Below, one piece after another: positions 1 through 64,000 of a DNA stretch of 64,000 nucleotides. Made by a program: the position numbers and the translations under genes. Location: contig OZ243932.1 of NCBI GenBank assembly GCA_965214035.1, positions 1,007,992 through 1,071,991 of the forward strand, read 5' to 3'. Positions within the stretch are counted from its first letter, which is position 1, and the number at the start of each line of letters is the position of its first letter. Source of the stretch: Gammaproteobacteria bacterium. GTDB taxonomy: Bacteria; Pseudomonadota; Gammaproteobacteria; JAJDYQ01. The notes below the pieces were generated by a model that ran no database searches, was not told the origin of the DNA, and saw nothing but the letters and a program-made list of their open reading frames with translations.

Positions 1-190
1 GCTGTTGCGGCTCACGCTCCCGCCGCAGTGGCTGAACCGCCGAGCCGGGACGGTGCGTCACCGGCTGTTCAGTATAGCCGGCAAGGTGGTCTGTCACAGC
101 CGCCAGTGGACGCTGAAGATTCAGTCAGAACATTATGCGCTCTTGTCAGAAGCCCTGTATCATACCCGACGATTCGCTCTGGCGCCCTGA
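1..190 (+). mobile_element. C-terminal fragment of an IS1380-family-like transposase (partial, runs off the window start)
   Basis: ORF 5..190 ends '...LFSIAGKVVCHSRQWTLKIQSEHYALLSEALYHTRR', which resembles the conserved C-terminus of IS1380-family transposases. GC is high relative to the AT-rich gene that follows. Confidence 0.35.
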
Positions 191-399
191 CTTCACACAG
201 TGAGCCGGTTCGCGCCACGGTCTGTCACTCCCAATCCGTCAAAATACTACATACAAACACATCACTGAATCTCTATCGCGGAATTTGGGGGTTTTATCGT
301 GCGCGAAAAATTCATGCAATCCAGCTAAAATAATGCGTTTATGTCACGCATGGTTAATATAGAATGTCGGGCCTTACACCCAATCAGATTTTCGAAATG

Positions 400-984
400 A
401 ACAAGCTCATCTGGCTTTTGATAGTGTTATTTCTTTCACACGAGGTGATCGCAAGTAAAAGCCCTGATCACACATCACAATATGTTGGCGAAGAAAATAG
501 AGAGATAAAGGCTCTCTCGGCAGCAGATATTGTTGAATTACAAAAAGGCGGCGGATGGGGTTTCGCTAAACCTGCGGAACTGAATGGTGTGCCGGGTCCG
601 GCGCATTTATTGGAAATGAAGGAAGAGATTTCGTTAAATCCGGAACAAGTATTTCAAATAGAAAAGATATATGAAGAGATGCGTTCTGAAGCGATTCCGC
701 TTGGAAATGAATATATTGATGCTGAAAGAAACCTGGATACCCTGTTCAAAACAGGAAGTATGAGCAGTGATTCCGTGCTGTTATTGATAGAACAAATAGA
801 AGATATTCGAGCGAAACTACGATACGTTCATCTATCCAGACATTTGGAAACGGTAGAGTTGTTGTCAGAAAAACAAATCAAACGATATAACAAATTACGC
901 GGATATTCTGAAGGTAGCGTCTGCGACAATATACCTGAGGGGCACGATGCCGAAATGTTCAAAAAACATAATGGCTGTGAATAG
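400..984 (+). CDS. Exported Spy/CpxP-like periplasmic protein (hypothetical)
   Basis: Likely start MNKLIWLLIVLFLSHEVIA gives a signal peptide. The mature part is helical with two L[ST]xxQ-like motifs (LNPEQ, LSEKQ), as in the CpxP/Spy/ZraP family. The gene is AT-rich compared with its neighbours. Confidence 0.4.
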   Translation, partial: NKLIWLLIVLFLSHEVIASKSPDHTSQYVGEENREIKALSAADIVELQKGGGWGFAKPAELNGVPGPAHLLEMKEEISLNPEQVFQIEKIYEEMRSEAIPLGNEYIDAERNLDTLFKTGSMSSDSVLLLIEQIEDIRAKLRYVHLSRHLETVELLSEKQIKRYNKLRGYSEGSVCDNIPEGHDAEMFKKHNGCE

Positions 985-1043
985 AGAGTAACCCGAATCC
1001 CGGTAATTGGAGACCGTAAACCACACTGGCAGGGCAACACAAT

Positions 1044-1061
1044 CCCCGCAAGCTTGCGGCT
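1044..1061. terminator. Perfect 14-bp palindrome ccgcaagcttgcgg between convergent genes; possible bidirectional terminator
   Basis: Palindrome at 1046-1059 lies between the 3' ends of the Spy-like gene (+) and tsaB (-). No strong U-tract follows. Confidence 0.25.
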
Positions 1062-1144
1062 TCATATCCGGTTTGCATGATCGCCCGACAACCGATTTGC
1101 CATGACACACTATTATTTTCACAAGCGAATCTACCGTGTTTCGT

Positions 1145-1852
1145 TCATTCCATTGATGGCTTCGCAGCGTTACGTTCCCGGATGGTTCGAGCAACTTTTT
1201 CACGGAGATAGACGGGTATGGCCTGTTCGGCGCTGACAGTTTGCTGTGCCCGGATCATTTTTTTTGCCAGGGGGATGGTGTCTCTGGCCAGCGGTATGGT
1301 TTCGGGGATTATTTTCATCAGGTGCCCCTCCAGCCTTTGCTGCATTTGCGGATATGCCGCCCACCCTGAACCTATGGCATACCAGTCACCTTCTGTGGGG
1401 AGAAACAGGTCATTGGGCGAGCTGACGGCTTCATCGCCGATATTTTGCATGGTGCCCTGTATCAGGGTGTAACTACCCCAATATACCTCCCCGATTCTGG
1501 CATCAAAGGCGGCACAGATCCGGGTCGCTGCACTGTTTTCACGGTAATAGCCCTGTGCCATGGCGGCCAGAGATGAAACCGGAGCAACCGGCAGATCAGC
1601 TCCCAGTGCCAGTCCCTGCACTACACCGGCCGCAATACGCAAACCGGTAAAACTGCCGGGGCCACGTCCAAATGCCAAGGCATCCAGTTGCTTGAGTTGC
1701 AACCCGGCTTCCGCCAGAACGGCCTGCACTTGTGGGAGTATCAGTCCGGTGTGGGCACGCGGCGCATGTTCTTCCCGCCATATCAGTTCATCATCAACCG
1801 ACAGCGCAACCGAGCAGTATTCCTGGGTGGTATCGAGGGCAAGAATGTTCAC
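1145..1852 (-). CDS. tsaB: tRNA threonylcarbamoyladenosine biosynthesis protein TsaB (YeaZ)
   Basis: N-terminus MNILALDTTQEYCSVAL..., Kae1/YeaZ fold, 235 aa, typical TsaB length and motifs. Confidence 0.9.
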   Translation of the reverse strand: MNILALDTTQEYCSVALSVDDELIWREEHAPRAHTGLILPQVQAVLAEAGLQLKQLDALAFGRGPGSFTGLRIAAGVVQGLALGADLPVAPVSSLAAMAQGYYRENSAATRICAAFDARIGEVYWGSYTLIQGTMQNIGDEAVSSPNDLFLPTEGDWYAIGSGWAAYPQMQQRLEGHLMKIIPETIPLARDTIPLAKKMIRAQQTVSAEQAIPVYLREKVARTIRERNAAKPSME

Positions 1853-1930
1853 AGGATTGTCTCTTCGGTCAAAGTTACTTCTTTTTTATCAGTTCCATCA
1901 AGTTCTGGTTGAATCTCAATTTAACCATTT

Positions 1931-2875
1931 CTACAGCAATGACAGCTGAAACGAAGACAGTTCACTTTCTGCTTCACCGGTTGCAACACCTTTCAACCTT
2001 TCCAATGACCTCGAATGATATTCCAGATTAGCCTCGAAACCGATAAATGCTCTATCCAGCATTCTGGCAGCTAACGCCGTTGTCCCACTGCCCATGAATG
2101 GATCAAGCACGATCTGATTTTCCCTTGTTGTGAGTTTGATGAGATATTTGATCAGGGCTAATGGTTTCTGTGCCTCATGAATTCTTGTCTCATTTTTGCC
2201 GAAACCAAACTCAGGCATATTGGTGGGACTCGATCCATTAAACTGGCATTCACCTGTATTCATGGCACCCACTTCGTTTTCAAGGATATTGTCTGTAATG
2301 GTGCCGCCGACTTTATAAGGTTTCATGAACCATGCTATGGGTTCCCAGACAGGTGCAAGATTACCGAGTCGCCAGCCTTTCCATTTTTCAGCCTCTTTTG
2401 TTAAGCCTCTGCGTTGCAGAACAATACTGACCCTTTGTGCCCGATGATGGGCAGATGGTTTTTTCCACGCCAATGTATCCTTCAAAAGAAATCCACTATC
2501 TTCAAACGCATTGATCGCTCTATGAATGGTTCTTCTTGCACCAAACACCAATAAAAAAGAACCATTCTTCATTTTCGGATAAATTTTAGTCGCCCAGGCT
2601 TTGCACCACCCCTGATATTCCAATCCGATGTTTCTATCGGCCTGTGACCAACCATTAATTGGTTTGCCTCTGCGTTTAAATCCCGACTTTCCCTTTTGTG
2701 CCGGCGATTTTCCAAGCAGAGCAGAATTCGTATTGCTATGCAGCACATCCCAGTCATCCAGGCTGATTCCATAGGGAATATCCGATAAAAACAGATCGAT
2801 ACTACAATCGTCCAGGTCAGGCAAGTACTGCAGGCAGTTGCCTAAAGTTATTTTATTAATGTAATCACTATTCAT
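1931..2875 (-). CDS. Beta-class site-specific DNA methyltransferase (N6-adenine or N4-cytosine)
   Basis: N-terminal motif IV 'SDIPYG' (D/SPPY-like) precedes C-terminal motif I 'DPFMGSGTT'. This is the beta-class amino-MTase order, 314 aa. Confidence 0.85.
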   Translation of the reverse strand: MNSDYINKITLGNCLQYLPDLDDCSIDLFLSDIPYGISLDDWDVLHSNTNSALLGKSPAQKGKSGFKRRGKPINGWSQADRNIGLEYQGWCKAWATKIYPKMKNGSFLLVFGARRTIHRAINAFEDSGFLLKDTLAWKKPSAHHRAQRVSIVLQRRGLTKEAEKWKGWRLGNLAPVWEPIAWFMKPYKVGGTITDNILENEVGAMNTGECQFNGSSPTNMPEFGFGKNETRIHEAQKPLALIKYLIKLTTRENQIVLDPFMGSGTTALAARMLDRAFIGFEANLEYHSRSLERLKGVATGEAESELSSFQLSLL

Positions 2876-2883
2876 CTGGTTCT

Positions 2884-3731
2884 TTACCCAAGACCCAAAA
2901 GCCCGTTATCGACAATAGAACATATAGCTCGAATTTTGTTATCGAGTTTGTTCGCCTTTAGTACCTCCCTGATTGCCTGCTCTTTAGTAAATCTCATTAT
3001 TCGCTCTCGCTCAGCAGCCAAAAATTTAAGGGCTTCATATCTCGATATGTGAATTGACTCTACAGATGCTTTCTTTTCCTCTTGCCAGACAGCGCTGATA
3101 CTATGATCAAAATCAAGAATTTTCCGATTAACTGCCTGCCAGTATGTATTAGCATCCTTTGATGGATTCATTGACTCCACAGTTCTAAATACTTCATGCA
3201 CCAACTCCATTGCATTATCTACACCACTGAGCATTGCATATCGAGCGAATACTGCAAGGTGTGTGTATGTACCAATTAATACGGACCTCGCTCCGGCTTG
3301 CTGGTATATCTGACTTCTGCGAGCAGGCAGCTGGTAAACCGGGCATACAACCATCGCATAAGGCTTACCATGCTTCCAGCCATCTACTTGCCTGGACTTT
3401 AAAATCCTTTTGATTCTTTGCCGTACGGCTCAATCTGAATGCCTTTGCATCTGCCACAAAGCTGTAGTTTTCATTAACACACTCGACATCAGCTACATCA
3501 GCCCGCTCTGTCAGGACTGAGCTATTAAAGCCTATAGCTTTATAAGCTTCATGTATTACAACATCAGTGTATTTTGAATAAAGCTTTTCCTCACTCGTAT
3601 CGTGGTGATAGCTCTCCGGGATGGCTCCACATAATGGCAAATGACCTAATAGTGCATCAATGCCACTGTCTTCAATTTCTTTATCGATTTCATCCTCGAT
3701 TTTTTCTGCGCCTACTCCAAAATCAGGGACT
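2884..3731 (-). pseudogene. Putative cognate restriction endonuclease, frameshifted, no canonical start
   Basis: Two adjacent same-strand ORFs in different frames (3365..3640 and 2884..3354) lie directly upstream of the MTase. The first carries a PD-(D/E)xK-like segment 'VADVECVNE...DAK'. Its reading frame runs upstream to 3731 with no ATG. Confidence 0.35.
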
Positions 3732-3905
3732 TATATACTTAACTCCACTGATTGTCCCTTCGGTTTTTATGCTGATTAGAGTTGAGCAGAAATTAGACAT
3801 TAGCCCTTGATGATGGCAAGTTGCGTGCACAATAGGGGTATTTTTTAGTTTTATTTCTATAGCACCACATTGACAATGCACTTGATATTCTTTTGACTCT
3901 TTCAT
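3723..3905 (-). CDS. Small Cys/His-rich hypothetical protein (60 aa), possible truncated GFA-like zinc-binding domain
   Basis: An AAGGAAAAA Shine-Dalgarno precedes ATG at 3905. The sequence MKESKEYQVHCQCGAIEIKLKNTPIVHATCHHQG... has CxCG...C.HH spacing reminiscent of GFA/CENP-V domains but is too short for a full domain. Confidence 0.2.
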   Translation of the reverse strand: MKESKEYQVHCQCGAIEIKLKNTPIVHATCHHQGLMSNFCSTLISIKTEGTISGVKYISP

Positions 3906-3935
3906 GTTTTTCCTTGTGTGGCCTAACGCCATGCT

Positions 3936-3965
3936 CAGCGGCGCGCGCCTTTGGCGCGTCCGCTG
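3936..3965. repeat. GC-rich REP-like hairpin (13-bp stem with one bulge, loop TTTG)
   Basis: cagcggcgcgcgcc-tttg-ggcgcgtccgctg sits in an AT-rich intergenic stretch. No clear U-tract follows. Confidence 0.4.
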
Positions 3966-3975
3966 AAGCAAATTG

Positions 3976-4203
3976 TTAAGTGTCTTCTTTTTTGATTGTT
4001 CTTACATCCATCAAGCACTTCTTGCCCCTCGGCGTCAGAATCCAGAATAACGCCATCGTACCTCCCCTTGTTTGTAGACTCTCAACTTCAACAAATCCCA
4101 ATGCCATAAGCTGGAGTTTAACTGCTTGAACAACCTCTTCTTCTACTTTTGTACTGAAATACCTATCTGCGTTTGGTAGTGTCTCAGTTTGAAATTTCTT
4201 CAT
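3976..4203 (-). CDS. Hypothetical 75-aa protein
   Basis: ORF directly downstream of the HerA-like fragment. I recognise no family. Confidence 0.25.
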   Translation of the reverse strand: MKKFQTETLPNADRYFSTKVEEEVVQAVKLQLMALGFVEVESLQTRGGTMALFWILTPRGKKCLMDVRTIKKEDT

Positions 4204-4216
4204 ATTTATAATGTGG

Positions 4217-4681
4217 TCATGGTTTACTCTGTTGCCTTAATGCTTGAATGGCTTCTTCCAGAGTATTTTTGTCTTTTTCCTTTGACCATTCAGTCCATAT
4301 ATCAATTGTTGCACTAGCAGGCTTTATTTTTGGCTCTGCCATTTTAATTCTGCTGGGTAATAAGCAAGCATCGCCAATGATCAAGCACTCTCCAATATCT
4401 AAAATAGGTAACAACTCTGAAAAGCCTCCTAAGCTGTCAGGAAATAGCCGTTTTATTACATTTTGGTCATCAGGGTTTGTAAGACGCATGGCGACAAAGT
4501 TGCCACATTGACTTAAGACGGTTTTGCTGACATCAGCAGGCCGTTGACTGATAACAATAAGTGAAACGCCATGTTTTCTCCCTTCCTTTGCTATACGCTC
4601 GAAGTTAAAAAGCCCTTTTGTTTCAATACTGTCTTTAGTATTGTTGGGAATATACAAATGTGCCTCATCACGCGGATTCAA
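4217..4681 (-). pseudogene. C-terminal fragment of a HerA/FtsK-like (DUF87) ATPase, truncated at its 5' end by IS remnants
   Basis: 'GVSLIVISQRPADVSKTVLSQCGNFVAMRLTNPDDQNVIK...LPILDIGECLIIGDACLLP' matches the C-terminal half of HerA-type ATPases. The N-terminal ATPase core with Walker A is absent, and an IS30 fragment abuts the upstream edge. Confidence 0.55.
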
Positions 4682-4965
4682 CTCGCAAGTGCAATCTGTA
4701 GTTTGATTCCTGAAAATGCCTCATTAGGCGTTTTAATGCCAAGACATTTTCCAGGTCGATTATTCAGTCTATTCATGGCTTGCTCAATTTCTCTGTGGGT
4801 AATGGTTGTCAAGTCACCCCCCTTTGGAAAGTACTGTCGGATGAGTCCATTGGTATTTTCATTCAGGCCACGCTCCCATGAAGCATAAGGATGGGCAAAG
4901 TAAAACCGGGCGTTGAGCCTGTTCAGGGCGATAACCACGAAGGCCCGTATTGCGCTGAAGCTCAC
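4678..4965 (-). mobile_element. IS30-family transposase, C-terminal fragment
   Basis: 'YFAHPYASWERGLNENTNGLIRQYFPKG...MNRLNNRPGKCLGIKTPNEAF' is the conserved C-terminus of IS30-family DDE transposases. The catalytic core and N-terminus are missing. Confidence 0.7.
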
Positions 4966-5186
4966 GGCTAATGGTGGATCGACTTCAACCTGACATCATG
5001 GCTATCCCGGATTGGTTATGGCCGGCTTTCTTCAGGGCATCAATCCGGTATCGTTGTTCCTGGGTAAGCTGTTTGTATCTCATCGTGCTCCTCTTTCTTG
5101 GCAGAATGGGAAAGCTGTGAATCATACAGCAGCTTACCCTATCGCCAACTCGTCAAGAGTTGCACTTACAAGTTGAATTCAGGCAT

Positions 5187-5645
5187 CTATATTATACAAG
5201 AATAAACAGAAATGCCGGTAGTGTCACAGTTTGAATTTTTCTTCTTATACGGTCCGCGCTTCTTTCCTTTCGGTTCTCTGTTTTCTATCAGATCGACAAT
5301 AAAACCCATATTGTGCAGCGTATCGGTTAATCCCGCTTCCATTGCCGGCGTGACTTTCAATGTCTTGTGAATACGGCAGAAATTATAAAACATGAAGTAC
5401 AGGGACAACGCATGAATATGGTTGTCGATTTTCTGACTGAATGCGTTGGTCAGCCGGGTGAACCGGCGCATACTCATACGCATGGTCAGGTTATGGCGTT
5501 CAACATAGCTGGTTGATACATGCTCAAACTCAGGCCGACCGATAACATGTTCACGGTGTGCGCCGATGCAAGCTGACGGGCTGTAACTCCGTTGTTCATC
5601 CGCCGGCATGTCGCCATACAACTTGACCAACCAGGCATCATCCAC
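5187..5645 (-). mobile_element. IS1-family-like transposase, C-terminal fragment
   Basis: 'YVERHNLTMRMSMRRFTRLTNAFSQKIDNHIHALSLYFMFYNFCRIHKTL' follows the InsB-like pattern R.NL..R...R.T.AFSK plus the C-terminal Y.NF.R.H motif. There is no full-length ORF. Confidence 0.5.
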
Positions 5646-5696
5646 ATCAGAACCAAAAGCTTCCTCTGCCTGCTTGTATGATATGCAGTCACTGTT

Positions 5697-8600
5697 TCAT
5701 TCATCGGCATACTGCCCGTAGCCCAGCCCACGCACATGCGGTTCCTGGTGCAGCAGCAGTCGCAGCCGCGTGAGCTCGGCGACGTCCCACCCCATCGCTT
5801 CTGCCACGGCTTCATCCCAAATGCGGCGCACTTCGCATTCACCGTCGCGGAATTGCGGTACAACCATGTCCTTGGTGTGGTTCCAACAATGAGCCAACCT
5901 GTCAACGAGAACATTATCGGAGAGATCAGGCAAACGGATGGTTTTCAGGCCCGCAGGGTTGTAATTTGGAAATTCCAAAGTCTTTCCAGGATTGCGCAGC
6001 AGTTGCAACCGCCCCGGGGTTGAGTTGAGAAAGACAGCCGCGGCCTTCGCCTGATTGAACGAGATATTCGGCACCGGCAACCAACCCACGCCGACATACC
6101 GTTCCTCTTGTGCCACGGCCGTCAAACGGCCTGTGCTGGTGCGCTGGCCGCCCGTCACCAGCAGGTGGGAGATTTGGGTCACAATCCGACTGGCATTGTC
6201 AGGGTGGTGCTTGCCATCCACGCCGGGAACCTCAATCCATTCATCCTGTGGAACATGCCTTTGGGGCGCTTGATGCTGATCAGGCATGCCTCGAATGGTC
6301 CGTTGGGCCTCGGCGGACTTGGAATAAAAGACCGGGAAAGCGCCCGGTGCATCTGCGTCAGCCTGCCTGAATTGACCCCGCCTACCCCCACCTAACACTG
6401 CGGATGGCACCATGTTCTGTTCTTCCATCCGAAGAAGCGACTTGTGAGTGGAGATATCGAACGCCGCATTGGCCAGTTCTGGTGATCGAAACACCACCGC
6501 CGTCCAATCGCCAGCCTCAATGCGCTCTGCAGACCAGTAAGAGACCTCGCCCCAACCGTCTGCCATCAGCCCTTGTTCACAGTCCAGCAAGCATCGATGA
6601 AAATCGGCAGCCTCACCATCGTCTGCCGGCATTCTGTCAAGATTGATGAACCGCGTTGGCGGCTTGTCGCCGGCATACCACCGACGCATCACCACGATGC
6701 TCTCGTTGATAGAGGTATGCTGGCTCAGGTTGATGTTCTGAGGCTGGTGCGAGGTCAATATGGTGTGTATATGGAAGTGCTTGGCAAGTGCAAGCCGCTC
6801 GCGCTGACCGGATGGGGTCGTGAGCGCTATGGTCGGGTTAATCATCGTCAGAGTTCCATCGGACCGCTCTACGCAGTGGTCTGCAAGACCAACGAAGAGC
6901 GGTCCGATGGAATTCTTGTCCACGAACTCCATCAGACCGGGGTCGGATTGCGTGAGTTTTTGCTCCATAAAGTCGGCGCGGTCGCGCAGAGCCGTCTGCG
7001 TTTCAGCGGGAAACTTCTCGCCCATCTTGGAACGGTTAGTGAACGGTGGGTTCATGATGATAATGCGCGCTTCCTTAACTGCATCTACGGTATCTTCCAG
7101 TTCGGTGTCGTCCGTCGTCTCCCACGTCGCCCGGGAACCGATGGCATCGTCACCCAAGTCCAGCTCGTTCGGTCTTTGCACGATAGCCCGTTGCCCCAGC
7201 AGCTCGAGTGTGCCAGCGTAGACTCGGTCTGGAGCATGCTTGTCGGGACCGTAGGGCATGAGATGCAGTCCCATTCTCCGGTAGCTGACTCTCTGGTTGC
7301 CCGCGGTTAATTGTGATGCAGCCAGTTGTAGCGACACCGGATTGATATCCAGCCCTTTGAGGGTGTCTTCGACGGCAATTTTCTGAAGCTGATTCAGTGA
7401 TTCGTCGTCTGCGCCATTATCGCGCGCCCTGCGCTTCATGTCGGAAAGCATGGCGGCAAGCAGCGTGCCGCTGCCACATGCCAAATCCACAATCTTGTGC
7501 CGCTGCCAGACTTCAGGGTCAGACCAGTCCTGGTCTCCGCAGGCGTCGAGCGTCAATCGCGCAGCGAGCGAGGCGGCAACGGGTCTGGTGAAGAACGCGC
7601 CGTCGGATGCCTGGTTACCCATGACGCGATTAAAAAGCGGCCCGGCGTGGTCGGCGCCCATATCCGCGTAGGTTTCTGCAATGCGCTCGGCTTCCGCAGC
7701 GAGATGATGCAGGGCGCGTTCGAGCCCGGCAGTCTTTCCTGTCGTCTCAACGGCGTAGATGGCCTCAAGGGCGGGTTCAAGCACCGGGCGGAAGTCGTGG
7801 CGCATGATTCGCTCCCACTCCCGGCTTATCTTCTGCACGACATTAGCCTGATTCTTGATCTGGGCGAGGTCGCTGATGCCCGACAGCCAGCCACCGTTAC
7901 TAATGCGCTGGTGCAGCATGGCGGCATTCATCATCAGCAGCGCAGCGATGGTGCAGCCGTCCGCCTGCTCCTTGCCTGTCTCCTTGAGCCGGTCGAGTCC
8001 GAAATGCTGGTTTAGCGCGGGCAACAATTCATCCGCACGCATGTGGTGCGCCGCTTCGGTCACGCTCGATTCCAGTATATTCAGATCGCGTATCACCCGA
8101 TTGTCGCTCAGCCCGGACTTCGAGAGCAGGTTCATCTTGATGGCGCTGCCATGATCTTCCAGCCCGCTCAGCTTGAGCATGAGTTGCCCCTGTTCCTCCG
8201 CTCGTTCCGTGGCGGTCTTGCGGGGTTTGCGATGGCTGCCCGGCTTCACGCGATTACCGCCCTCACCGGTATTGATCATCTTGCCGGCTTTGGCTTTGGT
8301 TCGCTGTATGTTCACAATGCCCCGCGCCTCGCCTGCTTTTGGCTTGTCGCGGGTTATGGAGTCCTCGCGCAGTTCAACCGTTCCATCCTTGTTTTTCTTC
8401 CCTGTGAGGACTTGCGTCAGCTCCACCGCGCTGTAATCAGCGGGTTCTTCACGGATACGCTGTATGCCAGTCGCAGCGCGGGTCTTGCCTTCCAATGCCT
8501 GTTCGACCGCTGCCTGCGCGGCGCCGGGAGGCCCCTCGACTTCGCCGTACTGTATGCGCATGCCTTCACCCATCGCGACCGCCACCAATGTGCGTTCCAC

Positions 8601-10697
8601 CGGCGGTGGTTTGGGAATGTACAGGTGCAAGAGTTCCTCAAGGTTTTCCTCGATACGCTGGTCGTGGGCGCGCAATGCGAGTAGTATCTGTCCCAACTCC
8701 TGCCACCCTTCCTCCGGGCCGCTGGTGCTCAGCCATTTCTCAGGGTCGGCAGAGGGTGGAAACACAATAGGGCAGACGATGTAGCCCAGCTCCTTGTCGG
8801 GCGCGGTCCGCATCGCTCTTCCGACGGCTTGTACGACATCAATGGGGCTCTTTCGAGCTTCCAGGAACGCCACCGCACTCAATGACGGCGAATCCGTACC
8901 CTCTCCGAATATGCCCACATTGATGATGCCGCGAGGGCTCGCCGCGTCAGCGGCAGCCAACCGTCCCTTCGCGGTTTCACGCGCCGCGGCGTTGCTCGAA
9001 GCGTCCAGGTGTTCGAGGCTGTAATCGGATGCGGCCCTGCCGTCCGCGTTCTCGCTGAGCCAGCGTGAGACCCAATCCTTCACGTTATCGGTCTGGAGGT
9101 CCGCCGCCATGTTCTTCGACTTGTCCACCGTATTCATGAAGGCGATGCACGAGCGGATGTCCACTTCTCTGCCTTGAGTCGCTCCGCCCATCGTGAGAGC
9201 AAACGCCAGGCCCCGAAGATAGTCGATGGTCGTCAGCTGGCCGCGCCCTGTGCTTTTGGTGGCCCTGGCTAGGTCGTTCGCCGTCTTGAACGCCTCGGGG
9301 TCGTTGACGCCCATAGCGATGATACGGTAGTCGGACAGCCAACGGTTACGGACTGCTTCCAGGTAGCTCTTGCGGTACAGTTCCACCCCGAAGGTGGTCT
9401 CGTCGTCCATCGAGCGCACTATCCAGTCTGGATTACCGGTGGCGCGCTTGACATCATAGATGCGCGGCGTTGCTGTTTGATAGATGCGGTACGTAACAGG
9501 AAACCTGTCGCTGTCATGGCAAATCGTGAAGTCTCGGAGACGCTTTTCCTTTTCGTTTGCGGCGGCAGACCTGGAGTTCCTGCGCTTTAGCCCTGCCGTC
9601 CTGTGTGCTTCGTCGGCAACCATGACACACGCCCTGACATCGGCGCTCAACAGGGCTTCCGATACCTTGGTGCTGCTCTGGTAAGTGCCAATGAGAACCT
9701 TGATCCCGTTGTCGATAGTGCTCTGGCGCATCCAGTCGACTATTTCGCCGGCATCGGTGGTCACCTTACCCTTCACTTCGGAAGCGCTGACATTACTGTT
9801 ATCGACGGTCGGATCAAGTGTGGTGTTGCGGCGTCCTTCTTTCCTGGGGGCATAGCCCGCCGTGACGTCCGAGCAGACTGCCAGCACGTCCAGGGAAACT
9901 GAAGCGTGTTGCAGGCATTCACGCCTTATCTGGGCAACCAGCGCGATGGACGGACACAGCACGATGGATAGCTTGCCCGGAGGCGTCAGTTCTTCGATGA
10001 TCCGGAGCGATATACGAGTTTTTCCTGTCCCGCAGGGCAGGATGATTCTACCTCGGGCCTCACCTATCGGTAGTCCACCGCTCTCCGAGCGTTCCTGTTC
10101 CCTGAGTATGCGGACACTGTTGGCAACGACTTCGTTTTGCATGCAGTTTTTTGTCTGCAGCCGTTCTTCGCCGTGGGGGTTCGGTTGGCAGTGTTCGCAC
10201 TCCCCGGATGCGGCTTGTGCCTGCCGCTGCTGAAGAAGATCGCTGGTGATGTTGACCAGCTTGAGGGGCTTTGGGTGCATTGATGCTGATTGCGTCGCGC
10301 CACTGGCAAGTGGATTATTGCCATTGGTAACGATCCAGCGCTCGGCCCAGGAGTCTGAACCGGACGCAGCCGCGAATTTGGCTATCTCGTTGCTATGGAT
10401 TGGGCCGCCGCGCCCCTCGTCGTCAAGCCGGCGCGACTTGCACTGGATTGCGATGTATTTCCCGTCGTTGCGACGCACGGCTACGGCGTCTATTCCCACA
10501 TCCAGCTTGGTGGTTTTAGGAAAGTGTTTCTTTCTATCGGGCCACTTGTCCCAGTGCCAGCACTCCGCGATGTCCCACTCCTTTATGAAAGGAGCGGAGT
10601 CCACAGTAATGTCTTCCAGCCATTTGCCATTGGTCTCCTGCGAGTTAAACTCGGCTGTGTCCTTTAGCGCCTTTTCGATGGTCTCTAAGCCGGTCAT
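5697..10697 (-). CDS. Single-polypeptide restriction-modification enzyme with Type ISP layout: Mrr-like nuclease, SF2 helicase-like ATPase, gamma-class N6-adenine methyltransferase, target-recognition domain
   Basis: 1666 aa. The N-terminal PD-(D/E)xK Mrr-like region reads 'KLDVGIDAVAVRRNDGKYIAIQCK'. Walker A is 'ILPCGTGKT' and the DEAH box is 'VMVADEAHRT'. MTase motif I 'VDLACGSGTLLAAM' precedes motif IV 'IIMNPPFTNR' (NPPF), the gamma-class order. About 400 C-terminal residues are consistent with a target-recognition domain. Size and domain order match LlaGI/LlaBIII-type enzymes. Confidence 0.85.
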   Translation of the reverse strand: MTGLETIEKALKDTAEFNSQETNGKWLEDITVDSAPFIKEWDIAECWHWDKWPDRKKHFPKTTKLDVGIDAVAVRRNDGKYIAIQCKSRRLDDEGRGGPIHSNEIAKFAAASGSDSWAERWIVTNGNNPLASGATQSASMHPKPLKLVNITSDLLQQRQAQAASGECEHCQPNPHGEERLQTKNCMQNEVVANSVRILREQERSESGGLPIGEARGRIILPCGTGKTRISLRIIEELTPPGKLSIVLCPSIALVAQIRRECLQHASVSLDVLAVCSDVTAGYAPRKEGRRNTTLDPTVDNSNVSASEVKGKVTTDAGEIVDWMRQSTIDNGIKVLIGTYQSSTKVSEALLSADVRACVMVADEAHRTAGLKRRNSRSAAANEKEKRLRDFTICHDSDRFPVTYRIYQTATPRIYDVKRATGNPDWIVRSMDDETTFGVELYRKSYLEAVRNRWLSDYRIIAMGVNDPEAFKTANDLARATKSTGRGQLTTIDYLRGLAFALTMGGATQGREVDIRSCIAFMNTVDKSKNMAADLQTDNVKDWVSRWLSENADGRAASDYSLEHLDASSNAAARETAKGRLAAADAASPRGIINVGIFGEGTDSPSLSAVAFLEARKSPIDVVQAVGRAMRTAPDKELGYIVCPIVFPPSADPEKWLSTSGPEEGWQELGQILLALRAHDQRIEENLEELLHLYIPKPPPVERTLVAVAMGEGMRIQYGEVEGPPGAAQAAVEQALEGKTRAATGIQRIREEPADYSAVELTQVLTGKKNKDGTVELREDSITRDKPKAGEARGIVNIQRTKAKAGKMINTGEGGNRVKPGSHRKPRKTATERAEEQGQLMLKLSGLEDHGSAIKMNLLSKSGLSDNRVIRDLNILESSVTEAAHHMRADELLPALNQHFGLDRLKETGKEQADGCTIAALLMMNAAMLHQRISNGGWLSGISDLAQIKNQANVVQKISREWERIMRHDFRPVLEPALEAIYAVETTGKTAGLERALHHLAAEAERIAETYADMGADHAGPLFNRVMGNQASDGAFFTRPVAASLAARLTLDACGDQDWSDPEVWQRHKIVDLACGSGTLLAAMLSDMKRRARDNGADDESLNQLQKIAVEDTLKGLDINPVSLQLAASQLTAGNQRVSYRRMGLHLMPYGPDKHAPDRVYAGTLELLGQRAIVQRPNELDLGDDAIGSRATWETTDDTELEDTVDAVKEARIIIMNPPFTNRSKMGEKFPAETQTALRDRADFMEQKLTQSDPGLMEFVDKNSIGPLFVGLADHCVERSDGTLTMINPTIALTTPSGQRERLALAKHFHIHTILTSHQPQNINLSQHTSINESIVVMRRWYAGDKPPTRFINLDRMPADDGEAADFHRCLLDCEQGLMADGWGEVSYWSAERIEAGDWTAVVFRSPELANAAFDISTHKSLLRMEEQNMVPSAVLGGGRRGQFRQADADAPGAFPVFYSKSAEAQRTIRGMPDQHQAPQRHVPQDEWIEVPGVDGKHHPDNASRIVTQISHLLVTGGQRTSTGRLTAVAQEERYVGVGWLPVPNISFNQAKAAAVFLNSTPGRLQLLRNPGKTLEFPNYNPAGLKTIRLPDLSDNVLVDRLAHCWNHTKDMVVPQFRDGECEVRRIWDEAVAEAMGWDVAELTRLRLLLHQEPHVRGLGYGQYADE

Positions 10698-10734
10698 ACT
10701 ATATTATGCCCCATTATTCAGAGATTGACCAACC

Positions 10735-10932
10735 TCAGGAAAGCCTGGACAAAGCCCGAACAATGGATGTTTTACCCATACGCTCACGGAAAAGATTGGC
10801 TTCTCGTTTCATGGCTTTATTGGCCACTGCAACATCGGCCTGAAACCGTTCGGAAGACAGTAAATTGATATAGCTCTCCATGACCCTGGAAGCGGGCGCG
10901 AAGGAATCTTCACATCCATGATTAAAGCGCAT
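10735..10932 (-). CDS. Hypothetical 65-aa ORF immediately upstream of the Type ISP gene
   Basis: ORF only. I recognise no family. It may be a gene fragment. Confidence 0.15.
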   Translation of the reverse strand: MRFNHGCEDSFAPASRVMESYINLLSSERFQADVAVANKAMKREANLFRERMGKTSIVRALSRLS

Positions 10933-11070
10933 ATTGGCTTCTTGGGTTATCTGACGTTACCGACCTGAAAGGCACCCACCAAACCCGAAAAAGCCCCTTC
11001 CACCGTACAACTGAAACAAGACTGGAAACGGGTCAAAAGGTTTGTGCAGGCTCGTAGTGGACTTTTCACA

Positions 11071-11113
11071 AGCAGGAAAAACAAAAATTCGGGGCATTAA
11101 GTATATAATTCCC
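11071..11113 (+). repeat. Dispersed 43-bp repeat, copy A (AGCAGGAAAAACAAAAATTCGGGGCATTAAGTATATAATTCCC)
   Basis: Matches the inverted copy at 51544..51586 with 2 indels. Shorter TTAAGTATATAATTC-like cores recur at 53524-53539, 3731-3742 and 44201-44211. Confidence 0.7.
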
Positions 11114-11205
11114 CAAAATTACTGCTTAAGCTGCCAATTCTGTCAATCCAGTAACCTCTGGCCTGAATTTGTTTCTGAGTTGTAACTTCTATATCCATTT
11201 GACTA

Positions 11206-11430
11206 TCATGCATGGTTTTTGATGACCAGCGTCTTGATCATCGATGTACGCCTTTGGCGCATTTGAGATAATACTTGCCGGTTCGTATCAGGCCGCTTGT
11301 GATTGTAATGCCAAAGCCAGCATGCGACAAGCTCCTGCATACTCAAATCGGCATTGTGTGAGTCGGCTATAACATACTGCTCGACATAAGCATTTTGCTG
11401 CGGCTTGCCCGATTCAATAATTAACTGCAT
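11206..11430 (-). mobile_element. IS3-family transposase (OrfB/integrase core) C-terminal remnant
   Basis: 'SGKPQQNAYVE...WLWHYNHKRPD' corresponds to the rve-domain tail GKPxQNAxIERFN...W..YNxERPH. The ORF starts at an ATG immediately after the dinG TGA stop, in the same frame. Confidence 0.45.
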
Positions 11431-13386
11431 TCAGGCCGAGTTGGCTGGCAGCTCTTTTTGATGGAAGAACTTTTTCACATCTTCGATGTTGGTTGTCATT
11501 GGCATGGGTGGCAGGCTATCGAGAAATATTTTCCCATATCCCCTGCTTCGGCATCGAGGGTCGCACAGCATCAGTACGCCGGTATCTGTTATGTCGCGAA
11601 TCAGACGCCCTACTCCCTGTTTCAGCATAACCACGGCGGCTGGTATCTGGTATTCAAAGAAGGGGTTTTGTCCGCGCCGCTGCATGGCATCAAGCCGTGC
11701 CTGCATGACCGGATCGCCGGGGGAGGCAAAAGGCAGTTTGTCTATAATAACGCAGGACAGCGCCTCGCCGCGCACATCAACACCTTCCCAAAAGCTGGCC
11801 GTGCCGAGCAGTATGGCATTGCCGTATGTCTTAAAGTCCTTCAGCAGCCTTTGCCGGGGGGCTTCGCCCTGCACGAGTATCGGATAATCGACATGGTCTG
11901 CTATCTGTTGCGCAGCGATCTTCAGTGCCCGATGGCTGGTGAACAGCATAAAGGTTCTGCCTCCGGCCGCTTCAATGATGGGCAGCGATTGTATGCAGAC
12001 TTCACGGGTATAAGATGAGTCTGAGGGAGCAGGCAGACCCATCGGTAAATAATTAAGGCTGTTGTTTTCATAATCAAACGGGCTGCCCAGTATCTGGGTG
12101 TCCGGTTCATCCAATCCGAGACGATCATTAAAATGTTCAAAGCTGTCGCCGACGGCCAGAGTAGCGGAGGTGAAAATCCAACTGGCGTTCATTTCTGCCA
12201 TATAGCCCTGGAAAATTTCCGCGATATTTAACGGTGTGCTGTGCAGCCCGAACCCCCGGCGGGAGGTATCGGCCCATCGCACCATTTCGTTTTCATCACC
12301 TGCATCTTCATCTGCTTCAGTGCGGGGATCTATATGGCTGATACGTTCCAGCAGATTGAGGCTGCGCTGATAGCAGCTACCCAGCCCCTTGGAACGTTCG
12401 GATTCATCGGATAACCAGTTACTGACCGCCGTCAGACTTTCTTTTGCCACATCCAGAAGCCGGGTAAAGCCCTGCCTGCCCTGCAAATCATTCCAGGAAA
12501 GCCGCTGACCATCCTGCCCCATGCTGATCCGTAAGTCGGCGATAGATTTTTCCAGTGTATCCAGTGTGTCGGGCAACTCGCTCTGGCTGCCGGACTCTTT
12601 GATGTGTTCAGATCGCGTATCGGCGCAAAGATTATGTAGTTGGCGCGAGGTCAGTGAAAGGCCAAAGAAACGGGTAGCCACTTCCGGTAGTTGATGCGCT
12701 TCGTCAATAATAAATATGTCGGCACCCGCCAGAATATCACCGAACCCCTGTTCCTTGAGCGCCATATCGGCACAGAACAGATGATGGTTAATAACCACCA
12801 GATCGGCTGCAAGCGCCTCCCGTCGTGCCTTCAGAACATGGCATTTTGCATAGTCTTCACACTCCGAACCCACACAGTTTTCAGTTGTTGAGGTTACCAG
12901 CGGCCAGATAAATGATCCCTCTTCCACATCATCGACCTCGGCAATATCACCGGTCAATGTGCGGCCTGCCCAATCATTGATCAGCTGAAATTCATGCTGA
13001 TGACGCCGGCTGCGGGTATCGCCTGCACTGCGATTGACATTCAGTCGGTGGGTGCAGAGATAGTTTGCGCGCCCTTTCAGCAGAGCGACGGTCACGGGCA
13101 CATTGAGTGCGTGGCGAATGACGGGCAAATCCTGATGGAATAACTGATCCTGCAGGTTTCTGGTACCCGTCGCTATGATAGTGCGCTTGCCGGAGAGCAT
13201 CGCAGGTACCAGATAGGCGAAAGTCTTGCCAACGCCGGTTCCGGCTTCAGTCACCAGCACGGCACCTTCATCAATAATGGTACGGGCGATGCGATCAGCC
13301 ATTTGCTGCTGGGCCTCGCGTGGCGCAAAGCCGGCCAGAGATTCACTGAGCGCACCATCACCAGAAAGATATTCTGACGCAGACAT
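11431..13386 (-). CDS. dinG: ATP-dependent DNA helicase, DinG/YoaA family (Rad3-like, Fe-S)
   Basis: N-terminus 'REAQQQMADRIARTIIDEGAVLVTEAGTGVGKTFAYLVPAML', a DEAH-like box 'IFIIDEAHQL', conserved cysteines. At 651 aa it is closer to YoaA than to canonical DinG. Confidence 0.85.
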   Translation of the reverse strand: MSASEYLSGDGALSESLAGFAPREAQQQMADRIARTIIDEGAVLVTEAGTGVGKTFAYLVPAMLSGKRTIIATGTRNLQDQLFHQDLPVIRHALNVPVTVALLKGRANYLCTHRLNVNRSAGDTRSRRHQHEFQLINDWAGRTLTGDIAEVDDVEEGSFIWPLVTSTTENCVGSECEDYAKCHVLKARREALAADLVVINHHLFCADMALKEQGFGDILAGADIFIIDEAHQLPEVATRFFGLSLTSRQLHNLCADTRSEHIKESGSQSELPDTLDTLEKSIADLRISMGQDGQRLSWNDLQGRQGFTRLLDVAKESLTAVSNWLSDESERSKGLGSCYQRSLNLLERISHIDPRTEADEDAGDENEMVRWADTSRRGFGLHSTPLNIAEIFQGYMAEMNASWIFTSATLAVGDSFEHFNDRLGLDEPDTQILGSPFDYENNSLNYLPMGLPAPSDSSYTREVCIQSLPIIEAAGGRTFMLFTSHRALKIAAQQIADHVDYPILVQGEAPRQRLLKDFKTYGNAILLGTASFWEGVDVRGEALSCVIIDKLPFASPGDPVMQARLDAMQRRGQNPFFEYQIPAAVVMLKQGVGRLIRDITDTGVLMLCDPRCRSRGYGKIFLDSLPPMPMTTNIEDVKKFFHQKELPANSA

Positions 13387-13462
13387 GCGATCTTTATCTC
13401 ACAATCCCGACGTGAATCGGGCCGGAAGCGAATTGGTAATACCTTTCAGAAAAGCTGTCAGC

Positions 13463-13489
13463 TTGATAATAAAAATTCTTCATTATCAA
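13463..13489. promoter_or_regulatory. Inverted repeat TTGATAAT-N11-ATTATCAA in the dinG upstream region
   Basis: Perfect 8-bp arms lie about 80-100 bp upstream of the dinG start. The GATAAT/ATTATC hexamers resemble Fur-box half sites but the spacing is not canonical. No LexA box (CTGT-N8-ACAG) is present. Confidence 0.25.
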
Positions 13490-13514
13490 TAAGATAAAAT
13501 ATACTTCTACAGTA

Positions 13515-14099
13515 TTACTTTGATAGCTGATACGCTTTGGCCTCCGCCTCATCCGCTCCAGTGACATTACCCTGCAGGCGTCTGGCCTTGCTGATCAGCC
13601 GCCAGTTTCGGGCCATCAGTGATTTATCACCCTCTGCCAGAGCGTTGGATTTCAGCGCCTTGGACTCAGCCTGCGCATAGTCGCGCTGGAACAGATTGAC
13701 TTCAGCCAGCCTGTGCCAGAGTGTTGCATTTTTCTGGTCATAACGCAGGGCGCGCTCCAGAGAGTTTGCGGCCTTGTCATATTGGCCACCCTGCATATTG
13801 GCATTGGCAATGCTGACCAGTGAGTTTACTGCCGAGCTGACCTTGTCAGGCTGTGGGGAAGCCGGACTGGATGCAGGCGTTATTGGTGCAGGAGCAGGCG
13901 TCGGCACGGGTGACGCCACATAGGGGCTGATTTCAACCGTATCTGGCTGTGCCGCTATCGGTTGCTGTGCAGCACGGCTGCCATGGCCGACACTGGAAGC
14001 TGCCGTTCGGTCTTCAACCGGTGCTATGGCACTGCCTTTGGCAGAACAGCCCGCTACAATCACAATGCCCAGTATTATCGTGGTATATCGATATAACAT
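13515..14099 (-). CDS. TPR-repeat lipoprotein downstream of mrcB, LpoP-like PBP1B activator candidate
   Basis: Lipobox 'IVAGCSA', a Pro/Ala-rich linker and C-terminal TPR repeats. It is encoded directly downstream of mrcB, as lpoP is in Pseudomonas. Confidence 0.5.
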   Translation of the reverse strand: MLYRYTTIILGIVIVAGCSAKGSAIAPVEDRTAASSVGHGSRAAQQPIAAQPDTVEISPYVASPVPTPAPAPITPASSPASPQPDKVSSAVNSLVSIANANMQGGQYDKAANSLERALRYDQKNATLWHRLAEVNLFQRDYAQAESKALKSNALAEGDKSLMARNWRLISKARRLQGNVTGADEAEAKAYQLSK

Positions 14100-16462
14100 C
14101 AGTCTTCATCTCCAAATAAACTTTCCCAGAATGATTTTACCTTTTTCCGGATTGTATCCCCGATTGAAGTCTGATTGATAATGCAGTCTGACTTTTCATG
14201 TGGCTGCGAACCCTTTATAAAAGGAAGCTGTATCGAACCTTCACAGTCTTCGCCCGATAATCTGCCGGTTGTGGTTTCTACCCAGGCAAATGTAATGTCG
14301 CTGGGCGGTGCCAGACGCAGTGATTCGATGCCTGTCGCCTTCATGATGTCGGTCCATATCCGTAAGGCACCCGTGCTGCCTGTCAGCTTTATCGGCTTGT
14401 TCGCATCGTCACCGACCCACACGACCCCCAGCTTGTCATTGCTGAAGCCGGCAAACCAGCTATCGCGCAATTCATTGGTCGTGCCGGTTTTGCCGGCCAC
14501 AACCATGGAGGATGGAAATTGTCGGTAAAAACTTCGACCTGTGCCGCTTCTCATCACTTCAATCAGACTGGCATTGGTTAGATAGGCAACCGACGGCTCA
14601 ATAACCTGACTGAGCGTTACCGGATAACGCTGTAGTGGTTTTCTGTCCGCGTCAAGCACATCCCGTATGGCCCTGACGGGTGTCCGAAAACCATTGGCAG
14701 CAAAGGTCTGATACATCCCGGTCACCTCCAGCGGTGTAAGCTCGGCAGCACCCAGTAATACCGAGGGATAAGGCGGCAGATTTTTACGGATACCCAATCG
14801 ATAGAGGGTATCAAAAACATTGTCCAGACCCAGCATCAGCCCAAGACGAGCAGCAGAGACATTATGAGAACGCGCCAGCGCGAGATATAACGGTACCCGT
14901 CCATGGAACTGACCATCGTAGTTTTTCGGTTCCCATAATCGGCTTTTATGTGTCTTTACCTGCAATGGAGAATCGTCCACCGGCGTCAGCATCGAATAAT
15001 GCTGAGGTTGCGCATAGGCGGTAGCATAGATAGCCGGCTTGAGAATTGATCCGACCTGACGGCGGGCATGCAATGCGCGATTAAAGCCGGCATAAAGCGC
15101 CTCTCGGCCGCCAACCATGGCCAGCAACTCGCCATTGTGGCCGGCAGTTACAATGACAGCACCCTGCAGGGTATCTTTTTTCAGCCCCCGACCTGTCTCA
15201 AATTCCGATAAACGTCTGTCCAGAGTTTTTTCGGCTATATCCTGGATAATCGGATCCAATGTTGAATAAATCTGCAGGCCTTCGGTTTCCAGATCCTGTT
15301 GTTTGTAATCCTGCCTGAGCCGGGCCTTGAGCAGTTCCATGAAGGCCGGGTAGCGGCTGGCACCGGCCGGCGCTTTTGGGGTAATGCCCAGCCCTGCCTT
15401 CTTGGCGACCTCGGCCTGTTGGGTCGTGATAATTCCGTCGTCCATCATCACATCAATAACAATGTTGCGACGCTCGATGGCATGATTCGGATTGCGGCGC
15501 GGGTTATACAATGACGGCCCCTTGATCATGCCGACCAGAAGCGCAATTCCCGGCAGGTCCAGCTCATTCAATGGCCGCTCAAAATAAAAATAACTGGCAA
15601 GGCCAAAGCCATGTACGGCCCGCTCGCCGGCTTGCCCCAGATAAACCTCATTCAGATAGGCCTGCAGAATTTCATCCTTGCCATAATGCAGCTCCAGCAG
15701 AACAGACATCAACGCTTCATTTGCCTTGCGCTGCAGAGAGCGTTCGCTGGTCAGGTAAAAGTTTTTAACCAGTTGTTGTGTCAGGGTACTGCCGCCCTGC
15801 ACCGCTCTGCCGGCCTTGATATTGCTGATCAAGGCCCGCCCGATACCTCTGGGTGATATGCCAAAATGCTGGTAAAAACTCTTGTCCTCCACGCTCAGCA
15901 GCCCCTTGACCAGCAAATCAGGAACCTCGGACAACCGTACCAGAATACGGTCTTCAGCTTCTTCCGGGTATATACCACCAATATACAAAGGGTCGAAACG
16001 CACCGGCCCCGCCTCCCGTTGGCCCGATGAGGTAATCCGGGAAACGCCTGACCGGTCGAAATGTATGCGCAACCGCTGTTCGTCTTCTATACCGTCCCAG
16101 AAATCGAATCCTCGCTTATGCACAGCAATGACAGATTGCGAAGCATTGTAGCTGCCTGGCCTGTCCAGGTTTGCCTGCTTTCGATAACCGAGCAGCCTGA
16201 GCTCCCTGAGCACATGGTTCGTGGTATAGGGTGCCCCTGTGTAAAGCTCCAGTGGTCGCGCATAGACCCTGGCGGGCAAAGACCATTTTTTGCCTTCGAA
16301 TCGAGTCAAAATTTTCACATCCAGCCAGATGAGCCAGGCGACAGGCAGTATCATTGCTATCAACAAGATGCGCCGGATAATCGGACCCGGCTTTTTTTTC
16401 AAGGGGCGCTTTGATCTTTTTTTTGCTGTTCTGGTTTTTTTCTTCTTTTTTCGGGTTGCCAT
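14099..16462 (-). CDS. mrcB: Penicillin-binding protein 1B (bifunctional glycosyltransferase/transpeptidase)
   Basis: Lys-rich N-terminus and a TM helix. GT51 motifs 'EDKSFYQHFGISPRGIGRA...GGSTLTQQLVKN', a UB2H-like region, and transpeptidase SxxK 'SILKP'. 787 aa. Confidence 0.9.
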   Translation of the reverse strand: MATRKKKKKTRTAKKRSKRPLKKKPGPIIRRILLIAMILPVAWLIWLDVKILTRFEGKKWSLPARVYARPLELYTGAPYTTNHVLRELRLLGYRKQANLDRPGSYNASQSVIAVHKRGFDFWDGIEDEQRLRIHFDRSGVSRITSSGQREAGPVRFDPLYIGGIYPEEAEDRILVRLSEVPDLLVKGLLSVEDKSFYQHFGISPRGIGRALISNIKAGRAVQGGSTLTQQLVKNFYLTSERSLQRKANEALMSVLLELHYGKDEILQAYLNEVYLGQAGERAVHGFGLASYFYFERPLNELDLPGIALLVGMIKGPSLYNPRRNPNHAIERRNIVIDVMMDDGIITTQQAEVAKKAGLGITPKAPAGASRYPAFMELLKARLRQDYKQQDLETEGLQIYSTLDPIIQDIAEKTLDRRLSEFETGRGLKKDTLQGAVIVTAGHNGELLAMVGGREALYAGFNRALHARRQVGSILKPAIYATAYAQPQHYSMLTPVDDSPLQVKTHKSRLWEPKNYDGQFHGRVPLYLALARSHNVSAARLGLMLGLDNVFDTLYRLGIRKNLPPYPSVLLGAAELTPLEVTGMYQTFAANGFRTPVRAIRDVLDADRKPLQRYPVTLSQVIEPSVAYLTNASLIEVMRSGTGRSFYRQFPSSMVVAGKTGTTNELRDSWFAGFSNDKLGVVWVGDDANKPIKLTGSTGALRIWTDIMKATGIESLRLAPPSDITFAWVETTTGRLSGEDCEGSIQLPFIKGSQPHEKSDCIINQTSIGDTIRKKVKSFWESLFGDED

Positions 16463-16668
16463 GGTTGCTGAGGATAGCGTATGTGTTCAGGCGAGCCTGC
16501 TTCGAGTCCGATCGGACCATTCATTTCAATATGCGTATGAAATGAGATGATACATGAAAACCAGATATGGGACGTGATATGGAGGCAGCCACCCAATCCA
16601 CTATTCCATTTTGTGCAACCTCAATACCGGCGTCCTGCACTTTGCCCCCGCCAGCTATTACACTTTAC

Positions 16669-25953: not shown

Positions 25954-26459
25954 ATCTCTTTTGGCCGATACAGGCCAAGCAGCCGGCATTTCCCTGTTTG
26001 CCGAAGATCCTCCCGTCTTTCAACCCTGAAACAGGCAACTGCCGCCGTTACCATAAGTTTACCGGATTCAGTTAAGGCAAGCGGCTGGTTGGAAATGAGA
26101 TTGACGGCACAATCCATACCCGGGTTATGTGCAAGCACCATAATGCGCCCGCCATCGCCTGCATGAGCAGCCGCATCCTCAAGCAAAATCTCCTCATTTG
26201 CCAGATATAACTTTTTACTGATTACAATCTGCTCTGATCCCAATAGCCAGGACTTATTCAGCAGTTTGATCGTTTGCCATGTTCTGCTGGCCGGTGAAAC
26301 AAGAACCCGATCAGGAATCAGACCGTTGTTGTGCAGAAATATGCCCATACGCTCAGCATCATGGCGGCCGCGCCTGCTTAATGGTCGGTCTATATCAGAC
26401 AGATTATTACGCCAGTCGGACTTGGCATGTCGCATCAGCAATAACTCAAATGCAGCCAC
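25950..26459 (-). CDS. sixA: Phosphohistidine phosphatase SixA (histidine phosphatase superfamily)
   Basis: 'LLLMRHAKSDW' RHG motif, about 169 aa. Confidence 0.8.
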   Translation of the reverse strand: MAAFELLLMRHAKSDWRNNLSDIDRPLSRRGRHDAERMGIFLHNNGLIPDRVLVSPASRTWQTIKLLNKSWLLGSEQIVISKKLYLANEEILLEDAAAHAGDGGRIMVLAHNPGMDCAVNLISNQPLALTESGKLMVTAAVACFRVERREDLRQTGKCRLLGLYRPKEI

Positions 26460-26465
26460 CTCCCT

Positions 26466-26708
26466 TCACTCCAGCCAGTCAAGCAGATAATAGAGCAACT
26501 GTCCTTCAGACGACTTCGACGGGCCATGCACAAGAGCCGCATATTTCTGATTATCGGGGGAGGCTGTGGCCAGTGCGGTTGCCCTGTTCTGTACCACCTG
26601 AACAGCTCCGGCCGAGAAACGATTGCGATTTTTGCCGGGGACATGGACAACCGCATAGCATTGCCCGGAGACATTACCTGCCTTATCCGGCGGCACCATT
26701 CCTTTCAT
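26466..26708 (-). CDS. Hypothetical 80-aa ORF filling the sixA-aminotransferase gap
   Basis: ORF only, GC-rich, and overlapped by alternative-frame ORFs. I recognise no family. Confidence 0.15.
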   Translation of the reverse strand: MKGMVPPDKAGNVSGQCYAVVHVPGKNRNRFSAGAVQVVQNRATALATASPDNQKYAALVHGPSKSSEGQLLYYLLDWLE

Positions 26709-26767
26709 GCCTGAAATCCTGAACTCAACCCATGCAACTCATACCAGAGGTCGGGGCGCTGATCTGT

Positions 26768-27922
26768 TTATGCGTCGTAGTACCGGCTTGCGGCCTCTAT
26801 TGCGCCGGTACGGCCCAGCACGCTTTCCAACGCACCCAGGCAAAACATGACGTTACGCTGATGACATGACTCACCCATCAAACCGATACGCCATATCCTG
26901 CCAGCCATTTCACCCAGACCAGCGCCGATCTCCAGTCCATACTGCTGCAACAGCCGTGCCCGCACGGTGGCATCATCAATACCCTCCGGCAGACCAACAG
27001 CGTTAAGCTGTGGAAGGCGATATGCCTCATCGACAATCAAAGACAATCCCAAGGCTTCAAGACCTGTTCTGAGTCCCAAATGGTGATGCCGGTGGCGTTT
27101 CCAGCCGCTCTCCAGCCGCTCTTCACCGAGCATGACCAAAGCCTCATGCAAGCCATAAAGGGCATTGACAGGTGCCGTGTGGTGATAAGCCCGTTTGCCA
27201 TTTTGACCCCAGTAACCCATCAACAGATTCAAATCAAGAAACCAGCTCTGTACCGCATTTTTTCGGCTGCGGATTTTATCGACGGCAGCCTCACTGAATG
27301 TGGTTGGTGAAAGCCCGGGCGTACAAGACAGGCATTTTTGTGTGCCGGAATAAACCGCATCCAGTCCCCAGTCATCAACCCGCAGCTCAACGCCACCGAG
27401 TGAGGTCACGGTATCTGCGATTACCAGACAGTCATGGGCATGTGCGATTTCACTCAATGTTTTCGCATCGGACAAAACCCCGGTGGAAGTTTCGGCATGA
27501 ACGAACGCAACAACGCCGGTATCAGGGTTTGCTTTCAGTGCATCTTCCAGCTTTTGCGGATCAACCGGTTCACCCCAGTTGTCATCCACCATAATGGCCT
27601 CAGCACCGCTTCGCAGGACATTTTCCATCATGCGGCCGCCAAATACCCCGTTACGACATACAATCACCTTGTCGCCCGGCTCAATCAGATTAACAAAGCA
27701 GCTCTCCATACCGGCCGAACCCGGTGCAGAAACCGGTATGGTCATTGAGTTTTCAGTCTGAAAGGCATATTGCAGCATGGATTTCACCTCATCCATCATA
27801 TCGACAAATACCGGGTCCAGGTGGCCTATGGTCGGACGTGACATAGCCTCCAGAATACGGGGATGGACATCAGATGGTCCCGGCCCCATTAAAATACGTC
27901 GTGGCGGATTGAATGACTGCAT
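26768..27922 (-). CDS. Class V aminotransferase, serine-glyoxylate / alanine-glyoxylate aminotransferase type
   Basis: 'ILMGPGPSDVHPRIL' N-terminus and the PLP-fold AGT family. Probable start MQSFNPP. Its position next to glcDEF suggests glyoxylate transamination. Confidence 0.8.
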   Translation of the reverse strand: MQSFNPPRRILMGPGPSDVHPRILEAMSRPTIGHLDPVFVDMMDEVKSMLQYAFQTENSMTIPVSAPGSAGMESCFVNLIEPGDKVIVCRNGVFGGRMMENVLRSGAEAIMVDDNWGEPVDPQKLEDALKANPDTGVVAFVHAETSTGVLSDAKTLSEIAHAHDCLVIADTVTSLGGVELRVDDWGLDAVYSGTQKCLSCTPGLSPTTFSEAAVDKIRSRKNAVQSWFLDLNLLMGYWGQNGKRAYHHTAPVNALYGLHEALVMLGEERLESGWKRHRHHHLGLRTGLEALGLSLIVDEAYRLPQLNAVGLPEGIDDATVRARLLQQYGLEIGAGLGEMAGRIWRIGLMGESCHQRNVMFCLGALESVLGRTGAIEAASRYYDA

Positions 27923-28036
27923 ATGAATCTCGAACAGATTGATGAAAAAAGCGATTATATTCAAACAATGGAATTTTTTCAGGTCAAGGTCATTCTGACC
28001 GGTTCGGTGCCTGATTAAAACATTCACAAGTCACAA

Positions 28037-29455
28037 GTGCGATGTTGCCATTATAATGTCAGGATGAAATCGTCTGCATTGATTTCCACGTCCCTGATAC
28101 TACTGATGCTGCTGACCGGCTGTTCCCCGGATACGACTCAAATTGAACAAATCAGAAAACATCAGGAGCTTACCGTTGTGACCCGAAATGGTCCGGCCAC
28201 CTACTATGAAGGGCCATTCGGCCCGACCGGGCTGGAATATGAGCTGGCCAGACAATTTGCCGATTATCTGGGTGTGAGACTTGCCATTATTACCCGAAGC
28301 GAACCGGCTGAGATGTATCGGCTGCTGGCTGACGGCAAGGCGGATATAGCCGCTGCCGGATTAGCTATTACCACAGCCGGAAAAAAATTTTTGCGCTTCG
28401 GTCCCGGCTATCTTGATGTTACGCCGCAACTGGTATATCGCCCGCAGAGCGGTAACCGCAGGCCTGAAAAAGTGGCCGACATCATCGGTATGAGTATGCG
28501 GGTAGCCGCGGATTCACCTCACATTAAAACGCTGAAAAACCTGCGCAACAGACACCCGCAACTGAACTGGCAGGAAAGCAGTGAGCACAGCACAGCAGAA
28601 CTGATGCAGCAGGTCTGGTCACAGACCATTGATTATACGGTGGCCGGTGCCACAGAAATAAAATTCAAACAACACTTTTACCCGGGGCTGGCGGTTGCCT
28701 TTGCTCTGGACAAGCCCAGCCAGGCCGGCTGGGCACTATACAAAGGTACAGACCATACCCTCCTGAACGCGGTGCAGGCGTTCTTTGCGCGAATCAAGAG
28801 AGACGGCAGCCTGAACACCCTGATCAATCGGTATTTCGAACGGGCACGTCCGCTCGACTACGTTGATACCCAAACATTCATGCGCGATATGAACAACAGG
28901 CTGCCGGACTACCTGGAAGACTTCAAAAAATCGGCGAGGAAATATGCACTTGACTGGCGGCTGCTGGCGGCGGTGAGCTATCAGGAATCCCATTGGAACC
29001 CACAGGCCGTATCTCCGACCGGTGTCAGAGGACTGATGATGCTGACCAGCGATACAGCGGAGCTTATAGGCATTGAAAATCGCCGTGATCCGGCGCAAAG
29101 CATATATGGCGGAGCCAAATATCTGCGCTATATGATTGACAAAATACCTGCACGCATTATGGAACCGGATCGCACATGGATGGGCCTTGCTGCCTACAAT
29201 GTGGGCTATGGTCATCTTGAAGATGCACGGAAAATAGCCCAGGGCCGCGGCGGCGATCCCGACAAATGGACTGATGTGAAAAAGAGCTTACCGCTTTTAA
29301 GTCAGGAAAAATGGTACAGCCGGACCCGACACGGCTATGCTCGCGGTAACGAACCAGTGGCGTATGTATCGAACATTCGCAGCTATCTTGATCTGCTTGT
29401 ATGGCATGACGAATCCACCACCGCCCCGCCTGACGCCAGCCCCTCTGCCCTGTAA
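28037..29455 (+). CDS. mltF: Membrane-bound lytic murein transglycosylase F (MltF): periplasmic solute-binding-like domain plus SLT domain
   Basis: Lipobox 'LLTGCSP', an N-terminal PBP-like domain, and a C-terminal SLT with catalytic 'SYQESHWNP' and 'GLMMLT'. Confidence 0.85.
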   Translation: MRCCHYNVRMKSSALISTSLILLMLLTGCSPDTTQIEQIRKHQELTVVTRNGPATYYEGPFGPTGLEYELARQFADYLGVRLAIITRSEPAEMYRLLADGKADIAAAGLAITTAGKKFLRFGPGYLDVTPQLVYRPQSGNRRPEKVADIIGMSMRVAADSPHIKTLKNLRNRHPQLNWQESSEHSTAELMQQVWSQTIDYTVAGATEIKFKQHFYPGLAVAFALDKPSQAGWALYKGTDHTLLNAVQAFFARIKRDGSLNTLINRYFERARPLDYVDTQTFMRDMNNRLPDYLEDFKKSARKYALDWRLLAAVSYQESHWNPQAVSPTGVRGLMMLTSDTAELIGIENRRDPAQSIYGGAKYLRYMIDKIPARIMEPDRTWMGLAAYNVGYGHLEDARKIAQGRGGDPDKWTDVKKSLPLLSQEKWYSRTRHGYARGNEPVAYVSNIRSYLDLLVWHDESTTAPPDASPSAL

Positions 29456-29618
29456 ATTCCCGATAGCTCACCACGGGTGCCCGAATCATCCGGGCAGACC
29501 AGAGTGCAGGGCCGGTTTTTTCAGAAAGCAGCCTGACCGTTAAAAAAGCGGGGCCGGTGACAATACGGATGGATCCGGCCCCGCAACAGCCGGCAGGGAG
29601 GTGCCGGCTACGGACTTC

Positions 29619-30956
29619 CTACCAATTCAGCTTCCACTGTGCGCCGACGCTGTGGCGCGGGTTATTATCATCCTGCTCGCGGCGGATGGCCTTGATATCC
29701 AGCTTCGACTTCAGGCCAGCCGGGTTCGACAACAGACGCCAGCCGAGGGTCAGGTCACGTTTCGCATCGGAGGCCGACAGGCTCGCATAGGGGATGCCGG
29801 TGGCATCGTCTGTCAGGGCAAAGCCCCACTCGCCTTTCAGCGTCCAGCGGCTCGATACGGCAGCAGTATGTCCGTTGTCTTCTTCCTCCAGCGCATCCGT
29901 CAATGAATCCGATAACAACCGATCCAGACCACTGGCCGCCGGTGCATTGCCGTACTCATGGCGCAGACTGAACGACGGGCCATAGGCCGAGTTTGGCCAC
30001 GCCTCGTAGCGCAGTGAGCCGGACAGACCCCACTCCTCACGCTCGGCAGCCTCATGCTCCAGCAGATAGCGACCGCGCACATCCACCGTCAAACCCTTGG
30101 CCGGTGTCTGCCAGCTCAGGCCGCCGCCCAGCTCCAGACCAAAGCCTTCGCTGGTATCGCCGCCGTCATAACGCAGACCCAGCTCCAGTTCCGGTGTCAG
30201 ACGCACACCGTCCTCTTCCGGTAACTGCCAGGACCAGGCCAGACCCATGCGGAAACGCTGCGTATCCGCCTCGGTGCCCGCCATGACGCGGGAATCATCC
30301 GCCTCAATACGCGCCAGTGTCAGGCCCGAAATCAGCTCCAGGGTCAAACCGCCCTCTTCCACCGGACGCTCCAGCAGCGTACCGCGCAGACCGGCGGTGG
30401 CCGATAGCTGCACCAGATTGTGCTTCGATTCCATACCGGTTTGTGAAGTCTGAGTCTGCTTCAGGTCGCCCCGCCCATAGCTGGCGGCACCCCACAGTTG
30501 CAGGCGTTCGCTCAGGTCGTAGCGCAGATACGGCAGCATGGAAACCAGCATACCGGACAACTCGCCTTCGTCCGATGCACCCTGCCATTCGCCATCGCTG
30601 TCGCTGTAGGCCAGTGCCAGACCGACCAGCGTCTGACCGTTGTCGCGGTCAATGCCCAGCATGGCCGTGGTCACTTCACCGTCTATGCTGAGGCTGAGAT
30701 CGTCTTCACCGTCTTTGTACTTCGTATAGGCCGCCTGACCCCAGATGGAGGTGCCGTCCTGATCCGTGAATGTGAAATGACTACCACGCAGCAACGACGG
30801 CAGCAGCTTCGGCAGTGACAGGGTGCGTGACAGCTTGCGCGGACGATCCGACGAACCGGCACCCAACTGCTCAATGCCCATCACACTGGCATCCGGGACT
30901 GCCGCGACTGGACAGCAGACGCGCCGCATTGAATGACTGACCGCGCGGCAGACCGT
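29619..30956 (-). CDS. Autotransporter beta-barrel translocator domain, in a separate ORF from its passenger
   Basis: A beta-strand-rich region ends in the aromatic terminal motif '...SVGAQWKLNW', typical of type Va autotransporter barrels. There is no signal peptide. The frame opens at 30956 just after the passenger stop, and the first ATG is at 30929. Confidence 0.7.
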   Translation of the reverse strand, partial: TVCRAVSHSMRRVCCPVAAVPDASVMGIEQLGAGSSDRPRKLSRTLSLPKLLPSLLRGSHFTFTDQDGTSIWGQAAYTKYKDGEDDLSLSIDGEVTTAMLGIDRDNGQTLVGLALAYSDSDGEWQGASDEGELSGMLVSMLPYLRYDLSERLQLWGAASYGRGDLKQTQTSQTGMESKHNLVQLSATAGLRGTLLERPVEEGGLTLELISGLTLARIEADDSRVMAGTEADTQRFRMGLAWSWQLPEEDGVRLTPELELGLRYDGGDTSEGFGLELGGGLSWQTPAKGLTVDVRGRYLLEHEAAEREEWGLSGSLRYEAWPNSAYGPSFSLRHEYGNAPAASGLDRLLSDSLTDALEEEDNGHTAAVSSRWTLKGEWGFALTDDATGIPYASLSASDAKRDLTLGWRLLSNPAGLKSKLDIKAIRREQDDNNPRHSVGAQWKLNW

Positions 30957-30961
30957 TCAGA

Positions 30962-38554
<7,593 letters not shown>

Positions 38555-38769
38555 TACATTTCCTCCTGTGAGCCAATTTGTATGACATTTGTTCCATTGC
38601 AGGCAGGTCCGACATTACCGGCTGACCTGCACCATTTGCCCATTATGTATCAGACCGGCAGCATACTGCAAGTTTTCCGAACCGGCAACATTTCCAGCAT
38701 CATTCTAATATGAAAACGGGGCACCGGAGCAGGTTTTCCCGGCAGGTCTCTGAACAGGCGGTGTCTGCA

Positions 38770-39168
38770 TCAGTAACCCCAGAAATTTTTGAGCATGTCG
38801 GAATAGCCCTGATAAAGCCCGGAGTCGGCTTCGATGACAGAGAAATCACCCTGGACCTTGAGCATCGGCACGGTCTGTGCCACCGCTTGCGTCGCCAACC
38901 CGAACAGCAGTGGCAGTCCGAGCAATGACACTACCGCCGCACGGCGCAGCCAGCCGGCGGTGCGGGCTGTCACAGAATGGAAACTGTCGGAAAAAGACCG
39001 GCGCGTCAGCCGGCCAGGAGGCTCAGAGGCACTTGCCCCGCGACAGGAATGCACTGCAGAGCGGCCGGCATCGATGGCCAACATCAGATATACCTTCCCA
39101 TTTGGGGAGAGGGTTATGCGGCCACACTCTGCTGCTCTTTGCGGGTTGTTCAAAATGGCTGTTTTCAT
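38770..39168 (-). CDS. Hypothetical ORF upstream of the autotransporter
   Basis: ORF only. The region is GC-rich and another ORF overlaps it on the opposite strand. Confidence 0.12.
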   Translation of the reverse strand: MKTAILNNPQRAAECGRITLSPNGKVYLMLAIDAGRSAVHSCRGASASEPPGRLTRRSFSDSFHSVTARTAGWLRRAAVVSLLGLPLLFGLATQAVAQTVPMLKVQGDFSVIEADSGLYQGYSDMLKNFWGY

Positions 39169-39437
39169 TGGTTCACTGCCTCCTGTTGGTCCGTTTCGGA
39201 GACAATCCCCGTGATGTCAATGTTCTGTTAATTATAGATGCCTTATTTGTGCTGCCAAGTATTTTTTCGCAACCGGAGGTTTTATTTTCAGACCGGTTGT
39301 GCGGAGGCGGCCGGCTGATGGCGCATTCATCCGTCTCTTTGCTTTGTAAATCAATCAGTTAGCCTGGTTCGTCGGCGTTCTTTATCGGTCTCGCTGTGGC
39401 ATCAGGCTGTGGATGTTTTGCCGGCATGGTTTTTTGA

Positions 39438-41924
39438 TTATTCGGATGTTCGCAGCAGTGTTGCCGGTGTCTGATGGTGTTGCTGGCGCAGTATTGCCCA
39501 GCCAGTCAGCATGACCAGCAACATGCCCGCCATGATGACGATCAGGGCCAGGGGTATGTTGAGTCGGAATCCGATATCGAGCAGTTCTACTGATACCCAC
39601 CATGCGATGATATTGGCCAGTATGACGGCTGTCAGGCCGGAACAGGCTCCTATGAGCAGAAATTCGATGGTCTGCGCACGGCTGATCAGGTGACGGGTGG
39701 CTCCCATGGCTCGCATCAGTGCATTTTCGTGTTGGCGCAGGCGCCGTGTTGACATGACCATGGCAGTGACCAGCAGCACGGCTGCCGCCAGGGTGAACAG
39801 GAAGGCCGCTTCCGCGGCATAGCTGACTCTGTTGATCACGGTCCGTACCCGTGACATCAGTGCTTCGACATCCAGTATGGTCACCGATGGATATTGCTGT
39901 ACGAGTCGATCCATCAGGTGGTTGTTTGCGACCGGCAGGTAGAAGCTGCTGATGTATTGTGTCGGCATATCGGCCAGCATCCGGCGGGTTCCTATCACGA
40001 AGAAATTGACCTTGAAGGAGTCCCAACTGACTTCGCGCAGGCTGGTGATGCGGCCTGTTACCTGCCTGCCCGCTACGTCGTAGGTGATTGTGTCACCGGT
40101 CTGTATGCCGAGCACTTCGGCAATGCCGCTTTCTACTGACCATTGTGGCTGCGGGTCGCCGGCCTGCCACCATTGTCCGGCTGACAGGTTGTTATGGGCA
40201 GGCAGTGTGTCGTCCCATGACAGGTTAAATTCGCGACGCAGCATTCGTTTGGCGCGCGCTGTGTTGTAGTCGTTACCGGTCACGGTGCGGTTGTTGATTT
40301 TGATCAGGCGCCCGCGAATCATGGGGAAAAACTGTATGTTTTTCAGTCCATTGTCCGACAGCCATCGTTGTACCTGTTGTATTTCCGGCGGCTGGATGTT
40401 GATCAGAAATATGTTGGGTGTGTCTGCCGGCAGGCGGTTTCGCCATTGGTCCAGCAGATCGGTGCGTATCAGGGTCAACAGGGTGATAAATATAAATGAC
40501 AGGCCAAATACGCTGATCGCCATGAGGGTTTCCCGCCGGTGGCGAATCAGCGCTTGTATGCCGAATTTCATGGTTTCGGAAAGCCGGCGGGAGAGATGGT
40601 GCAGTATGAGCAGCAGGCCCGCCGCCAGCAGCAGTAGCAGCAACAGGGCAGCAGCCAGGGCTGCCAGTATTATGGCCATCAGTTGCAGGTCCCGCGTTAT
40701 GCCGTACAGTATCAGGCATAGTGCAACCAGACCGAATATCAGCGGCCAGACGACCGGTTGCAGTTCGTCCGGTACGCTGCGCAGCACTCTCATGGGCGAT
40801 ACGGATACCAGACGCCAGTAAGCCGGCAACGAGAAAGCCAGTACCAGCAGAAAACCGAGCAGGCTTGACCAGAGCGCCGGGCTGTGTTCGGCCGGCGGCA
40901 GGGTCGATGACATGTATTGTTGCAACAGGCTGGCGAGCAGGCTTTGCAGGCCGTAGGCTGCCAGCAGGGCCAAAGCGCTGGCCAGTATGCTCAGTATGCT
41001 CAGTTGTGACAGGTACAGTGCGGTTATTTGCAGGCGTGTCAGGCCAATGGTGCGCAGCACGGCGGTATGAATCAGCCGCTTTTGTACCCAGTTCTGCATG
41101 GCTACCCATATCGCCAGACAGGCCAGCATGATGGTCACTATGAGGCTCAGGGCCAGAAAGCGTTCTGCTCGTTCCAGTGAGGCCCTGACTTCCGGTCGGG
41201 AGTCCCGCACGGATTGTATCTGGTAGTGGCTGCCCAGGCGCGGTTGTAGCCAGGCGCGGTAGGCTTGCATGGTTTGCTCCGTGCCGGCCAGCAGTAGCTG
41301 GTGTCTGACTCGTGATCCTTCTCCAATAAGCCCGGTCGCTGCCATGTCCGCCAGATTCAGCATGACGCGCGGTGCCAGTGAGAACAGGCTGCCACCGCGG
41401 TCCGGTTCCTGTTCTATTACGGCATCTATGGTGAAAGTGGCTTTGCCGAGGGTTATCGTGTCGCCTGGTTGCAGGGCCAGTTTGCGCAGCAGGCCCTTTT
41501 CTGCCCAGATTGTGCCCGATGCGGGAGGGTTCTGCTGGCTGGTATAGGTGCCCTGCCCTTTGTTCAGTCGCAGTCGGCCTCGCAGCGGATAGCCTTCGGT
41601 TACGGCTTTGACTTCCACCAGCGCGGTGTCGTCTGTGCTGATCAGGACGCTCGGAAATTCCTGAAACAGGCTGGTGCGGATGGCGCGGTCGCCGGCTTCT
41701 TTTAGCCAGCTTTGGGGTATCGGGCGGGATGAGGCAATGACCAGATCGGCTCCCAGTAGTTCGTTGCTTTGTTGTACCAGGGTTTTGGCAATGCGATTGG
41801 TCAGCAGGCCAACCGTGGCCATGGCAGCTATGGTCAGTGCCAGTGCCAGAAAGACCAGCCGCATTTCGGCTTGCAGGCTTTCGCGCCGCAGAAAGCGCAG
41901 GCCATGCCGGAGTATGCCGGTCAT
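39438..41924 (-). CDS. ybbP: ABC transporter permease with two FtsX-like domains (YbbP family)
   Basis: 828 aa, two four-TM FtsX modules separated by periplasmic domains (MacB-like). Divergent from tesA as in E. coli. Confidence 0.85.
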   Translation of the reverse strand: MTGILRHGLRFLRRESLQAEMRLVFLALALTIAAMATVGLLTNRIAKTLVQQSNELLGADLVIASSRPIPQSWLKEAGDRAIRTSLFQEFPSVLISTDDTALVEVKAVTEGYPLRGRLRLNKGQGTYTSQQNPPASGTIWAEKGLLRKLALQPGDTITLGKATFTIDAVIEQEPDRGGSLFSLAPRVMLNLADMAATGLIGEGSRVRHQLLLAGTEQTMQAYRAWLQPRLGSHYQIQSVRDSRPEVRASLERAERFLALSLIVTIMLACLAIWVAMQNWVQKRLIHTAVLRTIGLTRLQITALYLSQLSILSILASALALLAAYGLQSLLASLLQQYMSSTLPPAEHSPALWSSLLGFLLVLAFSLPAYWRLVSVSPMRVLRSVPDELQPVVWPLIFGLVALCLILYGITRDLQLMAIILAALAAALLLLLLLAAGLLLILHHLSRRLSETMKFGIQALIRHRRETLMAISVFGLSFIFITLLTLIRTDLLDQWRNRLPADTPNIFLINIQPPEIQQVQRWLSDNGLKNIQFFPMIRGRLIKINNRTVTGNDYNTARAKRMLRREFNLSWDDTLPAHNNLSAGQWWQAGDPQPQWSVESGIAEVLGIQTGDTITYDVAGRQVTGRITSLREVSWDSFKVNFFVIGTRRMLADMPTQYISSFYLPVANNHLMDRLVQQYPSVTILDVEALMSRVRTVINRVSYAAEAAFLFTLAAAVLLVTAMVMSTRRLRQHENALMRAMGATRHLISRAQTIEFLLIGACSGLTAVILANIIAWWVSVELLDIGFRLNIPLALIVIMAGMLLVMLTGWAILRQQHHQTPATLLRTSE

Positions 41925-42577
41925 AGCCGAATCACTCGATCACAGCGTTCGCTTAACTGCATGTCGTGGGTTGCCAGTACGATGGCTGTTCGGTGTTGTT
42001 CCTGCAAGTTGAACAGCAGGTCCGATATCTTTGCGCCGGTTTTATGGTCCAGGTTGCCGGTTGGTTCGTCGGCAAACAGGATTTGTGGCTGAATCACAAA
42101 GGCTCTGGCTATCGCTACCCGTTGTTGTTCGCCACCGGATAGCTGCGATGGGTAGTGGTGCAGGCGCTTTTCCAGCCCGACTTCTGTCAGGGCCTGACGT
42201 GCCTTGTCACGGGCATCGGTCAGGGATAGCAGTTCCATCGGCATGAGGACGTTATCCAGGGCATTGAGCGTGGAAAGCAGGTGGAAGGATTGGAATATGA
42301 ATCCCACTTGTCCGGCCCGCAGTCGGGCACGGTCGTCTTCATCCAGTTCTGAAAGGTTCCGACCCAGCAGTTGTACGGTACCGCTGGTGGGCAGGTCAAG
42401 ACCAGCCAGCAGCCCCAGTAGTGTCGATTTGCCGGAACCGGAGGCTCCTACTATGGAGATGGATTCGGCCGCCTGTAGCTGTAAATTAAAATCAGACAGG
42501 ATTTGAAACCTGTCATCGGTGGTGGCAACCTCTTTACTGAGTCCTTTTACCTTTAAGATGCTTTCCATGCTATCCAT
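41921..42577 (-). CDS. ybbA: ABC transporter ATP-binding protein YbbA
   Basis: Walker A 'GASGSGKST', signature 'LSGGEQQRVAIARA', Walker B 'ILFADEPTGNLD'. Overlaps ybbP by 4 nt. Confidence 0.9.
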   Translation of the reverse strand: MDSMESILKVKGLSKEVATTDDRFQILSDFNLQLQAAESISIVGASGSGKSTLLGLLAGLDLPTSGTVQLLGRNLSELDEDDRARLRAGQVGFIFQSFHLLSTLNALDNVLMPMELLSLTDARDKARQALTEVGLEKRLHHYPSQLSGGEQQRVAIARAFVIQPQILFADEPTGNLDHKTGAKISDLLFNLQEQHRTAIVLATHDMQLSERCDRVIRL

Positions 42578-43211
42578 TCGTTTGTTGTTCGCTTTGTTGT
42601 CAGTCGCCAGTCTGATGCTTTCCGTTTCTTTGCCTGTACGCGCCTCCGATGTTCAGTCTGTGTTGGTGTTCGGCGACAGCCTGAGTGCCGGCTATGGTCT
42701 GGAAAAGGGTCAGGAGTGGCCTGCCCTGCTGCAGCAACGATTTGGTGACGGGCAACAGATAATTCAAGTCTATAATCATAGCATTTCTGGAGAAACGACG
42801 CGCGGCGGCCTGACACGTCTGGCCCGTTCTCTGGAGTCCAGCCAACCTGATATCGTTATTCTGGAGTTGGGTGCCAATGACGGGTTGCGCGGTTTGTCGC
42901 TGAAGGCCATGAGGCAGAATCTGCAACAAATGATTGACCTCGTTGGGCAGCATCCGGCCGAGGTGTTGTTAGTCGGCATGCATCTGCCGGAAAATTATGG
43001 TCCGGGTTATACCGGGTTGTTCCACAGGCAGTTTGTCTCGCTGGCCGAGGAGAATGAGCTGGCTTTTTTACCCTTTCTGATGGACGGGCTGGGTATCGGC
43101 CTCGATATGTATCAGGCCGATGGCCTGCATCCAGCCGCCGCCGCTCAACCGCAGATGATGGAGAATGTCTGGGAGGTGTTGGAGCCCATGCTGGACAGGC
43201 CAGCATTGTAG
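42558..43211 (+). CDS. tesA: Acyl-CoA thioesterase I / lysophospholipase L1 (SGNH hydrolase) TesA
   Basis: Signal peptide followed by 'VLVFGDSLSAGYG', then 'GANDGLRG' and a C-terminal DxxH. Classic tesA/ybbA divergent gene pair. Confidence 0.85.
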   Translation: MLSMLSIRLLFALLSVASLMLSVSLPVRASDVQSVLVFGDSLSAGYGLEKGQEWPALLQQRFGDGQQIIQVYNHSISGETTRGGLTRLARSLESSQPDIVILELGANDGLRGLSLKAMRQNLQQMIDLVGQHPAEVLLVGMHLPENYGPGYTGLFHRQFVSLAEENELAFLPFLMDGLGIGLDMYQADGLHPAAAAQPQMMENVWEVLEPMLDRPAL

Positions 43212-43451
43212 GCTGATTGTGTTCGAGAGTCAGGTTTTGTATGGGGTTGTCGGTGAGGCGGTAGAGGCTGTCGCCTCGGAACCTGTTAAATGTGCGATGT
43301 TGTTGTGGCATGGTTTCGGTACCGCAGTCTAAAAGTGCCATTTGGGTCCGACTCATACAGCCCTTTGACAGAGGGAGGTCATCGCCGCTATGATATACAG
43401 CATGGGCAGATTTCAACAGCCGTCCGGTATTGCGATGAAAGTATCCGGTCT

Positions 43452-44072
43452 ATGAAAAAACATTCGGTATTGGCGGTCGATCTGGACGGTACGCTGTTAT
43501 GTGGCGACTTGCTGCATGAGTGTGTGGTGCGCCTGCTCAAGTATCAGCCGTGGAAGTTGTTTTATTGACCATTCTGGTTATCCCGCGGTCTGCCCTATCT
43601 TAAGGCTGAGCTGGCCCGGCATTCCATTGAATGGATTGATTTTGCTGTTTTGCCTTATAACCATACCCTGATTGAGTGGGTTCAACAGCATCCGTCCTCT
43701 CATAAAGTATTGCTCAGTGCATCTCATCAAAGTCTGGTGGACAGGTTGGCCCGGCAGACAGGCTGCTTTGACCAGGCATGTGGTACCACGGATGTTAATA
43801 TGAAGGCTGCGGTCAAGGTTCAGTATCTGCAAACCATTGCTGAACATTTTGAGTATGCCGGCAACAGTAGAGCGGATCAGGTTGTGTGGCAAGCCAGCAC
43901 AGCAGCCTACTCTACCAATGATTGTCCCGACAGTTCAGTGCGTTTGATCGCTCCTTATCGTCCTGATCATGCGGGGGTATGGTTGAGGGCCGTTCGATGG
44001 CATCAGTGGTTAAAAAACCTGCTCATTTTTGTGCCGCTGATTTTCGGATTTCGCTTTTTACCTTCTGTCTGA
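43452..44072 (+). pseudogene. Disrupted HAD-superfamily phosphatase gene (frameshifted, truncated C-terminus)
   Basis: 43452-43568 encodes 'MKKHSVLAVDLDGTLL' (HAD motif I) and then stops. 43650..44072 continues in another frame with HAD-like and membrane-like sequence 'WLKNLLIFVPLIFG', then ends abruptly next to an AAGTATATAAT repeat core. Confidence 0.4.
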
Positions 44073-44306
44073 TGAAAATTATTTGACTTCTGATACAGAC
44101 AGTTTTCCACTGCCGCTTTCGAAGGACATTAAAGCCAGACAAAATCATTACAATAGCAGCCTGCGAGCATCACTTCTGACTGACACCCGTAAAATTGGTC
44201 AAGTATATAATAAGCATCTTGGTACTACAAAAAAGAGAAAAGACAACATGCTTGAAATATACTACCGTCCACCTTGTTGACTTGTTAGCCAACAAGCATG
44301 AAAAAG

Positions 44307-45491
44307 CTATTGCGCTATCAATCTATACAGCCCGTTTATGCCACCGTCACTGGTAAAATAAAGCACTCCATCCGGCCCTGTTCCCAACCCCATCGGTCTG
44401 GCCAGTCGCGCACCGCGTACATTTTGAAATCCGGTTATAAAGTCATCAACATGGGTGGCCTTACCGTCGGCAAAACGGACAAGCACCAGTTTGGGCGGGC
44501 GGCGAGTAGCGGGGTCGCCCGAACCGGAACCATCGGGTTGGGTGCCCCATGAGCCATGCAGGGCGACCAGTGCATCTCCATGGTAGGTTTTGGCAAGCCT
44601 GCCATCGGTAATAAAATGCACATCCATAGGCGCACTGCGGGCCGGAAAGGTTGCTGCCGGGATGATAGCATCAGTTCTTGGTGATCTGCCCCGGATACAG
44701 TTATCCCGGTTAATTTTGTTGCCATCATATTGGTACCAGGGCATACCGTGAAAGGAGTTTTGATCCAGCTTTGAGAAGTATTCCGGTGGTTGCTCATAGC
44801 CCTGGTGGTCGGGCCCGTTATTGCTGGCGTACATGATTTCAGTATCAGGATGCCAGTCAAATCCTATCGGGTTTCGCAGGCCACTTGCCCAGGGTTTCCA
44901 GATCGGCGGCGTGGCGGTTTCATCCAGCACCATAACTCCACCCCGACGATCCCGCCAGGGATAGCTGTTATCCAGATATTCATTACTACAGTTTCCGGTG
45001 ATGCCCAGGCCAAGGTAAAGACGTTTATCGGGTCCAATCTTCAGTGTTCGACTGTTATGCCCGCTTCCGCCAGGTATCGGGATAATGTCTTCAAGTTCGG
45101 ATTCGTCGAGTATTTCTTCAGACGGATCGTAGGGTATTCGGGACAGGCTGGAGGTTTGTGCAATATATAGATAGCCATTGCGTATGGCCAGGCTGTGGGG
45201 ATAGTCAGGCAGGATCAGTAACGGCGGTTCCGGTTCATTGTAGGGCGGTGGCAGGCGATAGATGTGCCCGGAGCGTGAACCAACCAGCATATTGCCCGCA
45301 TCGTCAAAAATAAATAATCGCGGGCGTTGCATGTCGGTGGTCAATAATTCCAGTTGATAGCCTGTCGGTACTTTGAGGGTGAAAATTTCATCACCAACTT
45401 CGGCCACGTGTAAATCATGCTGGATATTTCCCTGTTCTGCCCGCAGCTCGCCTGCCAGTACCAGCAAAAATATACCGATTAACCGCGACAT
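44307..45491 (-). CDS. Soluble PQQ-dependent glucose/sorbosone dehydrogenase-family beta-propeller protein (YliI-like)
   Basis: Probable start MSRLIGIFLLVLAGELRA (signal peptide). 'GLRNPIGFDWHPDTEIMYASNNGPD' and 'HGSWGTQPDG' are typical of this family. Confidence 0.65.
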   Translation of the reverse strand: MSRLIGIFLLVLAGELRAEQGNIQHDLHVAEVGDEIFTLKVPTGYQLELLTTDMQRPRLFIFDDAGNMLVGSRSGHIYRLPPPYNEPEPPLLILPDYPHSLAIRNGYLYIAQTSSLSRIPYDPSEEILDESELEDIIPIPGGSGHNSRTLKIGPDKRLYLGLGITGNCSNEYLDNSYPWRDRRGGVMVLDETATPPIWKPWASGLRNPIGFDWHPDTEIMYASNNGPDHQGYEQPPEYFSKLDQNSFHGMPWYQYDGNKINRDNCIRGRSPRTDAIIPAATFPARSAPMDVHFITDGRLAKTYHGDALVALHGSWGTQPDGSGSGDPATRRPPKLVLVRFADGKATHVDDFITGFQNVRGARLARPMGLGTGPDGVLYFTSDGGINGLYRLIAQ

Positions 45492-45522
45492 GGCGATAGT
45501 GATCTTCGATAAAAGCAAACAC

Positions 45523-46581
45523 TTATTCCCACAGATCAACATGTATGCCCTGTGCTTCCAACGCATCGGCTTTGGCTGCGAGCCAGCGCTGGAAATTCGG
45601 TTGTTCTTTGTATCCGCCCGATGAGACGTAGTCCATGATACCCTGCGTATGGAAAGCTCTGAGGTATGCTTCCGCACGAAAAACTTCCCGACCTTTGTCG
45701 TCAAAAAAGACAAAGCTGGGGCTGTTCTGGATATTCAATTCTCTGGCCCAGTCCCGTGCCTGTATCTGACGTCCGTCTGGCACCGTTATTCTGGCTGAGG
45801 ACCACATATCGAGCAGTACGATGTCCAGACGGGCCATTTCCCGCTTCGATTCCTCTCGTTGCAGAATGTCGAGGTGCAGTTCATCGCAGAGCAGGCATTG
45901 TTTTTGTTCAAACATGACCAGTAATGGTTTGCCTGTGCCGCGGTGCCCTGCCCTCAGATCATAGGGGGGCTGGATATAGCTGTCCTCTATATGCAGCCTG
46001 CCAGTTGCCTTGTTCTGGGGTTGTTCACCATAGTATTCACGAAATGTTGAGGCTGTTTCGTGCTTCCCGGCAACATATTGTAAGGCCGCCATGAATTTGC
46101 CCGGATGGTAGTAGCCATTGATACGCAGTACGACCCTACCCTGCCCGTCCAACATTAACATGGTCGGTGTGAACATGACCCTAAGACCCTCGGCAAATTG
46201 CTTTTCGGTGGAGTCCTCACCGTTTATATCGACCACTTCTCTATCGCCCCACATGTTAATGGCAATGGTATCGAAGTGTTTTTGGGAGTATTCAGAAATG
46301 TCACGGTTGCCATAGTTATCTTCCAGCAATTTTTTGCAGTAGGGGCAACCGTCCTGATAAAAATACAGCACGACACGTTTGTTTTGCTCGGCAGCCTCGG
46401 CAATGTCTTCCTGGATATCGAGAAAAGATTGTTTGAACCATTTCGGCTTTTCTGCATAACCTGGATTTTCCAGGCCTTCACTGAGCTGTTCCCGTTGCCC
46501 TGCCGGTGTATCGGCATACAGGGGCGATAAACCTGACCATAAGGCGAATATGAGTGTCAGTATGTTGGTGGGTGAACGCAT
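45523..46581 (-). CDS. Exported thioredoxin-fold protein with two CxxC domains
   Basis: Signal peptide MRSPTNILTLIFALWSGLSPLYA. Motifs 'YFYQDGCPYCKKL' and 'MFEQKQCLLCDEL' sit in two Trx-like modules. Confidence 0.65.
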   Translation of the reverse strand: MRSPTNILTLIFALWSGLSPLYADTPAGQREQLSEGLENPGYAEKPKWFKQSFLDIQEDIAEAAEQNKRVVLYFYQDGCPYCKKLLEDNYGNRDISEYSQKHFDTIAINMWGDREVVDINGEDSTEKQFAEGLRVMFTPTMLMLDGQGRVVLRINGYYHPGKFMAALQYVAGKHETASTFREYYGEQPQNKATGRLHIEDSYIQPPYDLRAGHRGTGKPLLVMFEQKQCLLCDELHLDILQREESKREMARLDIVLLDMWSSARITVPDGRQIQARDWARELNIQNSPSFVFFDDKGREVFRAEAYLRAFHTQGIMDYVSSGGYKEQPNFQRWLAAKADALEAQGIHVDLWE

Positions 46582-46801
46582 GGCTTTTACCTCTTGCTCC
46601 GTTTGATTTCTCTGCTCTATTATTAACCCGATCACAGATATTATCCACCTGAAAAAAAGATTTCCTTGTACTCAAAATACTGGTTCTTTTGTGGACTCCT
46701 GCTCTCGCAGGAATGGCAGGCAGAATCAGGTCTTCAAGAAAGGTTTTATGCCGGGACTCAGTCTTATGGAAACCCTGAATGAACCAGAGTTCCCCGGCTC
46801 A

Positions 46802-47455
46802 TCAGCATTCCTCCCGGCCCTTGAAGTAATCGCAGTCCATTGCCAGCGGACACTGCCCGCAAAGCGGCTTTTTGCGGCAGCAATCCTTGGCATGAATCAC
46901 GATCAGGGCGTGATATTCGTTGAATAGTGCCGATTCGGCCGGCAGTGAGTCCTGAAAGTATTGCCTCAGCTCTTCATGCGTTTCTGTACCGTCCACCAGA
47001 CCCAATCGAGAAAAGGTGCGCCGGGTATAGGTATCAATGACGAATACCGGACGATTAAAGGCATACAGCACAATGTCTTCAGCAGTTTCCGGGCCCACGC
47101 CATAAACACTCAGGATGGCCTCCCGCATGGCATCTGTCGGCATGGCATCGAGCGCGTCGAAACCACCCCGTTCAAGATACCAGCGGCAGTAGGCTTGCAG
47201 GCGTTTGGCTTTCACGTTGTAGTAACCGGATGGTCGTATCAGTTGTGCAAGCCTGTCCTGCGACAGGCTATTGATCGATTCTGCGTTCAGACAATCAGCG
47301 GCCTTGAGGTTATCAATAGCTTTGACGACGTTGGTCCATGCGGTGTTCTGCGTGAGGATGGCACCGACCATCACTTCGAATGCCGTATCGGCCGGCCACC
47401 AGTCCCGCGGACCAAAGTATTTGGATAGTCGCTCGTAGATTTCCAGTAGTTGCAT
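46802..47455 (-). CDS. Endonuclease III-related HhH-GPD base-excision glycosylase with C-terminal 4Fe-4S loop
   Basis: HhH-GPD 'VYGVGPETAEDIVLYAF' and cluster motif 'CCRKKPLCGQCPLAMDC' (C-x6-C-x2-C-x5-C). Confidence 0.8.
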   Translation of the reverse strand: MQLLEIYERLSKYFGPRDWWPADTAFEVMVGAILTQNTAWTNVVKAIDNLKAADCLNAESINSLSQDRLAQLIRPSGYYNVKAKRLQAYCRWYLERGGFDALDAMPTDAMREAILSVYGVGPETAEDIVLYAFNRPVFVIDTYTRRTFSRLGLVDGTETHEELRQYFQDSLPAESALFNEYHALIVIHAKDCCRKKPLCGQCPLAMDCDYFKGREEC

Positions 47456-47457
47456 GG

Positions 47458-48348
47458 TTATTTACGCCATCGGTGCCGGTTTTTAGGCTTCTGTGATGAT
47501 TTTTTGCTGCGCTCTATCTTGCGCATCATCGATTTGCCTGAAGAAGAGGCAGAAGAACGCCTGCCTTTGGCTGTCTGGTATGATTTGATCGGCGGCAGGC
47601 CGGTTTCACTCAATATTCGGTTAAGTTCACCTGAACTCAACGGTCGATATTCTCCAGTTTTCAGACCTCTATCCAGCCGCAGTGATCCGAATCGGATACG
47701 GATCAGGCGGCTTACTGTGATGCCCTGTGATTCCCAGATACGGCGTATTTCTCGATTGCGCCCTTCTCTCAGGCTGACATGATACCAGTGATTAGTGCCC
47801 TTACCGCCGGCATCCTGTATGGTTTCAAACTTGGCATCACCATCTACCAGTTGTACTCCATGTAACATATTATTGATCTGTATTGCGCTGACCGGCCCTA
47901 GTACACGTACTGCATATTCTCGTGGTATCTGATATTTCGGATGCATCAACCGATTGGTCAGCTCACCATTGTTGGTCAGCAGCATAAGGCCGGAGGTATT
48001 CAAGTCGAGACGACCAACATTTATCCAGCGACCATATTCGCATTCCGGCAGGCGATCAAATATGGTTGATCGCCCTTTTTCGTCTGAACGTGTCGCCACC
48101 TCGCCTTCTGGTTTGTAATACATCAGGCCTAGTACAGGTGGCTTGCTCGCACCTCGAACGAACTCCGGTTTTCCATCAACAATCAGCTGGTCACCAGGTC
48201 TGTAGCGATCACCCAATCGGGCGGTTCTGCCATTTAGTTTTACACGACCCTGCTCGATCCAGCGCTCAATTTCCCGACGGGAACCTTTACCCTGTCCCGC
48301 AAGTACTTTCTGCAACCGCTCTCCCGGTCGTGTATTTTTCTCCCCCAT
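47458..48348 (-). CDS. rluB: 23S rRNA pseudouridine synthase RluB
   Basis: S4 domain 'ERLQKVLAGQG', RsuA-type catalytic 'GRLDLNTSGLMLLTNNGEL', Lys/Arg-rich C-terminal tail. Confidence 0.85.
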   Translation of the reverse strand: MGEKNTRPGERLQKVLAGQGKGSRREIERWIEQGRVKLNGRTARLGDRYRPGDQLIVDGKPEFVRGASKPPVLGLMYYKPEGEVATRSDEKGRSTIFDRLPECEYGRWINVGRLDLNTSGLMLLTNNGELTNRLMHPKYQIPREYAVRVLGPVSAIQINNMLHGVQLVDGDAKFETIQDAGGKGTNHWYHVSLREGRNREIRRIWESQGITVSRLIRIRFGSLRLDRGLKTGEYRPLSSGELNRILSETGLPPIKSYQTAKGRRSSASSSGKSMMRKIERSKKSSQKPKNRHRWRK

Positions 48349-48369
48349 GTTTATGCAGCATAGTTCAGA

Positions 48370-49140
48370 TTAGTGCAGTGTTTCCGTTTGTTGTTCTGGC
48401 GAGGTCTGTTCTCCAGTCTGGCTGTCTGCTTCAGCCAGTGTATCTGATTCTTCTATTGCTGCTTCGGCAGGCTTATCTCCCCTGCTCTCATGTTTTTTCG
48501 TGACAGGATTGTCACTGAGATCCAGTTCGGCGTTGATGGAGTCAACATCACGTAGTTCTTCCAGTGAAGGTAGTTGTGTCAGAGATTTAAGATTGAAGTA
48601 GTCCAGAAATTCTCTGGTTGTGCCGTACATTGCCGGCTTGCCAGGCACATCACGATGGCCCACAACCCGTACCCATTCGCGTTCCTGAAGTGTTCTGATA
48701 ATATTGGAACTCACGCTGACACCCCGAATATTCTCAATTTCTCCCCGCGTAACCGGCTGCCGATAAGCAATCAGGGCCAGTGTCTCCAGTAATGCGCGCG
48801 TATAGCGTGTTGGCTTTTCTTCCCAGAGGCGCGAAACCCATGGAGCCAGCTCTTTCCTGACTTGCAGGCGATAACCTGAGGCGATCTGTTTGATTTCAAT
48901 ACCACGTTCTTTGTACTCTTCATTCAGCACATGGATGGTTTTACGTATCACATCACGGTCCGGTACGGCATCGTCCGCAAAAACAGCAATAATATTATCC
49001 AGTGTCAATGGCTTACCGGCCGCCAGCAGCGATGCCTCGATAATGTTTTTAAGATCTTTTTCTTGCATATCCTGGCCTTTGGTAATATCTATTAATGATC
49101 TGTTTTTACGCTTCATCACTCTGAAATGAGGCTTCCTCAT
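48370..49140 (-). CDS. scpB: Segregation and condensation protein ScpB
   Basis: 'IIEASLLAAGKPLTLDNI' and two winged-helix domains, with an acidic C-terminus. The start is probably internal and overlaps the scpA end. Confidence 0.85.
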   Translation of the reverse strand: MRKPHFRVMKRKNRSLIDITKGQDMQEKDLKNIIEASLLAAGKPLTLDNIIAVFADDAVPDRDVIRKTIHVLNEEYKERGIEIKQIASGYRLQVRKELAPWVSRLWEEKPTRYTRALLETLALIAYRQPVTRGEIENIRGVSVSSNIIRTLQEREWVRVVGHRDVPGKPAMYGTTREFLDYFNLKSLTQLPSLEELRDVDSINAELDLSDNPVTKKHESRGDKPAEAAIEESDTLAEADSQTGEQTSPEQQTETLH

Positions 49141-49975
49141 TTTTAATTTTTACATGTATTTCAGAGTAAATTTCGGTCTGCTGGACAATAATCAGATTTT
49201 CTTTTATTAACTCAAGAATGGCCAGAAAGGTCACAACTATGCCGATGCGCCCCTCTTGGCGATCAAACAGGGATCGAAAGGTGGTAAATTTATCCTGCGA
49301 CAGGCTTTCCATCATATTTGACATGCGCTCTCGAACCGAGAGCGGCTCCATCTGTACATGATGATGTTCGCTCATTGCCGCCCGCTGCATCACTTCGGCA
49401 AAAGCCTTTAGCAGGGATTTCAATGGCACTTCAGGAAGTTTGCGTGTCACAATTTTATCAGCCACATCTATGGTCACCTGAAATGTATCGCGCATCATGC
49501 GAGGAAGTTGATCCATATCTTCAGCCGCTTTTTTATATCGTTCATATTCCTGCAATCGACGAACCAGTTCGGCACGCGGATCGCCATCCTCGTCTTCGTC
49601 TTTATCGGCCGGGCGGGGCAGCAACATCCGTGACTTGATCTCAGCCAGCATGGCTGCCATCACCATGTATTCAGCGGCCAATTCAAAGGACATTTCATGC
49701 ATCATTTCAATATAGGCGATGTATTGCGTTGCAATACTGGCTACCGGTATATCAAGAATATCCAGATTCTGACGGCGAATCAGGTACAGCAGCAAATCCA
49801 GAGGACCTTCAAATGCTTCCTCCAGAAAAATTTTCAGTGCCTCTGGAGGTATATATAGATCACGGGGAAGCTCTGTTATTGCTTCTCCCTGAACAACGGC
49901 AAACGGCATCTCGTTCTGTGCCGGATGCTGCTCATATTCGTCTTTAGCCTGCGCTTCGGTCACTGATTCTGACAT
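49106..49975 (-). CDS. scpA: Segregation and condensation protein ScpA (kleisin)
   Basis: 'FEGPLDLLLYLIRRQNLDILDIPVASI' kleisin N-terminus, 289 aa. Confidence 0.85.
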   Translation of the reverse strand: MSESVTEAQAKDEYEQHPAQNEMPFAVVQGEAITELPRDLYIPPEALKIFLEEAFEGPLDLLLYLIRRQNLDILDIPVASIATQYIAYIEMMHEMSFELAAEYMVMAAMLAEIKSRMLLPRPADKDEDEDGDPRAELVRRLQEYERYKKAAEDMDQLPRMMRDTFQVTIDVADKIVTRKLPEVPLKSLLKAFAEVMQRAAMSEHHHVQMEPLSVRERMSNMMESLSQDKFTTFRSLFDRQEGRIGIVVTFLAILELIKENLIIVQQTEIYSEIHVKIKNEEASFQSDEA

Positions 49976-50062
49976 CCAATTAAAGAGTGCACAGGCACCC
50001 TGTATATACCGGATATGGCAGAAGGCATCCTGACACCGCTGAAGTGAAAATAATACACGGCA

Positions 50063-51277
50063 TCAGTAGCTCAGACCCATGGCATGATTAACCTCATCCA
50101 TGGTTTTACGCGCCTCGTCACGCGCCTTTTCACTACCTTCGTTGATAATGTTTCTCACCAGATCGGGCGACTCTTCATAAAGTTGTGCGCGCTCTTGTAT
50201 CGGCGACAGTTCTTCACGAATGGCCCGGGTGATATGTGACTTACAATCAATACAGCCAATCGCAGCCGAACGGCAACCCTCCTGTATCTGTTTTTGCAGA
50301 TCATCTGCAGAATAAACCAGATGCCATTGCCAGACCGGGCATTTGGCCGGGTCACCAGGGTCGGTACGTTTGACTCGCGCCGGATCGGTCGGCATGGTGC
50401 GTATTTTTTGCTCAACCTCATCTTCTGTATCCCGTAACGAAATTGTGTTGTTATAAGACTTGGACATCTTCAACCCATCCAGACCAGGCATTTTAGATGT
50501 ACTGGTCATCAATGGCTGTGGCTCTGGCAGTATCATTTTGCCGCTACCCTCAACATAACCGAATAGACGCTCCCGGTCGGCGATAGTGATGTTCTGCTGC
50601 CCTTTCAGCAGCTCACGGGCCACCTCCAGTGCCTCCTTATCACCCTGCTCCTGATATTTCGTCTGCAGGTCGTTGAAAAGTCTGGCATTTTTCTTACCCA
50701 TTTTTTTGATCGCCACTTTAGCCTTACCCTCAAAGTCCGGTTCACGCCCATAGAGAAAATTAAAACGGCGGGCAACCTCGCGCGTCAATTCGACATGGGC
50801 AACCTGATCTTCACCAACCGGCACCCAGCCAGCACGATATGCCAGAATATCGGCACCTTGCAGTAACGGATAGCCAAGGAATCCATACGTGGAAAGGTCT
50901 TTCCCTCTCAGTTTTTCCTGCTGGTCCTTGAAACTCGGCACACGCTCCAGCCAGCCCAAAGGTGTAATCATGGATAGCAGCAGATGCAGTTCAGCATGTT
51001 CAGGAATACGCGATTGAATAAATACTGTCGCCGCACCTGGATTTACACCCGCAGCCAGCCAGTCAATTATCAGTTCCCAAACGCTTTTGCCAATAACATC
51101 GGGGGCTTCATAGTGTGTGGTCAGTGCATGCCAGTCGGCAACAAAGAAGAAGCAATCATATTCATGCTGCATCTCAACCCAGTTTTTCAATACGCCATGA
51201 TAATGACCCAGATGCAACCGCCCGGTCGGGCGCATGCCGGATAAAACACGGCTGTTGGCACTAACAAGAGAATTCAA
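50063..51277 (-). CDS. trpS: Tryptophan--tRNA ligase (long form)
   Basis: Class I 'TGRLHLGHYHG' and 'KMSKS' present. 404 aa with a C-terminal extension. Confidence 0.9.
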   Translation of the reverse strand: MNSLVSANSRVLSGMRPTGRLHLGHYHGVLKNWVEMQHEYDCFFFVADWHALTTHYEAPDVIGKSVWELIIDWLAAGVNPGAATVFIQSRIPEHAELHLLLSMITPLGWLERVPSFKDQQEKLRGKDLSTYGFLGYPLLQGADILAYRAGWVPVGEDQVAHVELTREVARRFNFLYGREPDFEGKAKVAIKKMGKKNARLFNDLQTKYQEQGDKEALEVARELLKGQQNITIADRERLFGYVEGSGKMILPEPQPLMTSTSKMPGLDGLKMSKSYNNTISLRDTEDEVEQKIRTMPTDPARVKRTDPGDPAKCPVWQWHLVYSADDLQKQIQEGCRSAAIGCIDCKSHITRAIREELSPIQERAQLYEESPDLVRNIINEGSEKARDEARKTMDEVNHAMGLSY

Positions 51278-51543
51278 GAGATTTCCTTAATTTAAGGCAA
51301 ACTGTTCAAAATCAGCTAACATATCCACCTGCCGATTGGGACCATTTTACCACAGTGGGCTGAAAACGACCTGCCATTATGAATGATGGTACGCGAATAG
51401 CCTATGGCTTTCCCTGCCATTGAAAAACCTGTTCCAAAGTCCATATGCCATGTTCAGGAGGTGATGAGAAGTCATTTCCAATCATCTCAAGCTGTTTTTG
51501 TTTTGATTGAACTCGTCAATCACATTGATCAGGTAATAAGAAA

Positions 51544-51586
51544 GGGAATTATATACTTAATGCCCCCGATTTTTGTTTTTCCTGCT
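51544..51586 (-). repeat. Dispersed 43-bp repeat, copy B (inverted relative to copy A)
   Basis: The reverse complement reads AGCAGGAAAAACAAAAATCGGGGGCATTAAGTATATAATTCCC. Confidence 0.7.
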
Positions 51587-51729
51587 TACCTTCTGACCAG
51601 CTTCCATCGTTGTTTCAGTTGTGCGGTGGAGGGGGCTTTTTCGGGTTTGGTGGGTGCTTTTTCAGGTCGATAACGGACGATTTGTCGGACAGCACTTTGA
51701 AAGTCTTTTAGCGATGGGCGTTTGCTCAT
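51586..51729 (-). CDS. Small basic ORF (47 aa) with a strong SD, ending inside repeat copy B
   Basis: AGGAGAGAAAAGT-ATG. The sequence MSKRPSLKDFQSAVRQIVRYRPEKAPTKPEKAPSTAQLKQRWKLVRR has its TAA stop overlapping the first bases of the repeat. Confidence 0.2.
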   Translation of the reverse strand: MSKRPSLKDFQSAVRQIVRYRPEKAPTKPEKAPSTAQLKQRWKLVRR

Positions 51730-51821
51730 ACTTTTCTCTCCTTTGGAATGATCCATATATCTATACTCAATCCCGAAAAATACAATGCGCACTGACTTTG
51801 CTACAATAAGGAGGCTTTGAT

Positions 51822-52498
51822 ATGGAAACCGGAGGAAAGATGCCGAGCAAATTCCATAAAACAGGTTCTCAAGAGACAAGTCATTCTGCGGGGAGTCCCT
51901 TCCGTGCTTTTTTGACCCGACTAGGCATCCGAGCAGCAAACACTTGTGAGAAAGGACCGGATTTGAAGAGATTGTCCAATGGTTTATTGAGAAGGATAGT
52001 ACCCAGTCCCGCCATTTTTCGCAGGTATGGATGTGGGATAAATGGCCCCACAATGAGGGGCAACGTGATACAGGGATAGACCTGGTTGCCCAAAAACGTG
52101 ATAGCAGCGAATGGGTCGCCATTCAATGCAAGTTTTATCGTGAAGGCGTGGCATTGCAACGCGATAATATTGACTCATTCCTGGTCGCTTATGAGCAGTC
52201 GCACAACGGAGAAAATTTTGCCGAAGGTATCGTGGTATCGACCACGAATCACTGGGGCAAAAATGCAGAAGCAGCCTTGAAGGGGCGCGATAAACCGGTC
52301 GCTCGCTGGGGGATCGATGTTTTTGAAAACTCCTCTATTGACTGGGAACGTTCTTCACTCGCCTCGCTTCGGAGAAAAGAGACCAAACAACTGCGTGACT
52401 ATCAACAGCAGGCTTTTTTTGTGGTCATTAAAGTATGCTCTCTATCTCACCCGCATATTGCCCATAACCCAAACCACGCACATGCGGTTCCTCATTAG
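51822..52498 (+). pseudogene. Truncated and frameshifted N-terminal fragment of a second Type ISP-like enzyme (Mrr-like nuclease domain only)
   Basis: 'METGGKM..SQET' is followed, after a frameshift near 51930-51950, by 'WMWDKWP...DTGIDLVAQKRDSSEWVAIQCKFY...LRDYQQQA'. This parallels the N-terminus of the 5697..10697 protein (WHWDKWP...VGIDAVAVRRNDGKYIAIQCK). It ends just after the helicase Q-motif. Confidence 0.6.
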
Positions 52499-52503
52499 GA
52501 TGC

Positions 52504-53412
52504 TCAATGGCATGCCGAGAACTCGACATCCAAACGGTATTGCACCAACTCTATGGGAGGATTTTTTGCCGCCTCCTGTTGCACATCAGAGTCTAGTTTT
52601 CGTGCGCCACCATGAATGAGTATGCCTCGCACAGGTTGTTTGCTTTCGCACTTATATCGTTCGAGGTAGTGGCGTAGCTGTTTTACATGTTCAGTTGTGG
52701 GTGAGTGTTGTTTACACTCAACGATAACTGCCTGATCGCTGCGGTCGATGAGGAGCACATCCGCTCTAGTTTTATCATCAAACACTCGTTCCCTGACTTT
52801 CTGGCTTGGATGCGTGAGCAGTCTGTCTTCCAATCGATAGGGATATGCAGCAATGTAGTCAGAAAGTGCTCGCTCGGAGCTGAATTTGGTCGTTAGTAGC
52901 CCAACCCAATTCGCCGGGTTATTCATGATTTCAACAATCTCATCCCAGCTCCTGGAGCGAAGTTCACAAACTGTCGTTCGAATTTCCCATCGGTTCAGGT
53001 GCATTGATTCAGGAATCTTCACTACCATGTCACGGTCATCGGGACCCACCGTAAGGTCCCACCGGACAAAAATCCGCCGACCCATTTCCCCATCGGAGTC
53101 TTCTTCCGTTTTAGGAACTAATGGATCCCAGTCTTCATCTTCGATAGCTTTGCCCGTCACCTCACCGACACGCCCTAATCGATGACCTCTGAGTTGAACT
53201 ATCACTTTGTCCCCAACAGAAATTCTTTCCAGTGCCTTTCGGACTCGCCTCCAGCCTATACCCCCATCTGTTTCTCCACGCAATTTATACCCCCACGAAC
53301 CTTTCCAGCCAACAGCGACACACTGATTCAAGAACCAGCGTTGCCACATGCCTGGATATTCATTCTCCATGCAATTAACTTTCCAGACAGTCATACTGAT
53401 ATGCCTCACCAA
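52504..53412 (-). CDS. Two-domain protein with a PUA/EVE-like N-terminus and a PD-(D/E)xK nuclease C-terminus; candidate modification-dependent (Type IV-like) restriction nuclease
   Basis: The N-terminus 'TVWKV...YPGMWQRWF...VAVGW...GDKVIVQL..HRLGRVGEVTG...RIFVRWDL' follows the EVE/PUA-like pattern. The C-terminus 'ADVLLIDRSDQAVIVECKQHS' is a D..D/E.K nuclease signature. No MTase partner is present. Confidence 0.45.
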   Translation of the reverse strand: MVRHISMTVWKVNCMENEYPGMWQRWFLNQCVAVGWKGSWGYKLRGETDGGIGWRRVRKALERISVGDKVIVQLRGHRLGRVGEVTGKAIEDEDWDPLVPKTEEDSDGEMGRRIFVRWDLTVGPDDRDMVVKIPESMHLNRWEIRTTVCELRSRSWDEIVEIMNNPANWVGLLTTKFSSERALSDYIAAYPYRLEDRLLTHPSQKVRERVFDDKTRADVLLIDRSDQAVIVECKQHSPTTEHVKQLRHYLERYKCESKQPVRGILIHGGARKLDSDVQQEAAKNPPIELVQYRLDVEFSACH

Positions 53413-53718
53413 TAAGTATAAAGTGAATAGGATAGTTGGGTTATGACTTATATGTCAAGGCCGGCAGCGTGAAAACCGTCGATATCGTCAAGGGATTGCT
53501 TGAATTAACCGATTTTTTGTACAATTAAGTATATAATTCGCCTATAAAAACCAGACTATTGACTGTAATTTATTGTTTTTATCTATCTTCCATCTCGGTC
53601 AGGTCTTCAACACCTGCCATATCTGCAAGTGCTTTAGTAAATGGCGTTTTTGTAAAAATTAAAAAATAAAATTAATGCTGTTCGGCGAGGTGATACTTCT
53701 GGCTAACCAAGTGTGTCA

Positions 53719-54042
53719 CTATCTTGAAAATTGTTCATCGATGAAAGCCTCTTTTTCTGCCTTGCTCAGTTGCTTTATCCGATATTCAAGTCTGGATGCT
53801 TTGCTGCGGTTATCTGCTCTTTGGTACCATACCATTCTCAATGGTCCTTTGCCACGTAGTGATTTTGCTCCTTTACCCTGTTTTCCTCGATGCTCATCAA
53901 ATCGCCTTTGCAGGTCGGTCGTAATACCGGTGTAAAGATTCCCTTTCCGGCAGCGGATTATGTAAACCCACCATTTTTGATTAGGTGATTTATCCCGTGA
54001 TTTTTTATAGGCTACACCCGATGTGGGCTTTATATCAGTCAT
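53719..54042 (-). CDS. GIY-YIG nuclease-family small protein (YhbQ/UPF0213-like) with an N-terminal extension
   Basis: 'WWVYIIRCRKGNLYTGITTDLQRRFDEH...GAKSLRGKG' matches the GIY-YIG core. Confidence 0.8.
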   Translation of the reverse strand: MTDIKPTSGVAYKKSRDKSPNQKWWVYIIRCRKGNLYTGITTDLQRRFDEHRGKQGKGAKSLRGKGPLRMVWYQRADNRSKASRLEYRIKQLSKAEKEAFIDEQFSR

Positions 54043-54093
54043 GCGGTAGTTATGATCCAATACTGTATTCAGTATAGATGCCATTGATCGATG

Positions 54094-55767
54094 CTATCTG
54101 CTGACCTTTGCCCAGCTGTCACGGAGACTGATGATACGATTATAAACCGGATTATCGCCATGTTCCGGGATGTGGTTCAGGGTAAAGTAGCCAAGCCTTT
54201 CAAACTGGAAGGCATCTTCAACCGACGCATCCGATAAACCAGCTTCCAGCTTGCAGCCCTGTAATATTTGCAATGAACCCGGATTCAGTTCATCATGCAC
54301 ATCATTGGCAACCCAAGGTGTTGGTGTGCTGAATAACCGATCATAAACATTAACCTGGGCATCGATAGCATGATTGGCACTGACCCAGTGGATGGTGCCC
54401 TTTACTTTACGTCCGTCTGCGGTACCACCATGGCTTTCAGGATCGTATGTTGCCCTGAGTTCCATGACATTGCCGTCATCATCCCTGACTACCTCGGTAC
54501 AGGTAATATAGTAGGCGAAGCGCAGGCGGACTTCACGCCCCGGAGACAGGCGGAAAAACTTTTTCGGTGCATCTTCCATGAAGTCGTCACGTTCAATATA
54601 AATTTCCCGGCTGAAAAATATCCTGCGTGTACCAAGTTCAGGCTTTTGTGGATGGTTGGCTGCTTCAAGTTTTTCTTCGCGACCTTGCGGATAGTTTTCG
54701 ATAATCACTTTTAATGGATTCAGGACTGCCAGACGACGCGGGGCATGTTCATTCAAGTGCTCACGGACCGAGTTTTCCAATACATCTATTTTGATCGTAC
54801 TGTCTTTTTTGGTAACGCCAATAATTTCACAGAAACGTCGAATGGCTTGTGGCGGATAACCACGTCGGCGCATACCGGAGATTGTCGGCATACGCGGGTC
54901 ATCCCAGCCATCTACAGTGCCATCTTCCACCAGTATATTGAGTTGACGCTTACTGGTAATGGCGTATTCAAGCTGGAGACGTGCAAACTCAATCTGCTGA
55001 GGCTGGCAAGGCGTGGAAAGTACGTCAAGCACCCAGTCGTACAAGGGTCGGTGGTCCGCAAACTCCAGTGTGCATAGCGAATGAGTAATACCTTCTATAG
55101 CATCAGAAAGACAGTGTGTGTAATCGTACATTGGATAAATACACCATTGATTACCTGTCTGGTGATGTCTCGCATGCTTGATACGGTATAGAACCGGGTC
55201 ACGCATATTCAGATTGGACGAGGCCATATCAATTTTTGCGCGTAGAACTCGACCACCATCGCCAAATTCCCCCGCCTTCATACGACGGAACAAATTGAGA
55301 TTTTCTTCGGTTGAGCGGTTTCTATGGGGGCTTTCGACGCCTGATTCAGTCAAGGTGCCACGTGTCTGGCGAACTTCGTCCACACTTTGATCGTCAACAT
55401 AGGCTTTTCCATGCTGAATTAATTGCTCGGCAAACTGGTATAGCTGTTCGAAGTAGTCTGAAGCAAAATGCAGTTCATGCCAATCATAGCCCAGCCAGAC
55501 AATATCCTGTTTAATCGCCTCGATATACTCTCCTTCTTCTTTTTCTGGATTGGTATCATCAAATCGGAGGTTACATCGTCCTGAGCAGGATTTAGCTATA
55601 CCAAAGTTTAAGACGATAGATTTTGCATGACCAATATGCAAATAGCCATTGGGTTCCGGCGGGAAACGAGTAATTACTCCATCAGGATTTTTTGCCACCG
55701 CGATATCAGAGTCAATGATATTGCGGATAAAGTTGGGCGGGGTGTCCGTTGTTGATTGTGATGACAT
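54094..55767 (-). CDS. glnS: Glutamine--tRNA ligase
   Basis: 'NFIRNIIDSD...TRFPPEPNGYLHIGHAKS' HIGH motif and 'VMSKR'-type region. Probable start MSSQSTT. Confidence 0.9.
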   Translation of the reverse strand: MSSQSTTDTPPNFIRNIIDSDIAVAKNPDGVITRFPPEPNGYLHIGHAKSIVLNFGIAKSCSGRCNLRFDDTNPEKEEGEYIEAIKQDIVWLGYDWHELHFASDYFEQLYQFAEQLIQHGKAYVDDQSVDEVRQTRGTLTESGVESPHRNRSTEENLNLFRRMKAGEFGDGGRVLRAKIDMASSNLNMRDPVLYRIKHARHHQTGNQWCIYPMYDYTHCLSDAIEGITHSLCTLEFADHRPLYDWVLDVLSTPCQPQQIEFARLQLEYAITSKRQLNILVEDGTVDGWDDPRMPTISGMRRRGYPPQAIRRFCEIIGVTKKDSTIKIDVLENSVREHLNEHAPRRLAVLNPLKVIIENYPQGREEKLEAANHPQKPELGTRRIFFSREIYIERDDFMEDAPKKFFRLSPGREVRLRFAYYITCTEVVRDDDGNVMELRATYDPESHGGTADGRKVKGTIHWVSANHAIDAQVNVYDRLFSTPTPWVANDVHDELNPGSLQILQGCKLEAGLSDASVEDAFQFERLGYFTLNHIPEHGDNPVYNRIISLRDSWAKVSR

Positions 55768-55914
55768 CTTGGCAGGCAATGGTAAAAAAGCGGATTCTAT
55801 CACCGCCCGATGCGGATGTAATGATGTTTAAGGATTATGCGTCAGCCGTCTAAGGGTTGGCCGCTCTCATCAAGCACGCCGAATCCAGTGATGGTTGTCA
55901 TAGCTCTATCGGGT

Positions 55915-56235
55915 TTACTCCTTGGGCCGTAAACCCCAGTCGTCGGCTTTTCTGACACGCGGATCCATCAAGATCGAATATAGGTAGGATGGCCCTCGAA
56001 GGTGCTGAATAGGCGACGTGTTTTCAAGGGGAAGATACTCCAGTGCTTTGAGAAATTCGGAGCGAGCGATGTTTTGATTGATCCCCTCCGGGACAATCGC
56101 ATTGCCGACGACCGTATAGATGTACTCCTTTCCGCGAATTTGGCGAAAGGTCTCACCCTCAAGCACCTTGATTCTCGCCCAGACTGTATCGATTGAAATA
56201 TGAGTGTAATGATTTTTTTTCATGCTTCTTCTCAT
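55915..56235 (-). CDS. Hypothetical 106-aa protein
   Basis: ORF with no recognised family. An unannotated 49-codon ORF lies downstream on the plus strand (56281-56430). Confidence 0.25.
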   Translation of the reverse strand: MRRSMKKNHYTHISIDTVWARIKVLEGETFRQIRGKEYIYTVVGNAIVPEGINQNIARSEFLKALEYLPLENTSPIQHLRGPSYLYSILMDPRVRKADDWGLRPKE

Positions 56236-56441
56236 TGTTATAAAGGGATAGCCTAATCTATCACAAAATGTTCCCTGAATTATGGAAAATCAAAAGATAA
56301 AATCTCCCTTTCTGAGCATGGTGCAGGAGCGCTTGCAGCGATTAAGTTATTCTCTTGAGATCGAAGAAAGTGACTTAAATTGGATATGGAGCCGCCTTGA
56401 GCTGATGGTGTGGCGCGGGCCAAAACGATAAGGCATTCAGC

Positions 56442-57128
56442 CTATTGTTGCGACGCGCCCGTGTAATGCCGGCTTTTGAAGGTCTCGACAAGTTTATGCG
56501 CCTCAGCCACCGCGTCCTCGTCCAGTTTCTGCTTCATATAATAGACATAGTGCCCGGCGGCGTACCATTTCTCCGCAGATAGCAAATACCACTTCATGGC
56601 TTCTATGAAATCAGTTTTGGTGCCGAGTCCATTGTCATACATATAACCCAAAGCCGCCTGCGCCGACGGGTGCCCGGTTATTGCCGCCCTAGTATAGAGT
56701 TCAATGGCCTTTTCATAGTCTCTGGGAGCCCCGTAACCCTGATAATACATGCGCCCCAGACCAAAGTCCCCTGCCGGGTTATTCTGCCTCGACGATTCCT
56801 GATACCAATGGAATGCCCTTTGAAAATCGCGTTCAATACCCTTGCCCAGGCGGTAATACGATGCCACAGCAGCCTGTGCCCTGCTGTCCCCTTGCCCGGC
56901 GGCAGATAGCATCCACTGAAAAGAGGTTCTCTGGTTTTCCGCAGTTTGCTCACGATTGCTGTAGTGCATCGCCAGCTGATATTGCGCTTCAACATCCCCG
57001 GAATCGGCTCTGGAAAGAAGCTCATCAATATCAGAATAGCGGCTTATCTCCTGCGCATTCAGTACCGCGGAGATCAGCAAAAAAGACACCAGCAGATATC
57101 TGAAAAAATTAAATATGTTCACAGTCAT
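56442..57128 (-). CDS. Exported Sel1-like repeat (SLR/TPR-like) protein
   Basis: Signal peptide MTVNIFNFFRYLLVSFLLISAVLNA, followed by at least 5 Sel1 repeats ('AQYQLAMHY', 'AAVASYYRLGKGIERD', 'GLGRMYYQGYGAPRD', 'ALGYMYDNGLGTKTD'). Confidence 0.8.
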   Translation of the reverse strand: MTVNIFNFFRYLLVSFLLISAVLNAQEISRYSDIDELLSRADSGDVEAQYQLAMHYSNREQTAENQRTSFQWMLSAAGQGDSRAQAAVASYYRLGKGIERDFQRAFHWYQESSRQNNPAGDFGLGRMYYQGYGAPRDYEKAIELYTRAAITGHPSAQAALGYMYDNGLGTKTDFIEAMKWYLLSAEKWYAAGHYVYYMKQKLDEDAVAEAHKLVETFKSRHYTGASQQ

Positions 57129-57261
57129 CCCCTGATAAGTTCTATACGGTATCCTGGCCGGATACGATGCAGCTTTCAAGCCGGAATCTACTGCCAATGG
57201 ACGGTTAGCATATTTTTTATGTGCTGATATGCTTCTATATCCGTTATTTCAGAGAAATACC

Positions 57262-57558
57262 ATGAGCGAAAACCACGAAGAGCCCAGGGAAGAGCGTATT
57301 CTTCAGGTTATGCGCAGTATCCTGGTTGATGTCATAAAAGATACGACGACTAAACCCGGCCTCAAACATCCTTTGAAGCAATCCACTATCAGCAACATAC
57401 GACATGGGCTTGACCTGATCACGGCGAGACAGAAAGAGCTGCTAGAGGCTTCCGGCAAAAGCTGGGATTTACGGCCAACCTACCCCTCGGCACCACAACA
57501 ACATACCGAAGATGGGGTCGTCGTGTCAGTCACAAAGCTAAAAAAGAAGGATGATTAA
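57262..57558 (+). CDS. Hypothetical 98-aa protein
   Basis: ORF convergent with the kinase gene. No family recognised. Confidence 0.25.
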   Translation: MSENHEEPREERILQVMRSILVDVIKDTTTKPGLKHPLKQSTISNIRHGLDLITARQKELLEASGKSWDLRPTYPSAPQQHTEDGVVVSVTKLKKKDD

Positions 57559-57559
57559 C

Positions 57560-59782
57560 TTATAAGCCCGGAGTCCGCTTGTATTTCTCTCTGGCCGCCT
57601 TCAGAGCACTGTTTTTTGGATTAACTTTCAGGCCGGCATCCAGCATCTCTACAGCCTGGTCATACTGCCCTGCTTCTGCCAGCGATGTCGCCAACACCAG
57701 ATAAGACTCGGCAATCGCCGCTGGTGCAATATCAGTAATAAACAATGCCCCGGGAGGCAATCGCTCTTCCAGGATTTTCAAAAACTCTACTGCCTTGTCT
57801 GGACGCCCGGCTCTGGTTTTTATCAGGAGGCTGCGCTTGACCGCTTCAGCCATAGCACTTTCCAGAGATTCGCGACGTTTTTTTATGCGCCCCTGACGGG
57901 CGTCTTCATCAGCTTTTTTCTGTTCTTCCGAGGCAAGATAACCCGCATCCGAAAATCGGTTCATTTCAGAGCGCAAAAACAGCAAAGCATCATCTTCGGG
58001 ATACAGGCTGAGAGCCTGTTTTAGCATGGCATCCGCATCCAACAGTTGCCTCTCGGCAATCGCGGCATCAATCATCTCCGCATAAACAACTGGAATCCGT
58101 ATATCCCTACGGAGGGCATTTCCAGGAGCCGCCTTGTCCAGTGTTTCAAAGAGCTGTGGTACGGTATGCTCTTCACCAGCAGCCGTCACATCAAGCTCGT
58201 CCACAATCTGCTGTAACGAAGTATCAATGAAGTCAATAACCCGTGTTTTATGGTGTGCAATACGGTTATTTAGTTGTTTGACTTCCGCTGACTCTGGATA
58301 TAACTGTCGAGCCTCTTTCATAAGAGTCGTGGCCAGCTGGAAATTATTGGGACCTCCCAAATCGCCGGCAAGCGCATCATCTATCTGCTGGCTGTAATAG
58401 GCAACCAGACTGTCACGTGCCAGAGACAGCACATTCTGAACCGAAATATCATTGCGATCATCGAGACTCGAAAGTGTTTCTTCCACAATTGCCGGATCAG
58501 AAGAACCAAGCAGTACAACAAGCTCGGCCTCACGTTGCTGTTTAAGGTAGTTTTGAACTGGATAAATCGCGATCAAAGCCAGTGAAACTATCCCCACCAC
58601 GGCGGCCAGAGAGTATTTCTCCAGATTGCCGCCCTTATTTCTGAGGCCATTTAAGAATACCTGAACATTGGCTGGTGCTTTATCTCTGTCAAATGACAGA
58701 CCCTTTCGCAGCATCTTGTTTTGATGGCGCGTCAGCTTCCTCAGTGGCTTGGGCACCATTTCATGGTCGCGCGCCATAGTGGCAGGAAATTTATCGAATG
58801 GATGGCTACCCGACAGCAGAATATAACTCACCACAGCAAGCGCATAGATGTCGTCACGCGGGTCAGGTTCTTCCTCTTCCAGCATTTCACAACTGGCATA
58901 GGAAGGCGTAAGCGCACCGAGCTTTCCAGCATCAAATAAGGTTGTGTCTTGCTGACCCGGCTTTTTCACTGCTCTGGCAATGCCAAAATCGAGAACCTGA
59001 ACACCATGACCATCAGTGACAAAGGCATTCCCCGGCTTAAAGTCAGAGTGCACGATATTGCTGGAGTGTGCATAGCCTAATGCATTGCCCATATCTTCAA
59101 TAAGGGGCATTGCTTCTGCAAAGCTCATGCCTTCCTCAGGGACATGCTCGCTGATAAAGTCATTCAAAGGCTTCCCTTCCAGCAACTGCATCGTCATATA
59201 GACCATGGAGTCATAACGGTCAAAGTCATAAACGGTCGCAATGTTGGGATGCGCGAGTTTTTGTGTCCGGCTGCATTCACGCTGCAATGAAATGAATGAC
59301 TCCGGATGCCTCTTGAAATTATCATTCAGCACTTTAATGGCGAGGTATGGATTGCGGTCACTGGCCTCAACCTTGATCAGATCTCGGGCCTTGTAAACTA
59401 TCCCCATACCACCTTCGCCAAGGACTTCCAATAGTTCAAAACGATCCTTGATAACAGTTCCCGGCCCTACTGATTCAACTACCCCTTGAGCATCGGTTTC
59501 GATAAAAAACTGCCTTGGATCATTGGTGCGACTGGTCTCATGGTCGGTCTTGCTGGTGGTGTCTATCGGATCAATCGTATCCGACGCTACCAGCCTGGAA
59601 AGCAGGCGGTTGTATTGCGCATCATTGATCAAACCCTCACCCCGTGCAACATCCAATGCCTGAAGCAGGCCGGACAAGGCCTCGGAGTCTGCCTTGAGCA
59701 GACGTACCAACTCCTCTTCAAGCTCTTCAAAAGAAGCGCCTTTCTCCGCAAAATCGACTATAATCTGTTTGAAATCCTGCAA
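57560..59782 (-). CDS. Hanks-type serine/threonine protein kinase with TM segment and C-terminal TPR repeats
   Basis: Gly-loop 'LGEGGMGIVYKA', 'AIKVL', catalytic 'HSDFKPGNAFV', 'DFGIA'. A hydrophobic TM follows at 'LAAVVGIVSLALIAIY', then TPR-like repeats. 740 aa. Confidence 0.85.
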   Translation of the reverse strand: MQDFKQIIVDFAEKGASFEELEEELVRLLKADSEALSGLLQALDVARGEGLINDAQYNRLLSRLVASDTIDPIDTTSKTDHETSRTNDPRQFFIETDAQGVVESVGPGTVIKDRFELLEVLGEGGMGIVYKARDLIKVEASDRNPYLAIKVLNDNFKRHPESFISLQRECSRTQKLAHPNIATVYDFDRYDSMVYMTMQLLEGKPLNDFISEHVPEEGMSFAEAMPLIEDMGNALGYAHSSNIVHSDFKPGNAFVTDGHGVQVLDFGIARAVKKPGQQDTTLFDAGKLGALTPSYASCEMLEEEEPDPRDDIYALAVVSYILLSGSHPFDKFPATMARDHEMVPKPLRKLTRHQNKMLRKGLSFDRDKAPANVQVFLNGLRNKGGNLEKYSLAAVVGIVSLALIAIYPVQNYLKQQREAELVVLLGSSDPAIVEETLSSLDDRNDISVQNVLSLARDSLVAYYSQQIDDALAGDLGGPNNFQLATTLMKEARQLYPESAEVKQLNNRIAHHKTRVIDFIDTSLQQIVDELDVTAAGEEHTVPQLFETLDKAAPGNALRRDIRIPVVYAEMIDAAIAERQLLDADAMLKQALSLYPEDDALLFLRSEMNRFSDAGYLASEEQKKADEDARQGRIKKRRESLESAMAEAVKRSLLIKTRAGRPDKAVEFLKILEERLPPGALFITDIAPAAIAESYLVLATSLAEAGQYDQAVEMLDAGLKVNPKNSALKAAREKYKRTPGL

Positions 59783-59871
59783 GGAATTAACCTGAAGAAA
59801 TACACTAATCCAGCTATTCTAACTAATCTTTCCAACAGCTAAAAGCATTTATTGACCGAATCAGGCAGATA

Positions 59872-60099
59872 ATGGAAAAAGGAAATCCTGAAGCATTCAG
59901 GGCAAGAAAAATAGTCGGCTTCCATCAGGACAGCGAATCAAACTGGGTCGCCGAGCTGTCATGCGGACATAATCAGCATGTCCGCCATCAGCCTCCCTGG
60001 ATCAACCGCCCCTGGACGATGACAGAAGCTTCCAGAAAAAAGATGCTTGGAGCCGAGCTTAACTGCAAGAAATGTTCTCAGGATGACAGTCCGGATTAA
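59872..60099 (+). CDS. Small DUF3565-like protein
   Basis: 'FHQDSESNWVAELSCGHNQHVRHQPPWINRPW' matches the DUF3565 signature as I remember it. 75 aa. Confidence 0.4.
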   Translation: MEKGNPEAFRARKIVGFHQDSESNWVAELSCGHNQHVRHQPPWINRPWTMTEASRKKMLGAELNCKKCSQDDSPD

Positions 60100-60130
60100 G
60101 CCCGAAAGCTCTTCTTTAAATCAGCTCACC

Positions 60131-60907
60131 CTAATCATAATCCCTGTCTTTCCACTGTCTCAGCACCGTGAATACCTGTTCCGTGGTGCTTAAGCCAGTA
60201 CCTGAATATTTTTCGGCAGAGGATCTGACGCCATTCATATCCGTCCTGATAAAGGGGTTGGTCGCTTTCTCTACTGCCAAACGGAAAGGAACTGTCGCCA
60301 GTCCCTGCTCTCGCTCACCGATAACCTGTTCTTCCCTCTTCAGTAATTCGGGGTTGTCAGGTTCTACCCATTTTGCAAATCCGATATTATCCAGAGTGTA
60401 TTCATGCGCACAATAGATGTCGGTACTATCCGGCAGTTCGCGTATCCGGTCCAGAGAGGCATGTAGCTGCGCAAAACTGCCGCTGAATACCCGCCCACAA
60501 CCACAGGCAAATAGTGTATCCCCACAGAACAGGGCCGGCGCGGCATAGTAGCCAATGTGTCCTTCGGTATGCCCCGGTATTTCAATCACTTCAGGGGTAA
60601 ATTTCATGCCCGGAATATCGACTCTGTCTCCTTCCTTTAGCTTCCGGTCTATTCCAGAGATATTTTCATTCGCGGGACCATAAACCTTCACATCGGGATA
60701 TTGTCGGCATAAACCGGTAATTCCACCGACATGATCGGAGTGCTTGTGGGTAATCAAAATAGCGACTGCTTGCAGATCATGCGCCTGCAGATAATCAATA
60801 ACAGGTACCTCATCACCAGGGTCAACAACCGCTGCCTTACCATTATCCCCGGATATCACCCAGATATAATTGTCATCAAAGGCCGGGACACCGTGTATTG
60901 TAATCAC
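60131..60907 (-). CDS. gloB: Hydroxyacylglutathione hydrolase (glyoxalase II)
   Basis: 'PAFDDNYIWVI' and metallo-beta-lactamase 'THKHSDHVGG'. 258 aa. Confidence 0.9.
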   Translation of the reverse strand: MITIHGVPAFDDNYIWVISGDNGKAAVVDPGDEVPVIDYLQAHDLQAVAILITHKHSDHVGGITGLCRQYPDVKVYGPANENISGIDRKLKEGDRVDIPGMKFTPEVIEIPGHTEGHIGYYAAPALFCGDTLFACGCGRVFSGSFAQLHASLDRIRELPDSTDIYCAHEYTLDNIGFAKWVEPDNPELLKREEQVIGEREQGLATVPFRLAVEKATNPFIRTDMNGVRSSAEKYSGTGLSTTEQVFTVLRQWKDRDYD

Positions 60908-60913
60908 TGTTCA

Positions 60914-61255
60914 TTACCCTGGAGGCCAGCTTAACGGACGACCGCCCAGAATGTGTATATGCAAATGGAATACCGTTTGTCCTGCTTCGGCACCATTGTT
61001 GACGACCAGACGAAAAGCCTCGCCATATCCTTCCTGTCTGGCTATCTCACCGGCCTTTATCATTAAATGCCCAAGTAAAGCCTGATCTTCAGTTGTCGCG
61101 TCTATGGCTCTCGGTATCGGCTTTTTGGGGATTAGCAAGACATGTAGTGGTGCCTGAGGATTAATGTCACGAAAACAAAGGCAATCATCGTCCTCATACA
61201 CAATATCTGCGGAAATTTCACGATTAATAATTTTTGTAAATAATGTTTCAGACAT
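60914..61255 (-). CDS. HIT-family protein (HinT-like purine nucleoside phosphoramidase)
   Basis: 'MSETLFTKIINREI...' and histidine triad 'HLHIHIL'. Confidence 0.85.
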   Translation of the reverse strand: MSETLFTKIINREISADIVYEDDDCLCFRDINPQAPLHVLLIPKKPIPRAIDATTEDQALLGHLMIKAGEIARQEGYGEAFRLVVNNGAEAGQTVFHLHIHILGGRPLSWPPG

Positions 61256-61367
61256 AAGCATCAATCCCAATATTGATTCTATAACCATTCTTGATCATAC
61301 ACAATGCCCGTAGTCTGCATAACCCCAATACCTGAAGGCTTTTATCGCGGGTCATAAATAAATCGCT

Positions 61368-61637
61368 TTAATCATTATGGTCGGACCTGCTGCTTTTTTC
61401 TTCATAGCGCTGGCAATCATGTACATCTGGAACCGGATCATACCCTCCCGGATACCATGGCTGGCAACGGAACACTCGCTTTATAGCCATCCAGCCGCCT
61501 GAAATAACCCCGTGTATTTGAATGGCCTGTATTGCATAGGAGGAGCATGTAGGTGAAAACCGACAATGTGTGCTTAATACAGGGGAAATGAATAACTGAT
61601 AAAACCTGATAGGTATAATAATCAACTGACGCATCAT
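61368..61637 (-). CDS. yidD: Membrane protein insertion efficiency factor YidD
   Basis: '[12 protein letters not shown]...[17 protein letters not shown]' is canonical YidD. It is not flanked by rnpA/yidC here. Confidence 0.85.
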
Positions 61638-61671
61638 AGCACCTGAAAATTTATCTCCTGGAGTTACAGAG

Positions 61672-62466
61672 TCACACCGTTGCGAGGTGCCAATCTGTAT
61701 ATTCAGTTGTTAAAGCCGGAATTACTGCCGTTAATACATGAGTTGTTCCAGAACAATAAAAACCCCGATAGCGATCCACAGTATTATGTTCGGTGTGAAT
61801 AAATTTCAGGACATTGTTATCTTCAAGGCAGACCTCTATTCCGGTAAAGACGATACGCTTTTTGCTCAGTGGGAAATTACATTTGTAAAAAGCCTCTTTG
61901 GCACTGAAAATGATGGTGGCCTGCCGTTGCTGTTCAACCGGATCGGCGATATCATTCAGCCTTGCGATCTCGCATGAATTAAACAGACGGGGCCATAGCC
62001 GAGACTTCAAGCGTTTGCTCTTTTCAAGATCAATACCTATAGAACCAATACAGGCCGCTGTGCCTGCAGCAGCAATACAATAATCATCGGTATGACTGAT
62101 ACTGCCAACTATACCCTCCGGCCACTGCGGACAACCGTCCTTATCCTGACCTATTATAGAAACATCGCACCCCAGGTTTTGCAATACCTGATGGGCATAA
62201 TAACGACCACAAGCAAATTCACGTTGACGATTAATAGAGGCTGACCCAATCAGGCATGATTCCATTTGGCTGATATTCAAGGCACGCTTCAAGACCATGC
62301 CACCAAGCATCGCACAGTGTCTCGGCATGAGCGAGGCCAGTGTATGAACAAGCCGTGAAATCTCTTCCATCAGTTTTAGTAAAAATCCATCCAGCAGTTT
62401 TAAGTTAGGCAGATAGCCGATTATCGATTTGCTTTTGAATATTGCCCGATCTGCATGGACACCCAT
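61672..62466 (-). CDS. 4'-phosphopantetheinyl transferase, EntD/Sfp type
   Basis: '[23 protein letters not shown]' and '[10 protein letters not shown]' are PPTase motifs 2 and 3. The true start is probably an internal Met (62370-62466). Confidence 0.7.
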
Positions 62467-62867
62467 TTTAATAAAGCCTGCAACATTTGTCTTTCTCTTC
62501 TCTCGCACCCTTCTCTCATTACGGTCAGTCTTTCCTGTATTTCCGCAGTAAGGGTCCTGTAAGACTCCAGTTCCGCACGGACTTCAACCAACTCGACTTG
62601 CAATCTACGCACCTGACTTGCCAGCGTCAGCCCATCATTCGCTTCATCCGGATTATATTTATTGACAGCATTATTTTGTAATCGCTCTACCCTCTCGAGC
62701 ATGGCAGATGATTGAGGGTCAACATCTGGATAGACTTTTGCCAAAGCAGACATACGGACATGACCTTCAAAGGTTTCAAGATAACCATCCTGAATTTTTT
62801 CCTGAATGATCTGCCGGCTAATCCCGGCGAGCTTGGCAGCTTTCGATAAACTCAGTAAATGATCCAT
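62421..62867 (-). CDS. Hypothetical HTH DNA-binding protein with C-terminal coiled coil
   Basis: 'LSLSKAAKLAGISRQIIQEKIQDG' HTH, then a heptad-rich region. Its 3' end overlaps the PPTase ORF. Confidence 0.35.
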   Translation of the reverse strand: MDHLLSLSKAAKLAGISRQIIQEKIQDGYLETFEGHVRMSALAKVYPDVDPQSSAMLERVERLQNNAVNKYNPDEANDGLTLASQVRRLQVELVEVRAELESYRTLTAEIQERLTVMREGCERRERQMLQALLKWVSMQIGQYSKANR

Positions 62868-63068
62868 TTATTCTCTGCTCCAGTATCCGTTGACCAGATA
62901 GTATTGATAACCGTTCTACCCGGCATATCGCACCACAATCAGCTCAAGGCAGTAGCTTATTGTCAAGTAAAATCCAGCCTGATCTCTATAACCGTATTAC
63001 TATTGATAAGGTCGGTACAGATACCAAACGATTATAAATCTGCCGGGCTATCAATACTGAGATAGATC

Positions 63069-64000
63069 CTATGAAACATTGTGCATCTCAATCGGTTCAC
63101 CGAGCTGTTCATTATGCCGTTCCTTTTCACAACGCTGCCTGGCAAGCCTACCAAGATACTCGGAGGTTACTTCGCTGGTCAGATATTGTCCAGTAAAGAC
63201 AGAATCCTCAAACCCACTAATATCTGGGTTACCTCTGAGCACGGCCCGCCTCAAATCTTTAAGATCTTGATAGAATAAACGGTCCGCACCTATGTATTCA
63301 CCGACCTCATCATTAGTACGGCCATGCGCTACCAGCTCATCGGCCGTTGGCATATCAATTCCATAAACATTCGGATATCTGACCGCTGGCGCAGCAGAGG
63401 CAAAATAGACATTTCGGGCACCTGCCTGTCGTGCCATCTCAATAATTTGTTTCGAGGTCGTTCCACGCACTATGGAATCATCCACCAATAAAACATTCTT
63501 GCCCTTAAATTCAAGGTCAATTGCATTCAGCTTCTGGCGTACCGACTTTGTTCGCTGCTGTCCTGGCATAATGAATGTGCGACCTATGTACCGGTTCTTA
63601 ATGAATCCCTCACGATATTTTATGCCGAGTTTGTATGCCAGAGGCAATGCCGCCGTGCGTGATGTGTCCGGGATAGGTATAACAACATCAATATCATGAT
63701 CGGGCCACTCCTGCAGAATCTTTTTGGCCAGTGATTCTCCCATTCTCAAACGAGCCTTATACACTGCCACCTTATCAATAATCGTGTCCGGGCGAGCAAG
63801 ATAAACGTATTCAAATAAACATGGACATAACTGAGGGCTATCATGGCATTGCTGCCGGAATACTACACCGGAATTTTCGATAAAGACAGCTTCACCGGGA
63901 TGAATATCATCAATCATCTCATACTCCAATGACTGTAGGGCAACATTTTCCGATACTATCATGTGCTCCGGACCCGCATCCGTTTCACGTTTGCCATAAC
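63069..64000 (-). CDS. purF: Amidophosphoribosyltransferase PurF, C-terminal two-thirds (gene continues beyond the window end)
   Basis: '[26 protein letters not shown]' PRTase motif and '[13 protein letters not shown]'. The frame stays open to position 64000. Confidence 0.9.

Follow-up and report, generated by a model that had tools for sequence, protein, structure and literature searches.

The IS1595 family is characterised by 8-bp target duplications (PMC8101967), and its relatives that carry passenger genes are called 'transporter IS' in the passages of PMC4611040 and PMC8101967 that draw on Siguier, Gagnevin & Chandler (2009). Restriction-modification (R-M) units with terminal inverted repeats and 8-bp target duplications have also been described (Furuta, Abe & Kobayashi 2010, PMC2853133); these cases are type IIP in X. 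oryzae and type IIG in N. gonorrhoeae, and the Neisseria unit has a degenerate COG3677-type transposase gene. Here we describe a transposon-like element, el1, located between dinG and tsaB in a 64-kb stretch of gammaproteobacterial DNA (the window; Table 1).

Because R-M-carrying inverted-repeat units with 8-bp duplications are already known, el1 adds to a known kind. As in the units of PMC2853133, R-M genes lie in a unit bounded by inverted repeats, with an 8-bp direct repeat and an empty site in a relative. What sets el1 apart is that complete relatives link its ends to a particular transposase family, that it carries a Type ISP-like single-polypeptide enzyme, that it sits in the nuclease gene of a second R-M system, and that a conserved 46-47-aa end ORF marks its family. 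In common with IS1595 and 'transporter IS', el1-family termini start with GG(G) and an AT-rich target is duplicated over 8 bp; the complete relatives of el1 encode a transposase with Zn-ribbon and DDE_Tnp_IS1595 domains and carry passengers. In contrast, el1 has no transposase, its interior is mostly debris of other elements, and its 7.4 kb is well above the 2.9-4.6 kb of the complete relatives examined (L092, L094).

Table 1. Features of the dinG-tsaB interval and of the second element in the window
Feature	Position	Strand	Basis or remark
tsaB	1145..1852	-	left-flank core gene; Pfam TsaD 8.6e-31
Beta-class N6/N4 DNA methyltransferase, intact, 314 aa	1931..2875	-	Pfam N6_N4_Mtase 2.5e-38
HindIII-family restriction endonuclease pseudogene, codons ~29-305	2884..3717	-	RE_HindIII matches on both ORF pieces
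Left copy of 8-bp target-site duplication, CAAAATCA	3718..3725		el1 flank
Possible N-terminal GFA-family (Cys-rich) gene fragment	3723..3905	-	Pfam GFA positions 2-26/115, E 0.0027, below cut-off, weak
el1, 7,388-bp non-autonomous IS1595-type transposon-like element	3726..11113		absent from L001
el1 left terminal inverted repeat, GGGACTTATATACTTAA	3726..3742	+	motif search: 4 window matches vs 0.19 expected
Single GC-rich hairpin	3936..3965		dG -27.1 kcal/mol, z -3.1
75-aa ORF downstream of HerA fragment	3976..4203	-	no Pfam, PADLOC or NCBIfam match
SIR2-HerA-type HerA ATPase, C-terminal ~150 codons	4217..4681	-	PADLOC HerA positions 425-574/576, E 5e-73
Internally deleted IS30-family element, both inverted repeats kept	4676..5178	-	repeats 4676-4694 and 5160-5178, 89% complementary
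IS1-family transposase C-terminal fragment	5187..5690	-	tblastn 52-58% identity to annotated IS1-family transposases, 1e-46
Type ISP-like single-polypeptide R-M gene, intact, 1,666 aa	5697..10697	-	Pfam Mrr_cat_2 and ResIII
65-aa ORF upstream of Type ISP-like gene, possibly not a gene	10735..10932	-	no family match
Frameshifted remnant of the family 46-47-aa end ORF	10955..11090	+	74% nt identity to el2 end
el1 right terminal inverted repeat, GGGAATTATATACTTAATGCCCC	11091..11113	-	23-mer identical to IS1595-transposase IS ends
HindIII-family nuclease gene, first ~28 codons	11114..11198	-	reconstruction and alignment to L001
Right copy of 8-bp target-site duplication, CAAAATTA	11114..11121		el1 flank
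IS3-family transposase C-terminal remnant	11206..11430	-	rve_3 7.9e-6, just below Pfam cut-off
dinG	11431..13386	-	right-flank core gene; Pfam Helicase_C_2 1.9e-43
el2, second copy of the el1 element family, 2 kb	51544..53541		same-family ends

The spacing between dinG and tsaB is 0-130 bp in about 60 of the 72 related genomes that have both genes. Adjacency is the ancestral state and the interval in the window an insertion, as a preliminary description of this DNA had proposed. The junction does not come out as a general defence hotspot: besides these short gaps, ten relatives have a gap above 200 bp, and in the three with the widest gaps no recognisable defence genes were found among the ORFs inspected by eye. 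The GC content is a mosaic: 40-45% at the left, rising to 57-63% within the Type ISP-like gene, against about 50-56% for the core genes on either side. The products of tsaB and dinG share 93.6% and 95% amino acid identity with those of L001 (the closest relative, at 92% nucleotide identity), which carries at this junction only an IS3 remnant and intact HindIII-family nuclease (R, 305 aa) and methyltransferase (M, 314 aa) genes.

The HindIII-family pair and the IS3 remnant form the older layer. In L001, an intact RE_HindIII gene (1.3e-100) is followed by the methyltransferase gene. In the window, 7,396 bp interrupt the R reading frame at codons 26-29, and codons 1-28 sit 7.4 kb from the rest of the gene, across el1. 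RE_HindIII profile matches fall on ORFs 2884-3354 (positions 136-284, E 4e-39) and 3365-3640 (positions 43-124, E 3e-41), and there is a +1 frameshift (an extra A) at about 3389, after nucleotide 413. With 3718-11113 removed, the window gene aligns end to end with L001 R (840/918 nt, one +1 indel). The preliminary description had identified a frameshifted nuclease, which the two ORFs and the +1 shift bear out; it had not recognised that the gene is also cut.

A RE_HindIII nuclease adjoining a beta-class amino-methyltransferase is the HindIII-family type II arrangement. As in the type IIP HindIII system, the gene order is R then M, the methyltransferase is of the beta class, and the RE_HindIII fold family is recognisable by its conserved ADAK.FRLSRTAKNQKDFKV catalytic block, but the window R gene is split and frameshifted. 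The L001 R protein matches R.HindIII (PDB 2e52) at E 9e-33, a distant match, so the recognition site is not fixed by homology. The sequence AAGCTT was observed 6 times in the 64 kb against 12.9 expected (rank 20 of 64 palindromes), a small sample for an enzyme of low identity to R.HindIII.

The methyltransferase has the same length as its L001 ortholog and matches PADLOC MTase_II at 2e-116. Its motif IV (SDIPYG) is N-terminal to motif I (FMGSGTT) and it therefore belongs to the beta class, as had been assigned. The dN/dS of R, 0.16 over a dS of 0.29, compares with values for M (0.08), tsaB (0.09) and dinG (0.14) that point to a recent loss of R. We predict that the methyltransferase is active; with M intact and its partner nuclease split and frameshifted, it is functionally an orphan, and the earlier suggestion of an orphan methyltransferase in the making agrees with our reading. 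The 225-nt IS3 remnant matches annotated IS3 transposases on plasmids (tblastn) and belongs to the older layer because it lies within a 92%-identical block common to the window and L001. Its ATG directly follows the dinG stop codon (junction TGAATG), as had been noticed.

The newer layer, 3726-11113, is one insertion with IS1595-type repeats and an 8-bp target duplication; its direction, a gain here and not a precise loss in L001, is judged by parsimony from one close relative. By blastn, L001 joins window position 3723 directly to 11115, and el1 is a single insertion into R codons 26-29. The terminal inverted repeats, GGGAMTTATATACTTAA, are at 3726-3753 and 11086-11113, with the left repeat agreeing with the element family over 17 nt only. 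The two target copies, CAAAATCA and CAAAATTA, differ at one position, and the empty site of L001 carries TAAAATTA once. A tblastn search with three IS1595 transposases found no IS1595 transposase or remnant of one in el1 or in the whole 64-kb window. With no Zn-ribbon/DDE IS1595 transposase of its own, el1 can at most be a non-autonomous IS1595 derivative, and for this reason its mobilisation would have been in trans.

The 23-nt right end of el1 is identical to both ends of an IS in L081-L084, whose ORF contains DDE_Tnp_IS1595 (7.5e-44) and Zn_ribbon_IS1595 domains. The 17-nt core recurs at either end of the L094 and L092 elements, and each of these encodes an IS1595 transposase. The L094 element (4,572 bp) has, in order, a terminal inverted repeat, the IS1595 transposase, two DNA_methylase genes, HNH_2, a 53-aa ORF, a 46-aa ORF and the other repeat; it splits a FAA_hydrolase gene and is flanked by a perfect duplication, AAAAATTT (8 bp). 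The L092 element (2,940 bp) has a perfect 8-bp duplication, TAATTTTG. In the window, the end ORF of el2 is intact (47 aa), and the element also has a NucS-like ORF and a Type ISP-like Mrr fragment; no clear target duplication was found in its flanks (5/8 matching). The conserved small ORF that adjoins one terminus, taken as 44-51 aa long in defining the subgroup, is thus complete in el2; in el1 it is frameshifted and only the C-terminal two-thirds are left (translation KAPTKPEKAPSTVQLKQDWKRVKR). It represents a real small-protein family with eight homologs, all 44-62 aa, and the 46-aa ORF of L094 matches the el1 remnant at E 0.007.

Other cargo was also seen. L094 and L096 carry two C5-methylases and an HNH nuclease, and L089 carries an HNH nuclease. 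Near one such end in L091 are genes for a MmeI-like enzyme, a helicase, T5orf172 and an SMC-like ATPase.

The Type ISP-like gene is uninterrupted, as originally reported. It encodes a Mrr nuclease (Mrr_cat_2 1.8e-11 at aa 39-136), an SF2 translocase, amino-methyltransferase motifs I and NPPF, and a variable C-terminal region. The nuclease residues D66, D70 and Q85-x-K87 (D...QxK) are invariant in 26 homologs, as are Walker A (GTGKT), DEAH, motif I (DLACGSGTLL) and NPPF, the last two in gamma order; Pfam N6_Mtase matches at only 0.0024. Foldseek found only BpuSI (1.5e-3), on a poor model (pLDDT 54). The protein matches LlaBIII (1e-43) and LlaGI (1.3e-42) from PDB over about aa 64-696 by phmmer, and at 2.5e-54 with a profile. 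Type ISP enzymes are defined by ATP-driven translocation, by cleavage that depends on collision between head-to-head sites, and by methylation of one strand. The window protein shares their one-chain layout of about 1,600 aa, in which a Mrr-family nuclease at the N terminus and an SF2 helicase-like motor precede methyltransferase motifs I and IV (NPPF) and a variable C-terminal region; the homology is clear over aa 64-695. It differs in that its C-terminal 970 aa have no LlaGI/LlaBIII sequence match, even with a profile.

A stretch of about 600 nt (5896-6501) diverges from a homolog that is otherwise 87% identical, as expected of a recognition domain. The nearest homologs have an extra C-terminal domain of about 100 aa that is missing here, and the best PADLOC model, labelled type IIG, covers the N-terminal 600 aa only. 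There are more than 1,300 homologs at 65-83% identity. This family of ~1,650-1,800-aa proteins (>1,300 members) might form a single-polypeptide R-M type of its own, since its methylase and recognition half shows no sequence relationship to LlaGI/LlaBIII. Three homologs in other genomes are solitary and without el1-type repeats, so the cargo is not an obligate passenger. We predict that the window enzyme is active. Current annotations of metagenome-assembled genomes give this large protein no more specific name than 'DEAD/DEAH box helicase'.

The remainder of el1 consists of remnants and small ORFs. The HerA fragment matches NCBIfam HerA_antiphage_2 (8.6e-47), and its nearest homolog (83%) adjoins a SIR2_2 gene in L086. 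Its matches to anti-phage HerA models resemble the SIR2-HerA anti-phage system, but only the last ~150 HerA codons are present, without the ATPase core. No SIR2 gene was found in the interval, and the HerA model is covered only in the range given in Table 1. We therefore rejected a SIR2-HerA system at this locus, as only the HerA tail is left and there is no SIR2 gene. The IS30 element consists of an N-terminal HTH with an in-frame stop and a C-terminal fragment (4678-4965; NCBIfam transpos_IS30 positions 209-267/267, E 2e-24), and no target duplication was found at its flanks. The IS1-like ORF (5187-5645) has a weak Pfam match (5e-4); the fragment abuts the stop codon of the Type ISP-like gene. 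The possible GFA-family fragment runs into the left repeat of el1.

All gene fragments listed in the preliminary description, including the IS30, IS1-like and IS3 transposase pieces, were found at or near the positions it gave, on the minus strand, and the HerA and nuclease homologies it proposed held in profile searches (Pfam, PADLOC, NCBIfam). Its IS30 fragment can be refined to an internally deleted element with both inverted repeats. It was also right that the HerA, IS30, IS1 and IS3 genes are probably non-functional; these truncated pieces, together with the HindIII-family nuclease, are non-functional remnants. The 'REP-like' label given to the 30-nt hairpin has to be dropped. This hairpin has one copy in 64 kb, even when 3 mismatches are allowed, and we rejected a REP element because it is not repeated anywhere else in the window.

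The interval was very probably filled in two steps, by an old HindIII-family R-M system with IS3 and then by the IS1595-type el1, which entered R. Before divergence from L001, an IS3-family element and the HindIII-family operon would have settled between dinG and tsaB. In the window lineage only, an IS1595-family unit would then have entered the AT-rich 8-bp target CAAAATTA in R codons 26-29. A transposase, presumably supplied in trans, would recognise the GGGAATTATATACTTAA termini and cut with an 8-bp stagger, and repair would produce the flanking direct repeat. The insertion parts the R promoter and first 28 codons from the remainder, and R is also +1 frameshifted. With M intact and under purifying selection, the host would keep methylation without the matching nuclease. 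Complete members of the unit's family carry an IS1595 transposase, R-M or other defence cargo and the 46-47-aa ORF near one end; el1 has lost its transposase, with the 1,666-aa Type ISP-like enzyme as its probable working cargo. The other contents are scrap, namely small ORFs, an IS1 fragment and a SIR2-HerA tail cut by the internally deleted IS30, and we infer the order of events within el1. The Type ISP-like gene is the newest arrival, because the 3726-11113 block is one insertion absent from L001; the element that brought it in is also what inactivated the resident nuclease.

The preliminary description had instead seen IS erosion with one intact survivor; on this view there is one long-standing 9.5-kb defence island eroded in place by independent IS30, IS1 and IS3 events, with the Type ISP gene surviving. 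L001 lacks the whole block and has R intact across the junction and contiguous with intact M; the block is also bounded by inverted repeats specific to its family, beside which an 8-bp site that is single in L001 has been duplicated, and selection on R is only mildly relaxed. In favour of erosion, the interval does contain pieces of several unrelated IS and a truncated SIR2-HerA system, the IS30 remnant with its unrelated flanks and lack of a target duplication fits IS-mediated adjacent deletion, and decay inside the 7.4-kb block may well postdate arrival. For the block as a whole, in-place erosion is largely refuted, and we consider it unlikely. It is very improbable that el1 was present in the common ancestor and that L001 lost it by precise excision, restoring the R frame and the single 8-bp target. 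Such excision of inverted-repeat-bounded elements between target duplications is known, and there is just one close relative for polarity, but 7,396 bp would have to be removed exactly and R would have to stay lesion-free while interrupted. The dN/dS of the window R over the observed dS indicates that it was under selection for most of the divergence, and only the window copy has the extra frameshift.

Intact, contiguous genes in relatives had been taken in advance as a sign of sequencing artefact. Relatives do have such genes, for the R-M pair only, and this reflects real biology and not an artefact. That the block was mis-joined into R at a short repeat, or that the frameshift is a sequencing error, with the R-M system really intact, is hardly credible: both junctions run precisely into the R halves, the duplicated 8-bp target is a signature of transposition and not of a chimeric join, and the insertion alone disrupts R even if the frameshift is an error. 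Such an artefact would be helped by the recurrence of the 17-23-nt repeat at 51.5 kb on the same contig, and by the metagenome-type assembly with its 2.5-Mb contig, in which single-base indels (the extra A at ~3389) could be errors.

Returning to the two-step insertion, we tentatively suggest, as a conjecture more doubtful than the insertion itself, that el1-type ends and the 46-47-aa ORF mark an undescribed IS1595 subgroup specialised in restriction and defence genes, that the small protein is a transposition or cargo-control factor, and that el1 is a case of one defence system displacing another via its nuclease gene. The locus gives a base-by-base view of defence-locus turnover, in which a transposon with a restriction enzyme on board inserts into the nuclease gene of an R-M pair already in place. 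We predict that this single event leaves a protected orphan methyltransferase and swaps the restriction specificity of the cell. The functional reading of the region is corrected accordingly: the methyltransferase and Type ISP-like genes are predicted to be active, and the nuclease, HerA, IS30, IS1 and IS3 genes are dead. The 17-23-nt terminal repeat and the small conserved ORF are tied to IS1595-type transposons carrying R-M cargo, and this marker is useful for annotating like units in metagenome-assembled genomes.

The HindIII-family nuclease gene (R) between dinG and tsaB is interrupted by a 7.4-kb block (el1, 3726-11113). With 3718-11113 removed, R aligns over all 918 nt (840 identical) to its counterpart in L001, the closest relative genome. 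The sole indel is an extra A after nt 413 (window position about 3389), a second, +1 lesion in the gene. R codons 1-28 lie at 11114-11198, apart from the rest of the gene. At its two ends (3726-3753 and 11086-11113) the block has imperfect inverted repeats with the core GGGAMTTATATACTTAA, and it is flanked by CAAAATCA and CAAAATTA; TAAAATTA is present once at the same place in L001. The window contains four copies of the 17-nt repeat core, where 0.19 would be expected, and the other pair bounds a second element (el2). By blastn, 1015-3723 and 11115-23384 match L001 segments that lie side by side with a 5-nt overlap, so L001 has dinG, the IS3 remnant, R, the beta-class methyltransferase gene (M) and tsaB, and no block. 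In L001 both R (305-aa RE_HindIII protein, 1.3e-100) and M (314 aa) are intact, and no counterpart of window 3724-11114 was found. Read from these alignments, the block is one insertion into R: an IS1595-type unit that entered codons 26-29 with an 8-bp duplication and is specific to this lineage. The preliminary description saw a decayed defence island, eroded in place by insertion sequences with one intact survivor; the island stands, and erosion in place does not.

The proposed comparison of the dinG-tsaB interval in relatives defined the insertion and the ancestral state. A DinG scan with one genome per species gave 80 loci, all from uncultured or little-studied Gammaproteobacteria. Both genes are present at 72 loci, and at about 60 of these tsaB begins 0-130 bp after dinG, so the two genes were ancestrally adjacent. 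The gap exceeds 200 bp in ten relatives. By-eye inspection of the ORFs in the three widest gaps revealed no recognisable defence genes, which argues that the junction is not a general defence hotspot. L001 (MAG JAJDYQ010000070) is the single close genome (DinG identity 95%, nucleotide identity 92%). The IS3 remnant and the HindIII-type restriction-modification pair are common to it and form an older layer. Relative to L001, dN/dS is 0.16 for R, 0.08 for M, 0.09 for tsaB and 0.14 for dinG (Nei-Gojobori; dS about 0.17-0.33). The value for R indicates that purifying selection acted on it through most of the divergence and that it was inactivated recently. M is intact and, judged by its substitution pattern, remains under constraint, and R is split and frameshifted; M fits the earlier description of an orphan methyltransferase in the making. 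Beyond tsaB, L001 (14969-21941) diverges from window 1-1014 and carries a type III CRISPR-Cas module with a Cas_NE0113 protein, a RAMP protein, a 958-aa Cas10-sized ORF and a 392-aa ORF. Window 1-1014 is low in GC, is unrelated to L001 and contains a 206-aa ORF with a weak LTXXQ match.

Profile searches across the interval bore out the gene calls made from the sequence, including the IS3 remnant whose ATG directly follows the dinG stop. All substantial ORFs in 1145-13386 are on the minus strand. Motif IV precedes motif I in M, which places it in the beta class. GC content is mosaic: it is 40-45% in 2000-5250 and 57-63% in the Type ISP-like gene, and the core genes on either side have about 50-56%. 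Rfam and tRNA scans of the island gave no match, and promoter and terminator counts were not above those of shuffled sequence. Folding confirms the hairpin at 3936-3965 (dG -27 kcal/mol, z -3.1); calling it REP-like is unsupported because it has one copy in the window. Elsewhere in the window, the minus strand encodes an ORF of 2,530 aa (30962-38554).

Features of the dinG-tsaB interval and of the second element, el2 (window positions)
Feature	Position	Strand	Evidence or remark
tsaB	1145-1852	-	profile search
M, N6_N4_Mtase, 314 aa	1931-2875	-	2.5e-38; motif IV before motif I
R piece, RE_HindIII profile positions 136-284	2884-3354	-	profile search
R piece, RE_HindIII profile positions 43-124	3365-3640	-	profile search
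HerA tail	4217-4681	-	PADLOC positions 425-574 of 576, 5e-73
IS30 tail	4678-4965	-	NCBIfam positions 209-267 of 267
IS1-family fragment	5187-5645	-	Pfam weak; 52-58% identity to annotated IS1 transposases
Type ISP-like ORF, 1,666 aa	5697-10697	-	ORF and profile search
rve_3/IS3 remnant	11206-11430	-	ATG abuts dinG stop (TGAATG)
dinG	11431-13386	-	profile search
el2, 1,998 bp	51544-53541		between trpS-like gene and GIY-YIG gene; same terminal repeats
el2 end ORF, intact, 47 aa	51589-51729	-	
el2 Mrr_cat_2 fragment	52031-52498		resembles Type ISP gene start
el2 NucS_C-like ORF, 302 aa	52504-53412		

The ends shared by el1 and el2 are GGGAATTATATACTTAA. The right-end 23-mer, GGGAATTATATACTTAATGCCCC, is found exactly at both termini of an insertion sequence on contig ends of one metagenome; this IS encodes a 311-aa ORF with Zn_ribbon_IS1595 and DDE_Tnp_IS1595 domains (7.5e-44). 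Duplications of 8 bp are typical of IS1595-family members (PMC8101967), in agreement with the el1 flanks. Tn3-family or Tn7-like ends were considered while the duplication seemed to be 5 bp (AAAAT), and were dismissed on the IS1595 transposases and the 8-bp flanks. The IS1-like fragment is not the transposase of el1 itself: the proteins it matches are of the IS1 family, not IS1595, and no terminus adjoins it. The 64-kb window contains no IS1595 transposase remnant, so both elements are non-autonomous. Megablast of el1 against plasmids gave no match, and the terminal repeat was not found in viral contigs.

Inside its right end, el1 has a 160-bp stretch with 74% identity to the left end of el2. 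In el2 this stretch encodes an intact 47-aa ORF that reads towards the terminus; the el1 counterpart is truncated and frameshifted. HMMER, run in full against 1.84 billion representatives, returned eight homologs, all of 44-62 aa. Since these are all free-standing proteins, the region is not the 3' end of a transposase gene. We defined the family by the genomic contexts of these homologs. One locus (L094) is a 4,572-bp unit that contains, between terminal inverted repeats, a 308-aa IS1595 transposase, two DNA_methylase genes, a 410-aa HNH_2 nuclease, a 53-aa ORF and a 46-aa ORF; it has a perfect AAAAATTT duplication and splits a FAA_hydrolase gene. A unit of identical content occurs at L096. 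A 2,940-bp unit (L092) has a split IS1595 transposase, small ORFs and a perfect TAATTTTG duplication, and in L089 an HNH nuclease gene overlaps a 47-aa ORF beside the terminus. The el2 end module recurs (99% over 519 nt) in a contig of another assembly, L091 (ENA ERZ25070917 ctg105949, 134-10189). Its neighbours there are a HTH_17 gene and genes for a MmeI-like enzyme (923 aa), a DEAD helicase, a T5orf172 protein and a SMC_N (SMC-like) ATPase (940 aa), and within 10 kb there is no second terminus. For el2 itself, the flanks agree at only 5 of 8 positions, which leaves it with no clear target duplication.

The main cargo of el1 is an intact ORF for a Type ISP-like enzyme. Type ISP enzymes are single chains of Mrr nuclease, SF2 ATPase, coupler, methyltransferase and recognition domain (PMC4666363). 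The 1,666-aa protein has a Mrr_cat_2 nuclease (aa 39-136) and a SF2 motor (ResIII, Helicase_C), and aa 64-696 are homologous to LlaBIII (1e-43) and LlaGI (1.3e-42). More than 1,300 database homologs have E ≤ 1e-10. The best 120 are 64-100% identical, with full-query homologs of about 1,650-1,820 aa; annotated ones are mostly labelled "DEAD/DEAH box helicase family protein". Invariant in a 26-homolog alignment are the nuclease D...QxK, GTGKT, DEAH, DLACGSGTLL (motif I) and NPP(F) (motif IV). No solved structure matched the C-terminal 970 aa by sequence, profiles included. AlphaFold modelled the last 700 aa poorly (pLDDT 54), and the model's weak Foldseek match to the type IIG enzyme BpuSI (1.5e-3) offers a weak hint only. 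Against the nearest relative gene (L085, 87% nucleotide identity), about 600 nt (5896-6501) cannot be aligned, as would be expected for a recognition domain. Homology to L085 ends at the last sense codon (5700); the stop codon and the sequence beyond are of the IS1 family. The nearest relatives are about 100 residues longer. Since ...GYGQYADE(VEE) is the natural end of many family members, the protein is probably functionally complete. In other genomes, the three homologs examined each stand alone, with no terminal repeats around them. The last codons of the gene (5701-5746) match el2 (52447-52492) over 46 nt (85%). The el2 copy encodes ...EPHVRGLGYGQYAGEIESIL* and, taken relative to the shared terminus, is on the opposite strand; an inversion or a separate capture could account for this.

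The remainder of el1 is scrap. For the HerA tail, the nearest homolog (83%) is beside a SIR2_2 gene, which traces the tail to a SIR2-HerA system. The HerA search yielded only short or fragmentary proteins, and one genomic context sufficed to assign the SIR2 type. In L086 (579-6795) the SIR2_2-HerA pair lies within a type I restriction-modification locus, followed by a reverse-transcriptase gene. The IS30 piece (4676-5178) is internally deleted; it retains the 19-nt inverted repeat at each end, the C-terminal tail and an N-terminal HTH that contains an in-frame stop. No target duplication surrounds it, and the sequences on its two sides are unrelated. ORFs of 75 and 65 aa have no family match, and an 82-aa ORF has a sub-threshold GFA match only. 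A 23-nt direct repeat (91%) at the start of the 75-aa ORF (4175-4197) and the IS1 fragment tail (5217-5239) may be a recombination junction.

We consider it likely that two layers, the later one a transposon insertion, explain the interval. An IS1595 transposase encoded elsewhere would have moved el1, which may have gathered its IS30, IS1 and HerA debris by adjacent deletions before or after arrival. Island genes are all co-oriented with dinG and tsaB, and read-through into tsaB would be possible. Avoidance of AAGCTT in the window is too weak a signal to use. Other 6-bp palindromes are depleted (observed vs expected: GTATAC 0 vs 8.1, GTTAAC 0 vs 6.0, ACGCGT 0 vs 5.1, GTCGAC 1 vs 7.6), which may be the footprint of other restriction systems in the lineage.

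Furuta et al. 2010 described restriction-modification units with inverted repeats and 8-bp duplications that empty sites in relatives delimit, and one has a degenerate COG3677-type transposase (PMC2853133). A passage of PMC4611040 attributes passenger-carrying IS-family elements to Siguier et al. 2009, the paper on IS1595. Given these precedents and the known Type ISP enzymes, the finding belongs to already described kinds. Details that may be new are the conservation of a 46-47-aa end ORF, the variety of defence cargo beside these ends and the vehicle of one restriction system inside the nuclease gene of another. Loss of R would be harmless while methylation by M goes on, and restriction would now come from the incoming enzyme, with a different specificity.

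Follow-up and report, generated by a model that had tools for sequence, protein, structure and literature searches.

LlaGI and LlaBIII, the Type ISP restriction-modification (R-M) enzymes with which the present gene is compared, are encoded on lactococcal plasmids and combine an Mrr nuclease, an SF2 DEAH motor, a helical coupler, a gamma-class N6-adenine methyltransferase (MTase) and a TRD in one polypeptide. Five nuclease residues of LlaGI (i.e., E38, D74, D78, Q92 and K94) were found by mutagenesis to be required for cleavage (PMC2790908), and a conserved backbone with a variable TRD core has also been described for Type ISP enzymes (PMC4872093).

The 64-kb stretch of DNA analysed here (referred to as the window) carries a single ORF of 1666 aa that starts with ATG on the minus strand, and a recorded protein identical to its product (P0001) is encoded on a 2.5-Mb contig. 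In contrast to the plasmid-borne lactococcal genes, it is chromosomal and belongs to MAGs of sponge symbionts. We consider it likely that this ORF encodes a Type ISP-like single-polypeptide R-M enzyme that has kept its core, has lost its tail at an IS junction and would work, by analogy, in the manner of LlaGI and LlaBIII. Following that analogy, a clamp of MTase and TRD would read an asymmetric site of 6–7 bp. On host DNA, one adenine in one strand would be methylated via NPPF and SAM, and on unmodified DNA, ATP hydrolysis would drive the motor downstream of the site; two converging enzymes would then collide, upon which their Mrr nucleases may nick both strands and thereby create a double-strand break at some distance from the sites.

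Along the chain, the Mrr nuclease, the SF2 DEAH motor, the gamma-class N6-adenine MTase and the C-terminal TRD follow each other in the order put forward in the initial annotation, which is also that of Type ISP enzymes. This order was borne out by Pfam domains, motif positions, LlaBIII/LlaGI homology, and, for the C-terminal half, a structural model and fold searches, and the elements that had been named earlier (i.e., an Mrr N-terminus, a Walker A/DEAH motor and an MTase motif I preceding NPPF) could each be located in the ORF (Table 1). The profile searches by which the domains were to be checked gave a mixed outcome, with Mrr_cat_2 and ResIII being found, Helicase_C matching weakly, and N6_Mtase staying below its cutoff.

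Table 1. Features of the ORF and of its surroundings in the window.
Feature	Residues or detail	Position	Strand	Basis
Whole ORF	1666 aa + TGA stop at 5697–5699	5697..10697	-	ORF call
Mrr-family PD-(D/E)xK nuclease domain	~aa 20–150; E28, D66, D70, Q85, K87	10248..10640	-	Pfam Mrr_cat_2 and alignment to LlaBIII nuclease
SF2 helicase-like ATPase motor	~aa 185–695	8613..10145	-	Pfam ResIII and Helicase_C, LlaBIII/LlaGI homology
Clade-specific alpha/beta insert domain	~aa 700–820	8238..8600	-	
Disordered K/R-rich linker	~aa 825–865 (~40 aa)	8103..8225	-	pLDDT and composition
All-helical coupler-like region	~aa 866–1010	7668..8102	-	AF2 model and profile alignment
Gamma-class N6-adenine DNA MTase domain	~aa 1011–1350	6648..7667	-	
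TRD	~aa 1351–1666; conserved C-terminal part aa 1550–1666	5700..6647	-	
Hypervariable TRD core	~aa 1415–1505	6183..6455	-	block-wise pairwise identity
Promoter-like hexamers directly upstream of ATG	TGGTCA-17-CATAAT; weak, consensus match only	10703..10731	-	consensus scan
5′-truncated IS1-like transposase fragment	adjoins codon 1666	5187..5696	-	same-frame translation into transposase C-terminus; Pfam DDE_Tnp_IS1 weak
M.HindIII-like methyltransferase	complete	1931–2875		

The nuclease domain matched Mrr_cat_2 over aa 39–136 (1.8e-11) and displays Mrr motifs I–III of Type ISP enzymes as E28, D66-x-G-x-D70 and Q85-x-K87. These residues are invariant across the family and align to the five residues of LlaGI mentioned above, so that the same five nuclease positions are shared with the lactococcal enzymes. 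The adjacent motor matched ResIII over aa 202–377 (5e-11) and Helicase_C over aa 558–631, and contains the Walker A (PCGTGKT, aa 221–227), DEAH (aa 362–365), TATP (aa 408–411) and motif VI (QAVGRAMR, aa 623–630) sequences, the first, second and last of which are those expected of a Type ISP motor. Moreover, phmmer retrieved LlaBIII (4xqk, 1e-43) and LlaGI (5ffj, 1e-42), the profile of the family aligned to residues 10–821 of LlaBIII (3e-163), and the PADLOC REase_MTase model PDLC03597 was matched with 1.8e-84. Judged by these alignments, there is true homology to LlaBIII and LlaGI in the N-terminal half, where significant similarity begins with the nuclease and reaches the point at which the coupler starts.

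Behind the motor, the window protein departs from LlaGI and LlaBIII by an extra domain of ~120 aa, for which no neighbour was found in the PDB, and by the basic linker, which coincides with a pLDDT of ~46–59 at model residues 121–170. Further insertions in relatives (up to 90 aa) fall after aa 751–756, i.e., inside this extra domain. Both elements precede a region that is helical throughout in the AF2 model (model residues 167–312), and the family-profile alignment enters the LlaBIII coupler before ending at residue 821. The region at aa ~866–1010 may correspond to the LlaGI coupler.

The MTase domain was detected by the N6_Mtase profile over aa 1029–1126 with 17.7 bits, i.e., under the 20.4-bit cutoff. 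Nevertheless, a motif X-like GAFFTRP, motif I (VDLACGSGTLL, aa 1070–1080) and motif IV (NPPF, aa 1216–1219) were present, and motif I and NPPF are invariant among relatives with as little as 29% identity. Motif I thus lies before motif IV, as in gamma-class enzymes, and a TRD follows, as in Type ISP enzymes. Compared to LlaGI and LlaBIII, however, the MTase-TRD half shows no detectable sequence similarity apart from collinear stretches of motifs, which carry no significance by themselves, and its fold is no nearer to LlaBIII than to CamA, M.BseCI, HsdM or PglX, LlaBIII not being the closest fold. Consequently, the earlier assignment to the LlaGI/LlaBIII type stands for the domain order and the N-terminal homology, whereas a specific resemblance of the C-terminal half was not supported.

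Within the TRD, pairwise identity drops to 29–38% in five of the six 15-aa blocks of the core (with 0.57 at aa 1460–1474), vs. 77–85% for the backbone, and the C-terminal part of the TRD is again better conserved, as in LlaGI and LlaBIII. Core variation was uncorrelated with backbone identity (r = 0.10), and the cores of 109 proteins fell into ~11 types at 60% identity. This ~90-aa core is shuffled among relatives independently of the backbone, and it is presumed to be the determinant of specificity. A hypervariable core on a conserved backbone is what enzymes with individual specificities would be expected to show, and such individual specificities were initially supposed. Since ~11 core types share one backbone, the family may also offer a compact system to link the ~90-aa core with recognition motifs via MAG-resolved methylomes.

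The initial description of the gene as intact could not be maintained. A further C-terminal tail of ~100 aa is present in all 23 nearest relatives and missing from the window protein, which ends at YADE. In related genomes, the tailed gene is overlapped downstream by a DUF7689 gene, and tail and DUF7689 gene occur together in 33 of the 34 tailed loci, with DUF7689 being present at none of the tail-less ones. The tail of most close relatives and the gene that accompanies it set them apart from LlaGI and LlaBIII; neither feature is described in the consulted papers on those two enzymes, and neither was found anywhere in the 64-kb window. DNA homology to all tailed relatives stops at 5700, i.e., exactly at codon 1666, and the TGA stop of the ORF is supplied by the junction with the IS1-like fragment. 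Its backbone places the window protein inside the tailed clade, and this copy descends from the tailed form. A deletion fused codon 1666 to an IS1-like transposase gene, midway along the latter, and thereby removed the ~100-aa tail and, going by the relatives, the DUF7689 partner as well.

Given this truncation at an IS junction, the retention of the tail among the nearest relatives, and its co-occurrence with DUF7689 at tailed loci, the gene could be a recently disabled relic, in which the loss of both (or of the promoter context) inactivated restriction or the whole enzyme and which is heading for the fate of its neighbours. The surroundings fit such a course, since the gene sits between IS remnants and beside dead defence genes: the HindIII-like endonuclease, the HerA-like gene, and the IS1-like and IS30-like elements are all fragments, in agreement with the decayed neighbourhood noted at the outset, and of a second Type ISP-like gene in the window, only a stub of 155 aa is left. 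The claim that the gene is the only complete defence gene was mistaken, as the M.HindIII-like methyltransferase is complete too. Moreover, frameshifts or interruptions affect ~30% of the complete loci that the family has in other genomes, indicating that decay is common in the family. Against this, the 5-kb ORF is free of internal stops and frameshifts, a motif scan found all catalytic motifs retained, and of 670 columns with a conservation of 97% or more, the protein deviates at 6 (family median of 5), each time conservatively. In addition, full-length relatives naturally lacking the tail recur (e.g., P0017, on a 3.9-Mb contig) and terminate within 1–5 residues of the end point of the window protein, suggesting that the tail is not universally required. 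We therefore regard a relic as unlikely. The surviving motifs and the natural tail-less relatives suggest that the truncated enzyme is probably still functional and, by analogy with LlaGI and LlaBIII, probably able to methylate, translocate and cleave; from its sequence, the gene is a plausible candidate for an active restriction enzyme, albeit one from which an accessory module is gone.

Since the tail is kept by the whole subclade of the window protein and is accompanied by the partner gene, both may nevertheless be needed. The DUF7689 protein has an invariant Cys34, His102 and Glu123-His124, and comparison of this protein and the tail with Pfam, PADLOC, PDB sequences and the literature yielded nothing beyond the DUF name. 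Only tentatively do we propose that the clade is a distinct two-gene Type ISP variant, in which the tail docks on, or is processed by, the small (possibly papain-like) DUF7689 protein and in which the insert domain adds a function. If so, the window copy would be a natural experiment, in which the core enzyme either persists or has been disarmed after deletion of tail and partner.

The gene has a GC content of 58.7%, compared to 51.6% in the remainder of the window, as would fit a gene acquired from outside. Relatives show DNA homology only within the coding sequence, starting inside it at ~10686, and a search for a conserved upstream gene or promoter found none; the upstream region is thus not conserved. 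The 64-kb window contained no tRNA genes and no Rfam matches, and hence no clues as to an integration site or RNA.

Other gamma-class MTases with a TRD (i.e., CamA, M.BseCI, M.TaqI, BpuSI, MmeI, DrdV and PglX/BrxX) differ from the window protein in that none has a fused SF2 translocase and Mrr nuclease, and such motor-less enzymes share just 10–14% sequence identity with it. Type IIG/IIL enzymes are nuclease-MTase-TRD fusions that cleave at a fixed distance and have no NTP-dependent motor; assignment to this group (BpuSI, MmeI, DrdV) was rejected, as a complete SF2 ATPase lies between nuclease and MTase. In BREX systems, PglX acts from a multi-gene operon and is accompanied by brxA/B/C, pglZ and brxL genes. 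No such operon exists at the window gene, and PglX was rejected as well, since matches to its models were weak and partial and BREX genes were absent from the flanks of the gene, both here and in relatives. From classical Type I R-M (HsdR/HsdM/HsdS), the protein differs by having all functions in one chain, an Mrr-type instead of a RecB-type nuclease, and one TRD instead of two, and neither hsdS nor hsdR was present among the neighbouring ORFs scanned. That the protein does not translocate and collide, being instead a motor-assisted MTase or BREX/Type IIG-like enzyme whose nuclease has no classical restriction role, is highly improbable: its MTase-TRD half is at least as similar to CamA, M.BseCI, PglX and BpuSI as to LlaBIII, NCBIfam and PADLOC gave weak matches to PglX models, and plasmid relatives are all distant (see below), but nuclease and motor are part of the same chain, show strong homology to LlaBIII and retain every catalytic residue, and neither BREX nor other partner genes lie in the vicinity, whether in the window or in relatives.

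Complete E. coli genomes and PLSDB plasmids yielded no match to the gene at the nucleotide level. At the protein level, plasmids contained relatives of the C-terminal half only (24% identity), and the one with inspected annotation was a standalone 971-aa protein with no adjoining nuclease or motor gene.

Finally, the clade to which the Type ISP-like window protein belongs is large and uncharacterised, being present in more than 100 species-level genomes at 50–84% identity. Relatives are publicly annotated just as "DEAD/DEAH box helicase family protein", and their MTase is missed by Pfam and NCBIfam at curated cutoffs, so that inventories of defence genes in sponge symbionts will under-count the enzyme. 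Judged by the names of the carrier genomes, these are mostly sponge-symbiont MAGs, covering at least eight phyla; on that evidence, the clade is exchanged among symbionts of marine sponges that belong to many phyla. Cross-phylum transfer of R-M genes in sponge microbiomes has been reported in general terms (PMC8163846), and the clade provides a concrete case of it.

The 1666-codon ORF, initially annotated as a single multi-domain gene, was recovered as such with Pfam domains, and every motif named for it could be located. At 58.7%, its GC content lies above that of the remaining window (51.6%) and of the immediate flanks (43-52%).

Coordinates of the studied gene, its domains and motifs, its neighbours and related loci
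Feature	Position	Strand	Detail
Whole ORF	5697-10697	-	ATG start, 1666 codons, single frame
Mrr_cat_2	aa 39-136		Pfam, 1.8e-11
ResIII	aa 202-377		Pfam, 5e-11
Helicase_C	aa 558-631		Pfam, weak
N6_Mtase	aa 1029-1126		Pfam, sub-threshold (17.7 bits vs. 20.4-bit cutoff)
Mrr motifs	E28, D66-x-G-x-D70, Q85-x-K87		
Walker A	aa 221-227		PCGTGKT
DEAH	aa 362-365		
Helicase motif VI	aa 623-630		QAVGRAMR
MTase motif I	aa 1070-1080		VDLACGSGTLL
NPPF	aa 1216-1219		
Compact alpha/beta domain	aa ~700-820		between motor and coupler-like region; model
Disordered K/R-rich linker	aa ~825-865		model
Helical coupler-like region	aa ~866-1010		
HindIII-like Type II system	1931-3640	-	endonuclease split into two ORFs
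HerA-like C-terminal fragment	4217-4681	-	downstream of studied gene
IS30-like transposase, internally deleted	N piece 4985-5125, C piece 4678-4965	-	downstream of studied gene
Tail and DUF7689 loci, examples			directly 3' of homologous genes; L001, L003-L010 and others
Disrupted family loci			L017, L020, L042, L044, L046, L050, L055, L060, L062, L064, L066, L069, L071, L073, L076, L077, L079, L080, L082, L083

Phmmer searches of PDB sequences matched aa 64-696 to the Type ISP enzymes LlaBIII (4xqk, 1e-43) and LlaGI (5ffj, 1e-42), and a family profile built from 34 relatives (29-60% identity) matched LlaBIII at 3e-163 over its residues 10-821, a stretch that runs from the nuclease through both RecA cores into the first part of the coupler. 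The PADLOC REase_MTase model PDLC03597 covered aa 44-687 (1.8e-84). Moreover, mutagenesis of LlaGI has shown D74, D78 and K94 to be essential to cleavage and E38 and Q92 to be important (PMC2790908), and the residues aligning to these (E28, D66, D70, Q85 and K87) were invariant across the family. The nuclease-motor half is thus established as homologous to Type ISP enzymes.

For aa 700-1666, neither single-sequence nor profile searches gave a significant link to LlaGI or LlaBIII, the profile yielding only collinear stretches around motifs I and IV (i-Evalues of 530 and 21). The profile did match other adenine MTases of the gamma class, at their motifs X and I (M.BseCI, 4e-9; BrxX, 3e-7). An AF2 model of aa 701-1666, based on an 82-sequence alignment, was confident (pLDDT 85.5, pTM 0.85), and a Foldseek search against the PDB placed BpuSI, BrxX/PglX, CamA and M.BseCI on top (1e-17 to 1e-11), with LlaBIII at rank 46 (8e-10). 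Structure comparison gave paired values of 24.6 and 461 for CamA, 23.3 and 443 for M.BseCI, about 23 and 398 for HsdM (3lkd_B), 22.7 and 605 for PglX, 22.1 and 546 for LlaBIII, 21.7 and 561 for DrdV, 20.6 and 558 for MmeI, and 18.0 and 355 for M.TaqI. Residues ~1010-1666 thus form a true N6A-MTase of the gamma class with a TRD behind it; the MTase fold on whose presence the initial annotation had staked its reading was therefore found. The MTase-TRD module nevertheless forms a divergent lineage, to which LlaGI is no nearer than other members of the gamma-MTase superfamily are, and the alpha/beta insert domain and K/R-rich linker have no counterpart in LlaGI/LlaBIII. A standalone 971-aa "hypothetical protein" on the mobilizable Sulfuricystis multivorans plasmid pSTJ1 (locus L084; NZ_AP018719.1, 29277-32192), adjoining PRTRC-system genes, was 24% identical to aa ~940-1660, indicating that the MTase-TRD module also occurs without nuclease and motor.

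When 109 full-length proteins were aligned, their identity to the window protein was mostly 73-99% per 50-aa block over aa 200-1400, dropped to 33-34% in aa 1401-1500, and was high again over the last ~110 residues. Of the six 15-aa blocks that span aa 1415-1505, five had pairwise identities of 29-38% and the one at aa 1460-1474 had 0.57; the motor reached 85% and the MTase 77%. Variation in aa 1415-1505 did not correlate with backbone identity (r = 0.10) and comprised about 11 types at 60% identity, as is expected where TRD cores are exchanged while the scaffold stays constant. A variable TRD core with a conserved end also matches the description of Type ISP enzymes, in which the guide subdomain is the most conserved TRD part (PMC4872093). 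The pattern supports the initial annotation's statement that each such enzyme has its own specificity.

Taken together, the protein displays the architecture and catalytic motifs of Type ISP enzymes and is homologous to them in its N-terminal half; a specific kinship of its MTase-TRD unit and coupler-like region with those of LlaGI is no more than possible. It differs from BREX PglX in lacking an operon, from Type IIG/IIL enzymes in having a motor, and from classical Type I enzymes in being a single chain. Its mechanism was inferred from LlaGI/LlaBIII (PMC3553950, PMC4666363, PMC4872093), and the protein has the domains and residues that each step requires. Specifically, the MTase-TRD clamp would bind an asymmetric site and, with SAM, would methylate one adenine on one strand, marking host DNA. 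At unmodified sites the SF2 motor would hydrolyse ATP and translocate downstream, and converging enzymes would collide, upon which the Mrr nucleases would cut between the head-to-head sites, at positions that are not sequence-specific.

The initial annotation had also called the gene intact, which holds insofar as no internal stop or frameshift interrupts its 5 kb and all catalytic motifs are kept, but not for its 3' end. Of the full-length relatives, 77 out of 109 ran ~100 residues past the end of the window protein (…GYGQYADE, continued there by VEVEPADRQRF…WLEWGEANGY), and in genome loci this tail was followed, with an overlap of about 10 nt, by a ~150-aa DUF7689 gene. Tail and DUF7689 occurred together in 33 loci and were both missing from about 45, with one exception (L081). 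On backbone distances all 23 nearest relatives were tailed, and the window protein nested inside their clade. DNA homology to tailed relatives (about 82%) ended exactly at window position 5700, followed by a TGA stop, and the same frame then ran into an IS1-like transposase of which the C-terminal ~170 residues remain and the 5' half is missing. Tail or DUF7689 sequence was found nowhere in the window. The simplest reading of these findings is that a deletion fused codon 1666 with the inside of a neighbouring IS, removing both tail and partner gene. In 26 DUF7689 orthologues, Y32-N33-C34, H102 and E123-H124 were invariant, which suggests a Cys-His enzyme; DUF7689 had no match in PADLOC, PDB sequences or the literature. 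Tail and DUF7689 may constitute an accessory module of this clade.

Whether the truncated enzyme could still function was weighed from both sides. Besides its uninterrupted frame and motifs, it carried only six deviations, all conservative, among the 670 columns with a conservation of 97% or more (family median of five), and tail-less full-length relatives recurred that ended within 1-5 residues of the same point, such as P0017, a related protein on a 3.9-Mb contig with unrelated genes downstream. On the other hand, its own subclade keeps the tail, nearly always with the DUF7689 gene, its surroundings are decaying, and of the family loci in other genomes (GTDB representatives) that are otherwise complete, about 30% were frameshifted or interrupted by insertions, reflecting either frequent pseudogenes or long-read assembly errors. 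On balance, we lean slightly towards an active enzyme. The joint statement of Type ISP-like identity, truncation history and inferred mechanism we regard as probable.

Full-length relatives numbered over 100 proteins with 64-83% identity over the whole length, publicly named only "DEAD/DEAH box helicase family protein". A scan of GTDB species representatives found a relative in 101 genomes, and the 80 loci retrieved (50-84% identity, many on chromosome-level assemblies) were almost all from MAGs that appear from their names to be sponge symbionts (such as Poriferihabitans, Entotheonella, and bins with the codes RHO, IRC, APA, COS and CAR). These loci spanned Gammaproteobacteria, Alphaproteobacteria, Dehalococcoidia and other Chloroflexota, Gemmatimonadota, Latescibacterota, Rhodothermales, Acidobacteriota and Verrucomicrobiota. 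Sponge symbionts have been reported, in general terms, to be enriched in R-M genes and to exchange them laterally (PMC8163846). The C-terminal half alone had 1830 relatives at E < 1e-3 and 379 at E < 1e-30 (50%-cluster level), many of them 1450-1700 aa long, so that the wider branch is large and uncharacterised. The studied protein represents, in truncated form, a divergent and uncharacterised clade whose genome names associate it with sponge symbionts. The oddities of this clade are the insert domain, the very high cross-phylum identity and, most distinctively, the tail with DUF7689; because this tail and its DUF7689 partner are absent from the window, the oddities count towards a more novel reading of the clade and not towards the verdict on the studied gene. 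Other features of the window are typical of sponge symbionts and fit such a host, namely a 768-aa protein with ankyrin repeats throughout (16669-18975) and a 2530-aa Calx-beta/fn3 ORF (29619-38554, minus strand; GC-rich, about 0.61) adjoining an autotransporter beta-domain gene.

Downstream, the HerA-like fragment and the deleted IS30-like transposase likewise point to decay driven by IS elements beside the gene. The HindIII-like system lies on this side too; its M.HindIII-like methyltransferase is complete (314 aa, N6_N4_Mtase 2.5e-38) and effectively an orphan. Another transposase has its end in the intergenic region upstream (…YNHKRP…, 11220-11400), on account of which a ~160-bp element at 10955-11113, upstream of the studied gene, may be an IS end. 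A second copy (74% identical by BLAST, with long identical runs; no Rfam match) lies at 51544-51675, in the same relative orientation, upstream of a 155-aa ORF (51971-52498, plus strand; Mrr_cat_2, 5e-33). This ORF is the relic of a second Type ISP-like gene, matching PDLC03597 at positions 49-181 (2.4e-38) and breaking off at the helicase Q motif LRDYQQQA. Directly after it lies an inverted 18-aa scrap (52440-52493, minus strand), which matches the C-terminus of the studied family at 83% identity (HQEPHVRGLGYGQYA…).

Follow-up and report, generated by a model that had tools for sequence, protein, structure and literature searches.

The two open reading frames (ORFs) that occupy positions 29619–38554 of the window (the whole 64,000-nucleotide stretch of DNA analysed here) belong to one gene, whose reading frame is broken twice, by +1 frameshifts that lie 86 nt from each other. 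This copy is probably a recent pseudogene in a multi-copy, recombining family, with insertions that are real mutations and that arose during sequence exchange between paralogues. The original prediction had described a classical autotransporter of roughly 3000 aa whose passenger and β-barrel lie in separate ORFs, and had proposed pseudogenization, compound sequencing errors in a GC-rich stretch or an unusual split arrangement to account for it. The split is most likely ordinary gene decay or, less likely, a consensus artefact from the mixing of paralogues, and not a new secretion architecture.

Both ORFs are read from the minus strand. The upstream ORF (30962–38554; 2530 aa in the ORF listing of the window) contains a poly-proline N-terminal extension, a putative signal peptide, a tandem Ig-like/Calx-β passenger and the first part of the linker. 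It ends in ...HHRFTASRPAGSVG (longer form ...AIEHMLGGLHHRFTASRPAGSVG) at a premature TAA (30964–30962). Its ATG (38554–38552) is preceded at a distance of 7 nt by a Shine–Dalgarno-like AGGAGG (38562–38567, read from the sequence). The downstream ORF (29619–30929; 436 aa from its first ATG) lies in a frame that has a TGA at 30959–30957, is open from 30956 and ends in ...GAQWKLNW followed by a stop, leaving a gap of 5 nt between the end of the passenger ORF and the start of the barrel frame (29619–30956). The ORF listing and the translations agree with the original prediction on the length and stop of the passenger ORF and on the frame, opening position and QWKLNW end of the barrel, and all of its coordinates are correct. 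Since the open stretches of the passenger frame (A, closing at 30964–30962) and the barrel frame (C, opening at 30956) do not overlap, one indel is unable to fuse passenger and barrel, as had also been stated. What had been missed is the third frame, which stays open between 31035 and 30874; in it lies a conserved peptide linking both ORFs, of which about 28 codons (GNLNGLPRGQSFNAARLLSSRG) are the missing piece between them. In Pfam searches, the downstream ORF matches the autotransporter β-domain (PF03797; 57.8 bits against a cut-off of 26) over residues 71–279 of the 445-aa barrel frame, and the upstream ORF matches Calx-β (8.8e-25). Inspected by eye, the N-terminus of the barrel ORF contains no hydrophobic segment, which bears out the claim that it lacks a signal peptide of its own.

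The junction (window 30790–31090, minus strand) was aligned at the DNA level with locus L012 (gene P0040), in which a close relative has this junction intact. The two sequences are 96% identical and differ by exactly two 1-nt gaps, both representing extra bases in the window: G30986 (CATC[G]AGACC at 30983–30986, compared with CATCAGACC in the intact homologue) and A30900 (GCGGC[A]GTCCCGG at 30895–30900, compared with GCGGCGTCCCGG), 86 nt apart. The extra base at the first site could also be A30983, given an ancestor with a Ser-Ser-Gln allele, and that at the second site one C of 30895–30897, given an ancestor with the Gly-Ser-Pro allele seen in P0166. Dropping 30986 and 30900 gives a single ORF of 8934 nt and 2977 aa with one terminal stop. 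Removal of the base at the first site restores ...RFTASDQPGLSG. The conserved linker motif MQAAQQMWLPRFGLTAIEHMLGGLHHRF (30995–31078), which is present in 19 of the 19 listed family members, forms the final in-frame part of the passenger ORF; the bridging segment DQPGLSGNLNGLPRGQSFNAARLLSSRG (30901–30985), one base different from L012, can be read in the third frame only; and the barrel-frame coding sequence (29619–30899; longest ATG ORF from 30929) supplies the end of the linker and the outer-membrane β-barrel up to KLNW and the stop codon (29619–29621). Indeed, a tblastn search with the repaired C-terminus matched the window in three successive frames, whereas paralogues and homologues are continuous over the junction (...WLPRFGLTAIEHMLGGLHHRFTAS-DQPGLSGNLNGLPRGQSFNAARLLSSRG-VPDASVLGIEQLGAGSSDRPRKLS...). 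The reading frame of the window copy is thus broken relative to intact homologues while homology continues past the break. The two insertions would shift translation from frame A to B and then to C, and in the passenger ORF as sequenced a stop occurs eight codons past the first of them. As the barrel lacks both a start context and a signal peptide, no surface protein could be made from this copy as sequenced. A point against inactivation is that the two ORFs show no other damage; if it took place, it must have done so very recently.

We next consider whether a separate passenger and barrel could be the natural state of this family. A barrel profile searched against 1.84 billion representative proteins gave 11,122 members, of which 6290 are representative clusters at E ≤ 1e-30. 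Among the best 150 of these 6290, nearly all are proteins of 900–6310 aa with the complete barrel profile at their extreme C-terminus. P0041 is an intact fused homologue of 1633 aa on a 2.57-Mb contig, and in two loci from metagenome-assembled genomes (MAGs; L001 and L002) the frame runs on through the junction without a stop, for at least 1363 and at least 1017 aa, up to the contig ends. Moreover, the 2,513,604-bp contig from which the window is taken itself carries three intact paralogues, P0165 (3025 aa), P0166 (2909 aa) and P0167 (4083 aa), and the genome also holds many fragments; P0001 on that contig is the depositor's version of the barrel ORF in the window. Passenger and barrel thus form one polypeptide, as in type Va secretion, in the homologues but not in the window copy. 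Judging from these sequences, fusion is the norm in the family, and a naturally split arrangement, one of the three explanations proposed originally, is refuted. The two ORFs should accordingly be merged in annotation and flagged as one frameshifted autotransporter gene, rather than as a passenger-only protein and an orphan barrel.

The copies on which the insertions can be compared are themselves variable at the two sites. The window copy has a P0166-like backbone (81% identity over aa 1097–2977, with a near-identical barrel), and its stretch from AIEHM to DASV is of the P0167/P0040 allele type; on these identities it is a mosaic of a P0166-like backbone with a P0167-like patch. The insertions sit exactly on two allele-variable codons, Ser/Asp (ASSQPG versus ASDQPG) and Ser/Val (GSPD versus GVPD). 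At the first site, removing either neighbouring base yields the peptide of one or the other allele. At the second site, the repair is exact for the P0167-type allele only, the P0166-type peptide requiring an extra Val-to-Ala change just downstream. The sequence TCGAGACCAG ... GGCAGTCCCGGAT of the window would be the exact union of both alleles, provided that the P0166 type has TCGAGCCAG ... GGCAGTCCGGAT; for the Ser-Ser-Gln and Gly-Ser-Pro alleles this comparison uses codons deduced from protein and not read from DNA. At least five paralogues are near-identical in the linker region. The location of the insertions on allele-variable codons within a mosaic patch points to exchange between paralogues, and the observed pattern is the one expected when diverged paralogues undergo gene conversion with patchy repair of the heteroduplex.

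Other members of the family have decayed as well. P0004 and P0044, two separate copies, share an identical 39-aa internal deletion in the barrel, the C-termini of P0002 and P0043 are frameshifted, and a related MAG contains clustered isolated barrel 3′ ends, including one inverted pair. P0015 joins a barrel fragment to a truncated integrase, whose N-terminal domain is of the phage-integrase type (PF13495) and which, inspected by eye, resembles integron integrases. The autotransporter genes of Campylobacter, in which decay accompanies host adaptation, likewise form a multi-copy family with lineage-specific frameshifted and truncated copies, as described in PMC7168839. Compared with that decay, the lesions in the window coincide with allele differences between paralogues, which suggests recombination rather than point mutation.

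Real mutation, which we hold to be the probable cause, has one serious competitor, namely that the gene is intact in the organism and that the extra bases stem from the merging of near-identical linker reads from several paralogues. This is clearly the less probable explanation, though one with a tangible chance of being right. A consensus caller presented with mixed paralogue reads would also produce insertions that are the sum of two alleles, the near-identity of the linker in at least five paralogues provides the opportunity, and the first site looks like both alleles superimposed (the second being separated from the P0166 type by a further substitution). The passenger is, in addition, heavily fragmented on a contig of a relative with 7× coverage. 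The chance of two random indels falling no more than 86 nt apart in a gene of 8.9 kb is about 2% by our own arithmetic, so that a local cause is needed, and a mixture of reads would be such a cause. On the other hand, the same assembly yielded three intact paralogue ORFs of 8.7–12.2 kb. About 25 conserved genes of the window (YoaA, PBP1b, GlcDEF, GlnS, TrpS, ScpAB and MsrA among them) align with their profiles over the full or almost the full length, and the other 8.9 kb of the adhesin gene contains no further break, which suggests that the rate of indel errors in the assembly is generally low. To judge by how contigs of related assemblies are named, the reads were probably long and accurate and would span the whole linker. 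Neither site is a long homopolymer: the first lies in no homopolymer on either reading, and the second in none on the L012 reading and otherwise in a C doublet only (CC to CCC). An error of the type expected from a GC-rich stretch, as proposed originally, is therefore not what is seen, the more so because both sites fall on paralogue-variable codons. Finally, other pseudogenes of the family, such as those with the 39-aa deletion common to P0004 and P0044, cannot be artefacts. Of the original explanations, pseudogenization and a compound error in the sequence are thus both possible, with pseudogenization favoured. Further copies of the junction were sought elsewhere: two scans of JGI metagenomes for it returned no match, a protein search with the passenger C-terminus found distant proteins only, and the only syntenic contig (L014; 92.8% identity) ends 40 nt before the gene.

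The remaining explanations take the sequence as correct and the locus as functional, and each seems to us very improbable. Two long, otherwise intact ORFs lie next to each other on the same strand, as they would if passenger and translocator were translated separately in the manner of two-partner secretion. However, 28 conserved linker codons between them can be read in the third frame only, and the homologues are almost all fused. Moreover, type Vb secretion by definition uses a TpsB translocator that has POTRA domains and its own signal peptide (PMC6555100); the barrel ORF is no such separate TpsB, as it lacks a signal peptide and Pfam listed no POTRA domain in it. Programmed recoding, in which two successive ribosomal +1 shifts (UCG-A-GAC and GGC-A-GUC) would give a low level of full-length protein, is scarcely more credible. 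Skipping one A per site would produce the exact P0167-type peptide (ASDQPG...RGVPDAS), and a rare AGA codon occupies the A site at the first shift; yet there are no slippery repeats, no stimulatory Shine–Dalgarno sequence and no stop-codon context, the arrangement is not conserved (every homologue examined is in frame) and two inefficient events in series would leave a negligible yield. We give equally little credence to reversible phase variation at the junction itself. A clear hypermutable tract is present at the 5′ end of the locus, but neither shift site contains a simple-sequence repeat, and two independent shifts would be needed to restore the frame. Since the frameshifts lie in no repeat, the junction is not a reversible switch, and phase variation there is not plausible. 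We therefore return to the recent pseudogene as the probable state of this copy.

The tract at the 5′ end is a different matter. The poly-G tract noted originally is real: positions 38399–38433 are G35 on the plus strand, hence C35 on the coding strand, and encode 11 CCC codons, with the last two Cs used by a twelfth proline codon (CCT). The N-terminus is laid out as 40 residues, Pro12, about 45 residues and then a signal-peptide-like ...LFLPILLIGLPTQVAAQ. The signal-peptide-like segment itself (RRLCHSLFLPILLIGLPTQVAAQ, aa 96–118, 38201–38269 on the minus strand) consists of a hydrophobic core and VAAQ, follows 95 residues that include Pro12 and, as read from the sequences, is conserved in L012 and L011. 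Each of the four complete 5′ ends that were examined carries a tract (C35 in the window, C18 in L011, C26 in L012 and about C27 in L013), and all four are in frame between an upstream start and a putative signal peptide. A Shine–Dalgarno-like motif precedes the start in the window, L011 and L013; for L012 the check covered the open frame only. Upstream of the tracts the sequences are mutually unrelated, and downstream they are homologous. The C18 tract of L011 lies inside the intact gene P0041; as L011 offers no other start codon beyond its tract, the tract must be translated there. These are long homopolymers within an ORF, between the start and the functional domains, and phase variation at the poly-C tract, as a candidate slipped-strand switch, is plausible; the differences in tract length (18, 26, about 27 and 35) are seen between paralogues and species only. 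In an intact gene, the tract would switch expression on and off. The original suggestion of a hot spot of on/off variation thus has some merit at the 5′ end, where four of four complete ends carry a tract, and none at the junction, which has no repeat able to slip back. Intragenic poly-C is an established phase-variation device in the autotransporters NalP and MspA of Neisseria meningitidis, where, as in the family studied here, it lies within the 5′ part of the coding sequence (PMC3723659). Compared with NalP and MspA, however, the tracts in the window's family are two to three times longer (18–35 nt) and encode poly-proline upstream of the signal peptide.

The order of the gene would be a poly-proline N-terminal extension, a Sec signal peptide, about 2400 residues of Ig-like/Calx-β domains, a linker (MQAAQ..WLPRFG..EHMLGGL..RF) and a C-terminal outer-membrane β-barrel. 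The intact protein would take the type V route, with Sec export followed by Bam-assisted insertion of the barrel. It shares with type Va autotransporters (AIDA-I, BrkA, NalP and EspP) the order of passenger and C-terminal barrel behind a putative N-terminal signal peptide, a PF03797 match above the gathering score and a terminal aromatic residue (KLNW). It differs from them in that the passenger is a string of Ig-like/Calx-β domains and not a β-helix, in the 18–19 segments of its modelled barrel and, in the window copy, in that the two halves are out of frame. The passenger comprises ten copies of a repeat of about 110 aa, which is modelled as an Ig-like β-sandwich (pLDDT 93.5) with PapD/ASH-like domains, the Calx-β CBD and SbsC Ig domains as its best structural matches; the β-helical passenger that is usual, although not obligatory, in type Va was not found. 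Long rod-like passengers of tandem Ig-like domains also occur in type Ve proteins (intimin and invasin) and in giant adhesins of the RTX/LapA type, and the window passenger again resembles these two groups in composition, with an acidic sequence that contains much Thr, Asp and Gly but no Cys, as well as in its Calx-β domains. The barrel is C-terminal, however, rather than N-terminal as in type Ve, and the protein contains neither the type I secretion signal nor the LapG-type retention module of the RTX/LapA-type adhesins. For tandem Ig-like passengers, sequential folding of the domains is thought to drive export (PMC6555100), and export of this passenger would likewise be driven by the sequential folding of its β-sandwich domains.

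The barrel model contains 18–19 β-segments over 385 residues and no pore helix; its residues 1–58 have a pLDDT of 24–35 and form no helix, the query lacking the upstream linker owing to the frameshifts. A 12-stranded β-barrel is part of the definition of type Va (PMC6555100). PF03797 covers only the first ten or so strands (profile positions 1–219 of 255), and the TM-scores of the model with 12-stranded barrels are only 0.48–0.62. Autotransporter barrels are among the best structural matches and have the highest sequence identities of these (16–18%), while a sequence-profile search of the PDB gave no match. In relatives, the PF03797 match is weaker or absent (42 bits in P0006, no match in P0041), and the window barrel is not recognized by NCBIfam. 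From the model, the barrel apparently has about 18 strands rather than 12. With the Pfam threshold passed, an Ig-like passenger and a barrel model of about 18 strands, the protein is best labelled autotransporter-type and is only loosely `classical', the word used in the original prediction, which holds for the PF03797 match, does not fit the passenger fold and, to judge by the model, may not fit the strand number.

The family-level features (Ig-like passengers, an apparently oversized barrel and a long 5′ poly-C/poly-proline tract) are of more interest than the split. The family, with 6290 representative clusters, is very large and may be little described; its members combine Ig-like passengers, an apparently oversized autotransporter-like barrel and a long 5′ poly-C tract. 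Other products of the window include an ankyrin-repeat protein of 768 aa and a Ser/Thr kinase of eukaryote-like type, and one family match is named for the sponge symbiont AqS3; together these suggest a host-associated lifestyle. In gammaproteobacteria that are uncultured and probably associated with sponges, the broken copy could conceivably belong to a variation system, in which a large family of giant Ig-like adhesins on non-canonical barrels of about 18 strands would combine per-copy poly-C/poly-proline switching with continual patchy gene conversion between expressed copies and silent or fragmentary ones, a reading that we regard as unlikely. That frameshifted and truncated copies would serve as donor cassettes for expressed copies is a comparably speculative part of it. 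If the barrel size and the tract switching were true, the accepted limits of type V secretion would be extended, and the family would illustrate the ways in which uncultured bacteria associated with hosts change their surfaces.

Just upstream of the gene, a 132-aa ORF (38770–39168, minus strand) is a 5′ remnant of another paralogue, comprising the N-terminal extension, a putative signal peptide and about 19 mature residues, with 85% identity to L013 positions 12086–12335. Its mature start matches that of P0167; its poly-C tract, now decayed, reads CCCTCTCCCC (39104–39113). A σ70-like promoter match (TTGGCA-16-TATAAT, 11 of 12 positions; 39231–39258, minus strand), which is a match to the consensus only, lies upstream of the remnant and could serve as the promoter of the main gene too. 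The autotransporter gene and the adjacent MacB-like ABC genes (approximately 29.6–42.6 kb) have a GC content of 57–62%, compared with about 50% in the flanks. In L015, a related complete genome, there is no autotransporter downstream of mltF, which makes the locus a lineage-specific island; no tRNA that would mark an island boundary was found in the window. The nearest named MltF homologues, from Thiohalobacter and a Granulosicoccaceae MAG, are about 50–53% identical.

In this autotransporter family, each of the four complete 5′ ends examined carries a very long poly-C tract (18–35 nt) downstream of the start codon and ahead of the signal peptide: that of the main adhesin gene (window 38399–38433) and those of three further loci (L011, 8052–8069; L012, 629–654; L013, about 12040–12070). 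Each tract is in frame and read as poly-proline, and homology among the four ends is present downstream of the tracts and absent upstream of them. A truncated 5′ remnant of a second autotransporter paralogue, a 132-aa ORF (window 38770–39168, minus strand), carries a decayed poly-C tract, CCCTCTCCCC (39104–39113), together with a strong promoter-like site of its own (39231–39258).

At the other end of the main gene, the AlphaFold2 model of residues 59–444 of the barrel frame (window 29622–30782) has 18–19 β segments, compared with the 12 expected for an autotransporter. None of the solved barrels superposes well on this model (best TM 0.62, normalized to the target). The barrel family comprises at least 6290 representative clusters.

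The related MAG JAJDYQ01 contains many lone barrel copies, each consisting of just the last ∼115–170 codons. These isolated 3′ ends are located at 1536–3148 of L003 and in the first ∼900 nt of L004–L009; several of them have the breakpoint NAPAASGLDRLL in common and follow REP-like repeats, whose translation reads …SFLRKQE…. L003 holds a cluster of three barrel ends, one of which is inverted, with an inverted repeat of 349 nt that is 92% complementary. On the source contig, beyond the window, the protein P0015 combines a tyrosine recombinase segment (N-terminal part, PF13495) with an autotransporter barrel fragment in one reading frame. The recombinase part resembles integron integrases, as judged by eye, and the fusion suggests a recombinase gene that was either disrupted by a barrel copy or inserted beside one.

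Across window ∼29600–42600 the GC content is 57–62%, compared with about 50% for the genome; this stretch is made up of the autotransporter and a pair of MacB-like ABC transporter genes (39438–42577). No tRNA or integrase marks its boundaries. In a related complete genome (L015), mltF is followed downstream by unrelated genes.

A second high-GC block (59%; window 4217–10697, minus strand) includes a 1666-aa Mrr-like nuclease/ResIII helicase fusion (minus strand), flanked by a HerA C-terminal fragment (154 aa) and an IS1 transposase fragment (152 aa); together with a DNA methylase (1931–2875), it looks like a decaying defence island. The window also encodes a 768-aa ankyrin-repeat protein (16669–18975) and a 740-aa eukaryote-like Ser/Thr kinase (57560–59782), both on the minus strand; both kinds of protein are characteristic of bacteria with a host-associated or symbiotic lifestyle. 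Finally, a GSDH-like ORF (468 aa) and a thioredoxin-like ORF (370 aa) at 44307–46635 (minus strand) share about 190 nt in the ORF listing; the probable cause is a TTG start placed too far upstream, not a frameshift.

Follow-up and report, generated by a model that had tools for sequence, protein, structure and literature searches.

Between trpS and the GIY-YIG/glnS genes of the 64-kb stretch of DNA analyzed here (the window, meaning that stretch at its full length), a series of remnants and one intact gene is found (Table 1). It begins with a frameshifted 5' stump of a Type ISP restriction-modification gene, followed by the end of a second large gene lying on the opposite strand, by an intact gene, also on the opposite strand, that encodes an EVE/PUA-like domain joined to a NucS-like nuclease (EVE-NucS), and by a probable last segment of the Type ISP gene. 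The series is bracketed by two inward-facing terminal repeats of the IS1595 type, and repeats of the same type surround a 1666-aa ORF elsewhere in the window.

Table 1. Features of the trpS-glnS locus and of the related large gene in the window
Feature	Position	Strand	Basis or remark
IS1595-family terminal inverted repeat GGGAATTATATACTTAATGCCCC (51544-51566) and subterminal repeat	51544..51675	+	blastn, motif counts
48-aa ORF, strong Shine-Dalgarno, half within the IS subterminal repeat	51589..51734	-	
Segment that varies between strains, located between trpS and the GIY-YIG/glnS genes	51437..53734	.	blastn vs L081
Type ISP remnant, 5' part, original frame	51822..51955	+	translation, tblastn of relatives L009 and L017
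Frameshift, one-base deletion	51954..51957	+	overlap of frames 1 and 3
Type ISP remnant, shifted frame: Mrr-family PD-(D/E)xK nuclease domain, linker, LRDYQQQA (helicase start)	51956..52432	+	
3' remnant (~16-20 codons) of a second large gene, EEPHVRGLGYGQYAGEIESIL-stop	52435..52493	-	blastn vs 1666-aa ORF, family motif
Intact EVE/PUA-like + NucS-like PD-(D/E)xK nuclease gene	52504..53394	-	296 aa from ATG at 53394
Candidate promoter of the EVE-NucS gene, TTGACA-18 nt-TATCCT	53429..53458	-	consensus match only, 10/12
Probable 3' end of the Type ISP gene, ~20 codons with the stop, SVKTVDIVKGLLELTDFLYN-stop	53466..53528	+	C-terminus alignment, HMM
Second, inward-facing IS1595-type terminal repeat	53519..53541	-	17/18 first bases
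1666-aa single-chain Mrr nuclease, SF2 helicase, N6-methyltransferase protein	5697..10697	-	inside IS1595-type-bounded element 3726-11113

The segment 51822-52432 corresponds to the start of a canonical Type ISP restriction-modification gene, ~205 codons in length. Its ATG is preceded 7 nt upstream by the ribosome-binding site AAGGAGG. Frame 1 from this ATG reads METGGKMPSKFHKTGSQET...FRAFLTRLGIRAANTCEKG, through ...SPFRAFLTRLGIRAANTCEKG, the 5' part of the remnant extending to the conserved E-K-G, and frame 3 reads TGFEEIVQWFIEKD...VWMWDKWPHNEGQRDTGIDLVAQKRDSSEWVAIQCKFY...KQLRDYQQQA. With the frame repaired, the 225-aa stump matches the Pfam model Mrr_cat_2 with an E-value of 5.5e-38 (130 bits, model positions 2-123 of 127) and LlaBIII (PDB 4XQK) with an E-value of 1.7e-18 (residues 32-185, LRDYQQ(T)A included), a likeness far above chance. 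An earlier note on this DNA had read the fragment as a truncated Type ISP N-terminal nuclease; the peptides it quoted were all found, and these matches bear it out. The catalytic residues of LlaGI are E38, D74, D78, Q92, and K94 (PMC3553963), and in the alignment with LlaBIII the equivalents of all five are kept in the stump, at FEE, RDTG, GID, and IQCK. When six full-length Type ISP relatives were used as tblastn queries, frame 1 was matched at 51855-51995 and frame 3 from 51956/51962, and the homology ended at 52414-52432, 4-10 codons past the Q of LRDYQ. The remainder of the annotated 155-aa ORF, up to 52498, is not Type ISP sequence, and the fragment is thus shorter than first proposed. 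The note had also placed its end exactly at the helicase Q-motif, where the convergent gene terminates; the stop codon of that gene (EVE-NucS), at 52504, lies about 60-70 nt beyond the end of homology. Of the SF2 helicase-like ATPase only LRDYQQQA is left in the stump, with no Walker A motif, and tblastn with the same six relatives found no coupler, gamma-class N6-adenine methyltransferase, or specificity domain in the window, save for a C-terminal tail of ~15 residues.

A protein search with the fragment gave, among the matches listed and besides the ORF itself, none closer than ~50% identity; the matches listed were all shorter than 310 aa and several were visibly frameshifted, so the architecture of the relatives was taken from genomic loci. 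These yielded 590 confirmed matches. The best 80 of the 590, which were kept, are 38-52% identical to the fragment, and the top relatives among them (~50% identity) are from metagenome-assembled genomes of Chloroflexota. At 63 of the 80 loci the match lies in a reading frame of more than 1550 codons, and the closest relatives, of ~1600 aa, show every part of the Type ISP architecture; no full-length relative more than 50% identical to the fragment was found. All five relatives tested, from Chloroflexota, Pseudoxanthomonas, and Ca. Venteria, contain Mrr_cat_2, ResIII, Helicase_C, ISP_coupler, N6_Mtase/Eco57I, and Type_ISP_C, matching the list of domains that defines Type ISP enzymes (PMC4666363). 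Because the nearest full-length relatives have the full architecture, the fragment represents, on homology, about the first 13% of a canonical Type ISP gene, and this is what remains of the gene at the stump. Like LlaGI and LlaBIII, the stump has an Mrr-family nuclease with the five catalytic equivalents and then LRDYQ, and its closest full-length relatives share the five-domain order of these enzymes (PMC4666363). Unlike them, it is frameshifted and devoid of the translocase, coupler, methyltransferase, and specificity domain, and it shares little identity with the lactococcal enzymes. The nuclease of LlaGI and LlaBIII is activated only via translocation and collision of the enzymes on DNA (PMC3553963), with the translocase needed to drive the collision-activated cleavage (PMC3553963, PMC4666363); since the stump has no translocase, this mechanism could not operate in it.

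The gene convergent with the stump is intact and has the full length usual in its family, whose proteins are of ~295 aa; an alternative start, TTG at 53412, would give 302 aa. Its homologues are numerous (996 matches at E <= 1e-3), and the best 120 of the 996 are 55-80% identical to it. While Pfam recognized only the NucS_C PD-(D/E)xK domain, structure comparison identified the fold as EVE + NucS, i.e., a sensor domain of the PUA superfamily (EVE/YTH-like) fused to a nuclease with an intact catalytic motif, and D212, E226, and K228 are invariant in the family. Both results support the label "EVE-nuclease" that the gene had been given. Its architecture is that of modification-dependent (Type IV) enzymes, and on this ground it can be considered a candidate member of that group; the same arrangement of sensor and nuclease is found in the PUA/EVE modification-dependent endonucleases, such as VcaM4I (EVE-HNH) and the fusions of PUA with PD-(D/E)xK domains (PMC6765204, PMC7897488). 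In a promoter consensus scan the region had fewer sites than its shuffles, and the promoter listed in Table 1 is a candidate only. Homologues of the EVE-NucS gene stand alone in islands rich in toxin-antitoxin genes and insertion sequences. The possibility that the gene "homes" into Type ISP genes was considered and rejected, as no remnants of Type ISP genes or of the 1666-aa family occur near four homologue loci (L085-L088). A mobile unit around the gene was rejected as well: the DNA likeness to the 80%-identical homologue L085 spans only the ORF +/- ~10 nt, and no inverted repeats flank L085.

The spacer between the stump and the stop codon of the EVE-NucS gene belongs to neither. Its positions 52447-52492 (46 nt) are 85% identical to 5701-5746 (blastn, E 2.4e-9), which lie at the 3' end of the 1666-aa ORF, a protein ending with QEPHVRGLGYGQYADE-stop. 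The two sequences differ at nine positions in 16 codons, seven of the differences being synonymous and two non-synonymous. With the last 500 residues of the 1666-aa protein as the query, 786 relatives were obtained, lengths of 1640-1720 aa being common among them; the C-terminus of these proteins carries the conserved motif ...LLHxEPHVRGLGY(G/N)QYADE, often followed by VEIE.... Since this motif is conserved across the family, the spacer is the original 3' terminus of a further gene from the 1666-aa family. This tail is in the same orientation as the EVE-NucS gene, and both it and the probable Type ISP tail face away from EVE-NucS, so that the bodies of both large genes would have occupied the place where the EVE-NucS gene now stands.

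The earlier note had described the fragment as a second, diverged copy of an intact Type ISP gene represented by the 1666-aa ORF. The likeness is real but distant: the stump and the 1666-aa ORF are 40% identical over 48 aa (E 6e-9), which makes them distant homologues, not recent duplicates. The 1666-aa ORF itself can be called a canonical Type ISP protein only with qualification. It matches residues 72-660 of LlaBIII with an E-value of 1e-43 and LlaGI with an E-value of 1.3e-42, but in a comparison with the profile of 12 canonical Type ISP proteins (hhalign) the match covers its residues 43-689 only (probability 100, E 4e-59). Within residues 690-1666 Pfam found neither ISP_coupler nor Type_ISP_C at E <= 5, and these C-terminal 977 residues gave only weak matches to N6_Mtase, MTS, and Eco57I. 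Among the PADLOC models the ORF fits best a "Type IIG" restriction-methyltransferase profile, the match covering the first 648 positions. The protein thus belongs to a sister family of ~1650-1720 aa with a conserved C-terminus of its own, Type ISP-like in the nuclease-helicase half and not canonical, and the fragment is the more canonical of the two. Of the two Type ISP loci, one of them dead, that had been proposed for this genome, the dead one is upheld and the locus at 5697-10697 is only Type ISP-like.

The repeats that border the locus include a perfect 16-nt inverted repeat, 51546-51561/53524-53539, and the repeat on the glnS side overlaps the TAA stop codon of the Type ISP tail. The motif GAATTATATACTTAAT occurs in the window in four copies at <=3 mismatches, against 0.21 expected; the two other copies, at 3728 (+) and 11096 (-), face inward around the 1666-aa gene. 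A longer repeat, 51544-51675 against 11113-10955 (blastn, E 6e-30), is located 5' of both large genes. In a single scan of metagenomes, GGGAATTATATACTTAATGCCCC was met in four contigs (L089-L092), all of one assembly, and in each the 23-mer is the exact border between unique outer DNA and common inner DNA. One of these contigs has, 105 nt downstream from the 23-mer, a 310-aa ORF with the domains DDE_Tnp_IS1595 (E 7.5e-44) and Zn_ribbon_IS1595; as it borders an element encoding an IS1595 transposase, the motif is identified as an IS1595-family terminus. By the ISfinder end consensus, these ends may belong to the ISNwi1 subgroup. The reading of the 16-mer as a promoter or operator, with TATAAT on one strand, was superseded by this identification. 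Neither the whole window at the gathering threshold nor 51250-54120 at E <= 1 gave any Rfam family, so the common upstream repeat is not a known RNA.

An 8-bp direct repeat is typical of the IS1595 family (PMC12561309). The unit 3726-11113 (7,388 bp) has CAAAATCA and CAAAATTA at its two sides, which agree at seven of eight positions and would fit such a duplication; the flanks of the unit 51544-53541 (1,998 bp), ATAAGAAA and CTATAAAA, agree at five of eight, which is not significant in AT-rich DNA. The window contains no IS1595 transposase detectable by tblastn with the metagenome transposase, and hence neither unit does; the transposase remnants observed are an IS1-like fragment, 5187-5645, inside the 3726-11113 unit, and an rve_3 fragment, 11206-11430, just outside it. 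The two units thus share the 23-bp terminus of a transposase-bearing element and differ from IS1595-family insertion sequences in having no such transposase and in carrying as cargo a large restriction-modification gene or the wreck of one. Members of the family with passenger genes are mentioned in the literature (Siguier et al. 2009, as cited in PMC12561309 and PMC2853133). The Type ISP gene may have been carried in by an element with IS1595-type repeats at its ends; since the 51544-53541 unit has no clear target duplication and further strain-specific DNA, 107 nt and 193 nt, lies outside its repeats, arrival by transposition is unproven for this locus.

The probable far end of the Type ISP gene was recognized from its relatives. 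The extreme C-terminus of one of them gave a weak tblastn match at 53466-53507, and an alignment of the C-termini of 63 long Type ISP reading frames revealed the conserved ending ...VSVxTVxIVxxLPxL. Relative L017 ends with SVKTVDIIEGLPELPAA-stop, against SVKTVDIVKGLLELTDFLYN-stop in the window, 11 of 14 residues being alike. An HMM built from 60 of the 63 C-termini was run on all six frames of the window (116,860 residues), where its best match was 53466-53528, with 12.4 bits and an E-value of 0.014; the runner-up scored 5.7 bits, and the highest score in a control of 1.24 million six-frame residues was 9.8 bits. The match is on the same strand as the stump, 1 kb downstream, and its stop codon lies within a few codons of those of the relatives. 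With this tail beyond the EVE-NucS gene, the interior of the Type ISP gene, not just its 3' end, would have been replaced: the gene was probably hollowed internally, with the loss of ~4.2 kb encoding the helicase, coupler, methyltransferase, and specificity domain. The aligned part comprises ~15 residues and overlaps the IS terminal repeat, and the match could be fortuitous.

If it were, only the 3' truncation of the gene would be left to explain, an unrelated block of the EVE-NucS gene with the other tail having been joined to the stump by deletion or rearrangement, and 53466-53528 would be a chance match or an IS leader. The shortness of the match, its window-wide E-value, and the position of its last codons within the IS terminal repeat fit this reading, as does the start of the EVE-NucS gene, 129-147 nt inside the IS1595-type terminal repeat, a distance similar to the 105 nt measured for the metagenome transposase. 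We consider it unlikely nonetheless, because the tail is the best match among all the window residues and scores above every control residue, it lies on the right strand, downstream, and ends 5 codons before the stop as in the relatives, and it is closest to the tail of L017, a Type ISP relative whose bacterial class is that of the best N-terminal matches.

As to the coding state of the stump, the frameshift noticed earlier in the fragment could be located. Frames 1 and 3 overlap near 51956, and codon reading places the loss of a single base in aaagg^accgg, at ~51954-51957; when one base is put back, the invariant K-G-x-x-F-E motif and its spacing are regained (alignments A1 and A2). The well-initiated frame from 51822 closes at 52079, and the annotated 155-aa ORF, 52031-52498, opens inside the nuclease domain, after the invariant glutamate of KGxxFE (equivalent to E38 of LlaGI), which the frameshift parts from the start codon. 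Because the helicase, methyltransferase, and specificity domain are missing and this glutamate is cut off from the start codon, the stump is to be regarded as a pseudogene, predicted to be unable to restrict or modify DNA. Its Pfam score lies inside the 121-175-bit span of intact relatives, which, together with there being a single frameshift, suggests that the inactivation was recent. The frameshift could also be an assembly error; the gene would be dead either way.

It is very improbable that the fragment, or the 155-aa ORF within it, is a functional stand-alone gene of an Mrr-type nuclease. The five catalytic equivalents are kept, the frame is open from 51956 to 52498, and many database matches are proteins of 150-300 aa with Mrr_cat_2 only. 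However, the 155-aa ORF, starting after the E38 equivalent, has no convincing ribosome-binding site, while the good one, with the ATG at 51822, feeds the frame that closes early; several of the short matches have out-of-frame tails or the start of ResIII and look like fragments of long genes, the long frames of the 63 loci point the same way, and in LlaGI and LlaBIII the nuclease is active only through translocation and collision (PMC3553963). Least probable of all is an assembly or sequencing artefact, with misassembly having introduced the frameshift and junctions into a gene that is in fact whole, a reading that fits a source consisting of a single 2.5-Mb contig of an uncultured bacterium and the frameshifted gene copies in some related metagenome-assembled genomes, but not the two junctions with an inverted, intact, and conserved gene between the remnants, the collinearity of the remnant pieces (5' and 3' ends in the right order on the same strand), or the unbroken long ORFs nearby (1666 aa, 2530 aa, trpS, and glnS).

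The TrpS protein of the window is 74-75% identical to those of Sulfuriflexus and Thiolapillus, which marks the host as an uncultured gammaproteobacterium. Adjacency of trpS and glnS was found only in the window and in one close relative, the metagenome scaffold L081, more distant relatives having other genes beside trpS. In L081 TrpS is 97% identical, and the flanks 49000-51436 and 53735-55778 are matched at 93-95% DNA identity, while blastn detected no likeness to 51437-53734. Instead, L081 contains at this site a fragment of an EcoRI methylase, Methyltransf_21 fragments, and a C-terminal fragment of an IS1595-type transposase. As different broken restriction-modification fragments are thus found between conserved flanks, the trpS-glnS site is a dumping ground for restriction-modification debris that varies from strain to strain. 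Among related strains, none was found to have a full-length Type ISP gene at trpS-glnS, the sole relative with this arrangement, L081, being without a Type ISP gene. The suggestion that an ancestral Type ISP system was replaced or disrupted here, in a continuing turnover of such systems, is supported by the full architecture of the relatives, by the probable C-terminal tail past the EVE-NucS gene, and by the different content of L081.

Taken together, 51822-53528 is very probably the wreck of one canonical Type ISP gene, its interior replaced, lying between IS1595-type repeats. The identities, coordinates, and orientation of the pieces, the intactness of the EVE-NucS gene, and the variability between strains are direct observations, and the ancestral state is a reconstruction. 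In that state a single chain of ~1600 aa would have been encoded, with the Mrr nuclease, SF2 translocase, coupler, N6-adenine methyltransferase, and specificity domain in this order. Some 4.2 kb of the interior would then have given way to ~1 kb in the opposite orientation, consisting of the EVE-NucS gene and the foreign tail. This may have occurred by serial overwriting, the Type ISP gene being replaced by a gene of the 1666-aa family and the latter by EVE-NucS, or the EVE-NucS gene and the foreign tail may have been imported as one piece.

The locus resembles those described by Furuta et al. (2010, PMC2853133), who reported restriction-modification genes enclosed by inverted repeats and 8-bp target duplications and perhaps mobilized in trans, as well as the replacement of one restriction-modification allele by another at a fixed locus. 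Here too the large genes lie between terminal inverted repeats, with seven of eight flanking positions matching in the 3726-11113 unit, and nearly identical flanks enclose unrelated restriction-modification content in two strains. The differences are that the repeats of the window can be assigned to IS1595 through a transposase-bearing copy and that the substitution took place inside the reading frame of a resident gene, leaving both of its ends. The finding is therefore a new instance of a known phenomenon, the turnover of defence genes, with an unusually readable history. Alone it would be one more restriction-modification pseudogene; its value is that of a clean, datable example, to which the stacked remnants and the surrounding IS1595 ends add some interest. 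About 2 kb keep the ends of three successive defence genes between IS ends, at a strain-variable site with ~95% identical flanks, which provides a convenient test case for the loss and replacement of large single-chain restriction-modification genes. For annotation, caution is needed with the 155-aa "restriction endonuclease" ORF, which is a fragment, and with naming the 1666-aa ORF a canonical Type ISP enzyme.

Two wider readings are doubtful but would mean more than random decay. Were cassettes recurrently overwritten in a non-autonomous carrier derived from IS1595, the locus would be a "defence slot" with its cargo swapped in place. Were the EVE nuclease in conflict with resident adenine methyltransferases, a modification-dependent enzyme of this kind would select for their loss.

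Several minor features of the locus are also worth mentioning. The 48-aa ORF in front of the stump was considered as a conserved partner or controller gene and rejected, having no credible Pfam match and no intact counterpart at 11 kb; it is probably a chimeric leftover. Base composition reveals no GC contrast among the remnant, the insert, and the flanks, save for the AT-rich margins at 53350-53800. A 15/19 inverted repeat is present at 52454-52472 and 53436-53454.

The intact 1666-aa nuclease-helicase-methyltransferase gene is the cargo of a unit that carries inward-facing IS1595-family terminal repeats at both ends and is flanked by the 8-bp sequences CAAAATCA and CAAAATTA, identical at seven of eight positions. 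No IS1595 transposase is present within this unit, which resembles a non-autonomous transposon that has a restriction-modification gene as its passenger. Many gene fragments surround the 1666-aa gene. A Type II restriction enzyme is represented by its C-terminal half (PADLOC, E 3e-33) and a HerA ATPase by its C-terminal ~150 aa (E 3.5e-73); the others are remnants of mobile-element genes and one further fragment that, judged by eye, resembles a transposase C-terminus.

Coordinates of features in the window
Feature	Position	Strand	Remarks
Gene fragment	2884-3354		
Unit with IS1595-family terminal repeats	3726-11113		7.4 kb
Gene fragment	4217-4681		
Gene fragment	4678-4965		
IS1-like transposase fragment	5187-5645		
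rve_3 integrase fragment	11206-11430		
Longest ORF in the window	30962-38554	-	2530 aa
Small ORF upstream of Type ISP stump	51589-51734	-	48 aa; rich in lysine/proline; strong Shine-Dalgarno sequence
Inverted repeat, left arm	52454-52472		imperfect
Inverted repeat, right arm	53436-53454		imperfect
Strain-specific stretch	55779-56429		~650 bp
ORF within strain-specific stretch	55915-56235	-	106 aa

An IS1595-family element bounded by the same 23-bp terminal sequences occurs in contigs L089-L092 of the metagenome assembly JAAGOD01, where it appears to exceed its transposase in length. Its right end is absent from the 190 nt past the transposase stop codon, and the tail of a different ORF (...NKEYLV*) runs into the other terminus; this element may therefore have a passenger gene.

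At the ends of the EVE-NucS insert, the intact nuclease gene that separates the Type ISP stump from its probable tail, lie the two arms of an inverted repeat, matched at 15 of 19 positions and containing the perfect 10-nt core TTGGGTTATG. The left arm falls within the foreign tail, a 3' remnant of a gene of the 1666-aa family, in the codons for LGYGQY, and the right arm codes for LGYDLY in the same frame as the Type ISP tail. The repeat could be a microhomology used in recombination or could have arisen by chance (rough p ~0.05). The canonical Type ISP reading frames of the homologous loci L012 and L049 extend 3' into a ~100-aa segment ending ...WLEWG..NGY, and a similar segment with the same ending follows in P0420, a fragment of the 1666-aa family; this shared extension suggests that both families are followed by a small conserved domain or gene.

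The stretch next to glnS, missing in the close relative L081, marks a second site where the strains differ by a small insertion or deletion; the ORF within it had no match in Pfam or PADLOC. No family match was found either for the 48-aa ORF, which is divergent to the Type ISP stump and whose 3' half lies inside the IS subterminal repeat.
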